A stretch of DNA of 64,000 nucleotides. Origin: Krischvirus LF73P4. Within the stretch, counting starts at the first letter, position 1, and the number at the start of each line of letters is the position of its first letter. Made by a program: the position numbers and the translations under genes. Location of the stretch: the sequence record OZ035795.1; one strand, written 5' to 3'. This document shows positions 1-64,000 of the stretch, one piece after another. The notes beneath the pieces were generated by a model. That model searched no databases, was not told where the DNA came from, and saw nothing but the letters and a program-made list of their open reading frames with translations.

Positions 1-168
1 GCGACCACTCAGTTTGTAGAGGAAAACTCTATCGAATATGGTCACTATCAGAAATATATTCCGGTGTCCATTATTGACAAGATCACACAAGAATGTATAG
101 TAAATAGAACGCTCAGGAAGGGAGTGATCGACGAACCGACCAACACTCTCGATATTTAAGGGGTATGT

Positions 169-849
169 ATGATCAGAAACCGTCTTCCTCCAGATCCAGA
201 TATGCGAATTAATGCTAAATCTGTGTATATGTTATATTGCATGATGAAAGCTCACATGAACGGGCGTTATGATTGCGTAAAATACAATTGGAGGATGCGG
301 TTGTCTGATGCCGCATTCAATAAACGCAGAGATAAGTATTATTTCGCAAAATTAGCGGAAAAGTACAATCTAAGAGAATTATACTTCCTATTCCTAAGCA
401 ATCTGGTAGCTAATACCGATGCATGGGTAGGTGAAATCACTGATGTTGACGCATACGGCTTTTATATGGAATACATAGGAAAGATAACCGATGCAGCAAC
501 ACGATTTGACGATGACATTAAAAGTCTGGTATACTTCTCCGAGAAACGCGGGGTTACTCTTAAAGAGCTAATTACATACAATCCCACAACCGAAACAAGC
601 GGTATCTTTAAACTACTGCAAAATCGGATTATATCGTTTGAGTCGTTTATGTTGTTAGATAGCTTTCTAAATATAATCGACGAACACGACAAGGTAGCCA
701 AAGACTTGATTTGGCAAACTTATAGTGTTAAAATGAAGGCGTACAAGAAACTACTTGTTATTGACGCCGCAAAAGCAAGAGCATTATTTGTTAAAGTAGT
801 TAAAGAGTGTAAAGAAATATCTCAATTAAAAGCCGAAACAAATAGTTGA
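169..849 (+). CDS. 59: helicase-loading protein gp59
   Basis: 226 aa; near-collinear with T4 gp59 (KSVYxLY, HMNGxYD, IKYNW, RRDKYxFxKL, LVANxDAW, FKLLQxxIISFExFxLLDSFLNIID); directly upstream of gene 32 as in T4. Confidence 0.85.
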   Translation: MIRNRLPPDPDMRINAKSVYMLYCMMKAHMNGRYDCVKYNWRMRLSDAAFNKRRDKYYFAKLAEKYNLRELYFLFLSNLVANTDAWVGEITDVDAYGFYMEYIGKITDAATRFDDDIKSLVYFSEKRGVTLKELITYNPTTETSGIFKLLQNRIISFESFMLLDSFLNIIDEHDKVAKDLIWQTYSVKMKAYKKLLVIDAAKARALFVKVVKECKEISQLKAETNS

Positions 850-873
850 CAAGTAAATTTAAATCTGTATAAT
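846..873 (+). promoter_or_regulatory. sigma70-like early promoter (TTGACA-16-TATAAT) upstream of gene 32
   Basis: TTGACA at 846-851, TATAAT at 868-873, followed by AAGAAGGA Shine-Dalgarno and start at 910. Confidence 0.6.
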
Positions 874-909
874 AGTCTAGTAAATTAATCAAAAGAAGGA
901 ATAGTGAAT

Positions 910-1878
910 ATGTTTAAACGCCAAGATTCTTCCAAACTGCAAGCTCAACTGGCCTCACTGAAAGGTGGCAACGGTTTCTCCAAAGAAGATCCGAAAGAGT
1001 GGAAGATTAAGACTGATGCAGCAGGTAACGGTGAAGCCCTGATTCGCTTCCTGCCGTCTAAGACAGAAGACGGTCTGCCGATTGTGAAACTGGTAAACCA
1101 TTCCTTCAAAGTTAATGGCAAATGGTATTGGGAAAACTGCTCCAGCACCCACGGTGATTTTGATTCTTGCCCTGTGTGCAAATATATTAACGAAAAAGAC
1201 CTGTACAATACCGATAAAACCGAATGGCAACTGATTAAGCGTAAAGCGTCTTACTACGCAAACATTCTGGTACTGAAAGATCCTCAAGCACCAGAAAATG
1301 AAGGTAAGGTATTCAAATTCCGCTTCGGTCAGAAAATTTATGATAAGATCGTTGCAATGGTGAACGTGAATACCGATATGGGCGAAGTTCCGGTAGATGT
1401 AACTTGTGTGTTCTCCGGTGCTAACTTCCTCCTGAAAGCTAAGAAGGTTGATAAACACCAGAACTATGATGATTCTCGTTTCATGCAGCAATCACAGCTT
1501 CCGAAAATTGAAGACGAAGCATATCAGAAATATCTGATGGAAAACATGGTTGATCTGGGTGAGATTGTAGCGCCTAGCCAGTTTAAACCGTTCGATGAAC
1601 TGGAAACCAAATTTAAGAAAACTATGGGCGTTTCTATGGTAGCTGGTGCTGCGGCTTCCAGTGCTGCGGCAGCGATTAACAGTCAGCTTGACGATTTTGA
1701 CGCACAGATGAATGCATTCGACTCTGGTATTACCGCAGCTAGCACTGTAGTTGGTATTAACGCAGCTAGCACGGCGTTAGATTCTTCCGCTGATGACCTG
1801 ATGGCATCGCTGGATCTGGGTGGCGGTACTTCCTCCGCTTCTGATCTGGATGACCTGGACTCACTTCTGAATCTGTAA
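910..1878 (+). CDS. 32: single-stranded DNA-binding protein gp32
   Basis: ATG at 910 (track ORF opens with GTG at 904); LIRFLPSK, FKxNGKWY, zinc site STHGDxDSCPVC, [25 protein letters not shown], Ser/Asp-rich acidic C-terminal tail; collinear with T4 gp32. Confidence 0.95.
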
Positions 1879-1887
1879 TGAATTTTT

Positions 1888-1914
1888 AAAGCCTTCCTTC
1901 GGGGAGGCTTTTTA
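1888..1914 (+). terminator. rho-independent terminator after gene 32
   Basis: GC stem GCCTTCC/GGGAGGC with TTCG loop followed by T-run. Confidence 0.6.
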
Positions 1915-1940
1915 TTGCCTAAAATTTTATGAAAAAGGTG

Positions 1941-1968
1941 TTGACATGCTGATGTGGTAATGTATAAT
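1941..1968 (+). promoter_or_regulatory. sigma70-like early promoter
   Basis: TTGACA 1941-1946, TATAAT 1963-1968, then conserved leader ACACATCGAAAC...GAGAGGATTATATTATG. Confidence 0.6.
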
Positions 1969-1999
1969 ACACACATCGAAACAAAGAGAGGATTATATT

Positions 2000-2329
2000 A
2001 TGTGGACTGTAGAACAAATCGTAAACGACTCAACCGAAATTATCTCATGCGGCACTATTGAAGAATGTCTTAAAGCCGCTAACCGTGAATGTATTACGGT
2101 TTATGAATCACGTCGCGGTGATGGCAGCTTGATTCAAAGCGATTACCGCTACACCGCAAATAAAATTATCTTCCGTTTCTGGGAAAATGGTGTTAATGTT
2201 GGTGTCAGCCTACTGAAAATGTGGCGTGATTATTCCGAACGCTATTATGTTTCTCCTGATGTTGGTAATGAGTTTAAAACCGAGATCACAGAAGAAAACG
2301 TTAACGAAAACTATCTCAAGCTGGTTTGA
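2000..2329 (+). CDS. hypothetical protein
   Basis: 109 aa ORF, ATG preceded by conserved GAGGATTATATT initiation module and promoter; no recognised motif. Confidence 0.5.
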   Translation: MWTVEQIVNDSTEIISCGTIEECLKAANRECITVYESRRGDGSLIQSDYRYTANKIIFRFWENGVNVGVSLLKMWRDYSERYYVSPDVGNEFKTEITEENVNENYLKLV

Positions 2330-2344
2330 TAGGAGATTTATATT

Positions 2345-2926
2345 ATGATTCAATGTGTATTTGCGATTGGTGACACTAAAATGTCGGATGAAAATTGGGC
2401 TTTTGGTTTTAAAGGCGGTTTACCGTGGGGTCGTCCAATCAAAAAGGACATGGAAAACTTTAAAATGCGCACTATGGGAGATGTTGATCTTGCGGCGGTT
2501 GTAATGGGACGCAATACCTTTGAAAGTCTTCCTAAAGCACTGGAAGGTCGTGTGAATGTGGTTGTTAGTACCGATACCAGTAAGCCAGCACCGAAAGCAA
2601 AAAACGGCGAACAACCTGATGTGTATACCGCGATTACTAATGATGGTGGATTGAAGGAATTATTAGAAGTCATAGAGAAATTGCAAGGTTTGGTAAGCGT
2701 TATCGGCGGACCTTCCCTGATTGAAAAAGCGGTTGACTTTGCGGACCGTATTGTGTTAACGTATGTTCAACGTTCAGGGGTCAACGATCCATTTGAATAT
2801 GATGTTGGTATCTCTAAGGAAATGATTCAGGAATTATATTTTGATTTTGCAACAAAAGAAGAACATAATTACTTCCTTGATGATTACCTGATCAGCGAAC
2901 AAATTTTAGAACGTAAGAAGGCGTAA
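2345..2926 (+). CDS. frd: dihydrofolate reductase
   Basis: 193 aa; DHFR signatures (GxGLPWG, VVMGRNTFESLP, VIGGxxL) and T4 frd position between 32 and td. Confidence 0.9.
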   Translation: MIQCVFAIGDTKMSDENWAFGFKGGLPWGRPIKKDMENFKMRTMGDVDLAAVVMGRNTFESLPKALEGRVNVVVSTDTSKPAPKAKNGEQPDVYTAITNDGGLKELLEVIEKLQGLVSVIGGPSLIEKAVDFADRIVLTYVQRSGVNDPFEYDVGISKEMIQELYFDFATKEEHNYFLDDYLISEQILERKKA

Positions 2927-2927
2927 C

Positions 2928-3020
2928 ATGAAAATTCTGACAGATTATGAGTGCAAACATTGTGGTGAATCTTTGATGTTTGCTGGTAGTCGGTGTTTAC
3001 ATTGTGGACGGGAACAATAA
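2928..3020 (+). CDS. small zinc-ribbon protein (30 aa)
   Basis: CxxC...CxxC in 30 aa; start overlaps frd stop; below the ORF-track size cut-off. Confidence 0.3.
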   Translation: MKILTDYECKHCGESLMFAGSRCLHCGREQ

Positions 3021-3289
3021 TGAAAATAACCATTATTCAATTATGGTCAGCTACCAGTGAAAACTACGCAGTAGCCGTAGATTATTACGGGTTACAATAT
3101 CTCTATGATGAAGCTAAAGCGTCATGGCTTCCAGTACAGGAAAATAGCGACATTTCAAGACCTGTTACTGTATTCGATCCGGGCGTTGTCTTTATCGATA
3201 TTGACGAGACAGTAGCAAAACTGCGTAAGAAAGCAATCAATAAGAAAAAGGTGAAGTGGGATGAAAGAATATTTGAAACTGTTGCGTGA
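3020..3289 (+). CDS. hypothetical protein
   Basis: 89 aa from internal ATG of track ORF 2993-3289; overlaps td start by 29 nt. Confidence 0.35.
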   Translation: MKITIIQLWSATSENYAVAVDYYGLQYLYDEAKASWLPVQENSDISRPVTVFDPGVVFIDIDETVAKLRKKAINKKKVKWDERIFETVA

Positions 3290-4484
3290 TGTTCTTGATA
3301 ATGGTTGGCCTCGTGAAGACCGCACGGGGGTAGGTACGCTCTCTAAATTCGGCGCAGAGATGCGAATTGATTTAAGCAAGGGTTTCCCCTTACTGACCAC
3401 TAAAAAGATGGCTACAGCCTCTGTAATTGGCGAATTGCTATGGTTTATGGAGGGATCACTTGACCGCCGTCGTTTACAGGAAATTACACGCGGTAAGTTT
3501 GACGAAGAAGCCTTCGACATTTGGCGCGGTAACTGTCTTGATATGAAAGAAAAGAATCCTTTGCGATTCAATGGTTATAATGTCGGTAATATGTATGGTA
3601 TGGCATGGCGACGCAAACCGATTCATCCACACGGTGAAATCAAAATTAAGCGCGTTAAGAGCAAATATACACATACATTTAAGCACCCGTGGGTAGAAGA
3701 CTTTACGCCAACTAACGACACAGAAGACCGTTTATGTGCTATCTGGCGTGGTATGCGTTATGAAGAGTTTGATTATATTCTGGTAGCAGACCACTGGAAG
3801 ACTCAATCTAATTTTGTTAATGATGCATATTGCTTGTGGGGATTCCAGGAATGGGTAGATGATGGTTATTTCGGTTATCTGCTTGATAATGAATATCTGG
3901 GCGGTGACATTTTAGCACCGGATACCACGATCTTTGTTAGTATGGACGTAGACACATCAAGCCCTAAAGACGATGAAGAATATGTCTATCGCCAGAAGAT
4001 CTGGGAAGACCAGTTACAAAAAGTTATTGACATGATCAAGAATGATCCATATAGTCGTCGTATTATCATTGATTCATGGAACGTACAGGAAACGCATAAT
4101 GCTGTGTTAGGTGTATGTCATCCGATGGTACAGTTTTATGTTTCCAACGACAACAAATTGAGTTGTTTATTTTTCATGCGTTCGAATGATCTCTTTTTAG
4201 GGAATCCGTTCAACGTAGCGAGCTATGCACTGTTAACGCATATCATCGCGAAGATTTGCGGGTTAGAAGTTGGCGAACTGGTTTATCAGTGTGGGGATTG
4301 CCACATTTACAAAAACCATTTTGATCAAGTTATGGAACAGTTAAGCCGTGTTCCGTTTGATAAACCAACAATTGAGTTGCCGGAATTTAAATCTTTAGAT
4401 GAGGTATTGACAAAGACTCCGAAAGACTTTAAAATTCACAACTATCAAAGCCATCCAGCAATCACCGCTCAAATGGCAGTATAA
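3261..4484 (+). CDS. td: thymidylate synthase with large internal insertion, intron-less
   Basis: 407 aa; TS signatures DRTGVGT, GFPLLTTKK, catalytic-Cys region VLGVCHPMVQFYV, FLGNPFNVASYALLTHIIA, DCHIYKNH; ~120-130 extra residues relative to T4 Td between the WRR and DPYSRRII segments. Confidence 0.9.
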   Translation: MKEYLKLLRDVLDNGWPREDRTGVGTLSKFGAEMRIDLSKGFPLLTTKKMATASVIGELLWFMEGSLDRRRLQEITRGKFDEEAFDIWRGNCLDMKEKNPLRFNGYNVGNMYGMAWRRKPIHPHGEIKIKRVKSKYTHTFKHPWVEDFTPTNDTEDRLCAIWRGMRYEEFDYILVADHWKTQSNFVNDAYCLWGFQEWVDDGYFGYLLDNEYLGGDILAPDTTIFVSMDVDTSSPKDDEEYVYRQKIWEDQLQKVIDMIKNDPYSRRIIIDSWNVQETHNAVLGVCHPMVQFYVSNDNKLSCLFFMRSNDLFLGNPFNVASYALLTHIIAKICGLEVGELVYQCGDCHIYKNHFDQVMEQLSRVPFDKPTIELPEFKSLDEVLTKTPKDFKIHNYQSHPAITAQMAV

Positions 4485-4490
4485 ACAAAT

Positions 4491-4508
4491 GCGGGGAGAA
4501 ATCCCCGC
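4491..4508 (+). repeat. GCGGGGA-GAAA-TCCCCGC hairpin (promoter-less copy of the PeSL stem-loop)
   Basis: same stem-loop as in the promoter repeats at 7093-7109, 7986-8002, 36353-36369; no T-run; lies just upstream of the ribosome-binding site of the 4521 ORF. Confidence 0.6.
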
Positions 4509-4520
4509 TAGGAGTATCAA

Positions 4521-4838
4521 ATGAAAATATGCCGCGTTGTAAACAAGTACAATAGCGATTTTGATGTTAACATTCAGCGTGGTACTATGTGGGGAAATCC
4601 ATACACCGCCAAAGAATACGGACGCGAGAAAGCTATTGCATTATACAAAGAGTGGTTGTATAATAAGATTCGAAATGGTGAGATAACACGAGCGCATTTA
4701 GAAGTATTAAGACATATGCGCTTAGGTTGTACTTGTTACCCTAAGAAATGCCACGGTGAAGTATTGGCGGATCTCGTTAATAGAGTTTTCGGCGATACTC
4801 CAGAAAATACGCTTGATATATTAAGTGAGGTAATATGA
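4521..4838 (+). CDS. DUF4326-like protein
   Basis: 105 aa; MWGNPY ... CxCxPxxCHGEVL pattern as remembered for DUF4326 family proteins. Confidence 0.4.
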   Translation: MKICRVVNKYNSDFDVNIQRGTMWGNPYTAKEYGREKAIALYKEWLYNKIRNGEITRAHLEVLRHMRLGCTCYPKKCHGEVLADLVNRVFGDTPENTLDILSEVI

Positions 4839-7078
4839 TTAAAAATGTTGTTAAGTCTTCCGGTCTGACTGTTCCGTTTGAAAAAGAAAAAGTAATGAAA
4901 ATTCTGGAAGCGGCAGCCGAAGGTCATAACGTTGATCCATATGAATTGTTTGATATGGTTGAACCACTTCTGACAGAAGGTATGTCTACCAATGATATCC
5001 AGAAAGTATTGATTAAGGTCGCCGCAGATAACATCACGGTAGAAACTCCTGATTATCAATATGTAGCAAGTAACCTTGCAATGTTCGCGCTTCGCAAATC
5101 AGTATACGGTCAATTCCAACCGATTGATTTTTACAGCCATATTGAGCGTAATATTGCAACCGGAAAATATGATCGCGAAATTCTGCAAAAATATTCCCGT
5201 GAAGAAGTGGAATATCTGGAGAAATTCATCGACCATAAACTTGATTTTAAAATGACCTATGCTGGTGCGATGCAGTTAAAAGAGAAATATCTTGTTCAAG
5301 ATCGCAGCACCAAGAAAATCATCGAAACACCGCAATTTGCGTATATGCTGATCGGTATGTGCTTGCATCAAGAAGAGACAGAAAATCGACTTGAACATGT
5401 GATTGATTTTTATAATGCGGTTGCGAATAAGCAAATCTCTCTGCCTACTCCGATTATGGCAGGTGTGCGTACCCCAACACGCCAATTTAGTTCGTGTGTG
5501 GTGATTGAAAGTGATGACTCATTGCAGGGTATTAATGAAACCGCAAATGCAATCATCAAGTATATTAGCAAGCGTGCTGGTATCGGTATCAACGCTGGCA
5601 TGATTCGCGCGGAAGGATCTAAGATCGGGCATGGTGAAGTTCGTCATACTGGAGTTATCCCATTCTGGAAACATTTTCAGACTGCCGTTAAGTCATGCTC
5701 ACAAGGCGGTATTCGTGGCGGGGCAGCGACACTCTATTACCCAATGTGGCATTTAGAGTTTGAAAGTCTGATTGTGTTAAAGAACAATAAGGGCGTGGAA
5801 GATAACCGCATTCGTCATCTTGATTACGGCGTACAGATTAATAACCTGATGGTAGAGCGATTCCTTAAACGGGATTACATTACTCTGTTTAGTCCAGATG
5901 TTGCGGGTGGCTTGTTGTGGGATCTGTACTTCCGAGACGAGGAAGGTTTCCGCCAACTTTACGAAAAACTGGAAAAAGATCCGAGTGTTCGTAAAACTCG
6001 TGTTAAAGCCGAAGACCTGTTTTTAGCGGTGGCAATTGAACGTTTTAACACTGGTCGAATCTACCCAACGTTCACAGACAACATGAACAATCACGGGGCG
6101 TTTATTCGTAATGTAGCACCGATTAAACAATCTAACCTGTGTTGTGAAATTGCACTGCCTACTAAACCGATGGGTCGTGATGATTCAGAGATCAGCCTAT
6201 GCACTTTGGCAGCATATGTTTTAGGTAATTTCGATATCGAAAACATGGAAGAAGTAGAACGCATTGCTATGGTTATGGTGCGTGCACTTGACAACCTGTT
6301 AGATTATCAGGATTATCCTGTAGAACAAGCTCTGACAGCAAAAAAACGTCGCTCTCTGGGCGTTGGTGTTACTAACTTTGCATCATATCTCGCGGATAAT
6401 TTCTTCACATATGAAGACGCTAACGAGTTTACGCATAAAACGTTTGAACGCTTGCAATATGCTCTGATTAAGGCTAGTGTGCAACTCGCAAAAGAGAAGG
6501 GTGCTTGCGAACTGATGCACGAAACACGCTACGGTCGCGGTGAACTTCCTATCGACTGGTACAAAAAGACAGTAGATGAACTGGTTGATCCGGTGTATGA
6601 GATGGATTGGGAAGAACTGCGCGAAGACCTGAAAAAATATGGCATTCGTAACAGTACGCTTTCGGCTCTGATGCCTTGTGAGTCGTCTTCTCAGGTATCT
6701 AACAGCACAAACGGTATTGAACCGCCTCGCGGGATTGTATCGGTTAAAGGATCGAAAGAAGGGCAATTTAATCAGGTTATTCCGAACGTAGAGAATAATG
6801 CTGATGTTATTGACCTGCTTTGGACACTGATCAAGAAAGGTAACAAGCCTTATCTGACACTTGCAGCGATCATGCAGAAGTTTGTAGACCAGGCGATTAG
6901 TTCCAACACATCCTACGATCCAAGCACTTATAAGACTGGTAAAGTCGATATTGCTGATGTGTTAGATGATATGTTGTTCGCTCAACATTACGGTCTGAAA
7001 ACCCTGTATTATGCGAACGTTCGCGACGGTGCAGATGGTACGGAAGACGCTAGCGAGTGTTCATCCTGTAAGCTGTAA
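4835..7078 (+). CDS. nrdA: aerobic ribonucleotide reductase large subunit
   Basis: 747 aa; N-terminal ATP-cone, class I RNR active-site region (NLCCEI, PCESSS), C-terminal CxxC tail; T4 order td-nrdA-nrdB. Confidence 0.95.
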   Translation: MIKNVVKSSGLTVPFEKEKVMKILEAAAEGHNVDPYELFDMVEPLLTEGMSTNDIQKVLIKVAADNITVETPDYQYVASNLAMFALRKSVYGQFQPIDFYSHIERNIATGKYDREILQKYSREEVEYLEKFIDHKLDFKMTYAGAMQLKEKYLVQDRSTKKIIETPQFAYMLIGMCLHQEETENRLEHVIDFYNAVANKQISLPTPIMAGVRTPTRQFSSCVVIESDDSLQGINETANAIIKYISKRAGIGINAGMIRAEGSKIGHGEVRHTGVIPFWKHFQTAVKSCSQGGIRGGAATLYYPMWHLEFESLIVLKNNKGVEDNRIRHLDYGVQINNLMVERFLKRDYITLFSPDVAGGLLWDLYFRDEEGFRQLYEKLEKDPSVRKTRVKAEDLFLAVAIERFNTGRIYPTFTDNMNNHGAFIRNVAPIKQSNLCCEIALPTKPMGRDDSEISLCTLAAYVLGNFDIENMEEVERIAMVMVRALDNLLDYQDYPVEQALTAKKRRSLGVGVTNFASYLADNFFTYEDANEFTHKTFERLQYALIKASVQLAKEKGACELMHETRYGRGELPIDWYKKTVDELVDPVYEMDWEELREDLKKYGIRNSTLSALMPCESSSQVSNSTNGIEPPRGIVSVKGSKEGQFNQVIPNVENNADVIDLLWTLIKKGNKPYLTLAAIMQKFVDQAISSNTSYDPSTYKTGKVDIADVLDDMLFAQHYGLKTLYYANVRDGADGTEDASECSSCKL

Positions 7079-7086
7079 AATAACTG

Positions 7087-7115
7087 TTGACGCGGGGAGA
7101 AATCCCCGCTATAAT
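7087..7115 (+). promoter_or_regulatory. PeSL-type promoter copy A (TTGACG-17-TATAAT, hairpin in spacer)
   Basis: TTGACG 7087-7092; spacer CGGGGAGAAATCCCCGC is a perfect hairpin; TATAAT 7110-7115; 32-nt identity with copy at 7977-8008. Confidence 0.7.
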
Positions 7116-7133
7116 GTGAGGTGAATTGTAAGA

Positions 7134-7983
7134 ATGAATTATTACAATGAGTGGGATAAAGGCGCGGCTAACTGGTTACGTGAACTTATAGCAAACAAAT
7201 TAATTCCTTATGGGTATGTCGATGAAAGATCAATTACAGAAGTCACCCCTAGAGATCTGGAAGGATTTACACAATGTCACTTCTTCGCGGGGATTGGGGG
7301 GTGGTCAAGAGCATTGCAACTCGCTGGAGTACCAGAAACAACAAGGCTATGGGCCGGATCGCCACCATGTCAACCATTTTCAAGAGCCGGAAAGCAAAAA
7401 GGAAAGTTCGACGAAAGACACCTTGCACCGACATTTCTTAAACTCGTGTCAGCGTGCAAACCTCCAATGCTCTTTGGGGAACAGGTTGCAAAAGCTATCG
7501 AAACCGGGTGGTTGGATGATCTTCACGAGGAATTGGAAAGAGAAGGTTACAGTGTCGGGGCTGCGGTATTATCATGTGATATCGTCGGTGCGCCGCACAA
7601 GCGGGACAGACTTTTCTTCGGGGCTATTAACGAGTTGGCAAACACCTACTGTAACGAATATATCAGCAAGATCGCCGGGCAATGCAACGGAGAATGGAAG
7701 CGAGACTTGCAACGGGGAGGAAATCACTAGCGCCGGGAAATTTATCAGAACAAGTGAAGATGTATTACGGTTTTGGGACAGTGGAACAGAGTATCTATGC
7801 AGAGACGGGAAAAAACGAATTGTTGAACCCACGATTCCCTTGTTGGCTGATGGGGTATCCTCAACAATGGGACGATTGCGCGGTTATGGCAATGCGATAG
7901 TTCCTCAAGTCGGAGCACTTTTTATAGAAAGTTTTGTAGGTGCTTACATTGATGCTTGCGATGGATTGTCAAATAGCTGTTGA
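7134..7983 (+). pseudogene. disrupted DNA (cytosine-5)-methyltransferase (motifs spread over three frames)
   Basis: frame of 7134: FAGIGGW (motif I), PPCQPFS (IV), FGEQV (VI-like), HKRDRLFFG (VIII), stop at 7730; frame of 7682: NPRFPCWLMGYP (motif IX-like), stop at 7900; frame ending 7983: RLRGYGNAIVPQV (motif X). At least two frame changes are needed for a full-length enzyme. Confidence 0.7.
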
Positions 7984-8008
7984 CGCGGGGAGAAATCCCC
8001 GCTATAAT
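7980..8008 (+). promoter_or_regulatory. PeSL-type promoter copy B (identical to copy A)
   Basis: TTGACG 7980-7985 (overlaps the TGA stop of the methyltransferase frame), hairpin spacer, TATAAT 8003-8008. Confidence 0.7.
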
Positions 8009-8039
8009 ACAACCATCAAAAACAAGTGAGGATTTTATT

Positions 8040-8207
8040 ATGACCAAATTAAAATGTGTTGCTGTAGATTTTGAACTAGCTGATAGCTTTGTTGTTGGTG
8101 ATGAATATGATGCTCGACATGATGGGACTTGCTACTACGTCGAGGATGAATACGGTGTAGAATGGGCGATTCTTCCTGATGATAAATGTTTTGAGGTTGT
8201 CGGATAA
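8040..8207 (+). CDS. hypothetical protein
   Basis: 55 aa from ATG after GTGAGGATTTTATT initiation module; acidic. Confidence 0.4.
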   Translation: MTKLKCVAVDFELADSFVVGDEYDARHDGTCYYVEDEYGVEWAILPDDKCFEVVG

Positions 8208-8380
8208 TGGCTACTGTATGGTTATTGATTGCAATAAGCAATTCAATGTATAATTACGGAAATATGTCAAGCATTGAGTTTGCAACAAAGCAGGATTGCG
8301 TTAAAGCTCGCGAGATTATCCGCGAAGACAATAAACGCTTTATGAATCTATATTGCGTTGAAAAACAAAAGGTGAACTAA
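8207..8380 (+). CDS. small protein, tandem paralogue 1 (MATVWLLIAIS...)
   Basis: 57 aa; hydrophobic N-terminus; start overlaps previous stop (TAATG); similar to the next ORF. Confidence 0.4.
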   Translation: MATVWLLIAISNSMYNYGNMSSIEFATKQDCVKAREIIREDNKRFMNLYCVEKQKVN

Positions 8381-8547
8381 TGGCTACATTATGGTTATTG
8401 CTTTCCGTTAGCGTAGGCGTATATAATAAAGGAACTGTTACCAGCGTAGAGTTTTCATCATATCAAAATTGTTTTGAAGCTGTGCAGGAATTGCAGCAGG
8501 ATAGCGAAATAAACAGAAATACTAAGTTCTTTTGTGTTAAAAAGTGA
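8380..8547 (+). CDS. small protein, tandem paralogue 2 (MATLWLLLSVS...)
   Basis: 55 aa; same architecture as 8207-8380; start overlaps previous stop. Confidence 0.4.
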   Translation: MATLWLLLSVSVGVYNKGTVTSVEFSSYQNCFEAVQELQQDSEINRNTKFFCVKK

Positions 8548-8562
8548 TAGTGAGGTGAATTA

Positions 8563-9726
8563 ATGAGCGTATTTAACCGCGAACATGTTGATATTATGAA
8601 CGAACCGATGTTTCTGGGTAGTGGGTTGGGTATCGCTCGCTATGATATTCAGCGTCATCAAGTATTTGAAGAATTAATTGAAAAATCTCTGTCATTTTTC
8701 TGGCGTCCAGAAGAGATTTCACTTGCAACCGACCGCATTCAATATCTTAATATGGGTGACGTTGAAAAGCGTTTCTTTACCGAAAACTTGAAGTATCAGA
8801 CATTACTTGATTCTATTCAAGGTCGCGCACCGTCCGCAGCATTTGGTCCAATTGTATCTGATCCAACTCTCGATACATGGTTGCAAACATGGACATTCAG
8901 CGAAACGATTCATAGCAGAAGCTATACACACATTATGCGTAACTGTTTCATTGATCCGGCTAGTGAGTTCGACCAGATCATCGATAACCCTGCTATCATG
9001 AAGCGAGCGGAATCTATCGGGAAATATTATGATGATGTTCTGGTGAAAATCCGTGAATACGAGGACGCTAAAGAAAGTTTTAGTCGTTCTTCTGAAAATG
9101 AATTTGACCTTGATGCATATTCTGATAGCATTTCGTACGTGGAAGAAACTAAACGCAATCTGATGGAATCACTCTATCTGTGTATGCATTGCGTTAATGC
9201 ACTGGAGGCAATCCGTTTTTATGTGTCCTTTGCATGTACTTTCAGCTTTGCCGAACGTGGTTTACTGGAAGGTAACGCGAAGATCATGAAATTTATTGCG
9301 CGTGATGAACAACTTCACTTAAAAGGCACACAATACATTATTCGTCAATGGCAAACGGGGGTTGATGGTGATGAGTGGAAACAGATTGCGGAAGAACTTG
9401 AAGGCGAAGCAACGAAAATCTTTCTGGATGTTGTCGAGCAAGAAAAAGAATGGGTAGACCACCTATTCGCAATGGGGTCAATTCCTGGCTTGTCACCGGA
9501 AATTCTGAAAACTTATGTAGAATACCTGGCAGATTCCCGTATGCGTGCTGTCGGACTGAAAAGCCCGTTTAGTGTTCGTCGTCATCCTTTACCGTGGATG
9601 CGTAAGTGGTTAAACTCTGACGAAGTACAGAATGCAGCGCAAGAAGTAGAGATTATGTATCTGGTATCTCAGGTTAATACCGATTTAACAGACGATGACT
9701 ACAACCGATTCGGGAAATATCTATGA
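8563..9726 (+). CDS. nrdB: aerobic ribonucleotide reductase small subunit, intron-less
   Basis: 387 aa; collinear with T4 NrdB (MNEPMFxGSGLGxARYDIQRH, FFWRPEE, SETIHSRSYTHI, FIARDEQLHLKGTQYII). Confidence 0.95.
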   Translation: MSVFNREHVDIMNEPMFLGSGLGIARYDIQRHQVFEELIEKSLSFFWRPEEISLATDRIQYLNMGDVEKRFFTENLKYQTLLDSIQGRAPSAAFGPIVSDPTLDTWLQTWTFSETIHSRSYTHIMRNCFIDPASEFDQIIDNPAIMKRAESIGKYYDDVLVKIREYEDAKESFSRSSENEFDLDAYSDSISYVEETKRNLMESLYLCMHCVNALEAIRFYVSFACTFSFAERGLLEGNAKIMKFIARDEQLHLKGTQYIIRQWQTGVDGDEWKQIAEELEGEATKIFLDVVEQEKEWVDHLFAMGSIPGLSPEILKTYVEYLADSRMRAVGLKSPFSVRRHPLPWMRKWLNSDEVQNAAQEVEIMYLVSQVNTDLTDDDYNRFGKYL

Positions 9727-10199
9727 TATATTTTGTCGATTTAGATTTTACGATCACAGATCCAACGCATCGACTAGCAAAGATGCCAACCGAAAATCTT
9801 GATAAAGTCGAGTCATGGATCGAATATAACAAAGCATGTGGGGGAGATTCCCCCATTTACGATGTAATTCGTGTTATTAATGCTCTTTCCGACAACGGGC
9901 ATTTGATTTACATCCTCACAGGACGAAGTTCACATGCTTACATGGAAACAATTGATTGGTTAATTTCTAACGGGGTGTGTTTTGATAAAATCTTTATGAG
10001 AGGCCGTACCGATTCCCGTAAAGACTATCACATCAAATTAGAGGTAATTAAATCCTTTGATAAAGATGAAGTTGTCGGAGTCTTTGAGGATAACCCAGAA
10101 GTGATTAAAGTTTTGCGTGAAAATGGTTATCGTGTCTTTGACGTAGGAAATCACAAAGATAAGACGCGAGCGGATATTGCAAATCACGGTCATGATTAA
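9723..10199 (+). CDS. HAD-superfamily phosphatase-like protein
   Basis: 158 aa; N-terminal FVDLDFTITD (DxDxT nucleophile motif), later Asp-rich motif; start overlaps nrdB stop. Confidence 0.5.
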   Translation: MIYFVDLDFTITDPTHRLAKMPTENLDKVESWIEYNKACGGDSPIYDVIRVINALSDNGHLIYILTGRSSHAYMETIDWLISNGVCFDKIFMRGRTDSRKDYHIKLEVIKSFDKDEVVGVFEDNPEVIKVLRENGYRVFDVGNHKDKTRADIANHGHD

Positions 10200-10211
10200 T
10201 GTTTGTTCAAA

Positions 10212-10236
10212 GTCGCCCATAGTGGCGACTTTTTTG
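10212..10236 (+). terminator. rho-independent terminator
   Basis: GTCGCC/GGCGAC stem followed by TTTTTT. Confidence 0.6.
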
Positions 10237-10246
10237 TTATTGGGTG

Positions 10247-10275
10247 TTGACAATCTGATCTTGCCATAGCATAAT
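10247..10275 (+). promoter_or_regulatory. sigma70-like early promoter
   Basis: TTGACA 10247-10252, 17-nt spacer, CATAAT; leader CACATCGAAACGGAGGAACATATG. Confidence 0.55.
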
Positions 10276-10299
10276 ACGCACATCGAAACGGAGGAACAT

Positions 10300-10518
10300 A
10301 TGGAAACAGAAGAACAAGTCATTGCATATTTTCATCGTAAAAAGATGAAACTTAGAATCGAAAAGCAGTACATCAATCACTACATTGACCGAGTTCACTT
10401 AACAAGTACACCTTACCTATTCCGGTTGATAAACCCTAGAAAACGGTGGGAGAAGTTGGATAGAAACACAAAAATAATTGATAAGCTCACCCAATGGTGG
10501 AATGAATACAACAAGTAA
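10300..10518 (+). CDS. hypothetical protein
   Basis: 72 aa basic ORF behind promoter and GGAGG ribosome-binding site. Confidence 0.5.
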   Translation: METEEQVIAYFHRKKMKLRIEKQYINHYIDRVHLTSTPYLFRLINPRKRWEKLDRNTKIIDKLTQWWNEYNK

Positions 10519-10525
10519 AAAGTAG

Positions 10526-10554
10526 TTGACACTGAATAACGGGGGTAGTAAGAT
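10526..10554 (+). promoter_or_regulatory. PeSL-type promoter (hairpin GGGGGTAGTAAGATACTCCC spanning -10)
   Basis: TTGACA 10526-10531, 17-nt spacer, TAAGAT -10 inside the palindrome; leader CATCGAAACGAAAC + AAGGAGAATCAAAATG. Confidence 0.65.
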
Positions 10555-10587
10555 ACTCCCATCGAAACGAAACAAAGGAGAATCAAA

Positions 10588-10806
10588 ATGAAATTTACTT
10601 GCACCGACTCTATCAGCAAACACTTTGTAGTAGGCGAAGTATACGAATCTACTACCATTCGCCAGCGTGACCTGATGGGTCGCCTTTACAATCAGCCAGT
10701 ATTCATTATTGGCGAAGAATTGTTCTACATTGAAAACCGTCCGTGGGTTGCTTTCAATAAACGAGGACGCAAGGTAGCAAAATTCGAACTTGTCATTAAA
10801 AAGTAG
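10588..10806 (+). CDS. hypothetical protein
   Basis: 72 aa ORF behind PeSL promoter and AAGGAG ribosome-binding site. Confidence 0.5.
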   Translation: MKFTCTDSISKHFVVGEVYESTTIRQRDLMGRLYNQPVFIIGEELFYIENRPWVAFNKRGRKVAKFELVIKK

Positions 10807-10835
10807 TTGACAGCATGAAACGGGGGTAGTAATAT
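10807..10835 (+). promoter_or_regulatory. PeSL-type promoter
   Basis: TTGACA 10807-10812, palindrome GGGGGTAGTAATATACCCCC across -10, conserved leader. Confidence 0.65.
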
Positions 10836-10873
10836 ACCCCCATCGAAACGAAATACACTTTAAGGAGAATCAA

Positions 10874-11023
10874 ATGAACAACTTTGACGCGGTACTGAAA
10901 ATGGCAATCGAAACTTACGCGGAGATCTCCGGCGAGAAAGTAGAGGACATTATCAAAGAATGTCAGAACTTTGAAAGCCAGACAGCCAAGAATGTTCAAA
11001 TGTTGATGTTTGCGGTTGCATAA
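10874..11023 (+). CDS. hypothetical small protein (49 aa)
   Basis: ATG behind AAGGAGAATCAA module; below track size cut-off. Confidence 0.4.
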   Translation: MNNFDAVLKMAIETYAEISGEKVEDIIKECQNFESQTAKNVQMLMFAVA

Positions 11024-11031
11024 AAAAGCAG

Positions 11032-11060
11032 TTGACAGCATATCACGGGAGTAGTAAGAT
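11032..11060 (+). promoter_or_regulatory. PeSL-type promoter
   Basis: TTGACA 11032-11037, palindrome GGGAGTAGTAAGATACTCCC, TAAGAT -10. Confidence 0.65.
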
Positions 11061-11093
11061 ACTCCCATACCAAAACAACTAAGGAGTATCAAG

Positions 11094-11492
11094 ATGATTA
11101 AATTTCAAACTCGCAAAGATGTTCTGGACTTCGTTAAAGTTTTCGGTTACGCTGCATTGCAACATGCAATGGACAAAATGGCCATCTCCCCAGATCAGAC
11201 TATGCTGATCCGTATGGTTAAAGCAACCGCCTACAAAAACGACATTACCCTCTCAGAAATCAACGACGGTAATACTGTTCGCGAGGTAATTGTTTCTTTC
11301 GAATCACCGAAAATTGGCGGTTTTCATACCACGATGTTAGGTGAAATCACTGTCACTGTATACGGGCAAGGTGGCGGAGTGTTTACCGTCAAAGAAGCAA
11401 TGGAAAATGGAACGCTGAACAAAGAAAAACTGGAATTTGTCCTGAAAATCATCAAGGAGCGTAACGAAGCTCGCGATATTCTGGAAAGTTAA
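11094..11492 (+). CDS. hypothetical protein
   Basis: 132 aa ORF behind PeSL promoter and AAGGAG ribosome-binding site. Confidence 0.55.
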   Translation: MIKFQTRKDVLDFVKVFGYAALQHAMDKMAISPDQTMLIRMVKATAYKNDITLSEINDGNTVREVIVSFESPKIGGFHTTMLGEITVTVYGQGGGVFTVKEAMENGTLNKEKLEFVLKIIKERNEARDILES

Positions 11493-11498
11493 TAAGGT

Positions 11499-11522
11499 GG
11501 GCGGGAGAAATCCCGCCTTTGT
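11499..11522 (+). terminator. hairpin GGCGGGA-GAAA-TCCCGCC + T-run
   Basis: same GAGAAATC loop family as the PeSL hairpins, followed by TTT. Confidence 0.45.
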
Positions 11523-11542
11523 TGTGACGTGAGGAAAGGATA

Positions 11543-12004
11543 ATGATTAATGAGCTAATAGAAAACTATGGATTCGTTAAATATTCATGTTTAGAGTGTA
11601 AAGATGGTGATGTGATTCTGCCGCCTCAGAAGAACCGTTTAAATGTTCTTTACGCTATTGTTGTTGATGATGAACTGGTATACATTGGTCAGACTGTCAA
11701 TCTCAGAAAGCGGATCAATTATTACCGGACTAGCATTAACAGACAAACACCAACAGCGGATACTCGCAAGAGTAAGAATATTCATAAGGCGCTAGAGGAA
11801 GGTAAGACAGTAACATTCTATTACCGCCAGTGTTTTGAGTTGTACATCGAGAATCCAACGGGTAAGGATATTATAAGCACTGCCGATATCGAAGAACCTG
11901 TTTTGATCACCAAATTTAAACCAGAATGGAACACAAATTATGTCAACAAAAGAAAACAACAAAAAAGTTTTAGCATTGTTCAAAAATCTGATGGCACTAT
12001 GTGA
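11543..12004 (+). CDS. GIY-YIG nuclease-domain protein
   Basis: 153 aa; LYAIVVDDELVYIGQT...RKRINYY matches the GIY-(x10)-YIG + conserved Arg core; 3' end overlaps rnlA start by 65 nt. Confidence 0.6.
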   Translation: MINELIENYGFVKYSCLECKDGDVILPPQKNRLNVLYAIVVDDELVYIGQTVNLRKRINYYRTSINRQTPTADTRKSKNIHKALEEGKTVTFYYRQCFELYIENPTGKDIISTADIEEPVLITKFKPEWNTNYVNKRKQQKSFSIVQKSDGTM

Positions 12005-13109
12005 CGGATCTGATACGTTCTATTACAAAGATGAAATTACGGCGATGCAAACTCGTATGCGCATTTTTAGCTATCTGTACTTGAGCAAACCGGAAATGTG
12101 GAATAAACCAGATGCGTTAGAGTGTCGCGGGATCATGTTTGAAATTGACGATAAAGGTCGTCCGGTCCGCATTGCATCTCGTCCTATGGAGAAGTTTTTT
12201 AATTTAGGCGAGAATGATCGCGCTCGCTTTAAGCCGGAAGATGTGGAAATGGTCATGGACAAAATGGACGGTAGTCTAGTAAGCACATACATTGATAACG
12301 GCTATGTTCAGTTGAAGTCTAAAGCGGCCTTGTACTCAAGCCAGGCAGAGAGAGCAAACGGTCTTCTGTATTCAGAGAAGTATGCGGATCTACGCGCTAA
12401 GATTGCTGATATTGGGTCTGATTATACTTTCAACTTTGAATATACAGCGCCCAGCAACCGAATTGTTGTAGAATATTCTGAACCGTCGCTAACACTTCTG
12501 AATGTACGCCATAACGTCACAGGAGAGTACGTACCGCATCAAATGCTATTTGTTGACGCAATCCTACGTCCTCATCTGGTAAATGCGTTACAGGTTGATT
12601 CAGCGCGTTTTGGCAATATTCTTGACGAAGTTCGGACCGCAGAAGGTATCGAAGGAATTGTTGCACGCACTAAAGACGGTCAAATGTTCAAAGTGAAGAG
12701 TGAATGGTATATTGGTGTGCATAACATTAAAAACACATCGATGTTTCCTAATAACCTGATCTACTATGTCGTAGAAAGCGAAACCGATGATTTGCGTGCT
12801 GCATATGAAGGCGAACCGGAAGCACTGGAACGAATCGAGCTATTCGAGGAAGCATTCAGGTCTATTCTTCGCAATGCCTTCACGACAGCAACAGAATTTT
12901 ATAGCGCACACGCGGGAGAAGACAGAAAGACATATGCATCAAATGCGACTATCGAATCACGTAAACATGGTGATGCACAAGCATATATTTTCATGTGTCT
13001 GATGATTGCATTTGATGGTCTTGATTATGACCGTATTCTGGATTCAATGAAAACTTACTATCTACGGAATTATAAGAAACTTATTCCGGCTGATAAGATT
13101 GATTGGTAA
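11940..13109 (+). CDS. rnlA: RNA ligase 1
   Basis: 389 aa; collinear with T4 gp63 (FKNLMALC, RIFSYxY, PDALECRGIMFE, VRIASRPMEKFFNL, DGSLVSTY). Confidence 0.9.
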   Translation: MSTKENNKKVLALFKNLMALCDGSDTFYYKDEITAMQTRMRIFSYLYLSKPEMWNKPDALECRGIMFEIDDKGRPVRIASRPMEKFFNLGENDRARFKPEDVEMVMDKMDGSLVSTYIDNGYVQLKSKAALYSSQAERANGLLYSEKYADLRAKIADIGSDYTFNFEYTAPSNRIVVEYSEPSLTLLNVRHNVTGEYVPHQMLFVDAILRPHLVNALQVDSARFGNILDEVRTAEGIEGIVARTKDGQMFKVKSEWYIGVHNIKNTSMFPNNLIYYVVESETDDLRAAYEGEPEALERIELFEEAFRSILRNAFTTATEFYSAHAGEDRKTYASNATIESRKHGDAQAYIFMCLMIAFDGLDYDRILDSMKTYYLRNYKKLIPADKIDW

Positions 13110-13115
13110 TAATAA

Positions 13116-13138
13116 GCGGGGCTAGTTCCCCGCCTTTT
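13116..13138 (+). terminator. rho-independent terminator after rnlA
   Basis: GCGGGG/CCCCGC stem + TTTT. Confidence 0.6.
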
Positions 13139-13154
13139 GTCGTTGGGGGGTAAT

Positions 13155-13478
13155 ATGTCAAAGCTGATATACATTGTTATCATATCTGTATTGCTGGGGG
13201 TAGGTGGCAATATGTGGTGGGAAAATAAAAAGGAGGTAGATCGACTGAATCAGGAATTTACAGAATATAAGAAAAAGACAGATGAGAAGATGAAGATTGT
13301 AGACTCGCTGCAAAAGGAGATGTACGGAATAAGAACTAAGTTTGCAGAAGAACAAAACAAAGCAATGAAAGACGCTACACGAGGCGATGTAGTAGCACAA
13401 AAACCCAAGTTGGTAGAGAAACAGCTTAATGACTCATTTAAGGAGTTTACCGAAGAATTAAGGGAGGCTACTAAATGA
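13155..13478 (+). CDS. putative i-spanin-like protein (N-terminal TM + coiled coil)
   Basis: 107 aa; single N-terminal TM helix then charged helical region; adjacent to pseT, where T4 carries its spanin genes (pseT.3/pseT.2). Confidence 0.45.
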   Translation: MSKLIYIVIISVLLGVGGNMWWENKKEVDRLNQEFTEYKKKTDEKMKIVDSLQKEMYGIRTKFAEEQNKAMKDATRGDVVAQKPKLVEKQLNDSFKEFTEELREATK

Positions 13479-13927
13479 GCATAGAAATATTTCCTACACA
13501 AGAGCAGATAAGCAATTTTAATCTGGTTGATTATCTGTGGATAGGTGCAAGCATTATTATCCTGATGGTGTTTTCAATTTTCGTGATACACTGGATGTTT
13601 AAGAAAGCACATAAGAATTTTCAGACCGCCATAATCCATGTCTTCGCTGTGCCTATTGTATTTGCGCTTTCTTCGTGTACAATGGACCATTATTCACAGG
13701 AACCGAAATTACATCCTCCACTACCAGCACCAATAGAAAAAGTTGACATTGACCTGAAAGTTGATACAATAGACGGTAAACCTAGAGTTTCTATGTCGTG
13801 GGAGGACTCCCAAAAATTCAGAGTCTGGCTTGCGGATATTAAGAGATATACACTTGAAAGTAAGTTGATCATGTGTTATTATCGAAAAGAACTTAATGAG
13901 GAACGGTGCAAACCGAAGGAGAAATAA
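13475..13927 (+). CDS. putative o-spanin-like lipoprotein / membrane protein
   Basis: AGGGAGG ribosome-binding site, ATG overlapping upstream stop; hydrophobic segment ending in lipobox-like ALSSC, Pro-rich region; product may start at internal Met (13595). Confidence 0.4.
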   Translation: MSIEIFPTQEQISNFNLVDYLWIGASIIILMVFSIFVIHWMFKKAHKNFQTAIIHVFAVPIVFALSSCTMDHYSQEPKLHPPLPAPIEKVDIDLKVDTIDGKPRVSMSWEDSQKFRVWLADIKRYTLESKLIMCYYRKELNEERCKPKEK

Positions 13928-14805
13928 TGCCGAAATGTGAAGTGATTTTAACCGTTGGTTGTTCTGGGTCTGGTAAAACTACATGGGCGATGGAAACATG
14001 TAAACGGTTTAGTAATTATCGTAATGTGAATCGTGATGATCTTCGTCTTATGTTGTTTGGTGTTGACTCACATTTGAAATACAAGTATACTAAGGAAAAA
14101 GAAAAACTGGTGGAGTCTATTCAGAGAATGATTGCTCGTGAGACTCTATCACGCGGATTGAGTATCATTATCTCTGATACCAACCTGAAAGAAAAACATC
14201 GTGTATTCTACAAAGAACTTGCAAAAGAATTTAACGCGGTGTATACTGAACAAGTGTTCAATGAATCATTTGAGACACTAAAGAAACGTAATTTCTATCG
14301 CGGCGAGAAAGCAATTCCACTTTCTCATTTGCGCAACCAATTTTATCTGATGCAGGAATATATGGGTCAAGAAGTATACAAACCGAATACCATGCTGCCA
14401 AAGGCAGTGATCTTTGATATTGATGGAACATTAGCGGATAAGGGCGGTCGTCATCCGTTTGACTGGACAAAGGTCAAAGAAGATAAACCGCGTCCGCAAG
14501 TGATCGAAATGCTTAAACTGTATCGTGATAATGGCTATCGTATCATTACATGCTCAGGGCGTGAGGATGTTTGCGAAGAAGATACTCTGCAATGGCTGCG
14601 TGAACAAGGTATTGAACCTAGTGATCACTTTCAACGTGAAACTAATGATCGTCGTCCTGATCATGAAGTGAAGAAAGAGATTTTCTTCTCTGAAATTGCA
14701 CCGCGTTATCATGTTGTTTTGGCGGTAGATGACCGTGATCAAGTGGTTGACATGTACCGCTCAATTGGTGTAGAATGTTTTCAGGTTAACTACGGAGAAT
14801 TTTAA
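13927..14805 (+). CDS. pseT: polynucleotide 5'-kinase / 3'-phosphatase
   Basis: ATG 13927 after AAGGAG; P-loop GCSGSGKTTWA, phosphatase DxDGT (IFDIDGTLA), collinear with T4 PseT to the C-terminal GVECxQV. Confidence 0.9.
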   Translation: MPKCEVILTVGCSGSGKTTWAMETCKRFSNYRNVNRDDLRLMLFGVDSHLKYKYTKEKEKLVESIQRMIARETLSRGLSIIISDTNLKEKHRVFYKELAKEFNAVYTEQVFNESFETLKKRNFYRGEKAIPLSHLRNQFYLMQEYMGQEVYKPNTMLPKAVIFDIDGTLADKGGRHPFDWTKVKEDKPRPQVIEMLKLYRDNGYRIITCSGREDVCEEDTLQWLREQGIEPSDHFQRETNDRRPDHEVKKEIFFSEIAPRYHVVLAVDDRDQVVDMYRSIGVECFQVNYGEF

Positions 14806-15008
14806 TGTTTACCGATAAACTCAAGCAATTAGGCGAAGCACTTGCTAAACGTGGTTTTAGTGTTGATATTGAACCAGCGCCAGTTATGCCGTTTAGCGAT
14901 GAACGTCGCAGTGTATATGTCATCATGAGAAATAATCATGGTGTGAATACATTCAATGTAAAACAGTATAGCGACGGATCAGTAGAATACTTTCGCGTAT
15001 ACGGTTAA
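14805..15008 (+). CDS. hypothetical protein
   Basis: 67 aa; start overlaps pseT stop. Confidence 0.4.
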   Translation: MFTDKLKQLGEALAKRGFSVDIEPAPVMPFSDERRSVYVIMRNNHGVNTFNVKQYSDGSVEYFRVYG

Positions 15009-15029
15009 TTACTATGTGAGGATTATATT

Positions 15030-15536
15030 ATGTTGTCACAAACTTACATGCAGATCGCCTATCTGATCGCAAAGAACTCTAAATGTGTTTCGTGGAAGGT
15101 AGGCGCACTGATCGAAAAAGACGGGCGAATCATTTCTACTGGATTTAACGGAACTCCAGCAGGGCAAGTAAATTGTAGCTGTCATGCACATAAAAACGGT
15201 TGGCTGGATGATGACGGCAAAATGATCCCAGAAAAACGACCAGAGCATAGTGCATGGTCACAGAAAAACGAGATCCATGCTGAATTAAATGCTATTTTGT
15301 TTGCTGCCCGTAGCGGTGTATCGATTGAAGGCGCTAGTATGTGGTGTACTGCTTCACCGTGTCCAGATTGCGCTAAAGCAATTGCAAACAGTGGTATTAA
15401 ACATCTATACTATTGCGACACATATGATCGAAATGGTGGGCGTGATTGGGCTGATATTCTGAATAATGCAGATATTACGATCACGCGTATTCCAAAAGCA
15501 TTATTGACTGATTTGAAGGGTATTGATAATGACTGA
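15030..15536 (+). CDS. cd: dCMP deaminase
   Basis: 168 aa; cytidine/dCMP deaminase zinc motifs HAELNAI ... PCPDCAKAI. Confidence 0.85.
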   Translation: MLSQTYMQIAYLIAKNSKCVSWKVGALIEKDGRIISTGFNGTPAGQVNCSCHAHKNGWLDDDGKMIPEKRPEHSAWSQKNEIHAELNAILFAARSGVSIEGASMWCTASPCPDCAKAIANSGIKHLYYCDTYDRNGGRDWADILNNADITITRIPKALLTDLKGIDND

Positions 15537-15843
15537 ACAAGTTGATAATATCGCACTTCGTGAAGCACTAAAGAAAATGTTTTCGGTCGGTACTCACTCT
15601 TTGCAGTTTACTAAGAAAGATGGTACTGTCCGTGAGATGATCGCCACGCGAGATCCGGCACTGATGCCGTTTGAAACATACGAAAAGTGGTTAGTTCCGA
15701 ATGTTGAAAAACCGCGTAAAGAATCAGAAACATCTTTGCCAGTATATGAAATTACAGTTGAAGGTTTCCGTAGTTTTGGGCTTGATAGTCTGATTAATGT
15801 AGATGGGCTGACTCCAGCGCAGATCGTCGAAATTTATAAATAA
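15529..15843 (+). CDS. hypothetical protein
   Basis: ATG 15529 overlapping cd stop; 104 aa. Confidence 0.4.
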   Translation: MTEQVDNIALREALKKMFSVGTHSLQFTKKDGTVREMIATRDPALMPFETYEKWLVPNVEKPRKESETSLPVYEITVEGFRSFGLDSLINVDGLTPAQIVEIYK

Positions 15844-15884
15844 TTCATCATTAAACTGTATTGATTTGAAGAGGTAATAAAATT

Positions 15885-16208
15885 ATGACCGTTAAAACTC
15901 CTAAAGCACTTGGTGATTATGTAATTATCGAAGCTAAAGCAGAAAGCGCAGGGACCGAAGTAAAAAGCTCTATGGGGATCATTATTGAGCAAAAGCGCAC
16001 TATGGGTGAGATTCCGCTGGTAGGTAAGATTATTGATATTGGCGAGACGGTAGATAAAGAATTGCTGGGTAAAACTGTTTTACTGCCACATGGAAAGATG
16101 AATAAAGTTCCTCATCCAGACGTTATTAACGGCGTTAAGAAGGAAGAAGAGATCGACCTGAAATGGACTGTAACGCACAAACAGAATATTGTGGTAGTTT
16201 ACGGTTAA
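15885..16208 (+). CDS. 31: co-chaperonin gp31 (GroES-like)
   Basis: 107 aa; pattern shared with T4 gp31 (GDYVIIE, SxGIIIExKR, GEIP, VPHP). Confidence 0.75.
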   Translation: MTVKTPKALGDYVIIEAKAESAGTEVKSSMGIIIEQKRTMGEIPLVGKIIDIGETVDKELLGKTVLLPHGKMNKVPHPDVINGVKKEEEIDLKWTVTHKQNIVVVYG

Positions 16209-16219
16209 TGATTTTAAAC

Positions 16220-16248
16220 GGCGGGAAATAATCCCGCCTATATTTTGG
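16220..16248 (+). terminator. rho-independent terminator after gene 31
   Basis: GGCGGGA/TCCCGCC stem + T-rich tail. Confidence 0.55.
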
Positions 16249-16444
16249 CTATATGATTTTGTAAGTTATTGATTATTAAGGAATTTTATTATGAAAACTA
16301 TGAATGTAAACATCCACGAAATCCATACCGAAGTATTCACCGAAGAAGACCAGTTTGGTGTATGGGTAAATCCTCATTCGATTACTATCGATATTCCTAA
16401 TGACGATTATGATCCGTTCTCTCTGATTAGCGAGATTAGTTTCA

Positions 16445-16924
16445 ATGACTTCTGAAATTGATATCTATGCGGGTGGACCTTATCCATCGGGTGAATTGAG
16501 CAATTTCAATAAAAGACCATTCCGTCTATTTGGTTGCGATATTAACAGCACAGAAGGATTTTTACAGGGGCTAAGATTTAAGAACCCTCAGAGACAAAGA
16601 GAAATCTTTTTGATGCACGGTGGCAAAGCAAAAAGAACCGGAAGAACTGAAAAGATTGAGAATCACATGTTATATTTTCAGGGTCGCCCGATTCATCGAA
16701 TGAGTGAGCATTATTACAGACTGGTACATCTGGCATTTGTTACGATGGCACGGAATAACCCAGAATTTTGTAAAGCATTACTCGCTACCGGAAATAAGAA
16801 ATTGCGTCATAGCATAGGTGGAACTGATCCGTTAAAGACTATATTGACTGAATCGGAATTTTGTAGTATCCTCAATGATATTCGTGAACGTTTAACAAAA
16901 CGAGGTGAAAATGTCAATTCTTAA
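16445..16924 (+). CDS. NADAR-family (YbiA/DUF1768-like) protein
   Basis: 159 aa; ELSNF, TEGFLQGLRF, GGKAKRTGR, LLATGNKKLRHSIGG match NADAR-domain conserved positions. Confidence 0.55.
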   Translation: MTSEIDIYAGGPYPSGELSNFNKRPFRLFGCDINSTEGFLQGLRFKNPQRQREIFLMHGGKAKRTGRTEKIENHMLYFQGRPIHRMSEHYYRLVHLAFVTMARNNPEFCKALLATGNKKLRHSIGGTDPLKTILTESEFCSILNDIRERLTKRGENVNS

Positions 16925-18407
16925 TATCATTAATCAGCTTGCAGCGACCGACAAAACATCGCTGAAAGAAAAGATCCTGAAAGAATCCGCAAGCAATGAA
17001 ACTCTGAAAGAATGCTTTTATCTGGCATATTGCAAACAGGTTACGTTTGGCGTAAAGAAATACGATAAACCATCTCGCTATTCGTCTGTATTGTCTTTAT
17101 CCGGTGCATTGCAGGTCTTTAAAAATAAACTTGCCACGCGTCAAGTAACTGGTAACGCAGCATTACAGCTAGTTACCGATACTCTGACTTGCTTGTCAGA
17201 AGATGATGCTAAAGTTGCAATGATGGTCCTGAATCGTGATCTGGAATGTGGTTGTTCCGCTACTACTGCAAACAAGGTATGGAAGAAACTGATCCCCCAG
17301 CAGCCGTGCCACCTTGCATCGTCATGTTCTGATAAGACTATTGCTAATATCAAGTATCCGGCGTATGCACAACTTAAAAGCGATGGCGCTCGTGGTATGG
17401 CTGATATTGACGGGGAAACATTAGCAATCTATACCCGCTCAGGTAATACCTATCAAGGACTTGATGATTTGTTTGCGGTTTTAGAGCGTCTACGAGGCCG
17501 TGGAATTGTTCTAGATGGCGAATTGGTATATATGCCTACCCTTTCGCAAACACCAGCGCAGAACTTCGTTGAAAGCGTTTATGATGGTACTCTGTCATGG
17601 ATATTTGAAGAAGAGGAAATGCCATTAACGCCAGTAGCGGAAGCAGTGAAAGAATCCGTTGTTGCAGATCGTCAGACCGGAAATGGTATCCTCAACAAAT
17701 CACTTAAAGGAACTATTCCAAAAGAAGAAGCCCAATGTATTGTTTATACTGTCTGGGATGTTATCGACCGTGATGTGTATTACGGAAATGAGAAAGCAAC
17801 GAAGCAATATAAAGATCGATTCGAAGAACTAAAACAGATTGTTGAAGAACTTAACGATCCTCGTGTTCAGATAATCGAAAACACTGTAGTTAACAATATA
17901 GATGAAGCTCGCGAAGTATATCATCGCTATGTAAACATGGGCTTAGAAGGTATTATCCTTAAAAATTTACATGGTGTATTTGAAGATCGCCGTAGTAAAG
18001 ATCAGGTTAAATTTAAAGAAGTGATTGACTTCGACGCGGAAATTGTTGATGTATATCCGCATAGTAAAGACCCCAATAAGGTAGGCGGTTTTACTGTCCG
18101 TAGTGCGTGCGGACGAATGATGACTAACACCGGATCGGGATTGACCGACACCACAACCGAAAAAGGCGATGATGGTATTGAACGTGTGATTCCGTTTGAC
18201 CGTCGAAATGAACTTGACCGAGAAATGTTATGGGCTGACCGTCATAACCTGATTGGAAAAGTTATTGAGATGACATGCAACGGGTATATCCGCAGCAAAT
18301 CACGTAAAGAAGATGAACCGGAGTTCTCTTTATTTCTCCCAATCATCAAACGTATTCGCTACGACAAGACCACTGCAAATACAGTAAAAGAGGTATTCGA
18401 TGTGTGA
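16911..18407 (+). CDS. 30: ATP-dependent DNA ligase
   Basis: ATG 16911; adenylation motif KSDGAR (KxDG), LDGELVY, EGIILKN, C-terminal FLPIxxRxRxDKTxANT as in T4 gp30. Confidence 0.9.
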   Translation: MSILNIINQLAATDKTSLKEKILKESASNETLKECFYLAYCKQVTFGVKKYDKPSRYSSVLSLSGALQVFKNKLATRQVTGNAALQLVTDTLTCLSEDDAKVAMMVLNRDLECGCSATTANKVWKKLIPQQPCHLASSCSDKTIANIKYPAYAQLKSDGARGMADIDGETLAIYTRSGNTYQGLDDLFAVLERLRGRGIVLDGELVYMPTLSQTPAQNFVESVYDGTLSWIFEEEEMPLTPVAEAVKESVVADRQTGNGILNKSLKGTIPKEEAQCIVYTVWDVIDRDVYYGNEKATKQYKDRFEELKQIVEELNDPRVQIIENTVVNNIDEAREVYHRYVNMGLEGIILKNLHGVFEDRRSKDQVKFKEVIDFDAEIVDVYPHSKDPNKVGGFTVRSACGRMMTNTGSGLTDTTTEKGDDGIERVIPFDRRNELDREMLWADRHNLIGKVIEMTCNGYIRSKSRKEDEPEFSLFLPIIKRIRYDKTTANTVKEVFDV

Positions 18408-18873
18408 TAATGAAGGGGCGAAAGCCCCTAAACCTAAAAAATTGTCAAAGAAAGAGCAACGCCAGATCCTGAAAATGAAATATGGTGGACGTTGTGCCTA
18501 TTGTGGCGAGGAACTAGGGGATCGCTGGCACGCAGACCACATCAAACCAGTATTGCGACGCTCAAAGGTAGTCTATGATGAAAATGGACGAATTGCCCGT
18601 AATGATGATGGATCGTGGAAGTATAAGGTTGTAGGAATGCATAAACCGGAACATGATATACTTGATAACATGAATCCGGCGTGTGTGCAATGCAATCTTT
18701 ATAAAAGCTGTATGGGCTTAGAATACTGGCGTAAGTGTATACGCGAGAACTTCCAGAAGTACATTCAGCGCAATATGGGATTGCGAGCGGCTAAACGCTT
18801 TGGCTTGCTGTCAATTCATGACCAGCCAGTAGAATTTTATTTCGAAAAGTACGAGCGCGAAAATAAGGAGTAA
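18400..18873 (+). CDS. HNH endonuclease
   Basis: 157 aa; CAYCGE...HADHIKP...CVQCN (HNH core with zinc-binding cysteines); start overlaps ligase stop. Confidence 0.7.
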   Translation: MCDNEGAKAPKPKKLSKKEQRQILKMKYGGRCAYCGEELGDRWHADHIKPVLRRSKVVYDENGRIARNDDGSWKYKVVGMHKPEHDILDNMNPACVQCNLYKSCMGLEYWRKCIRENFQKYIQRNMGLRAAKRFGLLSIHDQPVEFYFEKYERENKE

Positions 18874-18880
18874 CCATTAT

Positions 18881-19225
18881 ATGTTCTTTCTGTTTATCTA
18901 TATCCTTTTTGTTTTCCTGGTAGGCATGTACGCAAGCCGTTTAAACCGTAGCGTTATCGGTTATGTTATCCTATCATTGATCATTAGCCCGTTGATCACC
19001 TTTATCATTTTGTTGGTGTTGGGTCCAACGAAATCATATGAACAGGAACAAGCAGACAAGCTAAAAGCCGAGATGGTAGAGAAACAATTTGTTCAACTGT
19101 ATCTAGAAAACCCAGATTTTGAGGAAGTTTCCACCCTTAAGCGAATGTATGACGATCTAACACGATACCCTAACTATCGAAATGTGCTGGCTATGGAAGA
19201 AGCCATTAAGCTCATGAAAAAATAA
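18881..19225 (+). CDS. hypothetical membrane protein
   Basis: 114 aa; two N-terminal hydrophobic helices. Confidence 0.45.
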   Translation: MFFLFIYILFVFLVGMYASRLNRSVIGYVILSLIISPLITFIILLVLGPTKSYEQEQADKLKAEMVEKQFVQLYLENPDFEEVSTLKRMYDDLTRYPNYRNVLAMEEAIKLMKK

Positions 19226-19238
19226 TTCAAAAAAGTTG

Positions 19239-19267
19239 TTGACAGGGGATCACGTATCCCCTATACT
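19239..19267 (+). promoter_or_regulatory. PeSL-type promoter (hairpin GGGGATCACGTATCCCC in spacer)
   Basis: TTGACA 19239-19244, 17-nt hairpin spacer, TATACT 19262-19267, conserved leader + AAGGAGAATCAAAATG. Confidence 0.65.
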
Positions 19268-19309
19268 ACACACATCAAAACGAAACACACTTTCTTAAGG
19301 AGAATCAAA

Positions 19310-19588
19310 ATGAGCAACCTGTCTTTCGCTAAAGTAGAAATTTCTAAAACTCGCGGTGGCTTTAAAATCAAAACTTCCAATATCACTTCCTGCCGTGGTT
19401 GCGTCCGGTTTGCGTTCGACTTGGCAGCGAAGCTGGGTATTAAAACCTTTACCGTTGAGAGCGGATCTAACTGGACCACTCTGATTGTTACTGCCGCTTG
19501 GATTAATGGCGAGTATGTGGAAAAAGCATACTTTGACATTTTCTATGACTATGAAGAAAAATGCTTTTATGCACTGCAAGACATGTAA
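19310..19588 (+). CDS. hypothetical protein
   Basis: 92 aa behind PeSL promoter. Confidence 0.5.
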   Translation: MSNLSFAKVEISKTRGGFKIKTSNITSCRGCVRFAFDLAAKLGIKTFTVESGSNWTTLIVTAAWINGEYVEKAYFDIFYDYEEKCFYALQDM

Positions 19589-19598
19589 GGAGGATAAC

Positions 19599-19907
19599 GT
19601 GACAACACAAGATATTGTTAATGTGCTTTATATCTGGACTACTGGTGCAATGATCTCGTATCTAGTATTCTGCTTGTACGCCAGATTCGACAAGGACACC
19701 AAAGAGGTCGATACAGGAGCATTTTGTATTGCTGCAATCGTATGGCCTATAACGTGGACCGTGGTTGATATTGTTATGTGTTATAAAGGATTGAAATGTT
19801 TTGGTTTGATGATTGCTGGTAAACCGGAAGCGAAGCCGCGCAAGCATAAAGGATTTACTCCAAAACAAGAAGACGACGGTCGATATAAACCGGAAGAAGA
19901 TTTTTAA
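19599..19907 (+). CDS. hypothetical membrane protein
   Basis: GTG start after AAGGAGG; two TM segments; C-terminal basic tail. Confidence 0.4.
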   Translation: MTTQDIVNVLYIWTTGAMISYLVFCLYARFDKDTKEVDTGAFCIAAIVWPITWTVVDIVMCYKGLKCFGLMIAGKPEAKPRKHKGFTPKQEDDGRYKPEEDF

Positions 19908-19912
19908 AACAG

Positions 19913-19941
19913 TTGACATGAAAATGCGGTTATCCTATAAT
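19913..19941 (+). promoter_or_regulatory. PeSL-type promoter (hairpin GCGGTTATCCTATAATAACCGC spanning -10)
   Basis: TTGACA 19913-19918, TATAAT 19936-19941 inside hairpin. Confidence 0.65.
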
Positions 19942-19975
19942 AACCGCATCAAATGAACGATGTGAGGATTATATT

Positions 19976-20284
19976 ATGTTTATCTCTTCTGCTACTCCAG
20001 TTAAAGTTTACGGCGAAACTGTGTATCTTCCGGCTGGCTATCGCTATGTTATCGTTGACCGTCACGGTGTAGTGTATGCTTTTAAAGGCCGTCCGGTTGA
20101 GATTGATTCTGAATATGGCACATGGGGATATAAAGCCGCATACATGGATATTCCTGATTTGGGAGTACGTTTAGGAAGATTTGATAATGATGTTAAACCA
20201 TGCTTGATTAAGTATGCATCCTATGGTAAAACTGTTAAACCAAATAGCGTCGGCTGGATTGATGACGGCGTTAACGTGAAATAA
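19976..20284 (+). CDS. hypothetical protein
   Basis: 102 aa; GAGGATTATATTATG initiation module. Confidence 0.5.
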   Translation: MFISSATPVKVYGETVYLPAGYRYVIVDRHGVVYAFKGRPVEIDSEYGTWGYKAAYMDIPDLGVRLGRFDNDVKPCLIKYASYGKTVKPNSVGWIDDGVNVK

Positions 20285-20298
20285 TGTGAGGTGAATTT

Positions 20299-20592
20299 AT
20301 GCTGTCTACTCGTAAAATGGTTGTTGGTGTCGCTGAAAATGCTTTAGAAATCGCTGATGAGGCTTTGACCGTCGCTTATGTTCGACGTGAAGAATTGCTA
20401 TTGAAACACGCGGATCTATTGGTTGAACGGAAAGAGACTATGAAAGCTGGTAAAAGCACGCTCGCGATTGCCATTAAACTATCTGATAGTGAAGATGAGA
20501 TCGTGGAGATCCACACTAAGATCAAGGAAGTAGAAAAATACTCTGAAATGCTGCGACATAATCTTGATGAATTAGGGGTAAATCATGGCTAA
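20299..20592 (+). CDS. hypothetical protein
   Basis: 97 aa; GTGAGGTGAATTTATG ribosome-binding site. Confidence 0.5.
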   Translation: MLSTRKMVVGVAENALEIADEALTVAYVRREELLLKHADLLVERKETMKAGKSTLAIAIKLSDSEDEIVEIHTKIKEVEKYSEMLRHNLDELGVNHG

Positions 20593-20806
20593 GTTACGAT
20601 CTGGACGAGTTTTAACGCTGGCTGAACTGAAAGAAAAAGGTTTAGACCCTGATTCTGTAGGTATTAGACCTATTAATTACATTCTGTTTCTAGAGGGTAA
20701 ACTCTTTACTAATGCTCATCCAGCATTAAATGCACCACATTTTTATAAGTGTAATGACTTTAACGGTTATATCGTTCCAGAATATTTCTTAGAATTTGAT
20801 GATTAG
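20585..20806 (+). CDS. hypothetical protein
   Basis: 73 aa; start overlaps upstream stop. Confidence 0.4.
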   Translation: MAKLRSGRVLTLAELKEKGLDPDSVGIRPINYILFLEGKLFTNAHPALNAPHFYKCNDFNGYIVPEYFLEFDD

Positions 20807-21092
20807 TATAAAACACTCACCGACCGGAAAGGGGTCGGTGATCTTCAATGACGATAAACCGTTAATCTTGATTCGTAATGGTGACTGGACATTGCATGAT
20901 ACCCGTGTTACTATCCATTCACCGCCTAAAGAGATTCAACGGGAATTGGTTAGGATCGCCCTAACCGATAAGCATAAAGAGGCGGTAGGCTATTCTCTTC
21001 TGAAATTAGGTGTTGACTTTCCTTTCGAGTATACGCTAACATTCAGAGAGCAGTCAGTGAAGCTAACAGAGATTCTATTCTCTGAGATATGA
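20796..21092 (+). CDS. hypothetical protein
   Basis: 98 aa; overlaps upstream ORF end. Confidence 0.4.
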   Translation: MMISIKHSPTGKGSVIFNDDKPLILIRNGDWTLHDTRVTIHSPPKEIQRELVRIALTDKHKEAVGYSLLKLGVDFPFEYTLTFREQSVKLTEILFSEI

Positions 21093-21102
21093 GGATTATA
21101 TA

Positions 21103-21534
21103 ATGGTTTATCCAACTCCTAGTAAGATTTACATTGACGATACTCATTTTCTTGTTGAAATTATGGGTATAAAGTTTAGTGGTAATGTTAAAATTGTAGA
21201 ATGGGAATTGCACGGTCAACCTGTAACCGATTATGACAATTATATCCCTTTCGGTGGCGATGATAACTTTGTTTCATTCGACCATGAAGGTTACATGAAC
21301 TTTGAGCAAGACGATGTACCTTTGTATCTGGCAATGATGGATATTCCTACCAAAACAGAATATACAGAGGGTGATTGCGATTGTTGCGGATACTACAGCG
21401 TAACAGATATTAAGCTGCCATCCGGTAAAGAACTTTACAAAGAGGATCATTTCGGAAACTGCAATTTTCCGTGTGATTGGCAAGAATTTTTTGAACTGGT
21501 AGAGATTGAGCGAACTTATTTGAGGAAGGGATAA
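21103..21534 (+). CDS. hypothetical protein (Cys-rich C-terminal half)
   Basis: 143 aa; CDCCGYY...CNFPC; ATGAGGATTATATAATG start context. Confidence 0.5.
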   Translation: MVYPTPSKIYIDDTHFLVEIMGIKFSGNVKIVEWELHGQPVTDYDNYIPFGGDDNFVSFDHEGYMNFEQDDVPLYLAMMDIPTKTEYTEGDCDCCGYYSVTDIKLPSGKELYKEDHFGNCNFPCDWQEFFELVEIERTYLRKG

Positions 21535-22346
21535 TGAAGAAAGCATTAGGTTTAATTCCCTATACGGGCAATAAGGAAAAGTTATTGCCTGGTGTTAGTA
21601 AGTATTTCCCTAAGCACTATAACCGCTTTGTCGATGCCTTTTGTGGCGGTTTGAGCGTGTCTCTGTACGTCGAAGGGGATGTTCTGGCTAATGACTATGA
21701 TCACCGCTTAATTGATGCTTACAAAGCGATTGACGAGTGTCCTGATCCGGTTTTTATGATCAAGCGGATTATTGCCGAAAATGGTTTGTCTCGTGATGAT
21801 AAAGATGCTTACATGGCATTCCGTAAGAAGTATAATGAGAATCCAGATCCGCTATCTCTGTTTGTTCTGATTCAGCACAGTTTTAGCAACATTAACCGCC
21901 ATAACCGGAAGGGCGAATTTAATGCTAATTTTGGTCGCCGGACTTTTAACGAAAACGCGGTAGAGCGTGTCCTGAATTTTAAGGAAGAAAACAAAGACGG
22001 TCGAATCAATTTTACGTCTGGTCGTTATGACGAGATCGAGATCTTGCCCGGTGATTTCGTTTATTTGGACCCGCCGTACCTTATCACTTCTGCGGAATAT
22101 AATAAGTTCTGGAGTGACGAGGAAGAGATTAAATTCTATCAGTGGGTGGAATCTATTATGGCGCGTGGTTTTCAGTTTGGTATCAGTAATGTCACGCATC
22201 ATAAGGGAAAGGTAAATGATCATCTTCTTGACTTTATCAAGCGGAATGATCTAAACTGCGTCCTGTTGAATAAGACCTATTGCCTAGATCGTTCAGGTGG
22301 CAAGTCTTCTGATACGCAAGAAGTTTATGTAACTAACGTAGATTGA
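21534..22346 (+). CDS. dam: DNA adenine methyltransferase (Dam)
   Basis: 270 aa; PYTGNK, FxKHYNRFVDAFCGGLSV (AdoMet motif), DPPY catalytic motif, collinear with T4 Dam. Confidence 0.85.
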   Translation: MKKALGLIPYTGNKEKLLPGVSKYFPKHYNRFVDAFCGGLSVSLYVEGDVLANDYDHRLIDAYKAIDECPDPVFMIKRIIAENGLSRDDKDAYMAFRKKYNENPDPLSLFVLIQHSFSNINRHNRKGEFNANFGRRTFNENAVERVLNFKEENKDGRINFTSGRYDEIEILPGDFVYLDPPYLITSAEYNKFWSDEEEIKFYQWVESIMARGFQFGISNVTHHKGKVNDHLLDFIKRNDLNCVLLNKTYCLDRSGGKSSDTQEVYVTNVD

Positions 22347-22354
22347 GGTATAAT

Positions 22355-22636
22355 ATGGTAGAAATTTTTGGTTTTGAAGGTTACAACTGTAAGTATTGCC
22401 AGAATGCAAAGCGCCTTTGTGAATCGCGTAAGATCCCTTACATCTACATTCCGGTTAATGATGGTGTAGACGAAAACGGTCGTCCGGTAAAGATTGATTC
22501 TATCATTGCCGACATTCAGGATCGCGCAGGGGTAGAAGTTATTGCCACCATGCCGCAGATTTTCTATAATGGTGATTATATAGGTGGTTTTGATGAGTTC
22601 AGATCCTTTGTAGTCAAAAACAAGATTAATGGTTAA
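22355..22636 (+). CDS. nrdC: glutaredoxin/thioredoxin-like protein
   Basis: 93 aa; CKYC active-site motif near N-terminus, PQIFxNGxYIGGFDE C-terminal glutaredoxin signature; assignment to nrdC is by position/size. Confidence 0.6.
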   Translation: MVEIFGFEGYNCKYCQNAKRLCESRKIPYIYIPVNDGVDENGRPVKIDSIIADIQDRAGVEVIATMPQIFYNGDYIGGFDEFRSFVVKNKING

Positions 22637-22660
22637 ATACCTTCTTTGGAGGGTGAATTT

Positions 22661-23134
22661 ATGTTACTGACTGCTAAGAGTGCTAAAGAGTACAAACAAG
22701 AACTATTCGAAAAACAGGGGGGCATTTGCCCCCTTTGTCAATTGCCCCTTTTTGAGGATATGAGCAAAAACCATCTTGACCACGACCACGATCTAGATGG
22801 GAAAGGTCAAGGCCGTGTAAGGGGATTGCTTCATTCGTGTTGCAACCGCCTAGAAGGATCGTTGACCGGAGACTTTAAGCGGTTTGGAGTTGGTGCTTTA
22901 GGTGCTGATTTCGTTGTTTGGGCTACAAACTATGTTAATTACATCAAAGGAGACTACACCAACAATCATTTACATCCTCAATATGCTGTTGATAAAGTAA
23001 AACGATTTTCACGCTTGACACGCGCGGAGATGGTTGCTATTATGGACGCAGAAGGTTTCGATTACTGCGACGCTGATACACGAGAAGAAATCACGAAGAA
23101 GTATAAGAAACAATTTATACAAAGATTAAGATAG
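22661..23134 (+). CDS. 49: recombination endonuclease VII
   Basis: ATG 22661 after GGAGGGTG; collinear with T4 endo VII (CxLCQ, NHLDHDH, GxVRGLL, CNxxEG, SRLxxxEM). Confidence 0.85.
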   Translation: MLLTAKSAKEYKQELFEKQGGICPLCQLPLFEDMSKNHLDHDHDLDGKGQGRVRGLLHSCCNRLEGSLTGDFKRFGVGALGADFVVWATNYVNYIKGDYTNNHLHPQYAVDKVKRFSRLTRAEMVAIMDAEGFDYCDADTREEITKKYKKQFIQRLR

Positions 23135-23137
23135 TGG

Positions 23138-23166
23138 TTGACAATAAGAAATGGGAGTAGTAAAAT
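23138..23166 (+). promoter_or_regulatory. PeSL-type promoter
   Basis: TTGACA 23138-23143, palindrome GGGAGTAGTAAAATACTCCC, TAAAAT -10. Confidence 0.65.
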
Positions 23167-23197
23167 ACTCCCATCTAATCAAGAAGGAGAATCAACA

Positions 23198-23470
23198 ATG
23201 CGTAAGATGTTTAAAGCTGGTGTGGCCTATGTTTTTAAATCTGAGCAAGCACGTAAAGACTTCTTAGAGGACGACTACGAAGGTCTGAAAGATACCTACG
23301 AAGCAATCAAGAATGGATTTACTGTTCTTAAAGTGTCACCTATTGGTTATGTAAGTGAAATCTCGGTTGATGGGAAAACCTACACCGCTAAAGACTTTGA
23401 TCCGCGTTGGGAATTTATGCTGCTTCCATGTGACCGCATTCTGTTTCGTGCTGTTCAATTAGTGAAATGA
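23198..23470 (+). CDS. paralogue-family protein, one module
   Basis: 90 aa; shares the GFxVLKV...G.V.EI.VDGxxYTAxDF module with following ORFs. Confidence 0.55.
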   Translation: MRKMFKAGVAYVFKSEQARKDFLEDDYEGLKDTYEAIKNGFTVLKVSPIGYVSEISVDGKTYTAKDFDPRWEFMLLPCDRILFRAVQLVK

Positions 23471-23484
23471 TAGAGGATTATATT

Positions 23485-24051
23485 ATGGTACAGAAAACGT
23501 ATAAATTGTATCCGGCTAAGTCTTCAAATGATGCTGTTTTTGAACGAGGTCGTTATTACACTTTCCGTAATGCTGAGTCCGCAGTGGAATTTGTTAAACG
23601 CTATCCACAACATAACAAATTCCTGCATGATGTGCTTCGCAATGGCTTTAAAGTTCTGACGGTTAATGTTATGGGTAAAGTGTATTTGGTAGAAACTCAT
23701 GATTATGAGGGCGCGTCAATAATGATTGATGCAAGCGAGCGAAAATACTTTAAACGCATCACTAAAAAGCAGTTTGAAGAAATGAAACCAGTTAAGAAAG
23801 AAGAATCTCTGGAAGACCTGATTAACTTGTTTGCGAAGTCTTCTTTGGTGTCATTGACGCTGGAAGATTTTAGCTTTGATAATCAGCTATACTTTAAAAA
23901 TGCAGATGACTTGAAAGATTTTCTGATTGAGAATAAACCTAAGCTAGAAACCTATATCAAAGGTGAGCTTAAGCGCATGGAACATCAAGCAAAATATAGC
24001 GCCGATAAAGTAGCTGAACTGAAAGAGATCCAAAAGTCATTTAACGCTTGA
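23485..24051 (+). CDS. paralogue-family protein, one module + helical tail
   Basis: ATG after GAGGATTATATT; module YYTFRN...GFKVLTV...ERKYFKRITKKQFEEM. Confidence 0.55.
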   Translation: MVQKTYKLYPAKSSNDAVFERGRYYTFRNAESAVEFVKRYPQHNKFLHDVLRNGFKVLTVNVMGKVYLVETHDYEGASIMIDASERKYFKRITKKQFEEMKPVKKEESLEDLINLFAKSSLVSLTLEDFSFDNQLYFKNADDLKDFLIENKPKLETYIKGELKRMEHQAKYSADKVAELKEIQKSFNA

Positions 24052-24076
24052 CATGATGAAACGGGAGTAGTAAGAT
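24048..24076 (+). promoter_or_regulatory. PeSL-type promoter
   Basis: TTGACA 24048-24053, palindrome GGGAGTAGTAAGATACTCCC, TAAGAT -10. Confidence 0.65.
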
Positions 24077-24107
24077 ACTCCCATCTAAACAACGAGAGGA
24101 TTATATT

Positions 24108-25286
24108 ATGGCTAAATTCTTTGAAGGTCATTACTATGCATTCCGTGAAGGCGGTAAAGATGAGTTTCTAGACTTTTCTCGCTATTCAATTATTCTGACC
24201 GATGCTTCGCGCCGTGGTCATATTCGGGTTGCTGAAATCGTAGAAAAGGGCTTTAAAGTATTAGAAAAAGATGACCACGGTCATGTTATTACTATTGAAG
24301 CTGGAGATGTAGTTTATTCCGCTAATGATATTGTTGATTATTGGGCTACTATGATTATGAACAATGAGCGCAAATACTTTAAACGTATCTCAAAAGAGGC
24401 ATACGAAGCGATGAACAAGAAAGAGGATGCAATGCCGACTTACTTTGAAAAAGGTAAATGTTATTCGTTTACCCCAGAAGGTTTGCAAGAATTTAAGCGA
24501 TTCTGGGGAGAGCATGACCCAGAGCACAAAGAAGCTATGAAACTTGTTGATTTTGTCGAATATGGCTTTTTAGTTGAAGAAGAATTGCACGGATCAGCTA
24601 CCATGATCACCGCGAAAGGTGAAACTGTTAAGGCAGATCGTTTTTGTGACCAATGGAATTGCTTGTTTGACGGTAGCGAATTTGAATACTTCGCGGAAAT
24701 CACGCGAGTTGAATATGTCCGTATGCAGGAGCGTGGTCAGAGATTTAAAGTAGGCGAACGCTACAAACCAAATCCACATAATTTGCCTCATTGGTTTAAC
24801 ACTGAAACCGTATCCAGTCATGTTATTGAAATTGTTCAAAAGCTGGAACATGGATTTAAGGTAACTAAAGTAGATTCTTTCGGAAGTGTTGACGCGGTTG
24901 AAATTGATGGTGTAGAATATACACCGAAATCTTTCGGGCTTTGCTGGTATCACTTGATCAGCAATGATGAACGTTATAACTTTGTTGAACTGCCATCTGA
25001 ACCGGAAGAAGCACTAGAAGATCATGATCATCTGTCTGAACTGGTTAAGCTGTTTGGTGATCTGCCGGATGGTGTGGGTGTTGCGGTAATGGGTGAAGGT
25101 ACTGTTATTCGCAACCTGAAAGACCTTAAAAAGTTCTTGATCGACATGCTTCCTAAACTCGATGAGAATCTAGATACAGATATTCAGAATCGCAAAGAAA
25201 TTGTTAAAGAGACTGAAAAAGAGATCGAAGAGATTCGAGCAATTCGCCAGAAGGTGAAAGCAGTAAAGAAAAAAGTTAGTGTTTGA
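24108..25286 (+). CDS. paralogue-family protein, about four modules + helical tail
   Basis: 392 aa with internal repeats (YYAFRE.../CYSFTPE.../RYKPNP...), each ending in an (E/D)RKYF / EFEYF / ERYNF motif. Confidence 0.6.
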   Translation: MAKFFEGHYYAFREGGKDEFLDFSRYSIILTDASRRGHIRVAEIVEKGFKVLEKDDHGHVITIEAGDVVYSANDIVDYWATMIMNNERKYFKRISKEAYEAMNKKEDAMPTYFEKGKCYSFTPEGLQEFKRFWGEHDPEHKEAMKLVDFVEYGFLVEEELHGSATMITAKGETVKADRFCDQWNCLFDGSEFEYFAEITRVEYVRMQERGQRFKVGERYKPNPHNLPHWFNTETVSSHVIEIVQKLEHGFKVTKVDSFGSVDAVEIDGVEYTPKSFGLCWYHLISNDERYNFVELPSEPEEALEDHDHLSELVKLFGDLPDGVGVAVMGEGTVIRNLKDLKKFLIDMLPKLDENLDTDIQNRKEIVKETEKEIEEIRAIRQKVKAVKKKVSV

Positions 25287-25310
25287 CATGCGAAGGGAGT
25301 ATGCTATAAT
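25283..25310 (+). promoter_or_regulatory. PeSL-type promoter
   Basis: TTGACA 25283-25288, palindrome GGGAGTATGCTATAATACTCCC containing TATAAT. Confidence 0.65.
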
Positions 25311-25340
25311 ACTCCCACTTAACAACGAGAGGATTATATT

Positions 25341-25835
25341 ATGTGGGTACAAGATGTTTGGTATACTGTAACTAAAGAAAACCTTGACGCATTCAGCGAC
25401 CAATCTTGCGCTAATAGCTCAATTGCTGGTATACTTACTGATGTGTTTGGTGGTGTTGATAAAATTCGTTTTAAAGTTGTTGTTAGTTCGATGGGGCATG
25501 TGCAAGATCTTTACACCGAAGATAAAGACCTTGATCTTGAACTTCGTCTTCGTATTGAGAATGCAAGTCTAGGTTATTGGTTTGAAGATAACGAGTATGA
25601 ATACTTCACACCAGCAATTAAAGTTTTTGCAACTAAACTGGAAGCTGTACTAAATCTCCGACCAATTAATGTTGACGGTTACATTATCAAAAATATTCAG
25701 GAGTGGGATTCATATCTAGATCAGATTATCCGAAATAGTAAGCAGGAAGCCGCTAATAAGAAGCGACAAGAGATCAAACAACTGAAAGCTGAACTGGAAG
25801 CGGCGGAAAAAGAATTAGCAGAACTGGTAAAATAA
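25341..25835 (+). CDS. hypothetical protein (possible divergent family member, coiled-coil tail)
   Basis: 164 aa; EYEYFTPAIK motif and C-terminal KQLKAELEAAEKELAEL. Confidence 0.5.
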   Translation: MWVQDVWYTVTKENLDAFSDQSCANSSIAGILTDVFGGVDKIRFKVVVSSMGHVQDLYTEDKDLDLELRLRIENASLGYWFEDNEYEYFTPAIKVFATKLEAVLNLRPINVDGYIIKNIQEWDSYLDQIIRNSKQEAANKKRQEIKQLKAELEAAEKELAELVK

Positions 25836-25844
25836 CTATCAACG

Positions 25845-25867
25845 AGCGGGAGAAATCCCGCTTTTTC
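25845..25867 (+). terminator. rho-independent terminator
   Basis: AGCGGGA-GAAA-TCCCGCT hairpin + TTTTT. Confidence 0.6.
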
Positions 25868-25879
25868 ATAGGTGATACA

Positions 25880-27742
25880 ATGGAAAAACTAATCAAAGAC
25901 ATTACAGAGATCGCAACGGGTAAAGAAAACGAAGTAAGCAAAGAGAACGCGAACAAAGACGCGCGAACATTCCCGACACGTCGAGATCTGATTGCTGGTG
26001 CTGTGTCTAAACAGATTGCTAAAACCGTGTTACCTGAGCACATCTATAAAGCGCATGTAGACGGTGACATTCATTATCATGATATGGATTATGCACCCGC
26101 TATGCCGTTTACTAACTGCTGTCTTGTTAATCTCAAAGACATGTTAGAGAATGGTTTTAAATTGGGTAGCGCACAAATCGAAAGTCCGAAATCAATCGGC
26201 GTTGCTTGTGCTGTAACCGCTCAAATTATCGCACAGGTGGCAAGTCATCAATATGGCGGGACCACAATTGCAAACATCGATCAGGTTTTAGCGCCATACG
26301 TTGAGAAAACATATCATAAACACCTTGCTGATGCCGAAACCTACGGAATCAAAGCGGATACTCTCTATGCACAAGAGAAGACAGAAAAAGAAACGCTAGA
26401 CGGGTATCAAGCGTTGGAATATGAAATCAACACTTTGTTCTCCACCAACGGTCAAACACCTTTTGTGACTTTAACATTTGGTATGGGTACTAGCTGGGAA
26501 GAAAAACTGATTCAGAAAGCGATCCTGAACGTTCGAACTAAAGGTTTAGGTAAAGATGGTATCACTCCGGTGTTTCCTAAGCTGGTGATGTTCTTAGAAG
26601 AAGGATTAAACCTTAAACCGGAAGATCCGAACTACGACATTAAGCAACTTGCATTGGAATGTTCTAGTAAGCGTCTTTACCCTGATTATATCTCTGCGAA
26701 GAATAACCGTAGTATCACCGGATCTAGTGTTCCGGTTAGCCCGATGGGTTGTCGTAGCTTCCTGGGTGTGTGGCATAATGAGAAAGGCGAAGAAGTATTA
26801 GACGGACGTAATAACTTAGGTGTTGTGACTCTGAATCTTCCGCGTATTGCCCTTATTGCCGCTCGTCGTGCTGGTAAAGCGTCTGTAATGCGCAGAATTG
26901 AGCTATTCGAACAAGAGCTAGCTAATCGTATGCCTATTTGCTTTGATGCGCTCATGAGTCGCGTAGACGCTTTAAAAGGGGCTAAAGCCAATGTTGCTCC
27001 GGTGCTGTATACAGAAGGTGCATTTTTCCGTATTCATCAAAACGATGAAATTTTGGAAGTGCTGAAAGATGGTCGCGCTAGTATCTCTCTTGGATATATT
27101 GGTTTACATGAGGTATTGAGCGTCCTGTTTGGTGTTCATCCGTTTGATTCGGAAGATGCGCAGCGATACGGTAAACATATTCTTAAGATCTTGCGTCATT
27201 ATACTGAAAAATGGAAGGACGAAACCGGACTTGGGTTTAGTCTTTACGGTACTCCAGCCGAGAGCCTTTGCTATCGATTTAATCGACTGGACCGAGAGCA
27301 ATTTGGTATTGTTAAGGGTGCTACCGATAAAGACTGGTACACCAACTCATTCCACCTTGACGTAGACCGGAAAGTCACACCGTTTGAGAAAATCGACTTT
27401 GAGAAAGATTATCACTGGCTGGCGTCCGGTGGCATGATCTCTTATGTTGAGTTCCCAGACATGAAAAACAACCTGAAAGGTCTTGAAACTGTAGTAGACT
27501 ATGCAATGGATAAATTGCACTACTTCGGTGTTAATACTCCTTCTGATGTATGTCATGTATGCGGATCTAATAAGGAAATGAGAGCGACCGAGTCTGGTTT
27601 TGTTTGCCCTGATTGCGGCAATGACAATCTGGAAAAGATGAATGTTATCCGTCGCGTTAGTGGATATCTTGGATCTGTTGATCTGCGTCCATTTAACCAC
27701 GGGAAACACTCCGAGATGGTAAACCGCGTTAAGCACATGTAA
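25880..27742 (+). CDS. nrdD: anaerobic ribonucleotide reductase, intron-less
   Basis: 620 aa; class III RNR features incl. C-terminal zinc ribbon CHVCG...CPDCG and glycyl-radical motif RRVSGYLG. Confidence 0.9.
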   Translation: MEKLIKDITEIATGKENEVSKENANKDARTFPTRRDLIAGAVSKQIAKTVLPEHIYKAHVDGDIHYHDMDYAPAMPFTNCCLVNLKDMLENGFKLGSAQIESPKSIGVACAVTAQIIAQVASHQYGGTTIANIDQVLAPYVEKTYHKHLADAETYGIKADTLYAQEKTEKETLDGYQALEYEINTLFSTNGQTPFVTLTFGMGTSWEEKLIQKAILNVRTKGLGKDGITPVFPKLVMFLEEGLNLKPEDPNYDIKQLALECSSKRLYPDYISAKNNRSITGSSVPVSPMGCRSFLGVWHNEKGEEVLDGRNNLGVVTLNLPRIALIAARRAGKASVMRRIELFEQELANRMPICFDALMSRVDALKGAKANVAPVLYTEGAFFRIHQNDEILEVLKDGRASISLGYIGLHEVLSVLFGVHPFDSEDAQRYGKHILKILRHYTEKWKDETGLGFSLYGTPAESLCYRFNRLDREQFGIVKGATDKDWYTNSFHLDVDRKVTPFEKIDFEKDYHWLASGGMISYVEFPDMKNNLKGLETVVDYAMDKLHYFGVNTPSDVCHVCGSNKEMRATESGFVCPDCGNDNLEKMNVIRRVSGYLGSVDLRPFNHGKHSEMVNRVKHM

Positions 27743-27747
27743 TTTTC

Positions 27748-27774
27748 AGCCGATCCGAAAGGGTCGGCTTTTTC
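27748..27774 (+). terminator. rho-independent terminator after nrdD
   Basis: AGCCGATCC-GAAA-GGGTCGGCT hairpin + TTTTT. Confidence 0.65.
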
Positions 27775-27785
27775 GTTTTGGGGTG

Positions 27786-27813
27786 TTGACAACCTGATTA
27801 GCTAATGTATAAT
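27786..27813 (+). promoter_or_regulatory. sigma70-like early promoter
   Basis: TTGACA 27786-27791, TATAAT 27808-27813, conserved leader CACATCGAAAAC. Confidence 0.6.
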
Positions 27814-27842
27814 GCTCACATCGAAAACAACGAGAGGACAAC

Positions 27843-28385
27843 ATGATGATGATGTTTTGTGTACTGAGCAAAGAAGTTAAACTTCGTAAACTGGAAATTG
27901 GCGATGGTGTTGTTGTTAAAATGCACGCTAGCACATTGGCTAGTTTTAATTTAAAGGAAAGTTTTTTTATTAGAGGAACGGTGGTTAATATCTGCTGGAG
28001 TCAAGGCGAAGGAATCCGTAGCTTTTGCGTAATTGACGATGATAATAACCTGTATGTGATTCGCTATCATAATAATTCTGTATTGGTCTATACCGACAAT
28101 TCACGAGAATTATATACTCTTGAATTTGTTAAGCGTACTGATTGCGACCGATTTGTTCGTGCTTATGAAGAAGATGGCTGTTTTGCGACTGAAACAGAAA
28201 CAAATGAATATGTTCCTATGGAAGTAGGGGCAGAAATTAAACACAAGATCACGGATCGTATTTTTAAGGTTGTGGCGGTTGCTCATACTCAATTTGTAGC
28301 GCAAGCGCCGGATGAAGAATTTATTATCTACAATATTGGTAATGCAAGTTCTCATTTTCATAATGTACTATATCGCGACCTTTGA
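27843..28385 (+). CDS. hypothetical protein
   Basis: 180 aa; no recognised motif. Confidence 0.5.
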   Translation: MMMMFCVLSKEVKLRKLEIGDGVVVKMHASTLASFNLKESFFIRGTVVNICWSQGEGIRSFCVIDDDNNLYVIRYHNNSVLVYTDNSRELYTLEFVKRTDCDRFVRAYEEDGCFATETETNEYVPMEVGAEIKHKITDRIFKVVAVAHTQFVAQAPDEEFIIYNIGNASSHFHNVLYRDL

Positions 28386-28402
28386 TAATGTGTGAGGTGA
28401 AT

Positions 28403-28930
28403 ATGAAATCATTAAACCGTAAGCGTAAAGCACAACGACACAAAGAACGAGCTAAAAAGATTGCTATTGAACTGGTTGAGCGTGAGGATAGCTATTTGTC
28501 TACGGGTCGTTTGTATACATTCCATGCATTGATTGATGGTAAGCTAGTGTTGCATAATCATGATTGTTTGGCACTGTTTCACGAGATCGAACCAATCCAT
28601 CGTGAATGGGATGACAACAAAGCAAAAGGACAATATTTCCTTACTTGTTCGTGTGGTCATGCTGGATGTGCTGGATATTGGGAACCTGTTACTATCCGTG
28701 AGAAAAATGATACCATTCAATGGGTCGCCCGTACCCGCGATGGTTATGATAAAGGTGCTGATGGTACTGGCGATAACGTAGTTTACTTTAATCGTGATTG
28801 GTATTATATGGCGCGATGTATGATCCTGTTTTATCTTGACTCGATGCCGTATGAATATTTCAGTTTCCAGAATGGGACCGAACTGACAGGGAAGGAATGG
28901 TCTGACTACATTCGAAAAAATTTAAAATAA
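28403..28930 (+). CDS. hypothetical protein (basic N-terminus, CSCGHAGCAG)
   Basis: ATG 28403 after GTGAGGTGAAT; 175 aa. Confidence 0.5.
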   Translation: MKSLNRKRKAQRHKERAKKIAIELVEREDSYLSTGRLYTFHALIDGKLVLHNHDCLALFHEIEPIHREWDDNKAKGQYFLTCSCGHAGCAGYWEPVTIREKNDTIQWVARTRDGYDKGADGTGDNVVYFNRDWYYMARCMILFYLDSMPYEYFSFQNGTELTGKEWSDYIRKNLK

Positions 28931-28934
28931 ATGC

Positions 28935-28963
28935 TTGACGGGGATCGCGAGATCCCCTATACT
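28935..28963 (+). promoter_or_regulatory. PeSL-type promoter (hairpin GGGGATCGCGAGATCCCC in spacer)
   Basis: TTGACG 28935-28940, 17-nt hairpin spacer, TATACT. Confidence 0.65.
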
Positions 28964-29005
28964 ATATTCATCAAGACGAGATACAACTTTACAGGAGAAT
29001 CAAAT

Positions 29006-29158
29006 ATGTGGACTTTACTGATTTGGGAAACTGAAAACGCACAAGTAGAAATCCGTGAATACGAATACCTAAGCCCAGCTTATCTATTGGCATCTCGCGG
29101 TGGTTACTATAAAGCGCAGATTGTAAACGAGTTCGGGGTAATTGAATATGAGTTCTGA
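29006..29158 (+). CDS. hypothetical small protein (50 aa)
   Basis: ATG after AGGAGAATCAAAT; internal start of track ORF 28931-29158. Confidence 0.4.
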   Translation: MWTLLIWETENAQVEIREYEYLSPAYLLASRGGYYKAQIVNEFGVIEYEF

Positions 29159-29651
29159 TACATACGGAAAACTACGCTATGCCGATATTAAAGATTGTGA
29201 TATGGTTAACGGTGAGGGAGTGAGAGTCTCCCTTTACGTTACCGGATGTTCACACGCATGTGATGGTTGCTTTAATGCTAGCCTACTCAATCCTAAGAAC
29301 GGGGAACCATTCACCGATGATACAATGGGATTGATTCTGGATCTGCTTAGACCTGATTTTATTCAGGGGCTAACATTCTTAGGTGGCGATCCACTGTATA
29401 AACGCAATTTAAAGGGTGTACAGCGGATCATCGATGAAGTAAAATCATGGATGCCAAATAAAGATATTTGGCTATGGTCCGGTTATACCCTTGACCAATT
29501 GAATGATGAGCAAAGAAAAATCGTAGAATCAGTTGACATGTTCATCGATGGGCGTTATATTAAAGATATGCCAACGAAGAAGCCGTGGCGGGGGTCTGAC
29601 AATCAAGTACAATACAAGATTGTTAATAGTATTCCAGTAAAAATTATTTGA
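29148..29651 (+). CDS. nrdG: anaerobic RNR activating enzyme (radical SAM)
   Basis: CSHACDGC (CxxxCxxC) cluster, GLTFLGGDPLY, DIWLWSGY, KKPWRGSDNQ as in T4 NrdG. Confidence 0.85.
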   Translation: MSSDTYGKLRYADIKDCDMVNGEGVRVSLYVTGCSHACDGCFNASLLNPKNGEPFTDDTMGLILDLLRPDFIQGLTFLGGDPLYKRNLKGVQRIIDEVKSWMPNKDIWLWSGYTLDQLNDEQRKIVESVDMFIDGRYIKDMPTKKPWRGSDNQVQYKIVNSIPVKII

Positions 29652-29661
29652 GGTGATTGCT

Positions 29662-30150
29662 ATGAAATGGGAATTGGGTAAGATGTACACTCTTGATGGT
29701 GATGAGAAGAAAGCAGAATTTACCAAATCTGAACTGTCAATCAACCGTCAAGTTGCTGAGTTTCTTGATGGACGTCCTTTTACAGTCGAGGTTATGAGTA
29801 ATGAGGGTCATGTTCTTGAAATCTCGTTAAGTGATGGTAAATGTATTTCTGTTCGAGACACTCCAATTGGTGCGCACGGTGCATGGTTTTGGGCTGGTGA
29901 ACGTCGATTCTTTAAAGAAGTTAAAGAACCAGATCTAACTTTAGAACGTCTGGGTCTGCTTATGGAAGCCTACGACATTCAGTTAATCGATAAGACGGGG
30001 TTACAACATAGTATTGCCAAAATTACTACCCTAGAAGGTATTAAGAGCGTTCTAAATGGTATGCCTAGCCGGATTGGTGCTATCCGCGAATACAAGCAAA
30101 CGCGAGACCGTATGATCCAATTAGAATCACGTATCAAAAATGAGAGATAA
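29662..30150 (+). CDS. MKWE-family paralogue 1
   Basis: ATG 29662; MKWELGKMYT...RPFTVEV...GERRFFKEVKE module + helical tail. Confidence 0.55.
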   Translation: MKWELGKMYTLDGDEKKAEFTKSELSINRQVAEFLDGRPFTVEVMSNEGHVLEISLSDGKCISVRDTPIGAHGAWFWAGERRFFKEVKEPDLTLERLGLLMEAYDIQLIDKTGLQHSIAKITTLEGIKSVLNGMPSRIGAIREYKQTRDRMIQLESRIKNER

Positions 30151-30154
30151 TATT

Positions 30155-30640
30155 ATGAAATGGGAAGAAGGTAAGACCTATGCGTTGGTTGGCGAATACG
30201 AAAAGCGTATTTTGCGTGATTGTTGGAGTTACGAACAAAGACCTAATATTGATGGTATGTTTACATATCTAGATAAACCATTTACTGTCGCTACGGTAGA
30301 CCGTTGGGGTAATGTGCGTTCAATCTATAATCACGAAGGGGATTATATTAGTTCTATCGATATTGGTGATAATATATGGTTTTCCGATGGTGACCGAGCG
30401 TGCTTCAAAGAAGTTTTATTACCTGGTCATGAATATGATCTAATAGACCTTCTCAAATTGGCGATGGATAATTATAAAATCCGCTTTGAATGCAAATCAC
30501 ATGCGGCTATCGGTGCTAACGCCTTGCGTCATATCTCCAGTTTTGAAGAGTTGAAAGATTTTCTTGACAAAATGCCGGAAAGGGTGCAAGCTATACAGGA
30601 AGCAGAGAAAGCATTAAACGAACTTGATAAAATCGGTTAA
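30155..30640 (+). CDS. MKWE-family paralogue 2
   Basis: MKWEEGKTYA...KPFTVATV...GDRACFKEVLL module + helical tail. Confidence 0.55.
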   Translation: MKWEEGKTYALVGEYEKRILRDCWSYEQRPNIDGMFTYLDKPFTVATVDRWGNVRSIYNHEGDYISSIDIGDNIWFSDGDRACFKEVLLPGHEYDLIDLLKLAMDNYKIRFECKSHAAIGANALRHISSFEELKDFLDKMPERVQAIQEAEKALNELDKIG

Positions 30641-30652
30641 GGGGAATATATT

Positions 30653-31477
30653 ATGAAATGGGAAATTGGTAAAACTTACACTTGGAAAGATGAAAACGCT
30701 AAAACTGAGTTTATTACTAACGGAGAAGGTGTTCTTTCTCCACTTAACAGCGATATTAGTGCATCTATTGGTGACAAGCCATTTACCATCATCGAGATCG
30801 ATGGCAACGGTTGGATTAATGCAATAGAGCTAGACGGTGTTTATCATACGGCGAAAACTGCTACAGGAAAAGACATTTGGACTGCAACATATTTCTTTAG
30901 TCCATTCGATAGAAAATTCTTTCGTGAAGTTGAAGAAGTTCCCCAGAAATGGGAAGTTGGTAAAACTTATACTTGGAAAGATGTGAATGCTATGACAGAC
31001 TTCTGCCATTATGCTGAAAACGTATCTAACCTTAATTATGTTATTGCACGAGCAATAAATTATAGACCTTTTACTGTTAAAAATGTTAGTCCATGTGGGC
31101 AAATTGATGTAATTGAAATTGATGGTAAAGACCATACTCTAATGAGCGCAACCGAAGATAGAGACCATAAAGGAACTAGCTGGTTTATTGATTCTGATAG
31201 AAAATTCTTTCGTGAAGTAGAAGAATTGGAAGTTATAACCACTGATTCTAAAATCGTTGGACAGTTGAAACGTCTGTTTAGTAGTCGTTACGGCCTGACA
31301 ATGGTTAAATTTGGCGAAGCAAATGAAGGTAAAACCTTTGAACGTTTCGATGATTTCATCGCAGCACTTGACAAGATGGACGAAATAATGCAAGATCGCC
31401 AGAAGATTAAAGACCTTCAAGAAGACATTAAACGTCGTGAAGTTGAATTTTTGATTGGTAAAGAGCGAGGATGGTAA
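30653..31477 (+). CDS. MKWE-family paralogue 3 (internal duplication, two modules)
   Basis: MKWEIGKTYTWKD...FDRKFFREVEEV then QKWEVGKTYTWKD...SDRKFFREVEELE; near-identical DNA repeats at 30657/30948 and 30908/31198. Confidence 0.6.
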   Translation: MKWEIGKTYTWKDENAKTEFITNGEGVLSPLNSDISASIGDKPFTIIEIDGNGWINAIELDGVYHTAKTATGKDIWTATYFFSPFDRKFFREVEEVPQKWEVGKTYTWKDVNAMTDFCHYAENVSNLNYVIARAINYRPFTVKNVSPCGQIDVIEIDGKDHTLMSATEDRDHKGTSWFIDSDRKFFREVEELEVITTDSKIVGQLKRLFSSRYGLTMVKFGEANEGKTFERFDDFIAALDKMDEIMQDRQKIKDLQEDIKRREVEFLIGKERGW

Positions 31478-31478
31478 T

Positions 31479-31958
31479 ATGTTTGTTGTTGGTATGACCT
31501 ATCAGTGGAAAAACGATCGAGCGCGGAAAGCCTTTGCAACCAGTGTTGCAAATGATGCAATAGCAGACTTTATCGGTGACCGTACATTTAAAGTTATCGC
31601 TTTTGAAAAAATTGCGTCAGATATCGAATATGTTTCTGCGATTGAAATTGATGGAAAAACATACACCTGTCGAGATGTTGATGATGTACGGGAATACGCG
31701 CACAACTGGTTTTTGCAATCAGAAGAACGTTATTTTAAAGTGGTGTCGTCAGAACTGACTACTGATGCAATGTTGGAACAATTTTTCAACAACTACGAAG
31801 TTTCTGTACGTCGCTATGGCGAAGAAGAAGTGTTTAAAATCGATGATTACAATCAGTTTAAACGAGTATTCGCCACTAAGTTGCAGCGTGACTTTGAACG
31901 TGACCAACGGATCAAGGAACTGGAAGAAGAATTGGAAAGATTAAAGGCTGAGAAATGA
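31479..31958 (+). CDS. MKWE-family paralogue 4 (divergent)
   Basis: MFVVGMTYQWKND...EERYFKVV module, C-terminal coiled coil RIKELEEELERLKAEK. Confidence 0.5.
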   Translation: MFVVGMTYQWKNDRARKAFATSVANDAIADFIGDRTFKVIAFEKIASDIEYVSAIEIDGKTYTCRDVDDVREYAHNWFLQSEERYFKVVSSELTTDAMLEQFFNNYEVSVRRYGEEEVFKIDDYNQFKRVFATKLQRDFERDQRIKELEEELERLKAEK

Positions 31959-32224
31959 TCGAGATATACGGTATACCGAAAGAGGCTTATCATTGTTATG
32001 GTTGTATTAGTGCAATGAAGCTACTGGATGATCTGGGTATTCCGTATACACTTAAACCAGTATTCAAGCAGGTCGGGGTTGACATTATTCCCGACCGTGA
32101 TATGATTGAAGAACTGGCGGGGAGGCTAAACTCAAAGAGCCTCCGGTTTGTATACCCCCAGATATTCATTGACAACGAGCACATTGGAGGCTATAAAGAA
32201 CTGAGGGCGATTTATGATTATTGA
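31955..32224 (+). CDS. nrdH: glutaredoxin-like protein (NrdH-like)
   Basis: 89 aa; CYGC active site, PQIFIDNEHIGGYKEL glutaredoxin-type C-terminus; assignment to nrdH is tentative. Confidence 0.55.
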   Translation: MIEIYGIPKEAYHCYGCISAMKLLDDLGIPYTLKPVFKQVGVDIIPDRDMIEELAGRLNSKSLRFVYPQIFIDNEHIGGYKELRAIYDY

Positions 32225-32372
32225 GAATTTAGTTTCGGTGTTCATTATTGCTTTATTTGCTATAATGGCTTTACCGTTGAAGAAGTGTAAACACTGTAAC
32301 GGAACAGGATTGCGTGGTGATGGGTGTTGCGCTCATTGTCACGGATCTGGTAAAGTAAGTATCATTAAGTAA
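32214..32372 (+). CDS. small membrane/zinc-ribbon protein (52 aa)
   Basis: N-terminal TM helix then CKHCNGTG...CCAHCHGSG (DnaJ-like CxxCxGxG repeats); below track cut-off. Confidence 0.35.
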   Translation: MIIENLVSVFIIALFAIMALPLKKCKHCNGTGLRGDGCCAHCHGSGKVSIIK

Positions 32373-32393
32373 TTCTTGAGTGAGGAATATATT

Positions 32394-32681
32394 ATGTTAG
32401 TACACAATGCAATCGCACACATGGTTTATTCTCGATTTGGGCGCATGGAAGAAATCAATATTACCGATGCAGATTTAGATCTGATGCAAGTCGAAGGCCA
32501 GACATATCTGAAAAATAACGGCGTGAATATCGGTAAAGCGCGTGTGCGTGAATTGTTGGTTGAATATATTCTCTCTGAATTTGGCATTAGTGCTTTCGGT
32601 GTGAAAGAGATTGCACCTAAGCGCGAAATTTCTGATAAAATGATCAAGAAATGCCAGAAAGCACGACGTAAGGGTTTCTAA
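32394..32681 (+). CDS. hypothetical protein
   Basis: 95 aa from ATG after GAGGAATATATT module. Confidence 0.45.
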   Translation: MLVHNAIAHMVYSRFGRMEEINITDADLDLMQVEGQTYLKNNGVNIGKARVRELLVEYILSEFGISAFGVKEIAPKREISDKMIKKCQKARRKGF

Positions 32682-34150
32682 TGAAGATTGAAACATTAAT
32701 CGCATTGCCAGCGGCGGGGAAAACTGATGCTATACTTTCCCACGTCCTAGAGACAAAAGAAAAAGCGGTTATTGCTTCGCCATCTCGTGTTTTAAGTGAA
32801 CAATCTTACAATAAGTTTAAAAGAATGGGCGGTCGTGCTGTCTTGATTGATAGCACCAGACTAAGAAGCCTTAAGACAGTGCAAGCGTCGATAATGCAAT
32901 CAGTTAAAGACGGTGCTGATGTGATATTCATTACACATACAGCGTTATCTAATATGGAACGTTCAAAAATGTTTGGTGATTATGCTCTTTACATTGATGA
33001 AGTTCCTCAACTGGTTGAATTTAATGAGTATCCGTTTAAGTCTAATCTTGAACTTATCACGAAGCATTGCGAACCAATCGCCGACGAATCGGAATGCCTA
33101 CAGAACTTAGTTCTAAAAGACTCTGAGAAGGCCGCTATCAAAGAAAAGATAGAAAGTGCAAAGGATGGTACTGATATGATCGATTCTTCTCTTAGAGGGC
33201 TTTATGAGGCGTTATTAGAGAAGAAAATCAACGTTATGGTAAAACATAACGAAGGACACCGGAAGAATGGGTCGAAAATTGTTTTCTTGAACGATAACAA
33301 ACACGGTACGTGGGGAGACTTTAAAAAAGTTACGATAGCATGTGCAAATCTCTTTGATACATATAGTGGGAAGTATCTACGATACTATGCAAATTGCGAT
33401 TTTGTTCCGAGTGCGCTAGAATCCAGACTATATTTCAAAGAGTATAAAAATACAGATAGAGTTAACATCATCCTTATGACGGACTCCGAACGATGGTCGC
33501 GTCACCAGTCAGAAACAAACAATACCTTTGAACGTCTTGTTGATATGGTTAAAAATGAATGTGGTGATGACTTCATTTATACCGTGAATCGGGACCGTGA
33601 AGCGTGCACAAATGGTATTGGTGAGCGGATACCTTACGGATCTTATGGTCTTAACTCTTACATTCATCATAAAAATGTTGCTGTGATGTTCAGCTTTAAC
33701 CCTCAACGATGGGAGATTGATATTTTAAAAGGTCTTGCTAATAGTTGTGATCTCCCGACAAACGAGTTTTTGAAAGCGCGTCATGTGTCTGATTATCTGG
33801 AACCAGCATTTCAATTATGTTTGCGTTGTAACCTGAGAGACAACGAGAGCAAGGAGAATGTTAATCTATATGTTCCTGATTGGGCGTTGGTGGATTATCT
33901 AAAAACGTTTCTACCTAATGCCAATGTAATAACAGACCGAATGATTCCGCTAGAATGTGGTGAGCGTAAAGGGAGAAAATCATTTAAAAAGATGTTCGAC
34001 TTTAACGAGCAAGAGAATGCAAGATTTAACGGATTTAAGTATCGCATGAAGAAAAAAGGAAAAACTCTTGATCCGTCTGACGGCGAATCTGTAGAGATGG
34101 TTAGAGTGTGGATAACTAAGCAAAGAAAGTATAATGGCAATGGGGAATAG
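32681..34150 (+). CDS. P-loop NTPase (helicase-like N-terminal domain) of unknown function
   Basis: 489 aa; Walker A ALPAAGKT at residues 9-16, PSRVLSEQ (motif Ia-like), Walker B LYIDEV; Cys-containing C-terminal half without recognised motif. Confidence 0.45.
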   Translation: MKIETLIALPAAGKTDAILSHVLETKEKAVIASPSRVLSEQSYNKFKRMGGRAVLIDSTRLRSLKTVQASIMQSVKDGADVIFITHTALSNMERSKMFGDYALYIDEVPQLVEFNEYPFKSNLELITKHCEPIADESECLQNLVLKDSEKAAIKEKIESAKDGTDMIDSSLRGLYEALLEKKINVMVKHNEGHRKNGSKIVFLNDNKHGTWGDFKKVTIACANLFDTYSGKYLRYYANCDFVPSALESRLYFKEYKNTDRVNIILMTDSERWSRHQSETNNTFERLVDMVKNECGDDFIYTVNRDREACTNGIGERIPYGSYGLNSYIHHKNVAVMFSFNPQRWEIDILKGLANSCDLPTNEFLKARHVSDYLEPAFQLCLRCNLRDNESKENVNLYVPDWALVDYLKTFLPNANVITDRMIPLECGERKGRKSFKKMFDFNEQENARFNGFKYRMKKKGKTLDPSDGESVEMVRVWITKQRKYNGNGE

Positions 34151-34190
34151 CCCGAAAGGGTTATTTCCTAAATAATAGCGAGGGTGCGAA

Positions 34191-34724
34191 GTGTCTGATT
34201 ATGTAAACAATAAAGAGCTTTACGAAGAAATTTGCCGTTGGAAACAACGAATTGCAGCAGAAGGTCGGCAAGTGCCAATGAGCGATCAAATCGGCCTGGC
34301 AATTATGCAAATCTCTAAAAATCTATCACGGCGTTTTAACTTTTCTGGCTATAGTCAAACATGGCGCGAAGAAATGATCGACGATGGAATCGAAGCGGCG
34401 GTCAAGGGTTTGATTAATTTTGACGAGACAAAGTATAAAAATCCTCATGCTTACATCACGCAAGCGTGCTTTAATGCTTTTGTACAGCGCATTAAAAAAG
34501 AGAGAACAGCGACAGCCGCAAAATACAAATATTTTGTGCATCATGTATATGACGAACGCGACGCTGATATGTGCCAGATTGCTGATGAGGCATTCATACA
34601 GGACATTTACGATAAAATCAACAACTACGAGGAATCGGTCAATAAACCGAAAGCGCCAAAGGTTGAAGATGTATTGACCGAGGAATTGCCTAGCTTGGAC
34701 CAATTTTATGAGATTGAAAATTAA
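34191..34724 (+). CDS. 55: late sigma factor gp55
   Basis: GTG start; YVNNKEL, [21 protein letters not shown], [28 protein letters not shown] nearly identical to T4 gp55. Confidence 0.9.
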
Positions 34725-34941
34725 CATTTCCCGTTTGCTGGAAGAAGCAGAGTTTGAAACTGACCTTGTGCCGTATTTCGCCAAATTATTTTTGAGAGAT
34801 TGCGGCGTTCCGGTGATTATCGATCCGTGCAATATCAAATCACCGGATCTTGAGGTCTTGACGGGTACAATCTCACATAGCTATAATGTATCAGAAGATG
34901 AATTTTCTTTAATCATCGACTATATCCCAGAAGGAAAATAA
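34708..34941 (+). CDS. hypothetical protein
   Basis: 77 aa; overlaps gp55 end. Confidence 0.4.
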
Positions 34942-34942
34942 C

Positions 34943-35230
34943 ATGACTTACGATGAACAGCATGACCAGATTGCAGTGAATGAAGTAGACAAAGTACAAG
35001 CAGAACTAGAGGCTAAAGCCGCTAAGAAAGCGGAAAAGATCTTGCGTAAGAACTCGCGAGAGATTGCACGCCTTAAGCGGTGGGCGGAACAAGCTATCAT
35101 CGATGATAATCGTGATGCGTATATCTACGCTATCGGAAAGTTACGTGATATCTACAAACAGCCACACACGCCAGAACTGCTTTCTGCTATGTGGATTAGT
35201 ACACGGCAAACGGTATTAAGTATGCTGTAA
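34943..35230 (+). CDS. hypothetical protein
   Basis: 95 aa; charged/helical. Confidence 0.45.
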   Translation: MTYDEQHDQIAVNEVDKVQAELEAKAAKKAEKILRKNSREIARLKRWAEQAIIDDNRDAYIYAIGKLRDIYKQPHTPELLSAMWISTRQTVLSML

Positions 35231-35320
35231 TGGCTTTATAAGGGAGACTCTGAAAGGGGTTTCCCTTTTTATTTTTCTGTGATATAGTGAGAGCATCGAA
35301 AACGAAGAGAGGAAGAGACT

Positions 35321-36346
35321 ATGAAAATTTTGCTTTTAGGTGATCTGCATACTGGTATCGGTGGCGATGATCCGTGGGTGCATGAGTATATTCTTGATAC
35401 CATCAAGAAAGCGGTTGAATACTCCAAAGAGCATAATATTAAGACATGGATTCAAACAGGGGATTGGTTTGATTGCCGAAAAGCAATTACCCATGAAACC
35501 ATGAAATTTAACCGTACTAAGGTCATCCCGTTACTGGAAGAGGCTGATATTACTTGTTATATCACGGTCGGGAATCATGATATGTTTAAACGAAACAAGA
35601 TCCAGCCTAACGCACCGCGCGAAGTGTTAAGCCAGTATGATTGCATTAAGGTTATCGATAAACCGGAAACAGTTACCTTTGATGGTGTATCATTTGATCT
35701 GTTCCCGTGGTTTTGTGATGACAATAAATCAGAGGTTTTAGAGTTTATTCAAAACTCATTCAGCGAATATTGTGTAGGCCATTGGGAATTGTCCGGTTAC
35801 TATTTCTATAAAGGGCTAAAATCCGAAGGTTATAGCTCGGACTTCCTCAAGAAATACCGTGAAGTGTTTTCGGGTCACTTTCATACTATCAGTGATGGCG
35901 GTAACGTAACGTATATTGGTACACCATACACACTAACGGCGGGTGACGAAAACGATCCGCGTGGTTTTTGGGTATTCGATACCGATACACACAAAAAAGA
36001 GTTTATTCAGAATGACAAAACTTATCATGTGCGTATCACTTACCCGTCAGATGATAAAATCGATGTAGAACGCTTTAAAGGGCTTAGTGTGCGTCTTATC
36101 GCAACGGTCGCTGATAATGGATTAACTAAGTTAGAAAGCGCGTTAGAGGCCGTTGTACACAAGCTAAAAGTGGTCCATAAACTGGAGAGTAGCGCATCAC
36201 AGGAAACAGGTGTTATTGAAGTTAAAAGCACTATTCAGATGGTCTATGAATATCTGGAAGAACAAAACCTAGAACCGGAAGAACTTGCGGCGGTCAAGCG
36301 TATTTCTGATGAACTTTTAGCCGAAGTAAATAACGCAAAAAGTTAG
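35321..36346 (+). CDS. 47: recombination nuclease subunit gp47 (Mre11-like)
   Basis: 341 aa; calcineurin-like phosphoesterase motifs LGDLH, GDWFD, GNHD, GHxH. Confidence 0.85.
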   Translation: MKILLLGDLHTGIGGDDPWVHEYILDTIKKAVEYSKEHNIKTWIQTGDWFDCRKAITHETMKFNRTKVIPLLEEADITCYITVGNHDMFKRNKIQPNAPREVLSQYDCIKVIDKPETVTFDGVSFDLFPWFCDDNKSEVLEFIQNSFSEYCVGHWELSGYYFYKGLKSEGYSSDFLKKYREVFSGHFHTISDGGNVTYIGTPYTLTAGDENDPRGFWVFDTDTHKKEFIQNDKTYHVRITYPSDDKIDVERFKGLSVRLIATVADNGLTKLESALEAVVHKLKVVHKLESSASQETGVIEVKSTIQMVYEYLEEQNLEPEELAAVKRISDELLAEVNNAKS

Positions 36347-36375
36347 TTGACGCGGGGAGAAATCCCCGTTATACT
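36347..36375 (+). promoter_or_regulatory. PeSL-type promoter copy C (same hairpin as copies A/B)
   Basis: TTGACGCGGGGAGAAATCCCCG identical to 7087-7108; -10 TATACT; TTGACG begins right after the gp47 stop. Confidence 0.65.
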
Positions 36376-36400
36376 CTCTAAAAATTGATTGGAGGTTGTT

Positions 36401-36652
36401 ATGATTACTAATGCACTGAAAGAAATCAACGAAGGTTTATCGAAATTCACTAAGATCCATGTATTTGAGGTTGTGCGAGATGGTCAGTATATGCTATCAT
36501 TTCGGTCTAACTATGGTTTGTGGACTCATGACGAAATCCCATTTGATCGTGAAAATATCACCAAAGAGGGGCTAACAAACATCGTATCTCGTAAGGTTGC
36601 TGATATTACCCAGAATGTTATTGCTCGTGGGTCTATGGGGTCTGTACGATGA
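36401..36652 (+). CDS. hypothetical protein
   Basis: 83 aa; ATG after GGAGGTTG. Confidence 0.45.
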   Translation: MITNALKEINEGLSKFTKIHVFEVVRDGQYMLSFRSNYGLWTHDEIPFDRENITKEGLTNIVSRKVADITQNVIARGSMGSVR

Positions 36653-36966
36653 AAACACTTGCACAAAAAGTAATGGAATTTAATGCCGCGTTGCCTATGT
36701 TTGCTCGACGCAAGGGGATCTCCGTTGATGTATGGTATTCCAAAGAGCATGAAGAAGTTCGGATGATGGTCGAAAAGCGACTCACCGATACTACTGTTAA
36801 GTGTAAGATTCGCTCTATTCCTCGCGCGGAAATAGAATTTGATGAAAGCTATTACTTTACGCTACGTCATACACTGAAACAAGCAGTGGATGAACTTTTA
36901 GAAGACCTGAAACAATATGAAATTGAACGAGGAACATATTATGAATACGACTATGGTCGCGGCTGA
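36649..36966 (+). CDS. hypothetical protein
   Basis: 105 aa; start overlaps upstream stop. Confidence 0.45.
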   Translation: MKTLAQKVMEFNAALPMFARRKGISVDVWYSKEHEEVRMMVEKRLTDTTVKCKIRSIPRAEIEFDESYYFTLRHTLKQAVDELLEDLKQYEIERGTYYEYDYGRG

Positions 36967-37513
36967 TCCTGATTCGATAGCAATGGAATATTTTATTGAA
37001 TTGGTGCACGCGTACACACTAAAACAATCATATTACAAGAATCCGATCTATGGTTATCTGAAAGCGCGTATTGCTAAAATGTGGGGTCAGCCAGTGGTTA
37101 AGCTGTGGTATGATGACGGCTACCGTCGTTACCTTAAAGTGATTCACCCACAAGAATTGATGGTGACTATGGGCATTGGCGACTTTGTAAAAGACAAAGT
37201 AGAATCCATTATTAAGAGTGTGGTTGGTGAATATAATCCGATTGTATATGGTGCTTTCGTCCAGTGGAAACAATCCAGCAAATATTATTTTCCGAATACT
37301 CCATTGACGCTAACAGGTTGGATCTCTGTCATGCATAGTGGGGTATTCCTGGAAGCGTCAGAGACGATGTATAAAGGGTATATTCTCCCACATCGACTGG
37401 TGAAGTGTGATTATCGCTTGACTGTAGGTGAATTTCGCGATATTCTGGAACAACAAGCGGAAGACCTGCAAGGTGAAATTGAAGAATTTTTAGAGGAACA
37501 TAAACTAAAATGA
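36941..37513 (+). CDS. hypothetical protein
   Basis: 190 aa from ATG after GAGGAACATATT module. Confidence 0.45.
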   Translation: MNTTMVAADPDSIAMEYFIELVHAYTLKQSYYKNPIYGYLKARIAKMWGQPVVKLWYDDGYRRYLKVIHPQELMVTMGIGDFVKDKVESIIKSVVGEYNPIVYGAFVQWKQSSKYYFPNTPLTLTGWISVMHSGVFLEASETMYKGYILPHRLVKCDYRLTVGEFRDILEQQAEDLQGEIEEFLEEHKLK

Positions 37514-37773
37514 TTCTATCGATGACCTACCTTAGACACAGGGTTATAGAAGGTCTTCGCGAATATCTGGCATTGAATAAAGGGATTTATGTTGATCCCT
37601 TTATGACATATGATCCGGCGACACTGGATTATGTGATCATGTTGCCAGATCGCAGAGACACACTAGTTAAAGTGAAGGCGGCAAGTGTTTACAACATTGA
37701 TGAAGATGTGTTAGCATTTAATATTATGGAATGTGTGATTGCGGAGTGGATTAATGGCAAAGTTAAATTTTAA
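37510..37773 (+). CDS. hypothetical protein
   Basis: 87 aa; overlaps neighbours. Confidence 0.4.
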   Translation: MILSMTYLRHRVIEGLREYLALNKGIYVDPFMTYDPATLDYVIMLPDRRDTLVKVKAASVYNIDEDVLAFNIMECVIAEWINGKVKF

Positions 37774-39436
37774 AACCTTGCGCTATCAAAATATAATGAG
37801 CGTGGGTGCTGAACCTGTTGAGATTCAGCTAGACGGATTCAAAAAGACACTAATCACTGGTGTTAACGGTGCTGGTAAATCAACAATGATCGAGGCGCTT
37901 TGCTTTGTGTTGTTCGGTAAACCGTTTCGTAGTATCAAGAAAGGCCAATTGATTAACAGCGTCAACAAAAAGAAACTGTTAGTCGAAGTCTGGTTTGAAC
38001 TGGACGGGAAAGAGTTTTATATAAAACGTGGTCAAAAACCGGAAGTATTCGAAGTGCATCGCGACGGTCAAAAGATCGACGAGAGCGCAAGCACCAAAGA
38101 CTTTCAGGAATATTTTGAAGGTATCATAGGCATGAACCTAGCCAGCTTCAAACAGATCGTTGTTTTAGGCACTGCTGGTTATGTTCCGTTTATGAGTCTT
38201 CCGGCAGCGGGTCGCCGTAAACTGGTCGAGGATTTGCTTGATATTGCTACGCTAGGCGAAATGGATAAACTGAATAAAGCGTATGTGCGCGAGATTACCC
38301 AGAATATCCAAATGCAGGAAATGAAAGCTAATCACGTTCAGCAACAAATCAACACTCATAAAAAGTACATAGAAGACGCTAGCAAGGCGAGTGCCGAGAA
38401 TCTCCAGCGTTTACAGAATATGTATGATAAAGAGGTAGAATCGGCTAAAGCATTTAAAGCCGAAGAAACGCGCTTGACCGATGAGCTATTGGCTGTTGTT
38501 ATGCCGGAAGATCCTAGCGCGGTATTGGCTAAAATTAATACTGCTATCGCACAGATTGGTGCGCAGATCCAGAACTTTGACCGTGTTATCCATATGCACG
38601 AGAAAGGCGGGATCTGTCCTACGTGCACACAACCGATCATTCAGGGTAATGATCAGACTGTACGCGAACAAAAAGCACAAGCGGAACATAAACTGTTTCT
38701 GATTGACGAGAAACGCGTAGAATACGCCGAGAAAGCAAATTCTTTCCAGGCAGCACAAACTAAGGTCTTGGAAATTAAACGCGCTATAGAGTCACAGAGA
38801 GCGAATTTAACGGCATCTGTAGGTCGTGCTAAACAGATCCAGAAAGCAATGCAGGAATTGCAAAAAGAAAGGGTTGACAATTCCGAAGAACTTGCTAAAC
38901 TGGAACACGAACTGGTAGAGATTACTAATGAAAAATCAAAGCTAGTTCTTGAAAAATATCACCGTGGATTTGTAACAGAAATGTTGAAGGATTCCGGTGT
39001 TAAGGCGTCTATCGTCAAGAAATATATTCCATATTTCAATGATCGGATTGCGTATTATCTTGATATTATGGAAGCGGATTATATCTTTACGCTAGATGAA
39101 GAGTTTAACGAAACAATCAAATCACGGGGGCGTGAATCGTTTTCGTATACATCGTTCAGTCAAGGCGAAAAGGCACGTATTGACCTTGCGATGCTCTTTA
39201 CATGGCGTGATGTTGCTGGTAAAGTATCTGGTACTAATATTTCTTTGTTGGTACTCGACGAAATTTATGATGGGGCTACGGACGTTCAGGGCGTAAAAGC
39301 ACTTGATTCCATCATTGACAAGTTAGATGATAACGTGTATATTATCAGCCATCGTGACCATAACCCTGATGATTTTAGCCGTCATCTCAAGATGGTTAAA
39401 CGTGGGCGATTCACTGAAATGAATGTTAACATTTGA
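37754..39436 (+). CDS. 46: recombination ATPase gp46 (Rad50/SbcC-like)
   Basis: ATG 37754; collinear with T4 gp46 (YxNIMSVG, Walker A TGVNGAGKST, zinc hook CPTC, signature SFSxGEKARIDLAMLFTWRD, Walker B LLVLDE). Confidence 0.9.
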   Translation: MAKLNFKTLRYQNIMSVGAEPVEIQLDGFKKTLITGVNGAGKSTMIEALCFVLFGKPFRSIKKGQLINSVNKKKLLVEVWFELDGKEFYIKRGQKPEVFEVHRDGQKIDESASTKDFQEYFEGIIGMNLASFKQIVVLGTAGYVPFMSLPAAGRRKLVEDLLDIATLGEMDKLNKAYVREITQNIQMQEMKANHVQQQINTHKKYIEDASKASAENLQRLQNMYDKEVESAKAFKAEETRLTDELLAVVMPEDPSAVLAKINTAIAQIGAQIQNFDRVIHMHEKGGICPTCTQPIIQGNDQTVREQKAQAEHKLFLIDEKRVEYAEKANSFQAAQTKVLEIKRAIESQRANLTASVGRAKQIQKAMQELQKERVDNSEELAKLEHELVEITNEKSKLVLEKYHRGFVTEMLKDSGVKASIVKKYIPYFNDRIAYYLDIMEADYIFTLDEEFNETIKSRGRESFSYTSFSQGEKARIDLAMLFTWRDVAGKVSGTNISLLVLDEIYDGATDVQGVKALDSIIDKLDDNVYIISHRDHNPDDFSRHLKMVKRGRFTEMNVNI

Positions 39437-39653
39437 CAGAGTAACGCAGCCGGAGTTAGAATTGTATACCTTAATCAATCTATATTCCGGTGAAGAATAT
39501 GTAGTTAGTATGGGGGACATGAAAAACAGCATATACAGCGATGCAGACATAACAAAAATGTTGTCTTGTCGTCATCATGAGTTTATGCTGGTCCCCAAAT
39601 TTGATAAACTTGATTACCCTGATGCTGGGGTTGCAACAAACTTTAGAACGTGA
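39423..39653 (+). CDS. hypothetical protein
   Basis: 76 aa; overlaps gp46 end. Confidence 0.35.
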   Translation: MLTFDRVTQPELELYTLINLYSGEEYVVSMGDMKNSIYSDADITKMLSCRHHEFMLVPKFDKLDYPDAGVATNFRT

Positions 39654-39683
39654 TATACTGATTTTATTTTGGAGATTAATATT

Positions 39684-40061
39684 ATGACTACTTCCGCAAA
39701 CCTGGCTAAAATTACTGTAGCAGACATTCAGAACAAGAAAACCAGCCTCGAATTTGACCGAGCAATGAACAAGATCCGTAAAGCGTGGGTACTGCAAATG
39801 CCGGAAAGCGAGAAAGCTAAAATGAAGGTTATCCCGCAGCAAGCACGCTTTGAACTGTACGCGCATATTGATGATATGGTGCAAAAAGAATGGATCGCTG
39901 CAATGCGCAAGTATTACGATGATTCAATTGCTAAAGGCGCTAAAACTATTCGAGGTAAAGATATTCTCGAAAAGGGTTATCAGATTGACACTGATGAACT
40001 GCTGATTGAAGCCGCTAGCGTAGTAGTAACTCGTCTGATCGCAATTGCTGATGGGAAGTGA
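39684..40061 (+). CDS. hypothetical protein (occupies rpbA-like position between 46 and 45)
   Basis: 125 aa; ATG after GGAGATTAATATT; positional inference only. Confidence 0.4.
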   Translation: MTTSANLAKITVADIQNKKTSLEFDRAMNKIRKAWVLQMPESEKAKMKVIPQQARFELYAHIDDMVQKEWIAAMRKYYDDSIAKGAKTIRGKDILEKGYQIDTDELLIEAASVVVTRLIAIADGK

Positions 40062-40065
40062 TAGA

Positions 40066-40443
40066 ATGAAACGTATGAGCTTAAAAGAACAAATGCTATT
40101 CATCCTACAAAATAGTAAATTATGTCATATTCCGTTTGACTATATCAAAGATAATGATGTAATGAACTACCGTCACGGGATAGAGTGTATTGAGTGGTAT
40201 TTTGTCCTAGATAAATTTGTTGATGATGTGATTCGTCGTAAACTTGCGTTTGATGTTCGTGGTGATCTGGTATATCTCGACGGAAAAAAGACCGCAAAGA
40301 ATCCTGTTACTGTCTATGCTCTGCAACAATACTTGACAGCTTACATTGGATTGAAGTATACTCACTCATCCGATAAGGAAGCCGAGAAAAAATTTATCGA
40401 AAGAATGCTAAAGATTCAAAATGAGCACGAAGTAAACCCGTAA
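40066..40443 (+). CDS. hypothetical protein
   Basis: 125 aa; ATG after GGAAGTG. Confidence 0.4.
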   Translation: MKRMSLKEQMLFILQNSKLCHIPFDYIKDNDVMNYRHGIECIEWYFVLDKFVDDVIRRKLAFDVRGDLVYLDGKKTAKNPVTVYALQQYLTAYIGLKYTHSSDKEAEKKFIERMLKIQNEHEVNP

Positions 40444-40473
40444 TTAATTGATTAACATGATAAAGGTGATTTG

Positions 40474-41160
40474 ATGAAACTGACTAAAGAAACCATTGCT
40501 ACCCTGAAAAACTTTTCCGCTATTAACCCAGGTATCATCCTGAAAAAAGGAAACGTCCTAATCACCAAAAACATGACAAACGTTGTATATGGTGAAGCGA
40601 CTCTGAATCAAGAACTGGAACACGAAATCGGGATCTATGATCTTAACTCTTTCCTGGGCATTCTGAATCTGGTGGGCGATGAAGCAGATATTACGGTTGA
40701 TAACCGCACCGGAAACATTCGTGTGTCTAATGATCGTCTGAAAATTAATTATCCTGGTGCTAGTGCTGCTGCTATCGTATCACCGAAAGGCCGAGTTACT
40801 CCACCTGCAAGCGATGTAGATTACGAACTGAGCAACGACGATCTGAAACAGCTTATGAAAATGAGCAATCAGCTTAAAGTGGATCGCCTTGAATTTCTAC
40901 CGATTGATGGTCGTCTGATGATCAAAGGCTGGGAAGAGATTGACAAAAATAATCCTAATGAGATGTTTTGTCTTGATATGGGCGAATATACCGGAACCGC
41001 AGACTTCCATTTCTTTATTCGTAAAGATAACATGAAACTGGTTGCTACTGACTTCGGCGATTACAAACTGAGCTTCACTCGCCGTAAGGCTGTATGGCTG
41101 GCAAGTGAAACCGTATCTTATATGATCGCGTGTGACCTTGACTCCAGCTACACCGACTAA
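40474..41160 (+). CDS. 45: sliding clamp gp45
   Basis: ATG 40474; MKLTKETIATLKNFSAINPGIILKKG collinear with T4 gp45 (MKLSKDTTALLKNFATINSGIMLKSG), size 228 aa. Confidence 0.9.
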   Translation: MKLTKETIATLKNFSAINPGIILKKGNVLITKNMTNVVYGEATLNQELEHEIGIYDLNSFLGILNLVGDEADITVDNRTGNIRVSNDRLKINYPGASAAAIVSPKGRVTPPASDVDYELSNDDLKQLMKMSNQLKVDRLEFLPIDGRLMIKGWEEIDKNNPNEMFCLDMGEYTGTADFHFFIRKDNMKLVATDFGDYKLSFTRRKAVWLASETVSYMIACDLDSSYTD

Positions 41161-41172
41161 TATAATGTTTGT

Positions 41173-41196
41173 GGGGAGTGTAAATACTCCCCGTTT
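41173..41196 (+). terminator. hairpin GGGGAGT-GTAAAT-ACTCCCC + T-run after gene 45
   Basis: palindrome followed by GTTTT. Confidence 0.5.
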
Positions 41197-41225
41197 TAAT
41201 GATGTAATTTGTGAGAGGTGATTAT

Positions 41226-42200
41226 ATGCTGAGTGTTAATGAAAATGAGTTTCAGTGGGAACAGAAATACCGTCCGAAATCAATTTCTGAATGTATTCTG
41301 CCGGAAGCAGATAAAAAGATCTTCGCGCAGATTGTTAAGCAAGGCCGAATCCCTTCTATGATCCTGCATAGCCCATCGCCGGGTACTGGTAAAACAACCG
41401 TTGCTAAGGCGCTTTGCGAAGATGTGGGTGTTGATTATCTGTTTGTTAACGGCGCAGATTGTAAGATTGATTTTATCCGCGATGAGATTACACGCTTTGC
41501 GCAGAGTGTATCACTCGATGAAGAAAAACGAGAAAAAGGCAAAGTTGTTATTATCGATGAGTATGACCGAGCGGGGTTGGCTGACGCTCAAAGACACTTG
41601 CGTAGTTTCTCTGAGGCATACTCAAACAACGTGACATTCATTATCACAGCAAACGATCTAGAAGGTATTATCCCAGCGTTACGATCTCGATTTGATCCCA
41701 TCACGTTTGGATCTCCGACTAAAGATGATCAGCTTCGCATGATGAAAGAAATGATCGTCCGGTGTAAAGCAATTCTTGATAAAGAAGGTGTGCCAGTAGA
41801 AGAAATGCGCGTATTAGCGGAACTGGTTAAACAGAACTTCCCAGACTTCCGACGCGTAATGAAACTTTTGGACCGCTACGCTAAACATGGTAAAATTGAT
41901 GCTGGCGTATTGAGCATGGTTATCGAAAGTAGCAATACCGAAGTAACCGATGTGGTGGAAGCACTTAAAACTAAACAGTTTGCTAATGTGCGTAAACTTG
42001 CACCGCGATATACCAATACATACGCTCAATTTGTCAAGAAACTTTATAATGAGTTGTATACTCAAGTTAAGCCAGCTTCTATTATTCGTCTGACCGAGAT
42101 TATCGGTGAAAATAATCAGATGTTTGCGCACGCGGCTGATAAAGAGATTCACATTGTCTTTTTGTTAATGCAATTAATGGTTGAATTGGAGTTCGTATAA
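41226..42200 (+). CDS. 44: clamp-loader large subunit gp44 (AAA+)
   Basis: ATG 41226; Walker A SPSPGTGKTT, Walker B VVIIDEYD, sensor ITAN, WEQKYRP N-terminus. Confidence 0.9.
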   Translation: MLSVNENEFQWEQKYRPKSISECILPEADKKIFAQIVKQGRIPSMILHSPSPGTGKTTVAKALCEDVGVDYLFVNGADCKIDFIRDEITRFAQSVSLDEEKREKGKVVIIDEYDRAGLADAQRHLRSFSEAYSNNVTFIITANDLEGIIPALRSRFDPITFGSPTKDDQLRMMKEMIVRCKAILDKEGVPVEEMRVLAELVKQNFPDFRRVMKLLDRYAKHGKIDAGVLSMVIESSNTEVTDVVEALKTKQFANVRKLAPRYTNTYAQFVKKLYNELYTQVKPASIIRLTEIIGENNQMFAHAADKEIHIVFLLMQLMVELEFV

Positions 42201-42778
42201 TGTTAGGTCAATTTTTCGGTGAAGATGATACACAATTAAACGAGCATGAAATTGCATGGCGCTCTCGTGATTGGGAAAAGGTGTCTGAATTAGCTGACAC
42301 ATTCACCGAGAAAACCGACAATGCATTATTTGCTCTGATGGATCATATCACCTTAGATAAACAGCGCGTTAATGTTGGGAACAATTCTGCATATAACCAG
42401 AGATGGATTAATACCGCTCTTTCCCAGCACGCAGATTGCCTATATAGCGCGTATGTGATGAATTTAATCGGTCATGGCCTCCCAGATCAAATGCATTTTG
42501 ATTATCTCTTACAGAGTATTTCTAAGGGGAAACGATACGGTAAATGGGCTAAACTAACAGAAGAATTGGACCAAAAATTGGTTTTAATGGCAGTGGCGAA
42601 AGCATATTGTGTAAATATGGATGACGCCCGGTTTTATCTCGATTTGGCTAATGAAAAGGGATATATGGACAAGTTATTGAAGCACATTAAACCGTATGCG
42701 ACCGATGAACTTTTGGCGGGTGTTACTAAGAATCAGACAGAAAGGAAACGACTTAAAAAGATTATAGAAAGGTGGTAA
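42200..42778 (+). CDS. 62: clamp-loader small subunit gp62
   Basis: 192 aa; LNEHxxAW, GKRYGKWAKL, C-terminal basic tail as in T4 gp62; start overlaps gp44 stop. Confidence 0.85.
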   Translation: MLGQFFGEDDTQLNEHEIAWRSRDWEKVSELADTFTEKTDNALFALMDHITLDKQRVNVGNNSAYNQRWINTALSQHADCLYSAYVMNLIGHGLPDQMHFDYLLQSISKGKRYGKWAKLTEELDQKLVLMAVAKAYCVNMDDARFYLDLANEKGYMDKLLKHIKPYATDELLAGVTKNQTERKRLKKIIERW

Positions 42779-42779
42779 A

Positions 42780-43142
42780 ATGATTGAAATTAATTTGATT
42801 AGTCCTGAAAACTTCCTTAAAATTAAGGAGACTTTAACCCGCTGCGGCATTGCCAACAATCGAGACAAGACGCTGTATCAGTCTTGTCATATTCTCCAGA
42901 AGAAAGGGCGCTATTACATCGTTCATTTCAAGGAGTTGTTGAAATTAGATGGTCGTAGTGTTAAAATGACGTGGGAAGATGAATTACGCCGTAATAACAT
43001 TGCAAAACTTCTGGCGCAGTGGAATCTGTGTACCCTGATTGATAGTGATTTTGAAACTACCGAAGTTAATAATTTCCGTGTATTGTCTTTCAAACAGAAA
43101 GAAGAGTGGACGCTGATCGAGAAATATCAGATCGGACGATAA
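42780..43142 (+). CDS. regA: translational repressor RegA
   Basis: 120 aa; MIEI, FLKxKETLTRxGIANNxDKxLYQSCHILQKKG, NNFRVxSFKQK nearly identical to T4 RegA. Confidence 0.9.
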   Translation: MIEINLISPENFLKIKETLTRCGIANNRDKTLYQSCHILQKKGRYYIVHFKELLKLDGRSVKMTWEDELRRNNIAKLLAQWNLCTLIDSDFETTEVNNFRVLSFKQKEEWTLIEKYQIGR

Positions 43143-43163
43143 GATACTGATGGGATAGGGGTA

Positions 43164-43192
43164 TTGACAAACTAAGTCGATTCCCCTATAAT
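43164..43192 (+). promoter_or_regulatory. sigma70-like promoter upstream of gene 43
   Basis: TTGACA 43164-43169, 17-nt spacer, TATAAT 43187-43192. Confidence 0.6.
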
Positions 43193-43224
43193 GAGTGTCT
43201 TTCGTAAGTGAAGGAGTTTATATT

Positions 43225-45903
43225 ATGTATTTTCTGTCATGTGAGCGAGTGGGTGATAAGATCTACGAGCGTTATATTGATGATGCTGGACAAGAACAAG
43301 AGCGTTACGTTGAATATACGCCAACTTTATTTCATCATGCCGCGCCCGGTATGGTTACGAATTATAAAGATATCTATGGCAAGCCTTGCATTGCTAAAAA
43401 ATTCCCATCTATGAACGAGGCCAACAAATGGCGTAAAAAGATGGGAGAAATGGGGCAGGAGGCACTAGGGATGGATGATTTTATCATCTCCTATCTGTCC
43501 GATACATATAAAGGCGAGATTCGATATGACCGAAATAAAATCCGTGTAGCCTGGGTTGATATTGAGGTCACTGCACCGGAATTTCCTAAACCAGAAGAAG
43601 CGAAATATCCTATCGATGCTATTACGCATTATGATTCCGTACATGATCGTTTCTTTGTATTTGATTTGAAAGGAAAAAACGGTGAAATCTGGGAAGCAAG
43701 CAAGTCTATTCTTCGACCTGATATTGTAGAGCGCGTTGTTTATAACGTCTATGACACAGAAGATGAATTGCTGTTAGAATACATCCGATTCTTTGAGGAA
43801 AACCGACCCGTTGGTTTCACTGGCTGGAACACAGAAACATTCGATATTCCATATATCATTAAACGTATCAGTAATAAGTTCGGAAGTAGAACCGCTAACC
43901 GTCTAAGCCCATGCGGTAAGATTAAATCCCGAATCTCGCAGGATGATTTTGGCAACGAGCGTGAAGCATTTACGATCATGGGGATCGAAAGCCTTGATTA
44001 TATTGACCTGTACAAGAAATTTAGCTTTACGACTCAACCAACATATGCATTAGATTATGTTGCTGAATATGAGACCGGAATCGGTAAGGTTGATTATGAT
44101 GGTCCGTTAAAGAAATTGCGTGATGACAACCATCAACTTTACATCGATTATAACATCGGCGACGTTGATCGTGTGCTGGCGATTGATAAAAAGCGTGGAT
44201 TTATCGATCTTGTGTATAGTCTATGTTTCTATGCAAAGATTAAATTTAACCATGTTTATAACCCGATGAAAGTATGGGATGCTATTATCTTCGGATCTCT
44301 GAAAGCAGAGGGTAAAGTAGTACCGGAAAATAAGATACAGCCTAAGCAGACTTATCCTGGCGCATTCGTAAAAGAACCTGTACCGAATGCTTACCGTTGG
44401 ATGATGAGCTTTGACTTAACAAGTCTGTACCCATCTATTATTCGACAGGTTAATATTTCTCCTGAAACAATCGCTGGATCTTTTGATGCTGCACCGATGC
44501 ACGAGTATATCAATAAAACTGCACCACGTCCGAGTGATGAGTATTCTTGCTCGCCTAACGGATGGATGTATAGAAAAGATATTCACGGTATCGTACCGAT
44601 TGAGATTAAAAAGGTATTCGATCAGCGTAAGCAGTACAAAAACATGATGTTGGCATGTGATCGCAATGCTGAACTCTGTAAAGCGATTCTACACGATGAA
44701 AATCATGTTTATGGGGGAACCATTAGCTATAGCGTTGAAGTGCGTCACGACTTCGATGAAGCGTTTAAATCGATGCTTTCTGAATTGAGCAAAGATGCCT
44801 TAGAGAAATTGCTGGAAGAATGTAAAGACGAGTCGATCTTGTGCAATACAAACCAGCTTTCTCGAAAAGTTTTGATCAACTCCCTTTATGGTGCGTTGGG
44901 GAATCCTAAATTCCGTTTTTATGATCTCCGTAACGCTAGTGCGATCACACTGTTCGGTCAGCTTGCAATTCAGTGGATTGAGCGTAAGATTAACGAATAC
45001 TTAAACGAGCTTTGCGGAACGACTGATTTTGCATATGTTCGTTATTGTGATACTGACTCCGTTTATGTGCTGGTTAACAATGTTATTGATAAGGTTGGCG
45101 GGGAAGACCGTTTCGACGATACCGAAAAACTTGTTGACTTCCTTGATAATTTCGGTAAACATCGAATGGAACCTATTATCGACAAGGGATATCGCGAGTT
45201 ATGCGAGTACATGAACAACTATGAGCACTTGATGTTTATGGACCGTGAGGCAATTGCTGGTCCTCCGTTGAAATCTGCGGGTATCGGTGGATTCTGGACT
45301 GGTAAAAAGCGTTATGCTCTTAATGTTTGGGATATGGAAGGAACGCGCTTTGCTGAACCTAAGCTAAAAATCATGGGCTTGGAAACGCAACGTAGCTCCA
45401 CCCCTAAAGCATGTCAGAAATCACTGAAAGAATGTATTCGCCGTATGTTGCAGGAAGGTGAAGAGTCATTGCAGGAATACTACGGTATTTTTGAGCAAGA
45501 ATTTAGAAAACTTGACTATCTTGATGTTGCTGCGGTATCATCTGCAAACAACCTACAGAAATACAGCGATTCAAACGGGTATCCGATTAAGGGTTGTCCG
45601 TATGCGGTTAAGAGTGTATTGTGTTATAATCGTAATGCTCGAAAATTCGGACTAGACCCGATTCGTGAGGGTGAGAAGGTTATGATTGTACCGCTTAAAG
45701 ACCGAAATCCGTTTGGAGAAATCTGTTTTGGTTGGTTGTCTGGTACTCGTATTCCACCAGAAATTGAATCAGAGGTGTTGAAGTGGTTGGACTGGCCTTT
45801 GTTGTTTAATAAGACTTTCGTCAAACCACTGGAGAACATTACCACGGCTGCAAAGCTGCAATATGAAAAAGTTGCTTCACTGACTGACCTGTTTGACATT
45901 TAA
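43225..45903 (+). CDS. 43: DNA polymerase gp43 (family B)
   Basis: ATG 43225; exo motifs (VAWVDIEV, YNIGDVD), pol motifs SLYPSII, KILINSLYGALG, YCDTDS; collinear with T4 gp43. Confidence 0.95.
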   Translation: MYFLSCERVGDKIYERYIDDAGQEQERYVEYTPTLFHHAAPGMVTNYKDIYGKPCIAKKFPSMNEANKWRKKMGEMGQEALGMDDFIISYLSDTYKGEIRYDRNKIRVAWVDIEVTAPEFPKPEEAKYPIDAITHYDSVHDRFFVFDLKGKNGEIWEASKSILRPDIVERVVYNVYDTEDELLLEYIRFFEENRPVGFTGWNTETFDIPYIIKRISNKFGSRTANRLSPCGKIKSRISQDDFGNEREAFTIMGIESLDYIDLYKKFSFTTQPTYALDYVAEYETGIGKVDYDGPLKKLRDDNHQLYIDYNIGDVDRVLAIDKKRGFIDLVYSLCFYAKIKFNHVYNPMKVWDAIIFGSLKAEGKVVPENKIQPKQTYPGAFVKEPVPNAYRWMMSFDLTSLYPSIIRQVNISPETIAGSFDAAPMHEYINKTAPRPSDEYSCSPNGWMYRKDIHGIVPIEIKKVFDQRKQYKNMMLACDRNAELCKAILHDENHVYGGTISYSVEVRHDFDEAFKSMLSELSKDALEKLLEECKDESILCNTNQLSRKVLINSLYGALGNPKFRFYDLRNASAITLFGQLAIQWIERKINEYLNELCGTTDFAYVRYCDTDSVYVLVNNVIDKVGGEDRFDDTEKLVDFLDNFGKHRMEPIIDKGYRELCEYMNNYEHLMFMDREAIAGPPLKSAGIGGFWTGKKRYALNVWDMEGTRFAEPKLKIMGLETQRSSTPKACQKSLKECIRRMLQEGEESLQEYYGIFEQEFRKLDYLDVAAVSSANNLQKYSDSNGYPIKGCPYAVKSVLCYNRNARKFGLDPIREGEKVMIVPLKDRNPFGEICFGWLSGTRIPPEIESEVLKWLDWPLLFNKTFVKPLENITTAAKLQYEKVASLTDLFDI

Positions 45904-45964
45904 GATAAAGTGTGTATAATGGCGGGTGTTGGGTGACGATACCCGCCAATGTGAGAAATATATT

Positions 45965-46153
45965 ATGAGAGACATTGAAAAGATTAAACGTGAACGTGAG
46001 GAAGGCATAGAGCATTTCAAGAAAGTTCACGGAAATCACAGCAACGAAGTATTTGTGACGATCAATGTTGATGCGATGAAAAAGTTAATTCAAGAGCACT
46101 ACAAAGATCGAATAACAATGAAGCAATTAAAGTATTACGGATTAACTGAATAG
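45965..46153 (+). CDS. hypothetical protein
   Basis: 62 aa; only ORF between gene 43 and uvsX. Confidence 0.4.
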   Translation: MRDIEKIKREREEGIEHFKKVHGNHSNEVFVTINVDAMKKLIQEHYKDRITMKQLKYYGLTE

Positions 46154-46164
46154 AGGTATTAATA

Positions 46165-47235
46165 ATGTCTGTACTGGAAAAACTGAAAAAGAACTCTACC
46201 CTGAAAACTACTGCGGTACTGTCTAAATCCAGCTTCTTTAACGAAAAAACAAATACTCGCACTAAGATCCCGATGCTGAATATTGCGTTTTCAGGTGATC
46301 TTAAAAAGGGCTTTCAATCTGGTCTGATTTTCTTTGCTGGTCCGTCTAAGCACTTTAAATCAAACATGGGATTAACTTGTGTTAGTGCATACATGAAACA
46401 GAATCCTGATGCGGCGTGTTTGTTCTTTGATTCTGAGTTCGGTATTACACCCGCTTATCTTGAATCTATGGGTGTAGATCCTGATCGCGTGGTGCATGTT
46501 CCAATCAAGAACATCGAAGAACTTAAATTTGAAATCATGAACCAGCTTGAGCAAATTACCCGTGAAGATAAAGTGATCATCTTTATTGACTCAATCGGTA
46601 ACTTAGCAAGTAAAAAAGAAGTTGAAGACGCGATTAATGAGAAATCCGCACAGGATATGACGCGAGCTAAAGCACTTAAAGGCTTGTTCCGTATGGTGAC
46701 GCCATATCTGACTATGAATGATATCCCGTGCATCGCTATTAACCACACTTACGAAACGCAAGAAATGTTTAGTAAGACCGTTATGTCCGGCGGTACGGGC
46801 GCGATGTATTCAGCCAATGAAGTTTTCATTATTGGTCGTCGTCAGCAGAAAGAAGGAACCGAAATTACTGGTTATGATTTTATCCTGAATGCGGAAAAAT
46901 CACGAACCGTTAAAGAAAAATCTAAGTTCCCGATTAGCGTAACATTTAGCGGTGGTATCGATCCTTATTCCGGCTTGCTGGAATTGGCTGTAGAGTTAGG
47001 CTGGGTAGTGAAACCGTCAAACGGCTGGTATTCTCGTTCAATCCTAAATACCGAGACCGGAGAGATGGAAACCGAAGAACGCAAGTTCCGTGCTAAAGAA
47101 ACCAATAGCATTGAGTTCTGGAAACCACTTCTGACAAACGATAAGTTTAACGAAGCAATCAACGATCATTATAAGCTGGGGCAAGTGATCAGCGACGAAG
47201 CAGTTGACAAAGAAATCGAAGATATGTTAGCATAA
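46165..47235 (+). CDS. uvsX: recombinase UvsX (RecA-like)
   Basis: 356 aa; Walker A GPSKHFKS, collinear with T4 UvsX (FFDSEFGITPAYLESMGVDP, INHTYETQEMFSKTVMSGGTG, KSRTVKEKSKF). Confidence 0.95.
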   Translation: MSVLEKLKKNSTLKTTAVLSKSSFFNEKTNTRTKIPMLNIAFSGDLKKGFQSGLIFFAGPSKHFKSNMGLTCVSAYMKQNPDAACLFFDSEFGITPAYLESMGVDPDRVVHVPIKNIEELKFEIMNQLEQITREDKVIIFIDSIGNLASKKEVEDAINEKSAQDMTRAKALKGLFRMVTPYLTMNDIPCIAINHTYETQEMFSKTVMSGGTGAMYSANEVFIIGRRQQKEGTEITGYDFILNAEKSRTVKEKSKFPISVTFSGGIDPYSGLLELAVELGWVVKPSNGWYSRSILNTETGEMETEERKFRAKETNSIEFWKPLLTNDKFNEAINDHYKLGQVISDEAVDKEIEDMLA

Positions 47236-47246
47236 CAATGGTAGTA

Positions 47247-47269
47247 AAGGGGCTACGTGCCCCTTTTTC
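47247..47269 (+). terminator. rho-independent terminator after uvsX
   Basis: AAGGGGC-TACG-TGCCCCTT hairpin + TTTT. Confidence 0.6.
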
Positions 47270-47290
47270 ATATCTAGAGAGGATTATATT

Positions 47291-47608
47291 ATGGATAAGA
47301 AACCAACAAGTTTAGAAGAAGCACACAGCTTGATTCAAGAAGCAATGAAGACAGTTATCCAGGAACTGATAATTGTTGATGAAGAGGGAGAACATCATAT
47401 TGTCTATATTCATAATGTTGAATACGATCCAGACACTAAAGGTATTATGGTCGACTACTCCACGCCGTCAGATCGTGATGTGGTATATCCACACGTCATT
47501 AAGGCGTTAACCGCGCAGATCAAAGAAGCAGAAGAAAAGTTGAAAAAAGAAACTTTCTGGTATAAACTCAAGACCTTTGTTATGCGTGTAGTTGGGGGCT
47601 ATGTATGA
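47291..47608 (+). CDS. hypothetical protein (gene-40 position)
   Basis: 105 aa; GAGGATTATATTATG start; positional only. Confidence 0.4.
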   Translation: MDKKPTSLEEAHSLIQEAMKTVIQELIIVDEEGEHHIVYIHNVEYDPDTKGIMVDYSTPSDRDVVYPHVIKALTAQIKEAEEKLKKETFWYKLKTFVMRVVGGYV

Positions 47609-49017
47609 TTAAAACTATCTTTTCACAGTTGATTTACAATGGCGCATTCTTTACGAATGTATGGCCTCACCTTAAAGCGGACTACTTCACCGAAGACGAA
47701 GAAAAACTGATTTATAAGCTGATTAAAAAGCACGTAGACGAATATTCCAATATTCCTACGCCAACAGCATTACAGATTGCTTTAGACAAGGAGAGAGGCA
47801 ATCAGACAACATATGAAGGGGCGAAAACTCTTCTTGATTCGCTTGAGAATACACCGGAAGACCTTGATTGGTTAATGAAGGAAACCGAAAAATTTATTCG
47901 TGACCGCGCTATGTATAATGCAATGTCACGGGCGCTAGAGATTCAGGCGAACGCACAACTACCAAAAGAGAAACAGAATAAGAAATTGCCTAGTGAGGGC
48001 GCTATTCCTGAAATTATGCAGGAAGCACTATCCATTACGTTTGATTCTGATGTAGGTCATGACTGGTTTAATGACTTTGAAAAACGATTCTTGCTATATC
48101 AGACTAAGGCGAATAAGATCCCATTTAAGCTGCCGATGTTGAATAAAATCACGAAAGGAGGGGCGGAAAGAAAAACGCTAAATGTGTTGCTTGCTGGTGT
48201 AAACGTTGGTAAATCGCTTGGATTGTGTTCTCTTGCTGCGGATTATATGGAATGTGGTTATGATGTATTGTATATCTCAATGGAGATGGCAGAGCATGTC
48301 GTAGCCAAACGTATCGACGCAAACTTGCTTGACATTACATTAGATGAATTGGATAATGGTAATGTTTCTTTTGCGGAATATTCCGCACGCATGAAGCGTG
48401 TTAAGAATAAGAAGATCGGGGATCGTCCGGTTGGAAAATTGATGATCAAGCAGTATCCGACTGGTGGCGCGAACTCCAATCACTTTGAGGCGTTAATGAA
48501 TGAATTGCGACTCAAGAAACAGTTTAAACCTGATGTTGTGATTGTTGACTATCTTGGGATTTGCGCATCGTCTCGCTTGCGTGTATACTCTGAAAATAGT
48601 TACACACTAGTTAAGGCGATTGCGGAAGAACTGCGAGGATTTTTTGTTAAGTGGGATGTTGTTGGTTGGACTGCGGCACAGACTACCCGCGCTGGTTGGG
48701 ATGCTTCCGACCTTAACATGAGTGATACCGCTGAATCAGCAGGTCTTCCGGCTACAGCCGACTTTATGTTGGGTGTTATCGAAACCGAAGACCTGGCTAA
48801 AATGGGCGTCCAACTCATGAAGCAGATCAAGTCTCGTTACGGTGATAAGAACTATTATTCACGGTTTAACGTTGGTGTGAAGAAAGGCAATCAGCGTTGG
48901 TATGAAGTACCAAACCAGATCGCAGATCAGGAGAACGCACAAGTTAAACCACAAAGCGCACAGCAAGCCGAGAAACGCGAAAAACTCGACGAGCTAGCAA
49001 ATACCATGACTTTCTAA
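47605..49017 (+). CDS. 41: replicative DNA helicase gp41 (DnaB-like)
   Basis: 470 aa; Walker A AGVNVGKS, Walker B DVVIVDYLG, DnaB-family architecture. Confidence 0.9.
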   Translation: MIKTIFSQLIYNGAFFTNVWPHLKADYFTEDEEKLIYKLIKKHVDEYSNIPTPTALQIALDKERGNQTTYEGAKTLLDSLENTPEDLDWLMKETEKFIRDRAMYNAMSRALEIQANAQLPKEKQNKKLPSEGAIPEIMQEALSITFDSDVGHDWFNDFEKRFLLYQTKANKIPFKLPMLNKITKGGAERKTLNVLLAGVNVGKSLGLCSLAADYMECGYDVLYISMEMAEHVVAKRIDANLLDITLDELDNGNVSFAEYSARMKRVKNKKIGDRPVGKLMIKQYPTGGANSNHFEALMNELRLKKQFKPDVVIVDYLGICASSRLRVYSENSYTLVKAIAEELRGFFVKWDVVGWTAAQTTRAGWDASDLNMSDTAESAGLPATADFMLGVIETEDLAKMGVQLMKQIKSRYGDKNYYSRFNVGVKKGNQRWYEVPNQIADQENAQVKPQSAQQAEKREKLDELANTMTF

Positions 49018-49067
49018 TAAAATGCGCCCTACGGGGCGCTGGTGAATGATTTGATAGGAGATATAAC

Positions 49068-49703
49068 ATGATCGCTAATGCTTTACCGCCAAAATGGATC
49101 GTAAGTCGCTTTTATACTCTCAAGGAAGGTAACGCACCTGATGGTCGTCCGATCCGAGATCTGTTTCTGGAGATGACTACAGCCGAAGCACAGTTTTATA
49201 ATGATCTGACAGACGATAAGCCATTTCTCGTAAATTCGGTGGACCTCGATGGCAATGTCACATCAATCATCACACATGGTGGGGGAGTGAAAAATATTAC
49301 TTCTCTGCGTGATCACGGTTGGGAAATTGCTTGTGTATTTCCTGCGGATGTACGCGGATTCTTTGATGAGGTATCTGATATTAAAGTAAATGCACTGGAA
49401 CCATATGACGAGATCCCACCACTGAAAGAAGAAAAAGAGTTGACACCGGAAGATGTAGATAGTACACTACACCCCGACCTATTTAAGAAGATTAGCGGTT
49501 TATGGACTGTTACCCTGTATCCAACCGCATTAGGTCTAGAATTGGGTATGCCAACTTATTCTGATATTGATAATTGGACTAAGCATATTGATAAAGATGT
49601 TGAAAAACAGCGAAATAATGCTAAAATGCAACTTAAAGAGAAACGCAAAGATCTTGAACGACAACTGAAAGAAACAAAACGTTTGCTTTCTACATTCGCT
49701 TGA
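49068..49703 (+). CDS. hypothetical protein
   Basis: 211 aa; C-terminal charged coiled-coil. Confidence 0.45.
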   Translation: MIANALPPKWIVSRFYTLKEGNAPDGRPIRDLFLEMTTAEAQFYNDLTDDKPFLVNSVDLDGNVTSIITHGGGVKNITSLRDHGWEIACVFPADVRGFFDEVSDIKVNALEPYDEIPPLKEEKELTPEDVDSTLHPDLFKKISGLWTVTLYPTALGLELGMPTYSDIDNWTKHIDKDVEKQRNNAKMQLKEKRKDLERQLKETKRLLSTFA

Positions 49704-49733
49704 TCTATAATGAAACTCTAAGGAGACTATATT

Positions 49734-50111
49734 ATGAAAAATATGATTACGCCGGAAGATGTAGCATTCAAAACCGCATTCAACGGAGATATTCTTATTT
49801 TTATCGACGGTAAACACGCCGGAATGATTGAACAGGAAGGTCGCTGGGGTGTTGCTGAACTATATAACGTGGCGGGTGTAGAAGGTCATAAAACAGCACT
49901 TGTTTTCTTGTCGGATAAAGATCAAATGCGTCGAAAAATTGCTGCGCTCTATAATGAAGCAGTATATTTCTACGAACCGTTTCATCGTATTAAAACGATC
50001 TCCCGCGTGACTCGAAAAGATGTTAATGCTTGTGTTATCAAGATTGTAGAGAATCAGGATAAACTGACGAAAGACCAGATTGTTGACTTACTGAAAGAGA
50101 TTATTCTATGA
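49734..50111 (+). CDS. hypothetical protein
   Basis: 125 aa; AAGGAG ribosome-binding site. Confidence 0.45.
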   Translation: MKNMITPEDVAFKTAFNGDILIFIDGKHAGMIEQEGRWGVAELYNVAGVEGHKTALVFLSDKDQMRRKIAALYNEAVYFYEPFHRIKTISRVTRKDVNACVIKIVENQDKLTKDQIVDLLKEIIL

Positions 50112-50284
50112 TTGGATTTAAACAGTTTGTTGAAGAAAATAAACTCAAAGAAGATATGACCGCTGGCGATGCTGGCGGCAATCCTGAGAAGATCGCAGCA
50201 GGTGAAACGAGCGGATCTATTACCAATCGTGGACCTAGTGTAGCGGGTAAAGAAAAACGCAAAAAGGAGAAAGACGGTGCTTAG
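50108..50284 (+). CDS. hypothetical small protein (58 aa)
   Basis: start overlaps upstream stop; Gly/charged-rich. Confidence 0.3.
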   Translation: MIGFKQFVEENKLKEDMTAGDAGGNPEKIAAGETSGSITNRGPSVAGKEKRKKEKDGA

Positions 50285-50435
50285 TATCATCATGTTTATC
50301 GTTGGCTTGCTGTCCGCTATTATCGGTGTTGTTATTTTCGGATTATCTGGACACAAAACAAAAACAGAAAAGTTATCCGAGATCACAATGTATGTTGGTG
50401 TAGTTCTCATTCTGTTGTCGGTGGCGCTTAAATGA
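50277..50435 (+). CDS. hypothetical small membrane protein (52 aa)
   Basis: GTG after AAGGAG; two hydrophobic helices. Confidence 0.3.
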   Translation: MLSIIMFIVGLLSAIIGVVIFGLSGHKTKTEKLSEITMYVGVVLILLSVALK

Positions 50436-50635
50436 TTACGATGAAATGTCTTAAAAGCACATATGCACTTTTTGAAGCCGGAAAAGAATATGAATTTACA
50501 GAACTTGACCCGGTAGGCCGTTTTCGTGTATTCTCTTACACATCGCCAGATGGTAGTGTCTACAAATTTGGATTAGATGAGAACGGAGAGAATGAAAATG
50601 AAAGTGTAGGAACTTTCATGAAATTTGAGCTATAA
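50432..50635 (+). CDS. hypothetical protein
   Basis: 67 aa. Confidence 0.35.
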   Translation: MITMKCLKSTYALFEAGKEYEFTELDPVGRFRVFSYTSPDGSVYKFGLDENGENENESVGTFMKFEL

Positions 50636-50644
50636 GAGGTTATT

Positions 50645-51673
50645 ATGATTTACTACGCAGATTATGAAATAGCGGAAAAAGCCATATACGGCGAACGAAA
50701 TTTTAAACGGTTGCATACTAGCTCATTTACGCTGGTCTGTAGTTGTCCGATCTGCGGTGACTCAAAGAAAAATCATACTCAAGCGCGATTCCGTATCTAT
50801 ACCTATAAGGATAGTTTGCGTTGTGGTTGTTTCAACTGTAACTACAATCAGCCGTTAGGTGAATTTCTCAAACAGTATAAACCGGACCTATTCAGGGAAT
50901 GGCTTATGGAGAGACGGAAGGAACAAGGCGACCACAAGAACACCACGTTCAAGCCACTGAAAAAGGTAGAAAAGCCGGAGATTAAGAAAGTGCAAACATT
51001 GCCTTTCTGCGAGAGATTAGATACTCTTCCGGCTAATCATCCTATAATAAAGTATGTCAGTGATCGTTGCATCCCTCACGATAAATGGGATCTTCTGTAT
51101 TTCACGAGAGAATGGCAAAAGGTAGCAAATCACATTAAGGCTGATACTTTCAAGAACCCACAACCTGAACCGCGTTTAGTGATTCCTATCTTTAACCGCG
51201 AGAACAAGATAGAATCCATTCAGGGGCGAGCATTGAGAAAGGATTACGGAAAGACCAAATATATGACGATTAAAACTCATGAGTTAGCGAGTAAGGTCTA
51301 TGGTCTTGAACGCGCCGATCCGAGTAAGCCAGTGTATTTCTTAGAAGGTCCGATCGATTCATTGTTTATTGATAACGGGTGTGCAATTACTGGCGGTACT
51401 TTGGGATTAGATGAAATACCTTTCCCAGACCAGCGAGTGTTTGTACTTGATGCGGAACCACGGTCTGCCGATACAATGCACCGACTGGAAAAGTTTATCA
51501 ATGCAGGGGAAAAGATTGTATTGTGGGACCGTTGCCCGTGGCATTCTAAAGACGTTAACGCCATGATTCAGGACGAGGGCGCTACACGCGACCAGATCAT
51601 GGAATATATCAAAGAGAACACCGTACAAGGTCTGATGGCTAAAATGCGGTTTATGAAATATTGTAAATTTTAA
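50645..51673 (+). CDS. 61: DNA primase gp61
   Basis: 342 aa; N-terminal zinc ribbon CSCPICGDSKKN...CGCFNC, central Toprim-like acidic motifs; same size as T4 gp61. Confidence 0.85.
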   Translation: MIYYADYEIAEKAIYGERNFKRLHTSSFTLVCSCPICGDSKKNHTQARFRIYTYKDSLRCGCFNCNYNQPLGEFLKQYKPDLFREWLMERRKEQGDHKNTTFKPLKKVEKPEIKKVQTLPFCERLDTLPANHPIIKYVSDRCIPHDKWDLLYFTREWQKVANHIKADTFKNPQPEPRLVIPIFNRENKIESIQGRALRKDYGKTKYMTIKTHELASKVYGLERADPSKPVYFLEGPIDSLFIDNGCAITGGTLGLDEIPFPDQRVFVLDAEPRSADTMHRLEKFINAGEKIVLWDRCPWHSKDVNAMIQDEGATRDQIMEYIKENTVQGLMAKMRFMKYCKF

Positions 51674-51687
51674 TTAATGAGGTGAAT

Positions 51688-52206
51688 ATGTCAGAATTTA
51701 ATTCTTGTGCTGGTCTGGTTAACGAAAAAGATATTAACGCGGCTATCGCCGCATATCATCACGCTATTGCAGAAGGTAAAGATCCGTTTCAGGTGATGCT
51801 CGAAATGCAAACTGGTTTGCAGGTTGCATTATCCGAAAAATTTGATTGGGTCCCAAATCCAACTAAGCTAGAGACTTGCGGTGAAATGCTGGATTGGATG
51901 CAACGGATGGATGACGCTATCGCAGACGAAACACGAGAGCTTTACACATCGCTGGGTGGAATGTCCAATGGTAAAGATGCAAGTGCAATCTGGAAAATGT
52001 GGAAAAAGAACCACGGAGAAGCGCGAGCGCGTAAATTCTCTGAACTGTCACCGGAAGATCAGCTTGAAGTGAAATTTGAATTTGTGGACGCGATCCACTT
52101 CATTCTGTCAAAGATGATCCCGCTGGGTATTGACGCTCAAGAACTCTTTATTCTGTACTATCTGAAAAATGCTGAAAACTTCGCCCGTCAAGAACGCGGC
52201 TACTAA
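51688..52206 (+). CDS. 56: dCTPase/dUTPase gp56
   Basis: ATG 51688; collinear with T4 gp56 (DPxQVMLxMQ, PxKLETxG, SPEDQLExKFExVDxxHFxL, LYYLKNxENFARQxRGY). Confidence 0.85.
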   Translation: MSEFNSCAGLVNEKDINAAIAAYHHAIAEGKDPFQVMLEMQTGLQVALSEKFDWVPNPTKLETCGEMLDWMQRMDDAIADETRELYTSLGGMSNGKDASAIWKMWKKNHGEARARKFSELSPEDQLEVKFEFVDAIHFILSKMIPLGIDAQELFILYYLKNAENFARQERGY

Positions 52207-52213
52207 AAATTAG

Positions 52214-52242
52214 TTGACACTAATCTATAATGGTTTTATTAT
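52214..52242 (+). promoter_or_regulatory. sigma70-like promoter followed by hairpin + U-run
   Basis: TTGACA 52214-52219, 17-nt spacer, TATTAT 52237-52242; hairpin GCCTCC...GGAGGC 52243-52266 and T-run before ATG 52276. Confidence 0.5.
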
Positions 52243-52275
52243 GCCTCCCGTCGAAAGATTGGAGGCTTTTTTATT

Positions 52276-52779
52276 ATGCAATTTACACCAGAAGAACTTA
52301 ACATCATTGATGAAGTGATGAACTCTAAAGAAAATATCGATATGTCGATCCTTAATGGATTGATCGAAAAGACTGAGCGGTTAGTGCATCATGAAGCCTT
52401 GTATCGCGGTGTGAGCAAAAGAGAAGGCCGTAAGCTGGATACCTTAATTGTAGGTGATTCTTTCGTTGTAGAGCGTCCTATGAGCTTTACGCCACTGAAA
52501 TCAACAGCAGAGGACTTTGCAACCGATGTTTATGCAACAGGAAAGATTATTGCAATAAAACCTACCAAGCCTTGCATGAATTATTACGAACATGCTATTG
52601 ACCGAGTGGTGTCTAAAGAGTATGACAATCCGACTACTCGACTGTCTTTGTATGCTATGTTGGCAGATGAGCGCGAGTGCATATACAAGACAGGGACGAC
52701 CATGATCCTTGATGAGATCGAGGAAGTTTACGCGTGTAATGGCGAGCTGATAGAGATTTACAAATTTTCTTTAATTTAA
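52276..52779 (+). CDS. putative mono-ADP-ribosyltransferase (Mod/Alt-like)
   Basis: 167 aa; R-S-E triad pattern: LYRGV (Arg), SFTPLKST (S-T motif), DERECIYKTG (ExE-like). Confidence 0.45.
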   Translation: MQFTPEELNIIDEVMNSKENIDMSILNGLIEKTERLVHHEALYRGVSKREGRKLDTLIVGDSFVVERPMSFTPLKSTAEDFATDVYATGKIIAIKPTKPCMNYYEHAIDRVVSKEYDNPTTRLSLYAMLADERECIYKTGTTMILDEIEEVYACNGELIEIYKFSLI

Positions 52780-52782
52780 GTG

Positions 52783-52812
52783 TTGACAGCACAAACCAGA
52801 TAGACAATAATA
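52783..52812 (+). promoter_or_regulatory. sigma70-like early promoter
   Basis: TTGACA 52783-52788, A/T-rich -10 near 52806-52812, leader + AAGGAGAATCAATTATG. Confidence 0.5.
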
Positions 52813-52840
52813 CACACATACCAACTAAGGAGAATCAATT

Positions 52841-53596
52841 ATGAAACTGTTTGCTTTTAAATCTAACGAAGAATTGGCGCTGGTTGTTTTCCGGCTGAAC
52901 TCTATCATGGCTGGTGCTTCACGTCGCAACAAAGACTTCTCTATGAGCTTAGTCACTGTGCGTAACATTTACCGACAGACTCATTGCGCCTATTCCGGTG
53001 AGGCTTTCGGTGAAGGTGATGATGGACTCTCCTTAGAGCGCATTGATTGCAATCTAGGATATGTTGATGGCAATGTAATTCCGGTTAAACTGAAATACAA
53101 TTCTTTCCGTGGCAATCACACTATCGAATCTCTTAAAGAGATCCAGGAACTAGGAACTAACGGTAAACTTTCTGATGATGAAATTGCCCTACGTGCGAAG
53201 TACATCGAGTGGATCGAACTTAACGAGAATCGCATCAAAAATCAGGAACTGGCAATCGAAGAAAAGAAATTAGCAATCGAGCGCCACAAAAAGCACAACG
53301 AACCTGAGAAAGCAGAGGCAGTCGAGCGAGCTATTAAAAATACTCTCTTCCGTATGGAAGAACGTTATCAGAAAATTGCAGATCTCAAGCAAGCCCTTAG
53401 CGAAATCAACAAGAAAGAAGAAAAACTTAAGGCTATTGCAAACAATACCGAAGTCGTGCTAAAATATACCAGCGTTTTGATTGAATCTCTTTCTAAGTAT
53501 GAGAACTTAACGCCAGCACAAAAAGAACGCGTGAAATACGGGCTTCCGATTGATGCGTCGTGGATTGAATTGATGAAAGCGAAGGTAGGTTTATAA
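52841..53596 (+). CDS. hypothetical protein (C-terminal coiled coil)
   Basis: 251 aa; no firm motif. Confidence 0.5.
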   Translation: MKLFAFKSNEELALVVFRLNSIMAGASRRNKDFSMSLVTVRNIYRQTHCAYSGEAFGEGDDGLSLERIDCNLGYVDGNVIPVKLKYNSFRGNHTIESLKEIQELGTNGKLSDDEIALRAKYIEWIELNENRIKNQELAIEEKKLAIERHKKHNEPEKAEAVERAIKNTLFRMEERYQKIADLKQALSEINKKEEKLKAIANNTEVVLKYTSVLIESLSKYENLTPAQKERVKYGLPIDASWIELMKAKVGL

Positions 53597-53910
53597 TGCA
53601 TGTATTTGCTGTATGTTATCGTGATAAAGACGGATTCTTTCAATACTCAGTGGACGCGAAGGGTCGCGTCCTAACTTGCGAAACACATGATGCTGCGTTA
53701 GCGTCAATGTGTGATCAGATAGATTATTGTGAGAGTCTATTGGCAGGTGAACCGAAATACAAGGTTGTACCTAAACGAAAATTTGGCATAATCCGGTCTT
53801 CTGAAATTGTTCGGGATGGTATCGAATATAAAATTCCTGAATATGAAAAAGAACGGGTACGGCGAGAACTCAATACTATCTGTGTTCGCAAGGTGAGGAT
53901 TTTAGGATAA
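53596..53910 (+). CDS. hypothetical protein
   Basis: 104 aa; start overlaps upstream stop. Confidence 0.4.
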   Translation: MHVFAVCYRDKDGFFQYSVDAKGRVLTCETHDAALASMCDQIDYCESLLAGEPKYKVVPKRKFGIIRSSEIVRDGIEYKIPEYEKERVRRELNTICVRKVRILG

Positions 53911-55301
53911 TGAGCAGAGTATTAACTTTCGATATGTTAACAGACGGGCAAAAACATGCTTTTGATGTTCTAATGAAACGCATTGAACAAAAGAAGCATA
54001 CAACTGTCCGTGGTGCGGCGGGTACTGGTAAAACCGCAATGATGAAATTCATTGTTCAGGAAATGGTCCGCCGTGGTGTAACTGGTGTGGTTTTGGCAAC
54101 GCCTACCCACCAGGCTAAAAAAGTTTTGAGTAAAGCGGTAGGTCGTCAAGCATTTACTTTACATGCACTACTGCGACTAAACCCGACCAACTATGAAGAT
54201 ACTCAAGTATTTGAGCAAAAAGATACTCCTAAGCTAGATGATGTTCAGATCATCATTGTTGATGAAGCGAGTATGGTCGATAAGAAACTATTTGATATTC
54301 TCATGAAGAGTATCAACGGTCGAATTGTTGTTATTGCAGTTGGCGATCCGCACCAGTTACGACCAGTTGATCCGAGCGGTGCAACGTCGATCTCTCCTTT
54401 CTTCACGGATGAAAATTTTCAAAACGTGGAGTTGACAGAAATTAAACGATCTAATGCACCGATCATTGATGTGGCGACCGCTGTCCGTAATGGTAAATGG
54501 GTATTCGAAAAGCAGTGCGGCAACGAGGGTGTATTCCATAGCTCAACTCTGCCGGAGTTTATGAAGCATTATTTCGAAACCGTTAAAACGCCGGAAGACC
54601 TGCTAGAAAACCGTATTCTGGCCTACACTAACAAGAGCGTCGAAAAACTCAATGAAATTGTGCGTAAGCGCGTTTATAACACCGATGAACCAGTGATTGT
54701 AGATGAAATTCTGGTTACTCAGGAACCATTGATCGAATATCTGCGAGATGAACGCGGGAAGAAGATTCCCAATGTTATTTTTAACAATGGTGAGATGATC
54801 CGAGTTAAAGAGGTCATCCCGCGCGAATTTACATTACGTTGCACGGGGGTAGATCCGCAACCAGTTTTAGGCTATACTCTGAAAGTGGAAAGCGTCGATG
54901 ATGACGAAGACAAAGAAATCCTAAATCAGAAAGTCGGTTTAGATGCAGTCGGAATCACTACAGATAAACCAGATTTAGTAGAAATCAACATTCTGACAGA
55001 ACAACGTCAGAAGAACATTTTCTCTATCTATCTGAATACGGTCGCCGGACAATATCGCGAAATGAAGAAAGAGAATCCAAAATTTAAACCAGATTGGGAT
55101 TCCTTCTGGACGATGAAGCGTATGTTCTTGAATGTAAAAGCATTACCAGCTTGCACCATTCATAAGTCACAAGGGATCAGCGTAGACCGCGTGTTCCTGT
55201 ATACTCCTTGCATGTGTACAGACAATGTTGACTTTGAATTGGCAATGCAGTTATTATATGTGGGTGTTACCCGTGCGCGGTATCGAGTAGACTATATTTG
55301 A
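53910..55301 (+). CDS. dda: SF1 DNA helicase Dda
   Basis: 463 aa; Walker A GAAGTGKT, Walker B IIVDEASM, collinear with T4 Dda (KRSNAPIIDVATxVRNGKW, LLYVGVTR). Confidence 0.95.
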   Translation: MSRVLTFDMLTDGQKHAFDVLMKRIEQKKHTTVRGAAGTGKTAMMKFIVQEMVRRGVTGVVLATPTHQAKKVLSKAVGRQAFTLHALLRLNPTNYEDTQVFEQKDTPKLDDVQIIIVDEASMVDKKLFDILMKSINGRIVVIAVGDPHQLRPVDPSGATSISPFFTDENFQNVELTEIKRSNAPIIDVATAVRNGKWVFEKQCGNEGVFHSSTLPEFMKHYFETVKTPEDLLENRILAYTNKSVEKLNEIVRKRVYNTDEPVIVDEILVTQEPLIEYLRDERGKKIPNVIFNNGEMIRVKEVIPREFTLRCTGVDPQPVLGYTLKVESVDDDEDKEILNQKVGLDAVGITTDKPDLVEINILTEQRQKNIFSIYLNTVAGQYREMKKENPKFKPDWDSFWTMKRMFLNVKALPACTIHKSQGISVDRVFLYTPCMCTDNVDFELAMQLLYVGVTRARYRVDYI

Positions 55302-55311
55302 GGAAATTATT

Positions 55312-55479
55312 ATGATTATGCGAAGTATCCCAGAATTTAATGATGTGACGGTAAGCCGTCACAATGGAACTGTTACCATGTGCTTTAGATGGGGTCTATA
55401 CGGCTGGAACGTGTCCGGCGATAGTGAAGCTGCATGTATCAATAAAATGATCGAGCATTTCACTAAGCGAGGGTTTTGA
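55312..55479 (+). CDS. hypothetical small protein (55 aa)
   Basis: below track cut-off; ATG after GAGGAAATTATT. Confidence 0.3.
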   Translation: MIMRSIPEFNDVTVSRHNGTVTMCFRWGLYGWNVSGDSEAACINKMIEHFTKRGF

Positions 55480-55480
55480 T

Positions 55481-55723
55481 ATGGTTGTTATTAATAATGT
55501 GGCTAATGTAATACATCTACAATCAATTGTCGCGTGGAACCGTCAAAAGATTCATTGTGACTATGCACAACATGTAATGAATTTTAACAACAAAGTACGC
55601 GCATACATGGCAACGGAACGACTGTTAACCGATAATTACGGTAACGGGATTATTGATTGTAGCGGTTTCATTCTGGATAAAAACGATCTGGAGTTGTTCC
55701 GGCATATCGCGGAGGATATTTAA
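55481..55723 (+). CDS. hypothetical protein
   Basis: 80 aa. Confidence 0.4.
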   Translation: MVVINNVANVIHLQSIVAWNRQKIHCDYAQHVMNFNNKVRAYMATERLLTDNYGNGIIDCSGFILDKNDLELFRHIAEDI

Positions 55724-55724
55724 A

Positions 55725-56393
55725 ATGCTTCCAGTGGATTTAATGATTGACTTTGAAAGTTTAGGTTATCCGCCCGATGGGGCGGTTATCAATATGGCGG
55801 CAATCGGATTTAAAGAAGATCCGCACAATCCACCTACATTTAAAGAACTGGTCGACAATTCCTTTCTGGTAAAATTTGATATTCCTTCCCAGAAAGGTGT
55901 AAGGGTGTTTGATCATGGTGTGGTTGAATGGTGGAAGAATACCGCCTCAGAAGGTATGAGAAAGCAATTAATCACAAATGGTACGGAAGTATCAACTAAA
56001 GAAGGTTTAGCGCGTTTTAACGCATTCTGTGAAGCCGTAGGGGTAGATCCGGTTAAATCCGTAATGTGGTCACGCGGTAATGCGTTTGATATTCCGTTAC
56101 TAGTTGATATGATCCGCCGTGCACACAATACACGAGAGACGTTCAGCCTTGAACCTGTGCGATTCTGGAATATCCGAGATGTTCGCACCGCCATTGAGCG
56201 TACATTGATGCATCGCGGGATGTGTGAGTGTCCGTTACCAATGGGTACGCTAGATGGTTTTATCGCACATGATGCAATTCATGATTGCGCTCGCGATATT
56301 CTTATGCTAATCTATGCACAACGTTATGCTATGGGTCTGGAAGACCTACCAGAAAATCCAGATCCAAATTCAGTTAAGAAACAAAGGGGATAA
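55725..56393 (+). CDS. dexA: exonuclease A (DEDD family)
   Basis: ATG 55725; collinear with T4 DexA (IDFExxG, SQKGxRxF, EWWKN, FDxPxLVDxIR, LEPxxFWNxRDxRT, GTLDGFxAHDxIHDCAxDIxML, YAMGLED). Confidence 0.85.
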   Translation: MLPVDLMIDFESLGYPPDGAVINMAAIGFKEDPHNPPTFKELVDNSFLVKFDIPSQKGVRVFDHGVVEWWKNTASEGMRKQLITNGTEVSTKEGLARFNAFCEAVGVDPVKSVMWSRGNAFDIPLLVDMIRRAHNTRETFSLEPVRFWNIRDVRTAIERTLMHRGMCECPLPMGTLDGFIAHDAIHDCARDILMLIYAQRYAMGLEDLPENPDPNSVKKQRG

Positions 56394-56394
56394 T

Positions 56395-56568
56395 ATGCCA
56401 TTATACGATTATTCTTGTGAAGAACACGGTCAATTTCAGAAAATCCGCAAAATTTCCGAGCGTGAAAAGGCAGAATGCCCTGAATGCGGTAAAGAATGCA
56501 AACAGGGATTGACTGCCCCGCGCGGGATTAATGGCGGGTACTATGATAAAAATGTGCGCGTGTCATGA
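56395..56568 (+). CDS. small zinc-ribbon protein (FmdB-like CxxC...CxxC)
   Basis: 57 aa; YDYSCEEHG...CPECG. Confidence 0.4.
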   Translation: MPLYDYSCEEHGQFQKIRKISEREKAECPECGKECKQGLTAPRGINGGYYDKNVRVS

Positions 56569-56666
56569 GTCATATACTTGACAATCACTCAATTTTAATA
56601 TGATTGTTGCAGCCGTCTTTGTGGCGGTTGCAGTAAGTTATGGTTATGTTATGAAGAGGTTTAATA

Positions 56667-58490
56667 ATGAGTGAGTTTCGCATTTTATCTGATCGTGAGC
56701 ATGTCCTTAAGCGTGCAGGAATGTATATAGGATCAACAACTTACGAAGAACATCAACGTTTCCTGTTCGGTAAATGGACAAAAATTTCATATGTTCCTGG
56801 ACTGGTGAAAATCATTGATGAGATCATCGACAACTCTGTAGACGAGGCGATTCGCACTAATTTTGAATTTGCCAATGTGATTAGCGTCGATATCCAAAAC
56901 AATATTGTTACGGTAACAGACAACGGTCGCGGTATTCCTCAACATATGGTTACTACCCCAGAGGGCACGCAGATTCCGCAACCTGTAGCCGCATGGACAC
57001 GAACAAAAGCAGGGTCTAACTTTGATGATACCAATCGATTAACGCAAGGGATGAACGGTGTAGGGTCGTCGTTGTCAAATTTCTTTAGCGATTGGTTTAC
57101 TGGTGTGACCTGTGACGGCGAAACAGAAATGACCGTTCAATGTACAAACGGTGCTGAAAATATCACATGGTCATCGAAACCATCAAAATTGAAGGGAACA
57201 AAGGTTACATTTTGCCCAGACTTCGACCACTTCGAAGGTTATATGATGGACAACTCTGTTTTAGATATTGTTCATGATCGTCTGCAATCATTGAGCGTAA
57301 TATTTCCTAAGATCACGTTTAAGTTTAATGGTAAACGTATTGTTAGTAAGTTCAAGGATTATGCTAAACTATACAATGATGATCCGTTTGTCATTGAAGA
57401 TAAAAACTTTTCACTTGCCCTAGTTCCTGCGGTCGAGGGAGAAGGTTTTAAATCAGTATCCTTTGCTAATGGTCTGTTTACCAAAAACGGGGGAACACAC
57501 GTAGACTACGTGACAGATGATCTTTGTGAAGAGATTGTAAAACGAATCAAGAAAGAATATAAGGTTGATGTTACTAAAGCTGCGGTTAAATCTGGATTGA
57601 CCTGTATTCTTATTGTTCGTGAATTGCCTAACCTTCGTTTTGATTCACAGACAAAAGAACGATTGACTAATCCAACTGGTGATATCAAGCGTCATATTGA
57701 TCTTGATTTTAAAAAGCTGGCTAAAGTCATTGCGAAGAAAGAAAACATTATCATGCCTATTATTGCTGTAGTCCTGGCACGCAAAGAGGCAGCAGATAAA
57801 GCGGCAGCGACTAAGGCAGCAAAGGCAGCGAAACGGGCTAAGGTAGCAAAACACGTTAAAGCTAACCTTATTGGAACTGACGCAGAAACTACCCTGTTTT
57901 TGACGGAAGGTGATTCCGCGATCAACTATCTGATCTCTGTACGTGATCAAGATTTACATGGCGGTTTCCCGTTGCGAGGCAAAACTCTTACAACGTGGGA
58001 ACAACCGGAGGCAAAGATCGTTAAGAACGCCGAAATTTTTAACATCATGGCGATCACTGGCTTGCAATTTGGTGTTGATGCATTGGAAGTTATGCAATAC
58101 AAAAATATTGCGATTATGACAGACGCTGATACTGACGGGATCGGGTCTATTAAACCTAGTCTGATCTCTTTCTTTGCTCGTTGGCCTGAATTGTTCGAAG
58201 ATGGACGAATCCGGTTTATCAAAACACCTATTATCATTGCGGAACCAAAGAAAGGTGATGATGTTCGATGGTATTATGACCTAGAAGATTTTGAGAACGA
58301 CCGAGATAATATCAAAGGTTACAACATTCGATATATCAAAGGTTTAGCATCGCTCACAGAATCAGACTATCATCGCGTGATCAACGATCCTGTCATGGAG
58401 ATCATCACGTTACCGGAAAACTATAAAGAGCTATTCGATTTGCTCTATAGTGAAGATTCAGACATGAGGAAGGCATGGATGGCGTCATAA
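56667..58490 (+). CDS. 39: topoisomerase II ATPase subunit, gp39 fused to gp60-like C-terminal region
   Basis: 607 aa; GHKL ATPase motifs (DNGRGIP, GxNGVGSS), collinear with T4 gp39, C-terminal Toprim-like TDADTDG region corresponding to the separate T4 gene 60. Confidence 0.85.
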   Translation: MSEFRILSDREHVLKRAGMYIGSTTYEEHQRFLFGKWTKISYVPGLVKIIDEIIDNSVDEAIRTNFEFANVISVDIQNNIVTVTDNGRGIPQHMVTTPEGTQIPQPVAAWTRTKAGSNFDDTNRLTQGMNGVGSSLSNFFSDWFTGVTCDGETEMTVQCTNGAENITWSSKPSKLKGTKVTFCPDFDHFEGYMMDNSVLDIVHDRLQSLSVIFPKITFKFNGKRIVSKFKDYAKLYNDDPFVIEDKNFSLALVPAVEGEGFKSVSFANGLFTKNGGTHVDYVTDDLCEEIVKRIKKEYKVDVTKAAVKSGLTCILIVRELPNLRFDSQTKERLTNPTGDIKRHIDLDFKKLAKVIAKKENIIMPIIAVVLARKEAADKAAATKAAKAAKRAKVAKHVKANLIGTDAETTLFLTEGDSAINYLISVRDQDLHGGFPLRGKTLTTWEQPEAKIVKNAEIFNIMAITGLQFGVDALEVMQYKNIAIMTDADTDGIGSIKPSLISFFARWPELFEDGRIRFIKTPIIIAEPKKGDDVRWYYDLEDFENDRDNIKGYNIRYIKGLASLTESDYHRVINDPVMEIITLPENYKELFDLLYSEDSDMRKAWMAS

Positions 58491-58491
58491 T

Positions 58492-59055
58492 ATGAAAAGT
58501 GCGAAATTTTGGAATACTGAAATTCAAGAGGAATTAAAACGAAGATTTGGACACACGGAAGGTGTTCTATATCACAAAACAAATAGTCCGTCTTTTAATG
58601 GTCTGCCAGAGGGATATTTCTACCAAGTCGGTGATAAAGTAAAAACAAAAAAGTTAAATTACGGTCATTTGGCAATAGATGTTTACAATAAGGTTAAAAA
58701 GAGAACATCTACATATCTTGTACATAGAATTGTCTGGTTTCTTGAATATGGAACACAGGTTAAGGTAATAGACCACATAGACGGGAATCCAGAAAACAAC
58801 AATCCACCAAATTTACGGGAGGCAACACAACAACAAAACATGTACAATAAAAAGAAAATGGACGGGTGCACGAGCATATATAATGGTGTTACTCATCGCA
58901 AAGGATCTAGCAAAAGACCGTGGCAAGCACAAATAAGGATAAACGGATACAGAAAATACATAGGATCGTTTGCTACTCAGGAGGAAGCCGCTAGAGCATA
59001 TGATGAATATGCAAAAATTCATCATGGGGAGTTTGCATCTTTAAATTTTAGTTGA
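58492..59055 (+). CDS. HNH homing-endonuclease-like protein with AP2 DNA-binding domain
   Basis: 187 aa; HRIVW...IDHIDGNPENNNPPNLR (HNH_3-type) then YNGVTHRK...WQAQIRINGYRKYIGSFATQEEAARAYDE (AP2-like); AT-rich, AGA/AGG/ATA-rich codon usage unlike neighbours. Confidence 0.7.
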   Translation: MKSAKFWNTEIQEELKRRFGHTEGVLYHKTNSPSFNGLPEGYFYQVGDKVKTKKLNYGHLAIDVYNKVKKRTSTYLVHRIVWFLEYGTQVKVIDHIDGNPENNNPPNLREATQQQNMYNKKKMDGCTSIYNGVTHRKGSSKRPWQAQIRINGYRKYIGSFATQEEAARAYDEYAKIHHGEFASLNFS

Positions 59056-59079
59056 CACACAAGGGAGATTCTCTATAAT
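59052..59079 (+). promoter_or_regulatory. PeSL-type promoter (hairpin GGGAGA...TCTCCC spanning -10, then U-run)
   Basis: TTGACA 59052-59057, TATAAT 59074-59079 inside palindrome, TTTTCTTTT downstream. Confidence 0.6.
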
Positions 59080-59113
59080 GGGAGTCTCCCTTTTCTTTTA
59101 TGAGGATTTAACG

Positions 59114-59413
59114 ATGAGCAAAAAGAATAACATGATGATGAGTATGGCAAAGTTCATGGAAGCAGACCTGATCAAAAATACAGTACAGCATGAACGCCAG
59201 CGAGAAGCCGCAGTGATTGCAGAACAAGGTTTTCAGGTTATCCGCAATCCACCTAAAGATACGATTAAATCGAAATACAGAGACGATCTGAAAGACCATG
59301 AAGTACGGGAACTGGTTAATGATCTGCGTGACATTGCCATCAAATATCATGGTTATCAGTGCTTACGAGAACTGATCGCAGAGCGAGTAATGGATGCCCT
59401 GAAAAAAGATTAA
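59114..59413 (+). CDS. hypothetical protein
   Basis: 99 aa from ATG after GAGGATTTAACG. Confidence 0.45.
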   Translation: MSKKNNMMMSMAKFMEADLIKNTVQHERQREAAVIAEQGFQVIRNPPKDTIKSKYRDDLKDHEVRELVNDLRDIAIKYHGYQCLRELIAERVMDALKKD

Positions 59414-59420
59414 AAATCTG

Positions 59421-59449
59421 TTGACGCTGGATCGGGGATATATCATAAT
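59421..59449 (+). promoter_or_regulatory. PeSL-type promoter (hairpin GGGGATATATCATAATGTCCCC spanning -10)
   Basis: TTGACG 59421-59426, 17-nt spacer, CATAAT 59444-59449, conserved leader CATCGAAAAC. Confidence 0.6.
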
Positions 59450-59479
59450 GTCCCCATCGAAAACAAAAGGTTGACTTAT

Positions 59480-59674
59480 ATGAAACCGTTTAAGAATGAA
59501 GAAACTCAAAAATTTTGTGAAAAAATTGCAGAAATCTACTTGACAGGGGAAAAGGAAAAAGCTAATATTATGTTCAAAGAGTCGGTTTCTATGATGAAAG
59601 TAGCACGCTGGGAACTGATCGCAATGCAAGACCAAATTCGTTATCTAGTAACAAAGGAGAATCAAAATGCGTAA
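59480..59674 (+). CDS. hypothetical protein
   Basis: 64 aa. Confidence 0.4.
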   Translation: MKPFKNEETQKFCEKIAEIYLTGEKEKANIMFKESVSMMKVARWELIAMQDQIRYLVTKENQNA

Positions 59675-59861
59675 CCATTACATCGAACTGGCAAGCCGTA
59701 AAGTTTCAGACCTGAAAGGCGTAATTGCTTACTATGAAGAAGTCCTGAAAAACGAAATTGCGGAGTGGGAACGTAAAGAATACAGCAAGTGCTTAGAGAA
59801 AAGCCGCGCTGAACTGGTTGACGCAGAAGCCCATCTGCAATGGGTGATTGAAAATGTATAA
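59667..59861 (+). CDS. hypothetical protein
   Basis: 64 aa; AAGGAGAATCAAAATG start. Confidence 0.45.
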   Translation: MRNHYIELASRKVSDLKGVIAYYEEVLKNEIAEWERKEYSKCLEKSRAELVDAEAHLQWVIENV

Positions 59862-59871
59862 GGAGTAGAAA

Positions 59872-60129
59872 ATGAGTCGAAGTTTTGATTTTCTGATCGC
59901 CAAGTGTCATCGAGAAAAGAAATCGATGGACCTGTTTATGAAATGTTTGAGGTATGAATATGCACACCTTCGTAAACACAAAATTGATCCGCAAGTTTCC
60001 TACGAAAACATCAAGAAATATGCGAAAGAAGTGATTGACAACGATTGCACCGTGACATATAATGCGTTTATTGATTTATGGGCGTGGGATGTAATCTACG
60101 CAGAGATGGACAAAGAAGATTTTAATTAA
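59872..60129 (+). CDS. hypothetical protein
   Basis: 85 aa; AAGGAG ribosome-binding site. Confidence 0.45.
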   Translation: MSRSFDFLIAKCHREKKSMDLFMKCLRYEYAHLRKHKIDPQVSYENIKKYAKEVIDNDCTVTYNAFIDLWAWDVIYAEMDKEDFN

Positions 60130-60143
60130 GTGAGGATTATATT

Positions 60144-62252
60144 ATGAAAATGCATATCGATAATGAAGAAGTATTTGGCAGTGACCTGAGCGGTGCGGTT
60201 GATTTTTCACTGAAAGCAAGTAGCAAGGCTTTTATGGTGCTTTCTAAGAACACTTATCAATATTGTGAGCGTGCTTGCGTCCGTGAGTATTCGTGCAATG
60301 CTACCGACACTCACAAAGAAGCCGGAACCTTAGATCGTCCGTTTGATATTCATTTACCGACTGCAATCGAACCGTATTTTTCTGTGCGTGATTATGGTAC
60401 GGGTATTCCGTCTAAGAAAGAATTAGAACAACTGTTTACGGTTTACTTTGAATCAACAAAAGACCAGACTAATGATTATATCGGATCTTTTGGTTTAGGT
60501 GCGAAGTCTGCTTATAGCTATACTGACACCTTTACAATCGTAAACTACTACAATGGTCGCGCTTATGGCTTTACTGCATTTGTGCAAAACTCTATGCCGA
60601 AAATGGTGCAGATTTTCGACGAACCGACCTATGAAGACAACGGTCTGAAAATCACTATTCCGGTGAAAGAAAAAGACATTCAGACATGGCATCGAGAAGC
60701 ACAATTTGTACTTCGTCATTTTGGGGAACACAAACCTAATATCAATGCAATCGAAATTAATTATTTCCCTAGCTTTGATAATTATTATGTTTGCAATGGG
60801 CGTGATAACGATTCCTATGTAGTATATGCAATCATGGGTAAGATCCAGTATCCGATCCCGTATGAATATGTTCGCGGAACATGGTTAGAAGCTGTAAACC
60901 GCCAGCACCAGACCATTTACATTAATTTTGATTTGGGTGATCTGGACCTGATGCCATCGCGCGAAGAAGTTCACTTGTCAATCGAGACTAAAGCGAACAT
61001 CGAAAAACGTATTGCAGAAATCAATGAAATGATGTTGGAAAAGGTTAAAGAAAAGATCGCCAACATTAAAACAGAGCGTAAACTTGCGCAATTTATGAGC
61101 GAGTATTCATCGACTCAACGCAATATTATTAGCAAGATGGGTAAGATCGGGCAGTGGGATGATCCGGTAGCAATCTATAATAAGTTTGTGAATGCGGGTA
61201 AAGATTCGCCTAGTGACGTAGAAGGTCAGGTGTATACTCTGTATCGTACTCGTCACACAATCAGTAAATTGCGCCCTGCTTTCGTTAGCAGTCAATACAA
61301 CATTACGCATTTTGTATGGATGCATAAAGAAGATATTCTGTGTGTAATTGATGATACCGATAAACCGAAACTGCGTGCACTGACTCTTAACGGCATGGTC
61401 CAGGAATACGGAATCAATAAAAAGGTACTGGTGTTCCGTCAGCGCAACGAAAAACATATGGAGACTTTCGAGTACATCAAACAGTATTATGATGAATCTG
61501 AAATGACCGTGATTAAGGTATCAGAGGCCGATGATCTGCGTGCTAAAGCAGTTAAACCGGAAAAGACCGAGCGTACACAACGTGAAGCGACTCCCAAGCT
61601 GCCTAACGTGTATATCATGGAAAAGATTGGTGACAGTTGGCATAAAACCAGCCATCACATGAAAGCGGCAGAGATTCGCGAGTTATCAGGCTTGCACATG
61701 TTCCGCGTAGGTGATGCATTCGAAAGCCGTAGTCGTAAATCGATCTATAGTGAAAATACATTACACACGGCGCTTGACTACTTCGGGGTAACAAAGTATA
61801 TTATTACTCGAAACGAGACACAAAAATATCTCGTTGACGAACAATTGGAATGTGCGCTAGAATTTGTTCGCGGTAAGCTGGCTGGTCTGGCTAAGAAGGT
61901 TAAGACCAATCATCTGGGGTATGGCGAATATCTGGGTGTGATCACTATGTTGTTTCATGACGATGAACTAGAACGCTGTGTTCCAGAATTTATTGACAGA
62001 CTGTACGGTCGTCATTATAATAAAGAGGTTTCCAAGTTACTCCTTCGTACTCGTTGGATTATGGACGAAGAAACTAAAAAGATCTGTGATGAAAAATTCA
62101 CGGCAGCAAACGAACGAATTAAAGCAGTTTGTGCGAAGTTTAAAGAGAATAGCCCGTTACTGTATGATATTGTAGATAACTGGTATCGTATTCTGCATAA
62201 CGACAAACGCGCACAAGACTTTATGAAACTGGTTAAGAATGTTAAATTTTAA
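60144..62252 (+). CDS. rIIA: rIIA-like membrane-associated protein (GHKL ATPase-like domain)
   Basis: 702 aa; DYGTGIP...GSFGLGAKS ATPase-like motifs; size and position immediately upstream of rIIB as in T4. Confidence 0.7.
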   Translation: MKMHIDNEEVFGSDLSGAVDFSLKASSKAFMVLSKNTYQYCERACVREYSCNATDTHKEAGTLDRPFDIHLPTAIEPYFSVRDYGTGIPSKKELEQLFTVYFESTKDQTNDYIGSFGLGAKSAYSYTDTFTIVNYYNGRAYGFTAFVQNSMPKMVQIFDEPTYEDNGLKITIPVKEKDIQTWHREAQFVLRHFGEHKPNINAIEINYFPSFDNYYVCNGRDNDSYVVYAIMGKIQYPIPYEYVRGTWLEAVNRQHQTIYINFDLGDLDLMPSREEVHLSIETKANIEKRIAEINEMMLEKVKEKIANIKTERKLAQFMSEYSSTQRNIISKMGKIGQWDDPVAIYNKFVNAGKDSPSDVEGQVYTLYRTRHTISKLRPAFVSSQYNITHFVWMHKEDILCVIDDTDKPKLRALTLNGMVQEYGINKKVLVFRQRNEKHMETFEYIKQYYDESEMTVIKVSEADDLRAKAVKPEKTERTQREATPKLPNVYIMEKIGDSWHKTSHHMKAAEIRELSGLHMFRVGDAFESRSRKSIYSENTLHTALDYFGVTKYIITRNETQKYLVDEQLECALEFVRGKLAGLAKKVKTNHLGYGEYLGVITMLFHDDELERCVPEFIDRLYGRHYNKEVSKLLLRTRWIMDEETKKICDEKFTAANERIKAVCAKFKENSPLLYDIVDNWYRILHNDKRAQDFMKLVKNVKF

Positions 62253-62263
62253 GAGGTGATATT

Positions 62264-62395
62264 ATGACTAAACTGACCGCTATCCAGAAAGAAACCATCC
62301 GTAAACAATACGCTCGCGGCTTGACTAAAGGCGAACTGGCACGAATCTATAATGTATCAGACCGCACAATCCGCAAGGTTGTAGAAGCAAAATAA
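62264..62395 (+). CDS. small helix-turn-helix protein (43 aa)
   Basis: LTKGELARIYNVSDRTIRKV helix-turn-helix-like; GAGGTGATATTATG start; below track cut-off. Confidence 0.3.
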   Translation: MTKLTAIQKETIRKQYARGLTKGELARIYNVSDRTIRKVVEAK

Positions 62396-62457
62396 TTCTG
62401 GTATAATGATGTGAATCGGGCGGCGATAGTCGCCCAACTAATAGAGGAATGAATACT

Positions 62458-63450
62458 ATGACTAAAGCAAAAATCACCGTCTCTGACCGTAACGTTCAAT
62501 GCCTGGATTCTGCGAAACAAATCAAACTGGCTAAACAGTGGGGCGAAGGTAAGTTTACTACCCGCGAAGCACTTGCGGCAGCATTTGGTGTATCTCGTCG
62601 CACTGCCTCCCGTGTATTACTGATTCAGAAAGACGCAGTAGCGGAAGGTCGCAAGGCACTAGAAAAACGTAAAGCACGCCGTAAAACCAGTAAAGGAAAA
62701 GGCGGTGAACGCGCAAAAAAGCCCGTGACTACTTCCTCAAAAATCGTAGCCATAGCCTCAACTAAGTTTATTACTATTACATGTGGTGACATTGTTTATA
62801 CTGCTGATCCATCACATGTTAACTTTAATGAAGCACTGGAAGCGATTAAACATAATGATTTCATCAAAGCTATTACGCTGATTGACATTAAGAAAGCGGT
62901 TGAAGTATATTATCACGGCGCTTTCCGTATCGAAAATGGTATTGTGTATTATCATAATATTGTTCTTGATAATAATCTGACTCGTCGAGTTGTGGAGTCG
63001 ATTAAAGAGAATAAGCCATATACGCACTATCTGAACTTCTTTGAGAAGTGCAAGAAAAACCCTAGCCGTAAGGCCGTAGATCGTCTATTTGACTTCTTAG
63101 AGCACAACGACATTGAGATCGTGGAAGATGGTTGTTTCTATGCATGGAAACGTGTTGATGTTGATTATAAAGATTTCTTTACGCATACGTTTGATAATAG
63201 CCCAGGTCGCACGGTTAAAATGAAGCGTAAAGACGTGGACCCAGATGATGATCGCACTTGCTCTAATGGCCTCCACGTTGCAGCGAAACACTATATTCCG
63301 CACTATGGCGGTGGACGAGGCCGAATCATTAAATGTAAAGTTGATCCGCGTCACGTTGTAAGTATCCCGAAAGATTATGCGAATGCCAAAATGCGCTGTC
63401 ATCGTTACTATGTGGTTGAAGATGTAACCGAAGGTTTTAGCCATTACTAA
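62458..63450 (+). CDS. rIIB: rIIB protein
   Basis: ATG 62458 after AGAGG; collinear with T4 rIIB (SRKAVDRLFDFLxxNDIEIxEDGxFYAWK, CSNGLHV, KVDPRHVVSIPxDYxxAKMR, YxVVEDVTE). Confidence 0.9.
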   Translation: MTKAKITVSDRNVQCLDSAKQIKLAKQWGEGKFTTREALAAAFGVSRRTASRVLLIQKDAVAEGRKALEKRKARRKTSKGKGGERAKKPVTTSSKIVAIASTKFITITCGDIVYTADPSHVNFNEALEAIKHNDFIKAITLIDIKKAVEVYYHGAFRIENGIVYYHNIVLDNNLTRRVVESIKENKPYTHYLNFFEKCKKNPSRKAVDRLFDFLEHNDIEIVEDGCFYAWKRVDVDYKDFFTHTFDNSPGRTVKMKRKDVDPDDDRTCSNGLHVAAKHYIPHYGGGRGRIIKCKVDPRHVVSIPKDYANAKMRCHRYYVVEDVTEGFSHY

Positions 63451-63464
63451 CAGAGGAATTAATT

Positions 63465-63791
63465 ATGGTTGATATGAAAGTTACTTGCGAAAGTGCACAT
63501 GTTGAAGTTGAAAGTAGCCAATATTCATTGCGTCCGTCCGGTCGTGTTACTGTGACTATGGATGATGTTGATTTGGTTAATAATGTTAGTGTTGAAGATA
63601 TCGTTAATGAGTATGATCATAGCGAACTGCTAGACGCAATTCCTGAACATGTTGTTATCCAGCACGTAGTAAGCAATAATGATCCATCGACTTTCATTAA
63701 AGAATATGGCGCTGATGAAATGCTCGATGAAATTGGCGAAAAGATTGTTATTGCATGGCTTGAAAACAACGGTTATACTGTAGAACAATAA
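63465..63791 (+). CDS. hypothetical acidic protein
   Basis: 108 aa. Confidence 0.45.
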   Translation: MVDMKVTCESAHVEVESSQYSLRPSGRVTVTMDDVDLVNNVSVEDIVNEYDHSELLDAIPEHVVIQHVVSNNDPSTFIKEYGADEMLDEIGEKIVIAWLENNGYTVEQ

Positions 63792-63799
63792 TCAACATA

Positions 63800-63822
63800 G
63801 GCCGCTTTGCGCGGCCTTTCTT
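63800..63822 (+). terminator. rho-independent terminator
   Basis: GGCCGC/GCGGCC stem + TTTCTT. Confidence 0.55.
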
Positions 63823-63836
63823 AGAGGGAATACATT

Positions 63837-64000
63837 ATGACAGTCACGGTTATTACCAAATACGACGACGAAAATGTGATTTACGGTGATGTGGTTGTTG
63901 TTCACGGTCGTAGCATGAAAGTTACTGGCAATTGTAAAGATGGTGCTATTATTTGCGGTGAATTGGTGAGAACAGTCAATCCTATCACCGACGAACAAAA
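63837..64000 (+). CDS. hypothetical protein (3' truncated by window end)
   Basis: ATG after GGGAATACATT; open to the end of the window. Confidence 0.3.
   Translation, partial: MTVTVITKYDDENVIYGDVVVVHGRSMKVTGNCKDGAIICGELVRTVNPITDEQ

Follow-up and report, generated by a model that had tools for sequence, protein, structure and literature searches.

The open reading frame (ORF) at 16445-16924 (+ strand) of the stretch of Krischvirus LF73P4 DNA analysed here (record OZ035795.1; 64,000 nucleotides, hereafter the window) almost certainly encodes a phage NADAR of the AdfN family. Its product, gp30.3, is likely to be a guanine-ADP-ribose (guanine-ADPr) DNA glycohydrolase countering DarTG1. A counter-defence role had been proposed in a first-pass annotation of this DNA, and the proposal gains support, by analogy for the window protein, since the gene is the ortholog of T4 adfN, a published DarTG1 counter. 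In this analysis, we established the ORF itself, its family membership, the fold of its product, the conservation of residues, synteny, and purifying selection.

The interval corresponded exactly to an ATG-to-TAA ORF of 159 amino acids plus the stop codon, which we describe as the gene 30.3/adfN ortholog, encoding a putative phage-type NADAR ADP-ribosylglycohydrolase. The four sequence motifs quoted in the first-pass annotation were all found in the translation, at residues 17-21 (ELSNF), 37-45 (EGFLQGLRF), 59-67 (GGKAKRTGR), and 112-126 (LLATGNKKLRHSIGG). The protein was 100% identical to gp30.3 of RB49 (Escherichia phage, Krischvirus, Straboviridae), in which the same ORF is annotated as '30.3, gp30.3 conserved hypothetical protein'. 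The surrounding region (window 15800-18500) shared 98.7% DNA identity with RB49, and the 4 nucleotide differences located inside gene 30.3 were all synonymous (4/4). The gene was present as a single copy in the window and, of the 59 Krischvirus records matching the region at the DNA level, at least 58 contained it in full length; a gp30.3 protein at least 95% identical was encoded in 59 records. A more distant relative (locus L009; 69% protein identity), derived from an independent sequencing run, exhibited the same gene order as the window. Compared with this relative, gene 30.3 had a dN/dS of 0.10 (about 0.1), with dS near saturation. The window gp30.3 is under strong purifying selection, with an Arg in place at position 44.

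Matches to Pfam PF08010 (Phage_30_3; 132.5 bits for a cut-off of 36, E=1.2e-38, profile positions 2-138 of 138) and phrog_652 (E=2.5e-45), together with 1665 PF08010-family representatives found at E<=1e-3 in a library of 1.84 billion proteins, place this ORF far beyond chance. Using tblastn, gene 30.3 was detected in 1509 phage records, nearly all of them T4-superfamily myoviruses, with host genera including Escherichia, Klebsiella, Aeromonas, Acinetobacter, Vibrio, and others. The assignment to the NADAR family made in the first-pass annotation held, based on a profile alignment with YbiA and on the fold, the significant Pfam match being Phage_30_3. PF08719, the profile suggested there as a check, gave 15.5 bits (E=0.021), below its cut-off of 35.1 bits. 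Taken at face value, this outcome is one of those named there as refuting the proposal. This miss only reflects the existence in Pfam of a separate model for the phage clade (PF08010); PF08719 reached E<=0.01 in just 12 of the 62 family members, with a best value of 1.1e-6. The NCBIfam model 'NADAR family anti-phage protein' was sub-threshold and uninformative (13.8 bits).

When the HMMER family profile was searched against PDB sequences, the match to YbiA was marginal (E=0.025) and restricted to the N-terminal motif, so profile-profile and fold comparisons were needed. With hhalign, the 62-sequence family alignment (A2) was aligned with E. coli YbiA over 136 columns, with a probability of 92.9% (E=3.8e-7). 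The AlphaFold2 model, built on 12 homologs, had a pLDDT of 94.2 and a pTM of 0.89. It displayed the three-dimensional fold of YbiA/NADAR proteins, in agreement with Foldseek, and the best structural match of the window protein was E. coli YbiA. A nominally significant phmmer match to a D-alanine--D-alanyl carrier protein ligase was also obtained (PDB 7vhv_D; E=3.8e-4, residues 45-151 against its C-terminal part), but was not supported by the fold comparison and is probably due to chance.

Since YbiA is annotated as an N-glycosidase, this best structural match could point to a YbiA-like metabolic N-glycosidase acting on riboflavin-pathway intermediates, a role that we consider extremely improbable for gp30.3. 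YbiA (PDB 2b3w) and the Phytophthora nicotianae NADAR (PnNADAR; PDB 8bau), both of the PF08719 type, carry a subfamily-defining Glu in the last strand, whereas the window protein carries a His. YbiA, which is tied to the clearance of riboflavin intermediates and is weaker on guanine-ADPr, also lacks the Lys equivalent to K63, unlike the window protein. Moreover, riboflavin genes were absent near gene 30.3, and the T4 ortholog acts on DNA adducts (PMC11825919, PMC11125620).

Some PF08010 representatives (among P0073, P0110, P0086, P0114, and P0014) were 400-560 amino acids long. In these longer proteins, Pfam detected LRR_5 and LRR_8 (BspA-type leucine-rich repeats), Lgt (prolipoprotein diacylglyceryl transferase), and an FtsW-like membrane region; one of them exhibited tandem partial repeats of the domain, with loss of the catalytic Glu and Lys. 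Some of the long proteins may be gene-calling fusions. Pfam scans of the longer family members revealed no ADP-ribose-related fusion partners, and they therefore provided no added functional support.

Residue equivalences were determined by chaining the hhalign alignment to YbiA with a YbiA-to-8bau alignment, in which the 8bau chain index corresponds to the number used in the paper + 2. The conserved NADAR Glu was E37 (16553..16555, codon GAA, + strand), equivalent to E36 in T4, E43 in PnNADAR, and E88 in the DarG1 NADAR of E. coli C7. The Glu at this position coordinates the distal ribose (PMC11543638, PMC11825919), and an E was present in 162 of the 170 aligned family rows. The position of the phosphate-binding catalytic Lys was occupied by R44 (16574..16576, codon AGA, + strand), corresponding to K43 in T4, K50 in PnNADAR, and K95 in C7. 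From the chained alignments, we infer that K63 (16631..16633, codon AAA, + strand) is the counterpart of PnNADAR K75 and C7 K115, at which YbiA has an Ala; a K was found in this column in 147 of 170 rows. In C7, the Lys at position 115 is not needed for catalysis but is needed in vivo against DarT1 (PMC11543638). According to the same alignments, R67 corresponds to PnNADAR R79, which contacts the pyrophosphate; like E37, K63, and H122, it was conserved in the family.

The last-strand residue defines NADAR subfamilies: His in phage gp30.3-type proteins, Glu in the YbiA type, and Asp in the DarG1 type (PMC11125620, PMC11543638). In the window protein, it was H122 (16808..16810, codon CAT, + strand), aligned with E125 of PnNADAR, D171 of C7, and the Glu of the YbiA 'LVEH' motif. 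This residue follows the last strand of the AlphaFold2 model (E119-121); a His was present in 158 of 170 rows and was invariant in alignment A2. The C-terminal alpha-helix (residues 136-155; 16850..16909, + strand) was intact, and was predicted with high confidence in the AlphaFold2 secondary structure.

The closest characterized relative was T4 gp30.3 (NP_049816), which aligned with the window protein over its full length, up to the T4 C-terminus, with 38% identity (E=2e-30). T4 30.3 has been renamed adfN, for anti-DarT factor NADAR (Johannesman et al., Nat Commun 2025; PMC11825919). In that study, resistance to DarTG1 within the T-even group correlated with a full-length 30.3 allele; the allele of RB69, shortened by 15 residues at the C-terminus, was inactive, and T4 AdfN truncated in the same way had reduced activity. 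Purified T4 AdfN stripped ADP-ribose off DarT1-modified DNA and did not bind DarT1, rescue was weaker with the E36A and K43A variants, and the thymidine-modifying DarTG2 system was not countered (PMC11825919). Independent in vitro work also showed that the T4 phage NADAR acts on guanine-ADPr (PMC11125620, PMC12945103), and a transposon screen classed adfN as conditionally essential when the host carries DarTG1 (preprint 10.1101/2025.11.20.689424). How NADARs work, and through which key residues, has been defined (PMC11543638). The phage NADARs listed in the 2024 study came from three sources: T4, a phage of Klebsiella, and a phage of Rhizobium. It is for the T4 ortholog alone that enzymatic activity, specificity for guanine, and counter-defence against DarTG1 have been shown, and by analogy with it the RB49-type protein would have the same function.

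Like T4 AdfN, the window protein belongs to PF08010, consists of the core NADAR domain only (about 150-160 amino acids), shares its strand and its location between genes 31 and 30, and has kept the Glu, the phage-type His, and the C-terminal helix. It differs from T4 AdfN by the Arg found in place of K43. The gene context also differs, as 30.2 and 30.1 separate 30.3 from the ligase gene in T4, whereas the window 30.3 overlaps it, and 30.4 lies upstream of 30.3 in T4, at the place of an unrelated ORF of 54 amino acids in the window. The DNA of RB49 contains unmodified cytosine.

Differences were also noted with other NADARs directed against DarT1. The NADARs of DarG1 (E. coli C7; Geobacter/Trichlorobacter lovleyi, PDB 8bat) have an N-terminal extension that was lacking in the window protein, an Asp in the last strand instead of the His and, in C7, K95 instead of the Arg. 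DarG1 is encoded in an operon with the DarT1 toxin, whereas the neighbours of the window gene were genes 31 and 30, with no adjacent ADP-ribosyltransferase (ART), an arrangement corresponding to an 'orphan antitoxin'. The window protein is predicted to work like DarG1 while standing outside the DarG1-type (BC4488) subfamily. T4 AdfN could not replace DarG1 in uninfected cells (PMC11825919). AdfN(Bas32) and AdfN(Bas60), also stand-alone phage NADARs, counter DarTG1 through the removal of guanine-ADPr. These proteins were independently acquired and fall in archaeal-like and bacterial stand-alone-like branches, whereas the window protein belongs to the gp30.3 branch of the T4 superfamily; the Bas32 and Bas60 proteins neutralise DarT1 without phage infection.

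The gene order in the window was pseT, cd.2, cd, 31.1, 31 (15885-16208), a hairpin, the 54-amino-acid ORF, 30.3, 30, and an HNH ORF. In T4, the order is 31 ... 30.4-30.3-30.2-30.1-30, compared with 31 - ORF215c - 30.3 - 30 in RB49, in the window, and at the diverged locus L009. The first-pass annotation had located the gene between gene 31 and the DNA ligase gene, which was accurate on the ligase side; gene 31 is not its direct neighbour, as the 54-amino-acid ORF and the hairpin intervene. Gene 30 (16911..18407, + strand) encodes an ATP-dependent DNA ligase (PF01068, E=2.8e-22; phrog_114, E=1.4e-141). Its ATG at 16911, preceded by GAGG 6 nt upstream, is the start annotated in RB49, which results in a 14-nt overlap with the end of gene 30.3 (stop codon at 16922-16924); a start at the GTG at 16905 would extend the overlap to 20 nt. 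The first-pass annotation was thus right about the 3' overlap, but the co-expression with DNA repair functions that it drew from this overlap is not functional evidence. The adjacency of the ligase gene is lineage-specific, since two genes lie between 30.3 and 30 in T4, and is mechanistically unnecessary, since the hydrolysis restores an intact base.

The ORF of 54 amino acids (16291..16455, + strand), named RB49ORF215c or gp31.-1 in RB49, matched phrog_15277 (E=3.7e-42), which has no assigned function. It overlapped the start of 30.3 by 11 nt, and the two are probably translationally coupled. This overlap and that between 30.3 and the ligase gene both recurred in the diverged relative (L009). 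We considered whether this ORF could be a diverged form of T4 gp30.4, which occupies the same slot, but found no similarity. As T4 AdfN seems to need a phage co-factor, the 54-amino-acid protein is perhaps worth testing. Just after gene 31, a strong terminator-like hairpin with a T-rich tail (GGCGGGA-AATAA-TCCCGCC; 16220..16248, with the hairpin at 16220-16238, + strand; 7 pairs, 6 of which are G-C) separates this gene from the block formed by the 54-amino-acid ORF, 30.3, and the ligase gene. Between the hairpin and this operon, neither inspection by eye nor a scan revealed a convincing sigma-70-type site, MotA box, or late-promoter motif. Downstream, an HNH endonuclease ORF (18400-18873, + strand; PF01844, phrog_2118; RB49ORF212c) shared 8 nt with the end of the ligase gene. 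This ORF, which has no counterpart in the T4 arrangement, probably represents an insertion of the homing-endonuclease type.

Taken together with the T4 data, these features suggest the following sequence of events. During infection of a DarTG1-carrying host, DarT1 would attach ADP-ribose to the N2 amino group of guanine in single-stranded phage DNA, and replication of the ADP-ribosylated DNA would be blocked. The phage enzyme, a putative minimal N-glycosidase of the NADAR fold, made up of just the core domain, would bind the ADP-ribose, with the distal ribose flanked by E37 and H122 and the pyrophosphate held by R44 and R67, and K63 might aid in engaging the DNA. Hydrolysis of the bond between ribose and guanine would then release ADP-ribose and leave the base undamaged, so that replication could go on. 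The ligase would not be needed for this reaction, because no strand break is made. Weighing against this reading are the limited identity of the tested T4 enzyme (38%), the presence of R44 in place of the catalytic Lys, the lack of in vivo rescue by DarG1 K95R, the sub-threshold scores obtained with PF08719 and the NCBIfam model, the restriction of full T4 AdfN function to T-even infection, and the absence of a convincing promoter downstream of the hairpin. The Lys-to-Arg change can nevertheless be compatible with catalysis, to judge from the in vitro activity of C7 K95R (PMC11543638). We searched full texts and supplements and found no published test of RB49, or of any Krischvirus, against DarTG. 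If the counter-defence reading is right, gp30.3 may be the sole known anti-DarT1 factor of this phage type.

An active NADAR hydrolase might also have a main in vivo substrate other than DarT1-modified phage DNA, such as guanine-ADPr in RNA or soluble ADP-ribose derivatives, the latter being immune signals or by-products of RNA repair. This idea of other substrates for phage NADARs was put forward by Aravind's group (PMC9503650), and every NADAR family tested, the T4 phage NADAR included, also removed guanine-ADPr from RNA (PMC12945103). Moreover, gene 30.3 was located about 1.6 kb downstream of pseT, about 3.3 kb downstream of rnlA, and directly upstream of the ligase gene, and a shift in substrate preference could account for the change from Lys to Arg at position 44. 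We nonetheless consider such a main substrate unlikely. The T4 genetics are direct, as the loss of adfN sensitises specifically to DarTG1 (PMC11825919, preprint 10.1101/2025.11.20.689424), and phage NADAR did not remove ADPr linked to cytidine or thymidine (PMC11825919, PMC11125620, PMC12945103). A soluble substrate has been demonstrated for no gp30.3-type enzyme, and the rnlA/pseT neighbourhood is the ordinary T4-type gene order, with no dedicated operon.

T4 AdfN is fully effective only during T-even infection (PMC11825919), which suggests that it needs a phage partner. Using tblastn with T4 proteins, we searched the window together with RB49 1-80 kb and 142-164 kb (102 kb). In the window and these two RB49 segments, no homologs of AdfA (gp61.2), gp30.2, gp30.1, gp30.4, or Alt were found at E<=1. 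An ortholog of Tk.4, the macrodomain factor against DarTG2 that has recently received the name AdfM, was detected in RB49 outside the window (AY343333, 50040-50495; L007:40-495, - strand), with 44% identity to T4 Tk.4.

This search also bears on whether gp30.3 cleans up nucleic-acid ADP-ribosylation caused by ADP-ribosyltransferases of the phage itself, such as ModB. RB49 encodes ModB, and T4-like phages reportedly express NADAR genes early, with their ADP-ribosyltransferases (PMC9503650). Such a function is highly improbable, as Alt and Mod enzymes are not known to act on guanine in DNA, Alt was undetected in the searched parts of the RB49-type genome, and T4 can do without adfN on hosts devoid of DarTG1 (preprint 10.1101/2025.11.20.689424).

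The single peculiarity of the window protein relative to the enzymes already tested was the Arg at position 44. Among the 170 aligned family rows, this column contained a K in 159 and an R in only 6. An Arg combined with both the conserved Glu and the conserved His was restricted to the RB49 clade (the window protein, P0001, and P0002) and P0144. In the DarG1 NADAR of C7, the K95R variant kept guanine-ADPr hydrolysis in vitro but lost rescue from DarT1 toxicity in vivo (PMC11543638), and the rescue obtained with T4 AdfN K43A was only partial (PMC11825919). These observations, along with the rarity of the Arg, could indicate that the RB49-clade allele is an enzyme weakened by R44 that gives little or no protection against DarT1 and is kept for some other, minor role. 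However, the Arg has also been kept in the relative with 69% protein identity, at the low dN/dS given above, the remaining key residues are all present, as is the C-terminal helix, and the gene is full-length in nearly all of the Krischvirus records matching at the DNA level. This pattern points to a functional rather than a decaying enzyme, and we judge a weakened allele to be improbable. As strong purifying selection is exerted with the Arg in place, we take R44 to be a tolerated or adaptive variant of a putatively functional glycohydrolase, and not a sign of decay.

Whether the RB49-type AdfN is also a functionally retuned variant is a more speculative matter, and we regard this as possible but doubtful. 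The suggestion arises from the fixation of the Arg under selection, the behaviour of DarG1 K95R, and the fact that AdfA, gp30.2, gp30.1, and Alt were undetected in the tblastn search of the window and the two RB49 segments. Retuning might concern the preference for a given adduct or nucleic acid, another DarT homolog, or independence from the T-even co-factor. In that case, a comparison with T4 AdfN could show what sets NADAR specificity in vivo. With the natural Lys-to-Arg variant of Krischvirus phages, a means is already at hand to test why NADARs that are competent in catalysis confer different degrees of protection in vivo.

The gene itself is known, having been annotated as gp30.3 in RB49 since 2003. 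The family was predicted to belong to the NADARs in 2012, its in vitro activity was shown in 2024, and it received the name AdfN, as a counter-defence against DarTG1, in 2025. The clade-specific change from Lys to Arg is the sole new detail, as the family, fold, chemistry, and counter-defence role have already been published. Roughly 1500 phage records carry gene 30.3, most of which label it 'hypothetical protein', and the practical value of the present assignment lies in its annotation as 'phage NADAR / AdfN-like ADP-ribosylglycohydrolase'.

Downstream of these genes, within 18700-19900, the window ceased to be collinear with RB49. At 19229-19313 (85 bp), the corresponding RB49 coordinate jumped from 123217 to 43041. 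About 80 kb were missing at this junction; the baseplate genes annotated in RB49 at 62-80 kb are part of this loss, as is, presumably, the remainder of the structural module. The junction was found in one piece in none of the 58 related phage records (0/58), each of which matched it at two separate places. It corresponds either to a repeat-mediated deletion, in which case the genome is defective, or to an assembly collapse at a repeat. The element present at the junction was a repeated cassette (19233-19310), with weaker copies at 28914-29004, 10835-10882, and 10554-10591. It was composed of TTGACA, a GGGGAT-CACGT-ATCCCC stem-loop, TATACT, a leader containing AAGGAG, and an ATG, and was the best sigma-70-like promoter match of the region (11/12). 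We take it to resemble the 'promoter-early stem-loop' (PeSL) mobile regulatory cassettes of RB49-type phages.

Follow-up and report, generated by a model that had tools for sequence, protein, structure and literature searches.

Here, we find that positions 19310-21534 of the 64,000-nucleotide stretch analysed (the window; Krischvirus LF73P4, OZ035795.1) are filled by seven consecutive plus-strand open reading frames of 73–143 aa, termed O1–O7, which are almost certainly real early accessory genes. They correspond to ORF070–ORF064 (RB49p070–p064) of phage RB49, and there is little room for doubt that the interval consists of accessory, non-structural genes in the nrdC–tk hyperplastic region of an RB49-like (Krischvirus) phage. 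The best overall explanation, which joins this early accessory block to a role in counter-defence, is offered tentatively, with a chance somewhat short of even. As submitted, the finding is an ordinary one: since the sequencing of RB49, GenBank has listed their products as hypothetical proteins, they are already annotated "hypothetical" in 58 sequenced relatives, and more than 100 early orphan genes of this kind exist in T4-type phages. The interest lies in O7, one tractable candidate among the seven by virtue of its confident model, putative conserved site, consistent neighbourhood and restriction to virulent coliphages, and in four genes of the block that, with dam, make up a module of long standing.

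Across 11 related loci, pN/pS is 0–0.43 in every gap-free comparison, and internal stops are absent from O1–O7 except for one ungapped mis-extension in the most divergent O2 copy. On these grounds we regard all seven as real genes under purifying selection. Scans of the seven proteins against Pfam, NCBIfam and PADLOC returned nothing above threshold, no solved structure matched any of them, and the PHROG families to which they belong are all of "unknown function", none falling in a structural category. An earlier sequence-only reading, which had described seven small ORFs without recognisable motifs, is thereby borne out on both points. Matches of O1, O3, O5 and O6 to sequences in the PDB were rejected as artefacts (single-motif hits to designer PPR proteins and HIV integrase, E ~0.5). 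No tRNA was found, internal repeats are unremarkable, and our literature search turned up no paper naming these ORFs under any identifier.

Clear Shine-Dalgarno sequences precede five of the seven ORFs (O1–O4 and O7). O1 (19310-19588; 92 aa; orthologue of RB49p070, phrog_15990) is confined to Krischvirus, matches no family or structure, and has a pN/pS of 0–0.17. O2 (19599-19907; 102 aa; orthologue of RB49p069) begins with GTG after AAGGAGG and is predicted to be a small membrane protein. It contains two hydrophobic segments (residues 6–24 and 40–62) of at least 19 residues and a Kyte-Doolittle mean of at least 1.6, the loop YARFDKDTKEVD, which is invariant, and a C-terminal tail that bears charges. 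No other gene of the block varies as much (80–95% nucleotide identity, with indels). Segments of transmembrane length are absent from the other six ORFs (O1 and O3–O7); the earlier count of two membrane ORFs must therefore be lowered to one, the other membrane ORF (18881-19225), a homologue of ORF211, lying outside the interval. O3 (19976-20284; 102 aa; orthologue of RB49p068) has a homologue in an uncultured T4-like phage contig, L014 (41% identical, E 5e-22), and its N-terminal ~50 aa weakly match phrog_1972 and phrog_19703; word-index protein searches with O3 and O7 recovered only relatives of >85% identity. O4 (20299-20592; 97 aa, acidic; orthologue of RB49p067) is confined to Krischvirus and is probably a helical coiled coil, judging only by sub-threshold matches to coiled-coil regions.

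The next two genes are packed more tightly. O5 (20585-20806; 73 aa; orthologue of RB49p066) has a weak Shine-Dalgarno sequence and overlaps O4 by 8 nt; O6 (20799-21092; 97 aa; orthologue of RB49p065) lacks one and shares 8 nt with O5. O5 and O6 thus look translationally coupled. The O5 homologue in a second uncultured contig, L023 (46% identical, E 2e-17), keeps the 8-nt overlap with the next gene. The start of O6 should be ATG at 20799, not GTG at 20838 as annotated in RB49p065. Among the seven proteins O6 is the best conserved (52–56% identical in L014 and L023; pN/pS 0–0.12) and has an invariant N-terminal motif, HS.TGKGSVIF.D..P.ILIR..WT. A scan of IMG/VR and metagenomes with O6 found Krischvirus only, and its single-sequence structure model was unusable (pLDDT 46). 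Inside the 5′ end of O6 lies a GC-rich 9-bp hairpin (20817-20841, plus strand; -17 kcal/mol, z -4.3), which is invariant in 12 Krischvirus sequences.

The arrangement of promoters suggests two transcription units, in which PeSL-1 would drive O1–O2 and PeSL-2 would drive O3–O4–O5–O6–O7–dam–nrdC. PeSL-1 (19219-19309, plus strand) runs from an AT-rich tract through a -35 hexamer, stem-loop and -10 hexamer to a Shine-Dalgarno sequence. Its hexamers, TTGACA-17-TATACT, lie at 19239-19244 and 19262-19267; the stem-loop GGGGATCACGTATCCCC (19245-19261; 7-bp stem, -11.1 kcal/mol) occupies the spacer, and the Shine-Dalgarno sequence, AAGGAG, is at 19297-19302. PeSL-2 (19906-19975, plus strand) has TTGACA-17-TATAAT, with the -35 at 19913-19918 and the -10 at 19936-19941, and a 9-bp stem-loop that overlaps the -10 (19925-19948; -14.5 kcal/mol, z -4.6), followed by the Shine-Dalgarno sequence GAGGA before O3. 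An Rfam match at this hairpin was put down to chance (NsiR4, 27 bits against a 40-bit cutoff). Eight TTGACA-N17-TATANT sites occur in the window, all on the plus strand, against 0.06 expected by chance. Consensus hexamers, 17-nt spacing and stem-loops confirm the PeSL promoters that had been placed at 19239 and 19913. The earlier supposition that the genes are expressed early is upheld as well, insofar as the promoters are of consensus sigma-70/PeSL type and the late motif TATAAATA is absent from the O1–O7 interval. The layout is that of the promoter-stem-loop elements described by Arbiol et al. 2010 (PMC2839356): sigma-70 hexamers with a 17-nt spacer, a stable stem-loop between the hexamers or over the -10, and an AT-rich tract after the upstream stop, then a Shine-Dalgarno sequence and an ORF belonging to no family.

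PeSL-1 is itself a hybrid, with its 5′ part and loop from RB49 PeSL211/210 and its 3′ part from PeSL071/070. The loop at 19245-19261 has the same sequence as that of PeSL211/210, a stem-loop for which terminator activity has been reported (PMC2839356). The left border of the block, where the ligase-HNH side abuts it (19219-19313), is a PeSL-to-PeSL junction in which PeSL211/210, from its ORF211 side, runs into the ORF070 side of PeSL071/070, with 80 kb skipped. None of the known relatives has this left junction, and a search of IMG/VR for the exact ligase-side/island-side junction found nothing. The location between an HNH gene and dam, given in the sequence-only reading, is true of the window, but the HNH gene is the left neighbour in this window only. 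The junction may be a genuine PeSL-mediated deletion or rearrangement of 80 kb or an assembly chimera, and it bears on how PeSL cassettes rearrange genomes or break assemblies.

Comparison across phages, which had been proposed as a check, shows the block O1–O7 to be a fixture of its genus. It is carried by 58 of 58 Krischvirus records and shares 95–98% nucleotide identity and gene order with RB49, and, apart from Krischvirus and two metagenomic relatives, its genes are missing from T4-type phages; no Tequatrovirus record matched. The only match beyond T4-type phages is that of O7 in rV5-like phages. Downstream, dam (21534-22346, plus strand) encodes a DNA adenine methyltransferase (MethyltransfD12) in the same early operon as O3–O7, and with nrdC (22355-22636, plus strand), which encodes a glutaredoxin/thioredoxin, the conserved part of the syntenic module ends. 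O3, O5, O6, O7, dam and nrdC co-occur in the uncultured T4-like phages (L014 and L023), and their shared gene content indicates a module older than the genus Krischvirus. Mom-like and QueC-like genes are interleaved with the module there: the O7-like gene of L014 lies between a Mom-like gene (Mom-family match, 132 bits) and QueC-like plus Dam genes, and that of L023 directly precedes QueC-like plus Dam genes. The description of O1–O7 as an "island" overstates their variability, given their presence in every Krischvirus record and the greater age of four of them. One natural variant (sample SRR29834399) has a 1221-bp deletion (20053-21273) and has lost O3 to mid-O7, which speaks for the dispensability of these genes. 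The deletion and the absence of the block from other T4-type phages support the view that the genes are non-structural and accessory.

O7 (21103-21534; 143 aa; orthologue of RB49p064, phrog_8157, and homologue of rV5 ORF210) is the most informative of the seven. Its stop codon overlaps the start of dam (TAATG), its pI is 4.2 and its net charge is -18. The acidity is a family trait: the eight members compared all have a pI of 4.15–4.63 and a net charge of -13 to -18, and the alignment has 10 conserved acidic columns against 0 conserved basic ones. Invariant residues are P6, F67, C92, C95, G96, G108, H116, F117, G118, P123, W126 and F129, and position 114 is always acidic, giving E114-x-H116. 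The protein had earlier been described as Cys-rich and possibly metal-binding. Of its five cysteines, C92 and C95 are invariant and C94 and the "CNFPC" pair (C120 and C124) vary. The CxxC (C92-x-x-C95) together with ExH could form a metal site, and H116 is kept throughout, but the "CNFPC" cysteines do not share in this conservation, and the metal-binding idea stands only in a narrowed form. No match was found to known zinc-finger or zinc-ribbon families.

Structure prediction, which had also been suggested and was run for O7, gave a confident two-domain AlphaFold model (pLDDT 90.6) with no known fold relative. The modelled C-terminal half (H69-78, E84-90, E98-104, E110-114, H126-142) has the alpha-beta-beta-beta-alpha order of a dsRBD, yet neither significant structural superposition nor conserved basic RNA-binding residues were found. 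Also set aside were O7 profile matches in the PDB, spurious hits to DARPins through one short stretch, and a 1918-aa protein (P0010) with a spurious repeat match to "VRWELNGQPV". An exhaustive HMMER search with O7 returned 11 matches, the spurious P0010 among them. Homologues are present in ~118 rV5-like phage records (Vequintavirus), where, in those records whose neighbourhood was inspected, they adjoin a Tk.4 macro-domain gene and have no Dam nearby; no homologue turned up among 185,579 genomes of bacteria and archaea. With the P0006 contigs as the one exception among the lineages examined, the neighbours of O7 are nucleic-acid-modifying or ADP-ribosylation-reversing enzymes. Taken with the model, these data place O7 in a small, phage-only, uniformly very acidic family whose confidently predicted fold has no known relative.

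These observations lead us to suggest, as a possibility somewhat less likely than not, that O3–O7 form an early counter-defence module in which O7 is an acidic decoy or inhibitor. The suggestion draws on the position of O7 next to dam, Mom, QueC-like and Tk.4 macro-domain genes and on the uniform acidity of its family, and further on the module synteny in L014 and L023, the confident O7 model, the lack of a cellular O7 relative and the natural deletion. RB49-like phages find use in phage therapy cocktails and have DNA with ordinary cytosine, so insight into their evasion of restriction would be of practical value. The hmC genes are absent from Krischvirus (PMC12115623), so some other protection is plausibly needed. 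In outline, host RNA polymerase would transcribe the PeSL-2 unit immediately after injection, delivering Dam and small proteins that might shield the ordinary-cytosine phage DNA from host nucleases or other defences. O7, being negatively charged, would sit as a decoy or inhibitor on the surface with which a host defence protein binds nucleic acid; the C-terminal domain of O7 would be stabilised by the CxxC/ExH cluster, possibly via a metal ion. O2, as a small inner-membrane protein, may have a role of its own, in exclusion or in interaction with the host.

Several points weigh against counter-defence. Association by neighbourhood is weak evidence in tightly packed phage early regions, acidity alone is not specific to decoys, nothing in the block matches PADLOC, Pfam or any solved anti-defence protein, and O1, O4, O5 and O6 add nothing in its favour. 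Moreover, fixation in 58 isolates is unusual for anti-defence genes, which turn over fast, and could reflect a housekeeping role in infection. We consider it doubtful, at present, that O7 founds a new fold family of acidic CxxC/His counter-defence decoys shared horizontally by two unrelated lineages of virulent coliphages.

The same fixation favours a general infection role over a strain-specific one and so bears on the strongest alternative, that O1–O7 are host-takeover factors unrelated to immunity, acting on transcription, replication, division or the envelope, with O2 at the membrane. Many T4 immediate-early ORFs shut down or redirect host processes, and strong early promoters, small size, a lack of homologues and a membrane protein (O2) among the products are what such factors would lead one to expect. 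Native PeSL promoters, moreover, were too strong for easy cloning (Arbiol et al., PMC2839356). Against this, a natural variant does without O3–O6 and an intact O7, family and PHROG searches revealed no similarity to known takeover proteins, and the conserved linkage to DNA-modification genes is left unexplained; on balance we judge host takeover unlikely, if still worth keeping in mind.

A further alternative casts O7, and perhaps O5 and O6, not as inhibitors of host proteins but as regulators or accessory subunits of the DNA-modification enzymes encoded next to them. They might tune the activity, specificity or timing of Dam (or of Mom/QueC-like enzymes), or O7 might be a small metal or redox cofactor protein acting through its CxxC/His residues. 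The overlap of the O7 stop with the dam start, the O7-like genes beside Mom-like/QueC-like and Dam genes in L014 and L023, and the glutaredoxin gene that closes the module are in line with such a partnership, and with C92-x-x-C95 and E114-x-H116 both invariant, a functional site seems a better description of this part of O7 than a passive surface. Yet in other phages and in bacteria, Dam enzymes of this class need no partner, no known partner-protein family was matched, and the rV5-like homologues sit beside a macro-domain gene with no Dam near wherever the neighbourhood was inspected, all of which makes a partnership distinctly improbable. In a bolder version of the new-fold reading of O7, O3–O5–O6–O7–dam would be part of a DNA-modification/protection pathway in Krischvirus; cytosine modifications with no assigned genes or pathway were reported in 2026 for one Krischvirus isolate (PMC13390438), a report that counts towards a partnership as well. 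We considered as a lead the differences between SAP and TB34, only one of which has reported cytosine modification, namely three single-base deletions and one SNP in the region of the interval. This was dropped: the deletions put endonuclease VII out of frame as well, and they have the appearance of homopolymer errors. That any or all of these genes have a structural, core or other essential role, as their presence in all 58 Krischvirus records and the strong purifying selection on O6 might hint and as would have overturned the sequence-only reading, is scarcely credible, since the block has no late promoter and no PHROG structural category, is missing from Tequatrovirus and other T4-type genera, and has undergone a natural 1.2-kb deletion.

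Returning to the early accessory block and its proposed role in counter-defence, the closest comparison is with the PeSL and ORFan cassettes of RB49 and phi1 (Arbiol et al. 2010, PMC2839356), which have the same genes in the same order under two promoter-stem-loop cassettes; the left neighbour of the block in RB49 differs from that in the window. As a class, then, cassettes of a PeSL and orphan genes are already known. O1–O7 also share the genomic position of T4 nrdC.1–nrdC.11 on the T4 map and by gene order. The T4 genes, likewise small, early and without known function, lie between nrdC/49 and tk/rI; no sequence similarity between the two sets was detected. Like the anti-restriction systems based on Mu Mom and phage Dam, L014 has a Mom-family gene and Dam, here flanking the O7 homologue, whereas the window has no Mom-like or QueC-like gene and O7 is unrelated to Mom or Com. 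T7 Ocr, ArdA and T4 Arn are small, early, strongly acidic DNA-mimic anti-restriction proteins found near other anti-restriction functions. O7 is likewise acidic (-18), a property kept across its family at 27–49% identity, but it does not join them by sequence or profile (Pfam, NCBIfam, PADLOC), and no fold similarity to a solved mimic was found. Finally, rV5 ORF210 and its Vequintavirus homologues, likewise uncharacterised, belong to a different phage family and neighbour a Tk.4 macro-domain gene rather than dam; even so, they are full-length counterparts, 35–40% identical to O7, that share its invariant residues and its acidity.

The window belongs to Krischvirus, the RB49-like "pseudo-T-even" group of the Straboviridae, and its region 19220–21700 matches 58 phage records at 90–98% nucleotide identity. 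As the sequence-only reading held, the interval 19310–21534 is filled by seven small plus-strand ORFs: O1 (19310–19588, 92 aa), O2 (19599–19907, 102 aa, with a GTG start behind AAGGAGG), O3 (19976–20284, 102 aa), O4 (20299–20592, 97 aa), O5 (20585–20806, 73 aa), O6 (20799–21092, 97 aa) and O7 (21103–21534, 143 aa). Gene for gene, they correspond to RB49p070 through RB49p064, all annotated "hypothetical protein", and downstream of these counterparts lie dam, then nrdC, then gene 49. Spacing is tight, with 8-nt overlaps at O4/O5 and O5/O6, and with the O7 stop overlapping the dam start (TAATG). The two promoters proposed earlier, at 19239 before O1 and at 19913 before O3, are also present. They read TTGACA-17-TATACT and TTGACA-17-TATAAT, perfect or near-perfect sigma-70 consensus, and the strict promoter pattern has eight matches in the window, all of them plus-strand, versus 0.06 expected. 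Each of the two promoters comes with a stem-loop, placed in the spacer at one and across the -10 element at the other, these being the two commonest layouts of PeSLs (sigma-70 promoter plus stem-loop; Arbiol et al. 2010, PMC2839356). The late-promoter motif TATAAATA has a single site in the window, at 15835, and the O1–O7 block therefore looks purely early.

Copies of O1–O7 taken from 11 related loci were compared by the Nei-Gojobori method, with the window as reference. In all ungapped comparisons pN/pS is 0–0.43, and internal stops are absent from all copies apart from the most divergent O2, in which one ungapped mis-extension produced a stop; all seven are thus real coding genes. Constraint is strongest in O6 (pN/pS 0–0.12), and O2 is the most variable (80–95% nucleotide identity, with indels). 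Searches of Pfam, NCBIfam and PADLOC with O1–O7 gave no above-threshold match, in agreement with the earlier view that the ORFs lack recognisable motifs, and in PHROGs each protein falls in a small "unknown function" family. Matches from a PDB sequence search were artefacts only and were rejected. Membrane helices had been assigned to two of the ORFs. This holds for O2, which alone among the seven has hydrophobic stretches long enough to span a membrane (residues 6–24 and 40–62); its loop YARFDKDTKEVD is invariant and its charged tail is kept, variation falling mainly in the helices. It does not hold for a second ORF of the seven, as the other membrane ORF (18881–19225, two helices) lies outside the interval. 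That ORF is a homologue of RB49 ORF211; according to Arbiol et al. (PMC2839356), ORF211 is missing from phi1 and resembles an ORF of a Vibrio superintegron. In the window the membrane ORF follows an HNH endonuclease gene (18400–18873; PF01844, phrog_2118), which shares 8 nt with the end of the DNA ligase gene.

The left border of the island is a junction. In block 1–19313 the window follows RB49 142853→123217, and in block 19229–62252 it follows 43041→1, such that at 19219–19313 the ligase-HNH-ORF211 block is joined directly to the ORF070-dam block, and 80 kb with the virion genes are skipped compared with RB49 and all other relatives examined. The crossover lies inside a stretch of about 50 identical bp in two directly repeated RB49 PeSLs: the stem-loop (loop ACGT) comes from PeSL211/210 and the ribosome-binding side from PeSL071/070. 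The junction occurs in none of the 58 phage records, no fetched IMG/VR or metagenomic locus continues across it, and an exact-pattern scan of IMG/VR for it returned none. Either PeSL-mediated recombination (a deletion or a rearrangement) produced it, or the assembly is chimeric here, at an 85-bp repeat.

In RB49p065 and several other records, O6 is annotated from an internal GTG (window 20838), giving 84 aa (5612–5866 in the related locus L001). The N-terminal 13 residues of O6 are conserved in distant homologues, with the motif M..[IV][KR]HS.TGKGSVIF, which shows that O6 is translated from ATG 20799 (97 aa) rather than at the GTG annotated in RB49. Within the first 15 codons lies a 9-bp GC-rich hairpin (20817–20841; -17 kcal/mol, z -4.3), made of rare codons (GGG, TCG), which sequesters that GTG. 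The hairpin is invariant in 12 Krischvirus sequences, partly kept in the uncultured T4-like contig L023 and lost in another, L014; it has a terminator score on the non-coding strand only.

Across the related loci L001–L017, O7 occurs as two alleles, of about 98% and about 84–87% nucleotide identity to the window, whereas the adjacent O6 stays at 97–99% in every genome. This difference points to mosaic recombination between O6 and O7. The dam alleles are distributed independently, and the pattern indicates recombination breakpoints at both the O6/O7 and O7/dam borders. A deletion variant was also found. Protein P0003, one of those that the searches returned, is a fusion product on the Krischvirus contig L035 (Logan SRR29834399; an 80.8-kb contig is also recorded for P0003), encoded by a chimeric ORF created by a clean 1221-bp deletion of window 20053–21273, which runs from codon 27 of O3 to codon 57 of O7. 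L035 3268–4103 thus corresponds to window 19219–20052 joined to 21274 onward. The deletion falls at 9–10 nt of microhomology and leaves O1, O2, dam, nrdC and gene 49 untouched.

When the seven proteins were concatenated as a tblastn query, O1–O6 matched Krischvirus only, and full-length O7 homologues of 35–40% identity appeared in about 118 rV5-like (Vequintavirus) records. The rV5 counterpart is ORF210, which its annotators had already linked to RB49 NP_891635. In the Vequintavirus records examined, a Tk.4 macro-domain gene lies directly after the O7 homologue or at most 1.5 kb away. Among 1.84 billion representative proteins, searched exhaustively with HMMER, only a handful of O7 members were added, and none turned up in the 185,579 genomes of bacteria and archaea that were scanned; these results therefore define O7 as a small family restricted to virulent phages. 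One protein from the exhaustive search, P0011 (142 aa), is chimeric: an unrelated N-terminal part, rich in Cys and His, precedes the 50 conserved C-terminal residues of the family, which suggests that in some rV5-like phage an insertion disrupted the O7-family gene.

P0012, at 27% identity the farthest O7 homologue, is encoded on L014 (metagenomic, 32% GC), where the gene order is O3-like, O5-sized ORF, O6-like, Mom-family (PF25680, 132 bits), O7-like, QueC-like PP-loop (PF06508, 31.8 bits against a cutoff of 22), Dam, NrdC; the O5-sized ORF shows no homology to O5 detectable by tblastn. A second lineage, L023 (42% GC), has O5-like, O6-like, O7-like, QueC-like and Dam, and keeps the 8-nt O5/O6 overlap. 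Homology is significant for O3 (E 5e-22), O5 (2e-17) and O6 (6e-32 and 2e-29), with identities of 70–74% for Dam and 52% for NrdC. O3, O5, O6 and O7 thus accompany dam and nrdC as a module that predates the genus, and O1, O2 and O4 are restricted to Krischvirus. Upstream of the module, L014 268–1569 holds four ORFs of a repeated unit of about 65 aa, with the motif GG(Y/F)xF...(F/L)P(I/V)xV, which make up one paralogous family.

Nine O7 family members share the invariant residues P6, F67, C92, C95, G96, G108, H116, F117, G118, P123, W126 and F129. The proposed Cys-rich metal motif is thus reduced to one CxxCG and one (E)xHFG, the "CNFPC" cysteines being unconserved. An AlphaFold2 model from the nine-sequence alignment is confident (pLDDT 90.6, pTM 0.82) and predicts a beta-rich N-terminal domain, with strands between residues 7 and 57, and an alpha-beta-beta-beta-alpha C-terminal domain. 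Its best structural neighbor in the viral library is BFVD V9LZT4 (Vibrio phage VH7D, 138 aa; E 3e-3, probability 1.00, TM only 0.36); this protein, uncharacterised and from a T4-like vibriophage, could be a very distant relative of the O7 family. Acidity is uniform among the O7 members and extends over both domains (pI 4.15–4.63, net charge -13 to -18); ten alignment columns are conserved as acidic and none as basic. Such acidity speaks against direct binding of nucleic acids and would fit a decoy or inhibitor of a protein that binds DNA, but it proves nothing.

We conclude that O1–O7 make up two PeSL-driven early units, both of accessory genes and both situated in the known nrdC-tk hyperplastic region. 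The sequence-only observation thus stands with small corrections. Its interpretation, that such early islands commonly encode host-takeover or anti-defence factors, is supported in part: the early character is upheld, and the specific role can be given only tentatively. Krischvirus DNA is made without an hmC pathway (PMC12115623), the second PeSL unit would co-express Dam with the small proteins, and the neighbors of O7 across three phage lineages include Dam, Mom, QueC-like and macro-domain genes. On these grounds we favor, with less than even confidence, an early role in counter-defence or DNA protection, with O7 perhaps as an acidic decoy or inhibitor. Generic host takeover is a somewhat weaker candidate. 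That O7 is instead a partner or regulator of modification enzymes, such as those encoded beside it, seems doubtful. Structural or core genes, the outcome that the sequence-only reading had set against itself, are ruled out to near certainty by the natural 1221-bp deletion, the lack of late promoters in the block and the lack of homologues in other T4-type genera.

For Krischvirus SAP, but not for the near-identical TB34, cytosine modifications with no assigned genetic basis were reported in 2026 (PMC13390438). The two genomes are 99.96% identical; within the island region TB34 has three single-base deletions relative to SAP, and a C/T difference lies in dam. One deletion falls in the G-run of the O6 hairpin and one frameshifts endonuclease VII; the deletions are likely homopolymer sequencing errors. 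With these and a single dam SNP as the only differences, a link between the island and the SAP modification found no support. The parts that merit experiment are O7 and the dam-linked module. As a type of feature, the island is already known: PeSL plus ORFan cassettes, with genes annotated as hypothetical.

Follow-up and report, generated by a model that had tools for sequence, protein, structure and literature searches.

Between nrdG and nrdH of Krischvirus LF73P4, an RB49/ECD7-like coliphage of the T4 type, lie four consecutive genes that begin with versions of one module, and one of them carries the module twice, with stretches of near-identical DNA at the corresponding ends of the two copies. 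What do these stretches record? A preliminary description of the locus took them as the mark of a very recent internal duplication, still continuing, and linked the genes through a C-terminal motif to a second family at 23198-25286. Here we examine the array in the context of the window, meaning the whole 64,000-nucleotide stretch analysed (OZ035795.1; all positions refer to it), and of 58 Krischvirus records. The array belongs to the GoF/Frd.2/MotB.1 family, which was itself already known, and represents a form of it that is novel in architecture and in evolution.

Organization of the nrdG-nrdH interval

The interval (29662-31958) contains four ORFs, all on the + strand and sharing an N-terminal module of ~90 amino acids:

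29662-30150, + strand: g1; N-module at aa 1-89 (29662-29928), C-terminal domain at 29929-30147, GAGG Shine-Dalgarno sequence
30155-30640, + strand: g2; N-module at 30155-30421, C-terminal domain at 30422-30637
30653-31477, + strand: g3; module A at 30653-30937, linker VPQ, module B1 at 30944-31225, C-terminal domain at 31226-31474
31479-31958, + strand: g4; N-module at 31479-31751, then the C-terminal domain; variant start MFVVGMTYQW

The first three proteins start with MKWELGKMYT, MKWEEGKTYA and MKWEIGKTYT, respectively, and the five modules of the array end in FFKEV, CFKEV, FFREV (twice) and YFKVV, so that the ORFs and their start and end motifs bear out the tandem paralogue cluster as originally recognized. 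All four proteins match the PHROG profile phrog_5347 (E-values of 2e-44, 8e-58, 8e-93 and 4e-53 for g1 to g4, with two matched stretches in g3), and g1, g3 and g4 also match phrog_622 (8.5e-12, 4.9e-18 and 2.6e-6). Parsing of g3 with the module HMM returned two domains, at 30653-30937 and 30944-31225. That g1-g4 may be transcribed early, together with nrdG and nrdH, is suggested by the close spacing of the genes and by promoter-like sites. Such sites within the cluster itself were unconvincing; one of them, at 30624-30652, lies directly against the start codon of g3.

Family relationships and predicted fold

T4 GoF has lacked an explanation ever since the rho-suppressor studies; to our knowledge its family was recognized only in 2025, and we know of no wild-type function assigned to it so far. 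T4 GoF (ComC-alpha), Frd.2 and MotB.1 make up a "phage LSm-like fold" family (Kim et al. 2025, PMC12152347). The N-terminal domain of g1-g4 is related to T4 GoF and Frd.2 as judged by sequence profiles, in both directions: GoF and Frd.2 match phrog_622 at E 5e-38 and 4e-46, GoF reciprocally matches phrog_5347, the profile of the g1-g4 family, at E 6.5e-7, and an HMM built from modules of the window only ranked goF (3e-9), frd.2 (3e-5) and motB.1 (0.11) highest among all T4 ORFs. The two groups have in common the N-barrel motifs [FW]-x-x-G-x-x-Y, PF-x-V and [DE]-R-x-F-F-x-E-V, FeoA-type SH3 barrels as structural neighbours, a variable C-terminal domain, restriction to T4-type phages and the lack of a Pfam family; the order of N-domain, linker and C-domain that typifies the GoF family is also that of g1-g4. 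They differ in that the MKWE subfamily (phrog_5347) has a C-terminal domain of its own.

Confinement to T4-type phages (Straboviridae) is evident from the sequence homologues of g1-g4, all of which lie on contigs of Krischvirus size; a word-indexed profile search returned nothing beyond Krischvirus-like contigs, and the family is rare, with 57 representatives among 1.84 billion proteins. Named BFVD matches at E ≤ 1e-3 come nearly all from T4-type phages of several genera, many further targets being nameless; phAPEC8, which is among these matches, may be an exception to the restriction. A Pfam search with eight proteins yielded sub-threshold noise only, LSM and Hfq being absent even at E ≤ 1, and no precomputed Pfam domains were present on the homologues.

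From AlphaFold2 (AF2) models, the N-module is predicted to be an SH3/LSm-like beta-barrel, a bent five-stranded antiparallel sheet of ~80-95 residues, with strands at 8-11, 43-48, 54-58, 64-66 and 84-87 and pLDDT of 85-93. Two such barrels appear in the model of g3. The C-domain is modelled, at low to moderate pLDDT (35-74), as a helix, two strands and two helices; in g2 the two regions score 85-93 and 52-74, respectively. Each array protein would comprise one or two barrel modules of ~90 residues, a linker and an alpha/beta C-terminal domain ending in a long helix.

The name of the fold given by Kim et al. 2025 (PMC12152347) invites the view that the barrels are Hfq-like RNA chaperones controlling the stability of phage or host mRNA, their alleles addressing different RNA targets. 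The mutant GoF(D25Y) does stabilize the gene 41 leader RNA, and in our alignment A3 the position of GoF G84 is K or R in four of the five MKWE modules while that of D25 is Tyr in B1. The stability effect, however, is known only for the D25Y mutant; wild-type GoF and MotB.1 did not stabilize RNA, and AF3 gave no ring oligomers. Where the Hfq core has a pI of 9.7, all five MKWE modules fall on the acidic side, at pI 4.7-5.4 with a net charge between -3 and -6; binding of protein is therefore favoured over binding of RNA. Neither Sm/Hfq rings as closest structural neighbours nor a basic RNA-binding surface was found for g1-g4, and FeoA (PF04023) membership by sequence was likewise not found for these proteins; from FeoA/SH3-like barrels and Hfq/Sm proteins the modules are set apart by the absence of sequence relation, of Sm motifs and of ring assembly, and by being acidic rather than basic, and for GoF no metal-binding histidines are reported. 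We judge the chaperone reading to be unlikely.

Related genes elsewhere in the window

Five further genes of the window carry the module:

23198-23470, + strand: a1; N-module alone, 90 aa; phrog_16115, phrog_5347 at E 2.5e-8; alignment A2
23485-24051, + strand: a2; one module, then a C-terminal domain; phrog_8944 "goF" at E 2e-98
24108-25286, + strand: a3; modules at 24108-24398, 24435-24707 and 24738-24995, then a C-terminal domain
25341-25835, + strand: a4; one divergent module and a coiled-coil tail; phrog_15067, phrog_3710 at E 2e-4
49068-49703, + strand: ninth family gene; twelfth module at 49092-49376; shortly after the gp41 helicase gene

The equivalent of a2 is annotated "Frd.2" in the ECD7 record. 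a3 matches phrog_8944 at E 5e-209 and phrog_622 in three stretches, and contains three HMM domains; a4 is matched by g4 in BLASTP (E 9e-5) and can also be aligned in A2. The gene at 49068-49703, which lay outside the HMM training set, was retrieved by the module HMM at E 3e-8 and has a GFFDEV motif, as does T4 GoF. T4 gp61.2 was suspected as a relative of this ORF, and the window HMM gave no match to it.

The window thus contains a family total of nine genes and twelve modules, with two tandem arrays, including two- and three-module proteins, in contrast to the three dispersed single-module genes of T4. The proposed link between the arrays holds, and extends beyond the C-terminal motif on which it was based to the whole N-module: hhalign related the MKWE modules to those of 23198-25835 with a probability of 97.8% (E 8e-13), in agreement with PHROG cross-matches. 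The relationship is one of profiles and not of DNA, since a dot plot of the two clusters, the comparison first envisaged, revealed nothing above E 0.02. The C-domains of the two clusters may be related as well, as full-length PHROG and BLASTP alignments would have it; hhalign with shallow alignments gave no significant link between them (probability 1.8%).

Age of the two-module gene

Two repeats mark the ends of the modules in g3:

30656-30692, + strand: start-of-module repeat, copy 1; 37 nt, coding KWEIGKTYTWKD
30947-30983, + strand: start-of-module repeat, copy 2; 2 mismatches in 37 relative to copy 1; 5' edge of the exchangeable B cassette
30908-30937, + strand: end-of-module repeat, copy 1; 30 nt, coding DRKFFREVEE
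31196-31225, + strand: end-of-module repeat, copy 2; 1 mismatch in 30 relative to copy 1; 3' edge of the B cassette and deletion junction

The start repeat reads AAATGGGAA(A/G)TTGGTAAAACTTA(C/T)ACTTGGAAAGATG and the end repeat GATAGAAAATTCTTTCGTGAAGT(T/A)GAAGAA. Each occurs exactly twice in the window, against none expected from 100 shuffles; the repeats are real and near-identical, as first reported, at positions 1-2 nt off those originally given. The likeness of the two modules is limited to these ends, an aspect absent from the preliminary description.

Over aligned codons, modules A and B are 80% identical in DNA at the ends and 45% in the interior, and their proteins are 49% identical. 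At identical interior residues the same codon is used at the chance rate (9 of 22, against 8.7 expected), and synonymous sites are therefore saturated. The same 825-nt gene, with modules in the order A-B1-C (C being the C-terminal domain), is present in 52 of the 58 Krischvirus records, including RB49 (AY343333), JSE, Phi1 and GEC-3S, among which g3 differs by up to 10%; metagenomic homologues retain the two-module arrangement down to ~82% protein identity, and homologues with another B allele do so down to 65%. These observations establish g3 as an old two-barrel gene and contradict a very recent or ongoing duplication, which the near-identity of the 37- and 30-nt stretches had seemed to indicate and which we now consider very improbable. 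That the second module is an artefact, a repeat collapsed or expanded by short-read assembly, has a practically negligible likelihood: the repeats at the module ends are all that speaks for it, whereas the gene recurs in 52 independent records and the interiors differ over ~200 nt, beyond any assembler's making.

Why, then, are the ends alike? The KWEVGKTYTWKD and DRKFFREVEE stretches specify the opening and the closing strand of the barrel, which hold the most conserved residues of the family (G6, Y9, F84, V87), and the preferred codons AAA, GAA, GGT and ACT dominate both; purifying selection on two structural motifs, coupled with codon bias, might then suffice with no recombination, the variants described below stemming from unrelated events. 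Codon sharing at the ends nevertheless exceeds expectation (18 of 23 against 10.8, P 0.0016), an excess that involves only 23 codons and could in part be explained by local codon preference. Moreover, the two copies use the same codons for both arginines (AGA, then CGT) and the same TTC-TTT pair, and junctions of deletion and replacement fall within these stretches. Selection without recombination appears to us quite unlikely; a better account of the near-identical ends is that constraint, together with recombination or gene conversion, has preserved the likeness of these motif-coding sequences.

Loss and replacement of module B

The comparison of genomes confirmed that module number varies, as had been thought worth checking. 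Among the 58 records, g3 takes the form A-B1-C in 52, A-B2-C in three and A-C in three, B2 being an allele very different from B1 and bounded by the same two motifs. Differences in module number among related phages could be taken to favour continuing duplication, but in the observed variants B has been lost or replaced, and none has gained a new copy.

The module-end stretches are real crossover points for the deletion and replacement of module B. In L007, the one A-C genome examined at this level, the junction maps within the 30-nt end repeat, and the B1-type linker ELEVIT comes next; in UPWr_E1 the B2 allele departs from B1 just past the start repeat, and similarity returns around the end motif. 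Because A-C forms carry either a B1-type or a B2-type linker, the data suggest that module B was lost at least twice independently. As to direction, either a loss of B from an A-B-C form or its insertion into an A-C form is possible.

Cassette exchange in g1 and g2, and divergence of g4

The neighbouring genes show a mosaic identity profile across loci, with N-module alleles reassorted among Krischvirus genomes. In g1 and g2, N-modules have been swapped as cassettes between old alleles, next to C-terminal domains that are near-identical: dS is 1.1-1.5 in the N-modules against 0.1-0.2 in the adjacent C-domains. Identity amounts to 91-97% in the C-domains but to 58-76% in the N-modules. A second allele of the g1 N-module (dN 0.37, dS 1.4-1.5) occurs in ECD7, MIZ4, phiS and L007, with C-domain dS of ~0.2 in the last three and 0.70 in ECD7, where it is frameshifted. 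For g2, at least three N-module alleles are present (pairwise identity 58% on average, 39% at minimum) beside a C-domain at 97%. The g4 N-module differs from its C-domain in dN (0.11-0.26 against 0.025-0.03), dS being broadly comparable (0.37-0.80 and 0.31-0.69, respectively). Natural variants also include lost or frameshifted array members. MIZ4 and phiS, with 79% megablast coverage, were at one point thought to lack module B; this was wrong, the missing parts being their divergent g1 and g2 N-modules.

A proposed origin and role of the array

We regard as fairly probable an overall explanation in which g1-g4 form an expanded tandem array of early accessory genes of the GoF/Frd.2/MotB.1 family, with an old two-barrel g3, crossover-prone module ends and swappable barrels. 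During co-infection, homologous recombination would use the motif-coding sequences and the C-domain as flanks, moving barrels between genomes and between paralogues, and the same recombination would keep the module ends homogenized. The barrel would provide specificity, its most probable ligand being a variable protein of host or phage, and the C-domain would be a constant part for dimerization or docking. The genes would be expressed early with nrdG and nrdH and would be accessory and dispensable; an influence on mRNA metabolism, such as T4 goF mutants have, is possible.

Motif-mediated domain swapping was reportedly described in the T-even tail-fibre adhesins gp37/gp38 by Tetart, Desplats and Krisch in 1998, a study cited in PMC3157838. 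There, too, short conserved motif-coding stretches flank hypervariable specificity segments and act as recombination sites at which related phages exchange or duplicate them; those proteins, however, are virion receptor-binders under host-range selection, whereas g1-g4 are small and probably intracellular early proteins. A second parallel comes from the same genus, in which modules of phi1/RB49 are shuffled by way of PeSL (promoter-early stem-loop) cassettes (Arbiol et al. 2010, PMC2839356). In both cases units are inserted, deleted or replaced between close relatives by recombination at short repeats, but PeSLs are intergenic and move whole genes, while the MKWE repeats are coding and intragenic and move domains in frame. 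PeSL-like cassettes flank the genes at 23198-25835, and none was found inside the g1-g4 cluster. Arbiol et al. 2010 (PMC2839356) do not mention nrdG, nrdH or frd.2, nor Nolan 2006 goF or frd.2, and Kim et al. 2025 (PMC12152347) make no mention of tandem arrays, multi-module proteins or inter-genome cassette exchange.

More speculatively, and as a possibility to which we give limited credence, the array might be a hypervariable intracellular specificity locus, in which a C-terminal "handle" bears acidic SH3-like barrels that are reassorted in co-infection at motif-coding microhomologies, in the manner of tail-fibre adhesin domains, the driving force being an arms race with host factors that vary, for instance defence systems or proteins of RNA metabolism and transcription. 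If so, GoF proteins would amount to a kit of interchangeable binders for the phage and not to a set of RNA chaperones.

The array shows in a clean form how domains of a non-structural phage protein are shuffled in frame at coding microhomologies, within a family expanded to at least nine genes and 12 barrels in 64 kb, in which several barrels in one protein are possible. In nature it is the barrel that changes fast and can be exchanged, and the C-terminal domain that stays constant, a pattern that points to where specificity lies and argues for a variable binding partner. The alleles of g1 (a/b), g2 (a/b/c) and g3 (B1/B2/none) provide natural sets for pull-down and host-range work.

Gene order and family assignment

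The window belongs to Krischvirus, T4-type coliphages akin to RB49, JSE, Phi1 and ECD7, and it is mosaic: the region at 29600-32000, which has matches in 58 Krischvirus records, is closest to phage vB-Eco-KMB43 (99.1% identity) and that at 23100-25900 to phage FL15 (99.9%). Four consecutive ORFs with the motifs initially reported were confirmed at 29662-31958 (the MKWE array, g1-g4), among the following features.

Genes of the two clusters, their neighbors and the ninth family member
22343-22636, + strand: nrdC-like gene
22646-23134, + strand: gp49 endonuclease VII
23198-25835, + strand: four family-A genes (a1-a4)
25880-27742, + strand: nrdD
27843-29158, + strand: three small ORFs between nrdD and nrdG (phrog_14838, phrog_8242, phrog_4653), conserved
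29142-29651, + strand: nrdG
29662-31958, + strand: MKWE genes g1-g4
31955-32224, + strand: nrdH
49068-49703, + strand: ninth family gene (211 aa, phrog_16187); its module, 49092-49376, is the twelfth in the window

Annotated as "hypothetical" in all records, g1-g4 are members of phrog_5347 that also match phrog_622 and PHROGs labelled "goF mRNA metabolism modulator"; T4 GoF and Frd.2 belong to phrog_622, and GoF reciprocally matches phrog_5347. A profile built solely from eleven modules of the window retrieved goF (3e-9), frd.2 (3e-5) and motB.1 (0.11) as the top matches among 1408 T4 ORFs. The kinship between the MKWE genes and the 23198-25835 family, first proposed from a shared C-terminal motif, stands on profile-profile comparison of their modules (probability 97.8%, E 8e-13), and two genes of the latter cluster already carry goF or frd.2 labels in RefSeq. 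No kinship to the GoF family was found for the three ORFs at 27843-29158.

Each MKWE protein comprises one N-terminal module (N-module), an SH3/LSm-like barrel, and a C-terminal domain (C-domain), except that g3 carries two modules, A and B. The GoF-like family is already known and is small, with 57 representatives among 1.84 billion proteins; Foldseek searches of viral models returned 53 relatives (E <= 1e-3), those named being nearly all from T4-type phages of several genera. Tandem arrays, multi-barrel proteins and exchange between genomes go unmentioned in the paper defining it (Kim et al. 2025, PMC12152347).

The ninth gene encodes GFFDEV, a motif resembling that of GoF, and a coiled-coil tail. 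Its immediate upstream neighbor is the gp41 helicase gene (47605-49017), a curious arrangement given that gene 41 mRNA is a target of T4 goF mutants.

Age of the two-module gene

The repeats within g3 are present, displaced by 1-2 nt from the positions originally assigned: 37 nt at 30656 and 30947 (2 mismatches) and 30 nt at 30908 and 31196 (1 mismatch), each occurring twice in the window where chance predicts none. They had been read as a very recent internal duplication, but the duplication is not recent: the likeness is confined to module ends. In a codon alignment guided by the protein sequences, A and B share 49% protein identity, and their DNA is 80% identical at the ends versus 45% in the interior. 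Interior codon sharing at same-residue positions (9/22) approximates that predicted from codon usage (8.7), indicating saturated synonymous sites, while at module ends it reaches 18/23 against 10.8 expected (P ~0.0016). The 825-nt g3 occurs at 100% coverage and 90-99.6% identity in 52 of the 58 records, including RB49 (AY343333), JSE, Phi1 and GEC-3S, which rules out the assembly artefact considered in the preliminary description and dates the two-module gene to before the known genus radiated.

Loss, replacement and exchange of modules

Comparison among related phages, suggested earlier as a check on copy number, revealed differences in both number and identity of modules. Three records (UPWr_E1, JK32, FL04) have an 834-nt g3 in which an unrelated allele, B2, replaces the usual module B (B1), and three others (AV108, E26, ELT4) have a 534-537-nt g3 lacking module B; the protein database contains the same three forms (274, 277 and 174-185 aa). 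Divergence of B2 in the DNA alignment begins directly after the start-of-module repeat and stops at the end-of-module motif, and in contig L007 the junction of module A with the C-domain lies inside the 30-nt repeat. Forms lacking module B have linkers of either B1 type (EELEVIT) or B2 type (VKEPE), suggesting that B was lost at least twice. In a metagenomic contig (L010, a single assembly), the initial half of a g1 allele is joined in frame to a B2 tail at GAYGATGATGKTGATG, an imperfect microhomology of ~18 nt.

Exchange extends across the array. In a sliding comparison against four genomes, flanks and C-domains are 90-100% identical, whereas g1 and g2 N-modules and g3 module B fall to 36-65% in some; among database homologues, C-domains are 91-97% and N-modules 58-76% identical. 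Divergent alleles show dS of 1.1-1.5 in the N-module against 0.1-0.2 in the adjoining C-domain, and are thus old alleles acquired through recombination rather than evolved in place. The two parts of g4 are alike in dS, but the N-module exceeds the C-domain 4-10-fold in dN. Alleles are reassorted among genomes and contigs, as listed below.

Allele combinations (g1, g2, g3 module B)
Window: a, a, B1
ECD7: b, a, B1
UPWr_E1: a, a, B2
MIZ4: b, b, B1
L007: b, b, none
L009: a, c, none

Module starts of paralogues have runs of 20-25 identical bases in common. Recombination in mixed infection could effect these exchanges, using as homology both the stretches that encode the motifs and the conserved C-domain, and may also homogenise module ends. 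Unlike the MKWE array, the cluster at 23100-25900 shows conserved collinearity across 56 of the 58 records.

KFS-EC (MH560358) covers 69% of that otherwise stable cluster, with ~870 nt deleted and two annotated genes rather than four. The ECD7 g1 has a frameshift in its C-terminal domain (L001 9063-9554), and the L010 array (L010 2501-3438) is collapsed, lacking g2 and module A and with g4 split; these suggest either that array members are dispensable or that both records contain sequence errors.

Expression and predicted function

Four cassettes resembling the promoter-early stem-loops (PeSLs) of phi1/RB49 (Arbiol et al. 2010, PMC2839356) lie upstream of a1, a3 and a4 and of the gene that follows nrdD; the MKWE array contains none.

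PeSL-like cassettes
23138-23200
24048-24110
25283-25343
27748-27845

Each is ordered TTGACA, a -10 element within the stem-loop GGGAGTA...TACTCCC, GAGAGGA and ATG. In addition, nrdG, g1-g4 and nrdH are closely spaced, and together these sequence features point to probable early expression. The PeSL papers on Krischvirus do not mention nrdG, nrdH or frd.2, and the shuffling they describe is intergenic, whereas that in the MKWE array is of domains, in frame.

The barrel may constitute the specificity part of these proteins and the C-domain a constant part for dimerising or docking; GoF and MotB.1 run as dimers. The MKWE barrels, five in all, have acidic pI values of 4.7-5.4; the T4 domains are likewise acidic, which sets both apart from the Hfq core. 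Since, moreover, wild-type GoF did not stabilise RNA and its gain-of-function changes D25Y and G84R each lower acidity, we tentatively favor protein binding over RNA binding. Mutation at these two sites permits T4 growth on rho mutants. In alignment A3 with T4 GoF, module B1 naturally has Tyr at the D25 position, and four of the five MKWE modules have Lys or Arg at that of G84, a possible lead to function read from the alignment.

Residues at GoF D25/G84 positions
g3 (30653-31477): Y120, K88/K184
g1: R82
g4: R84
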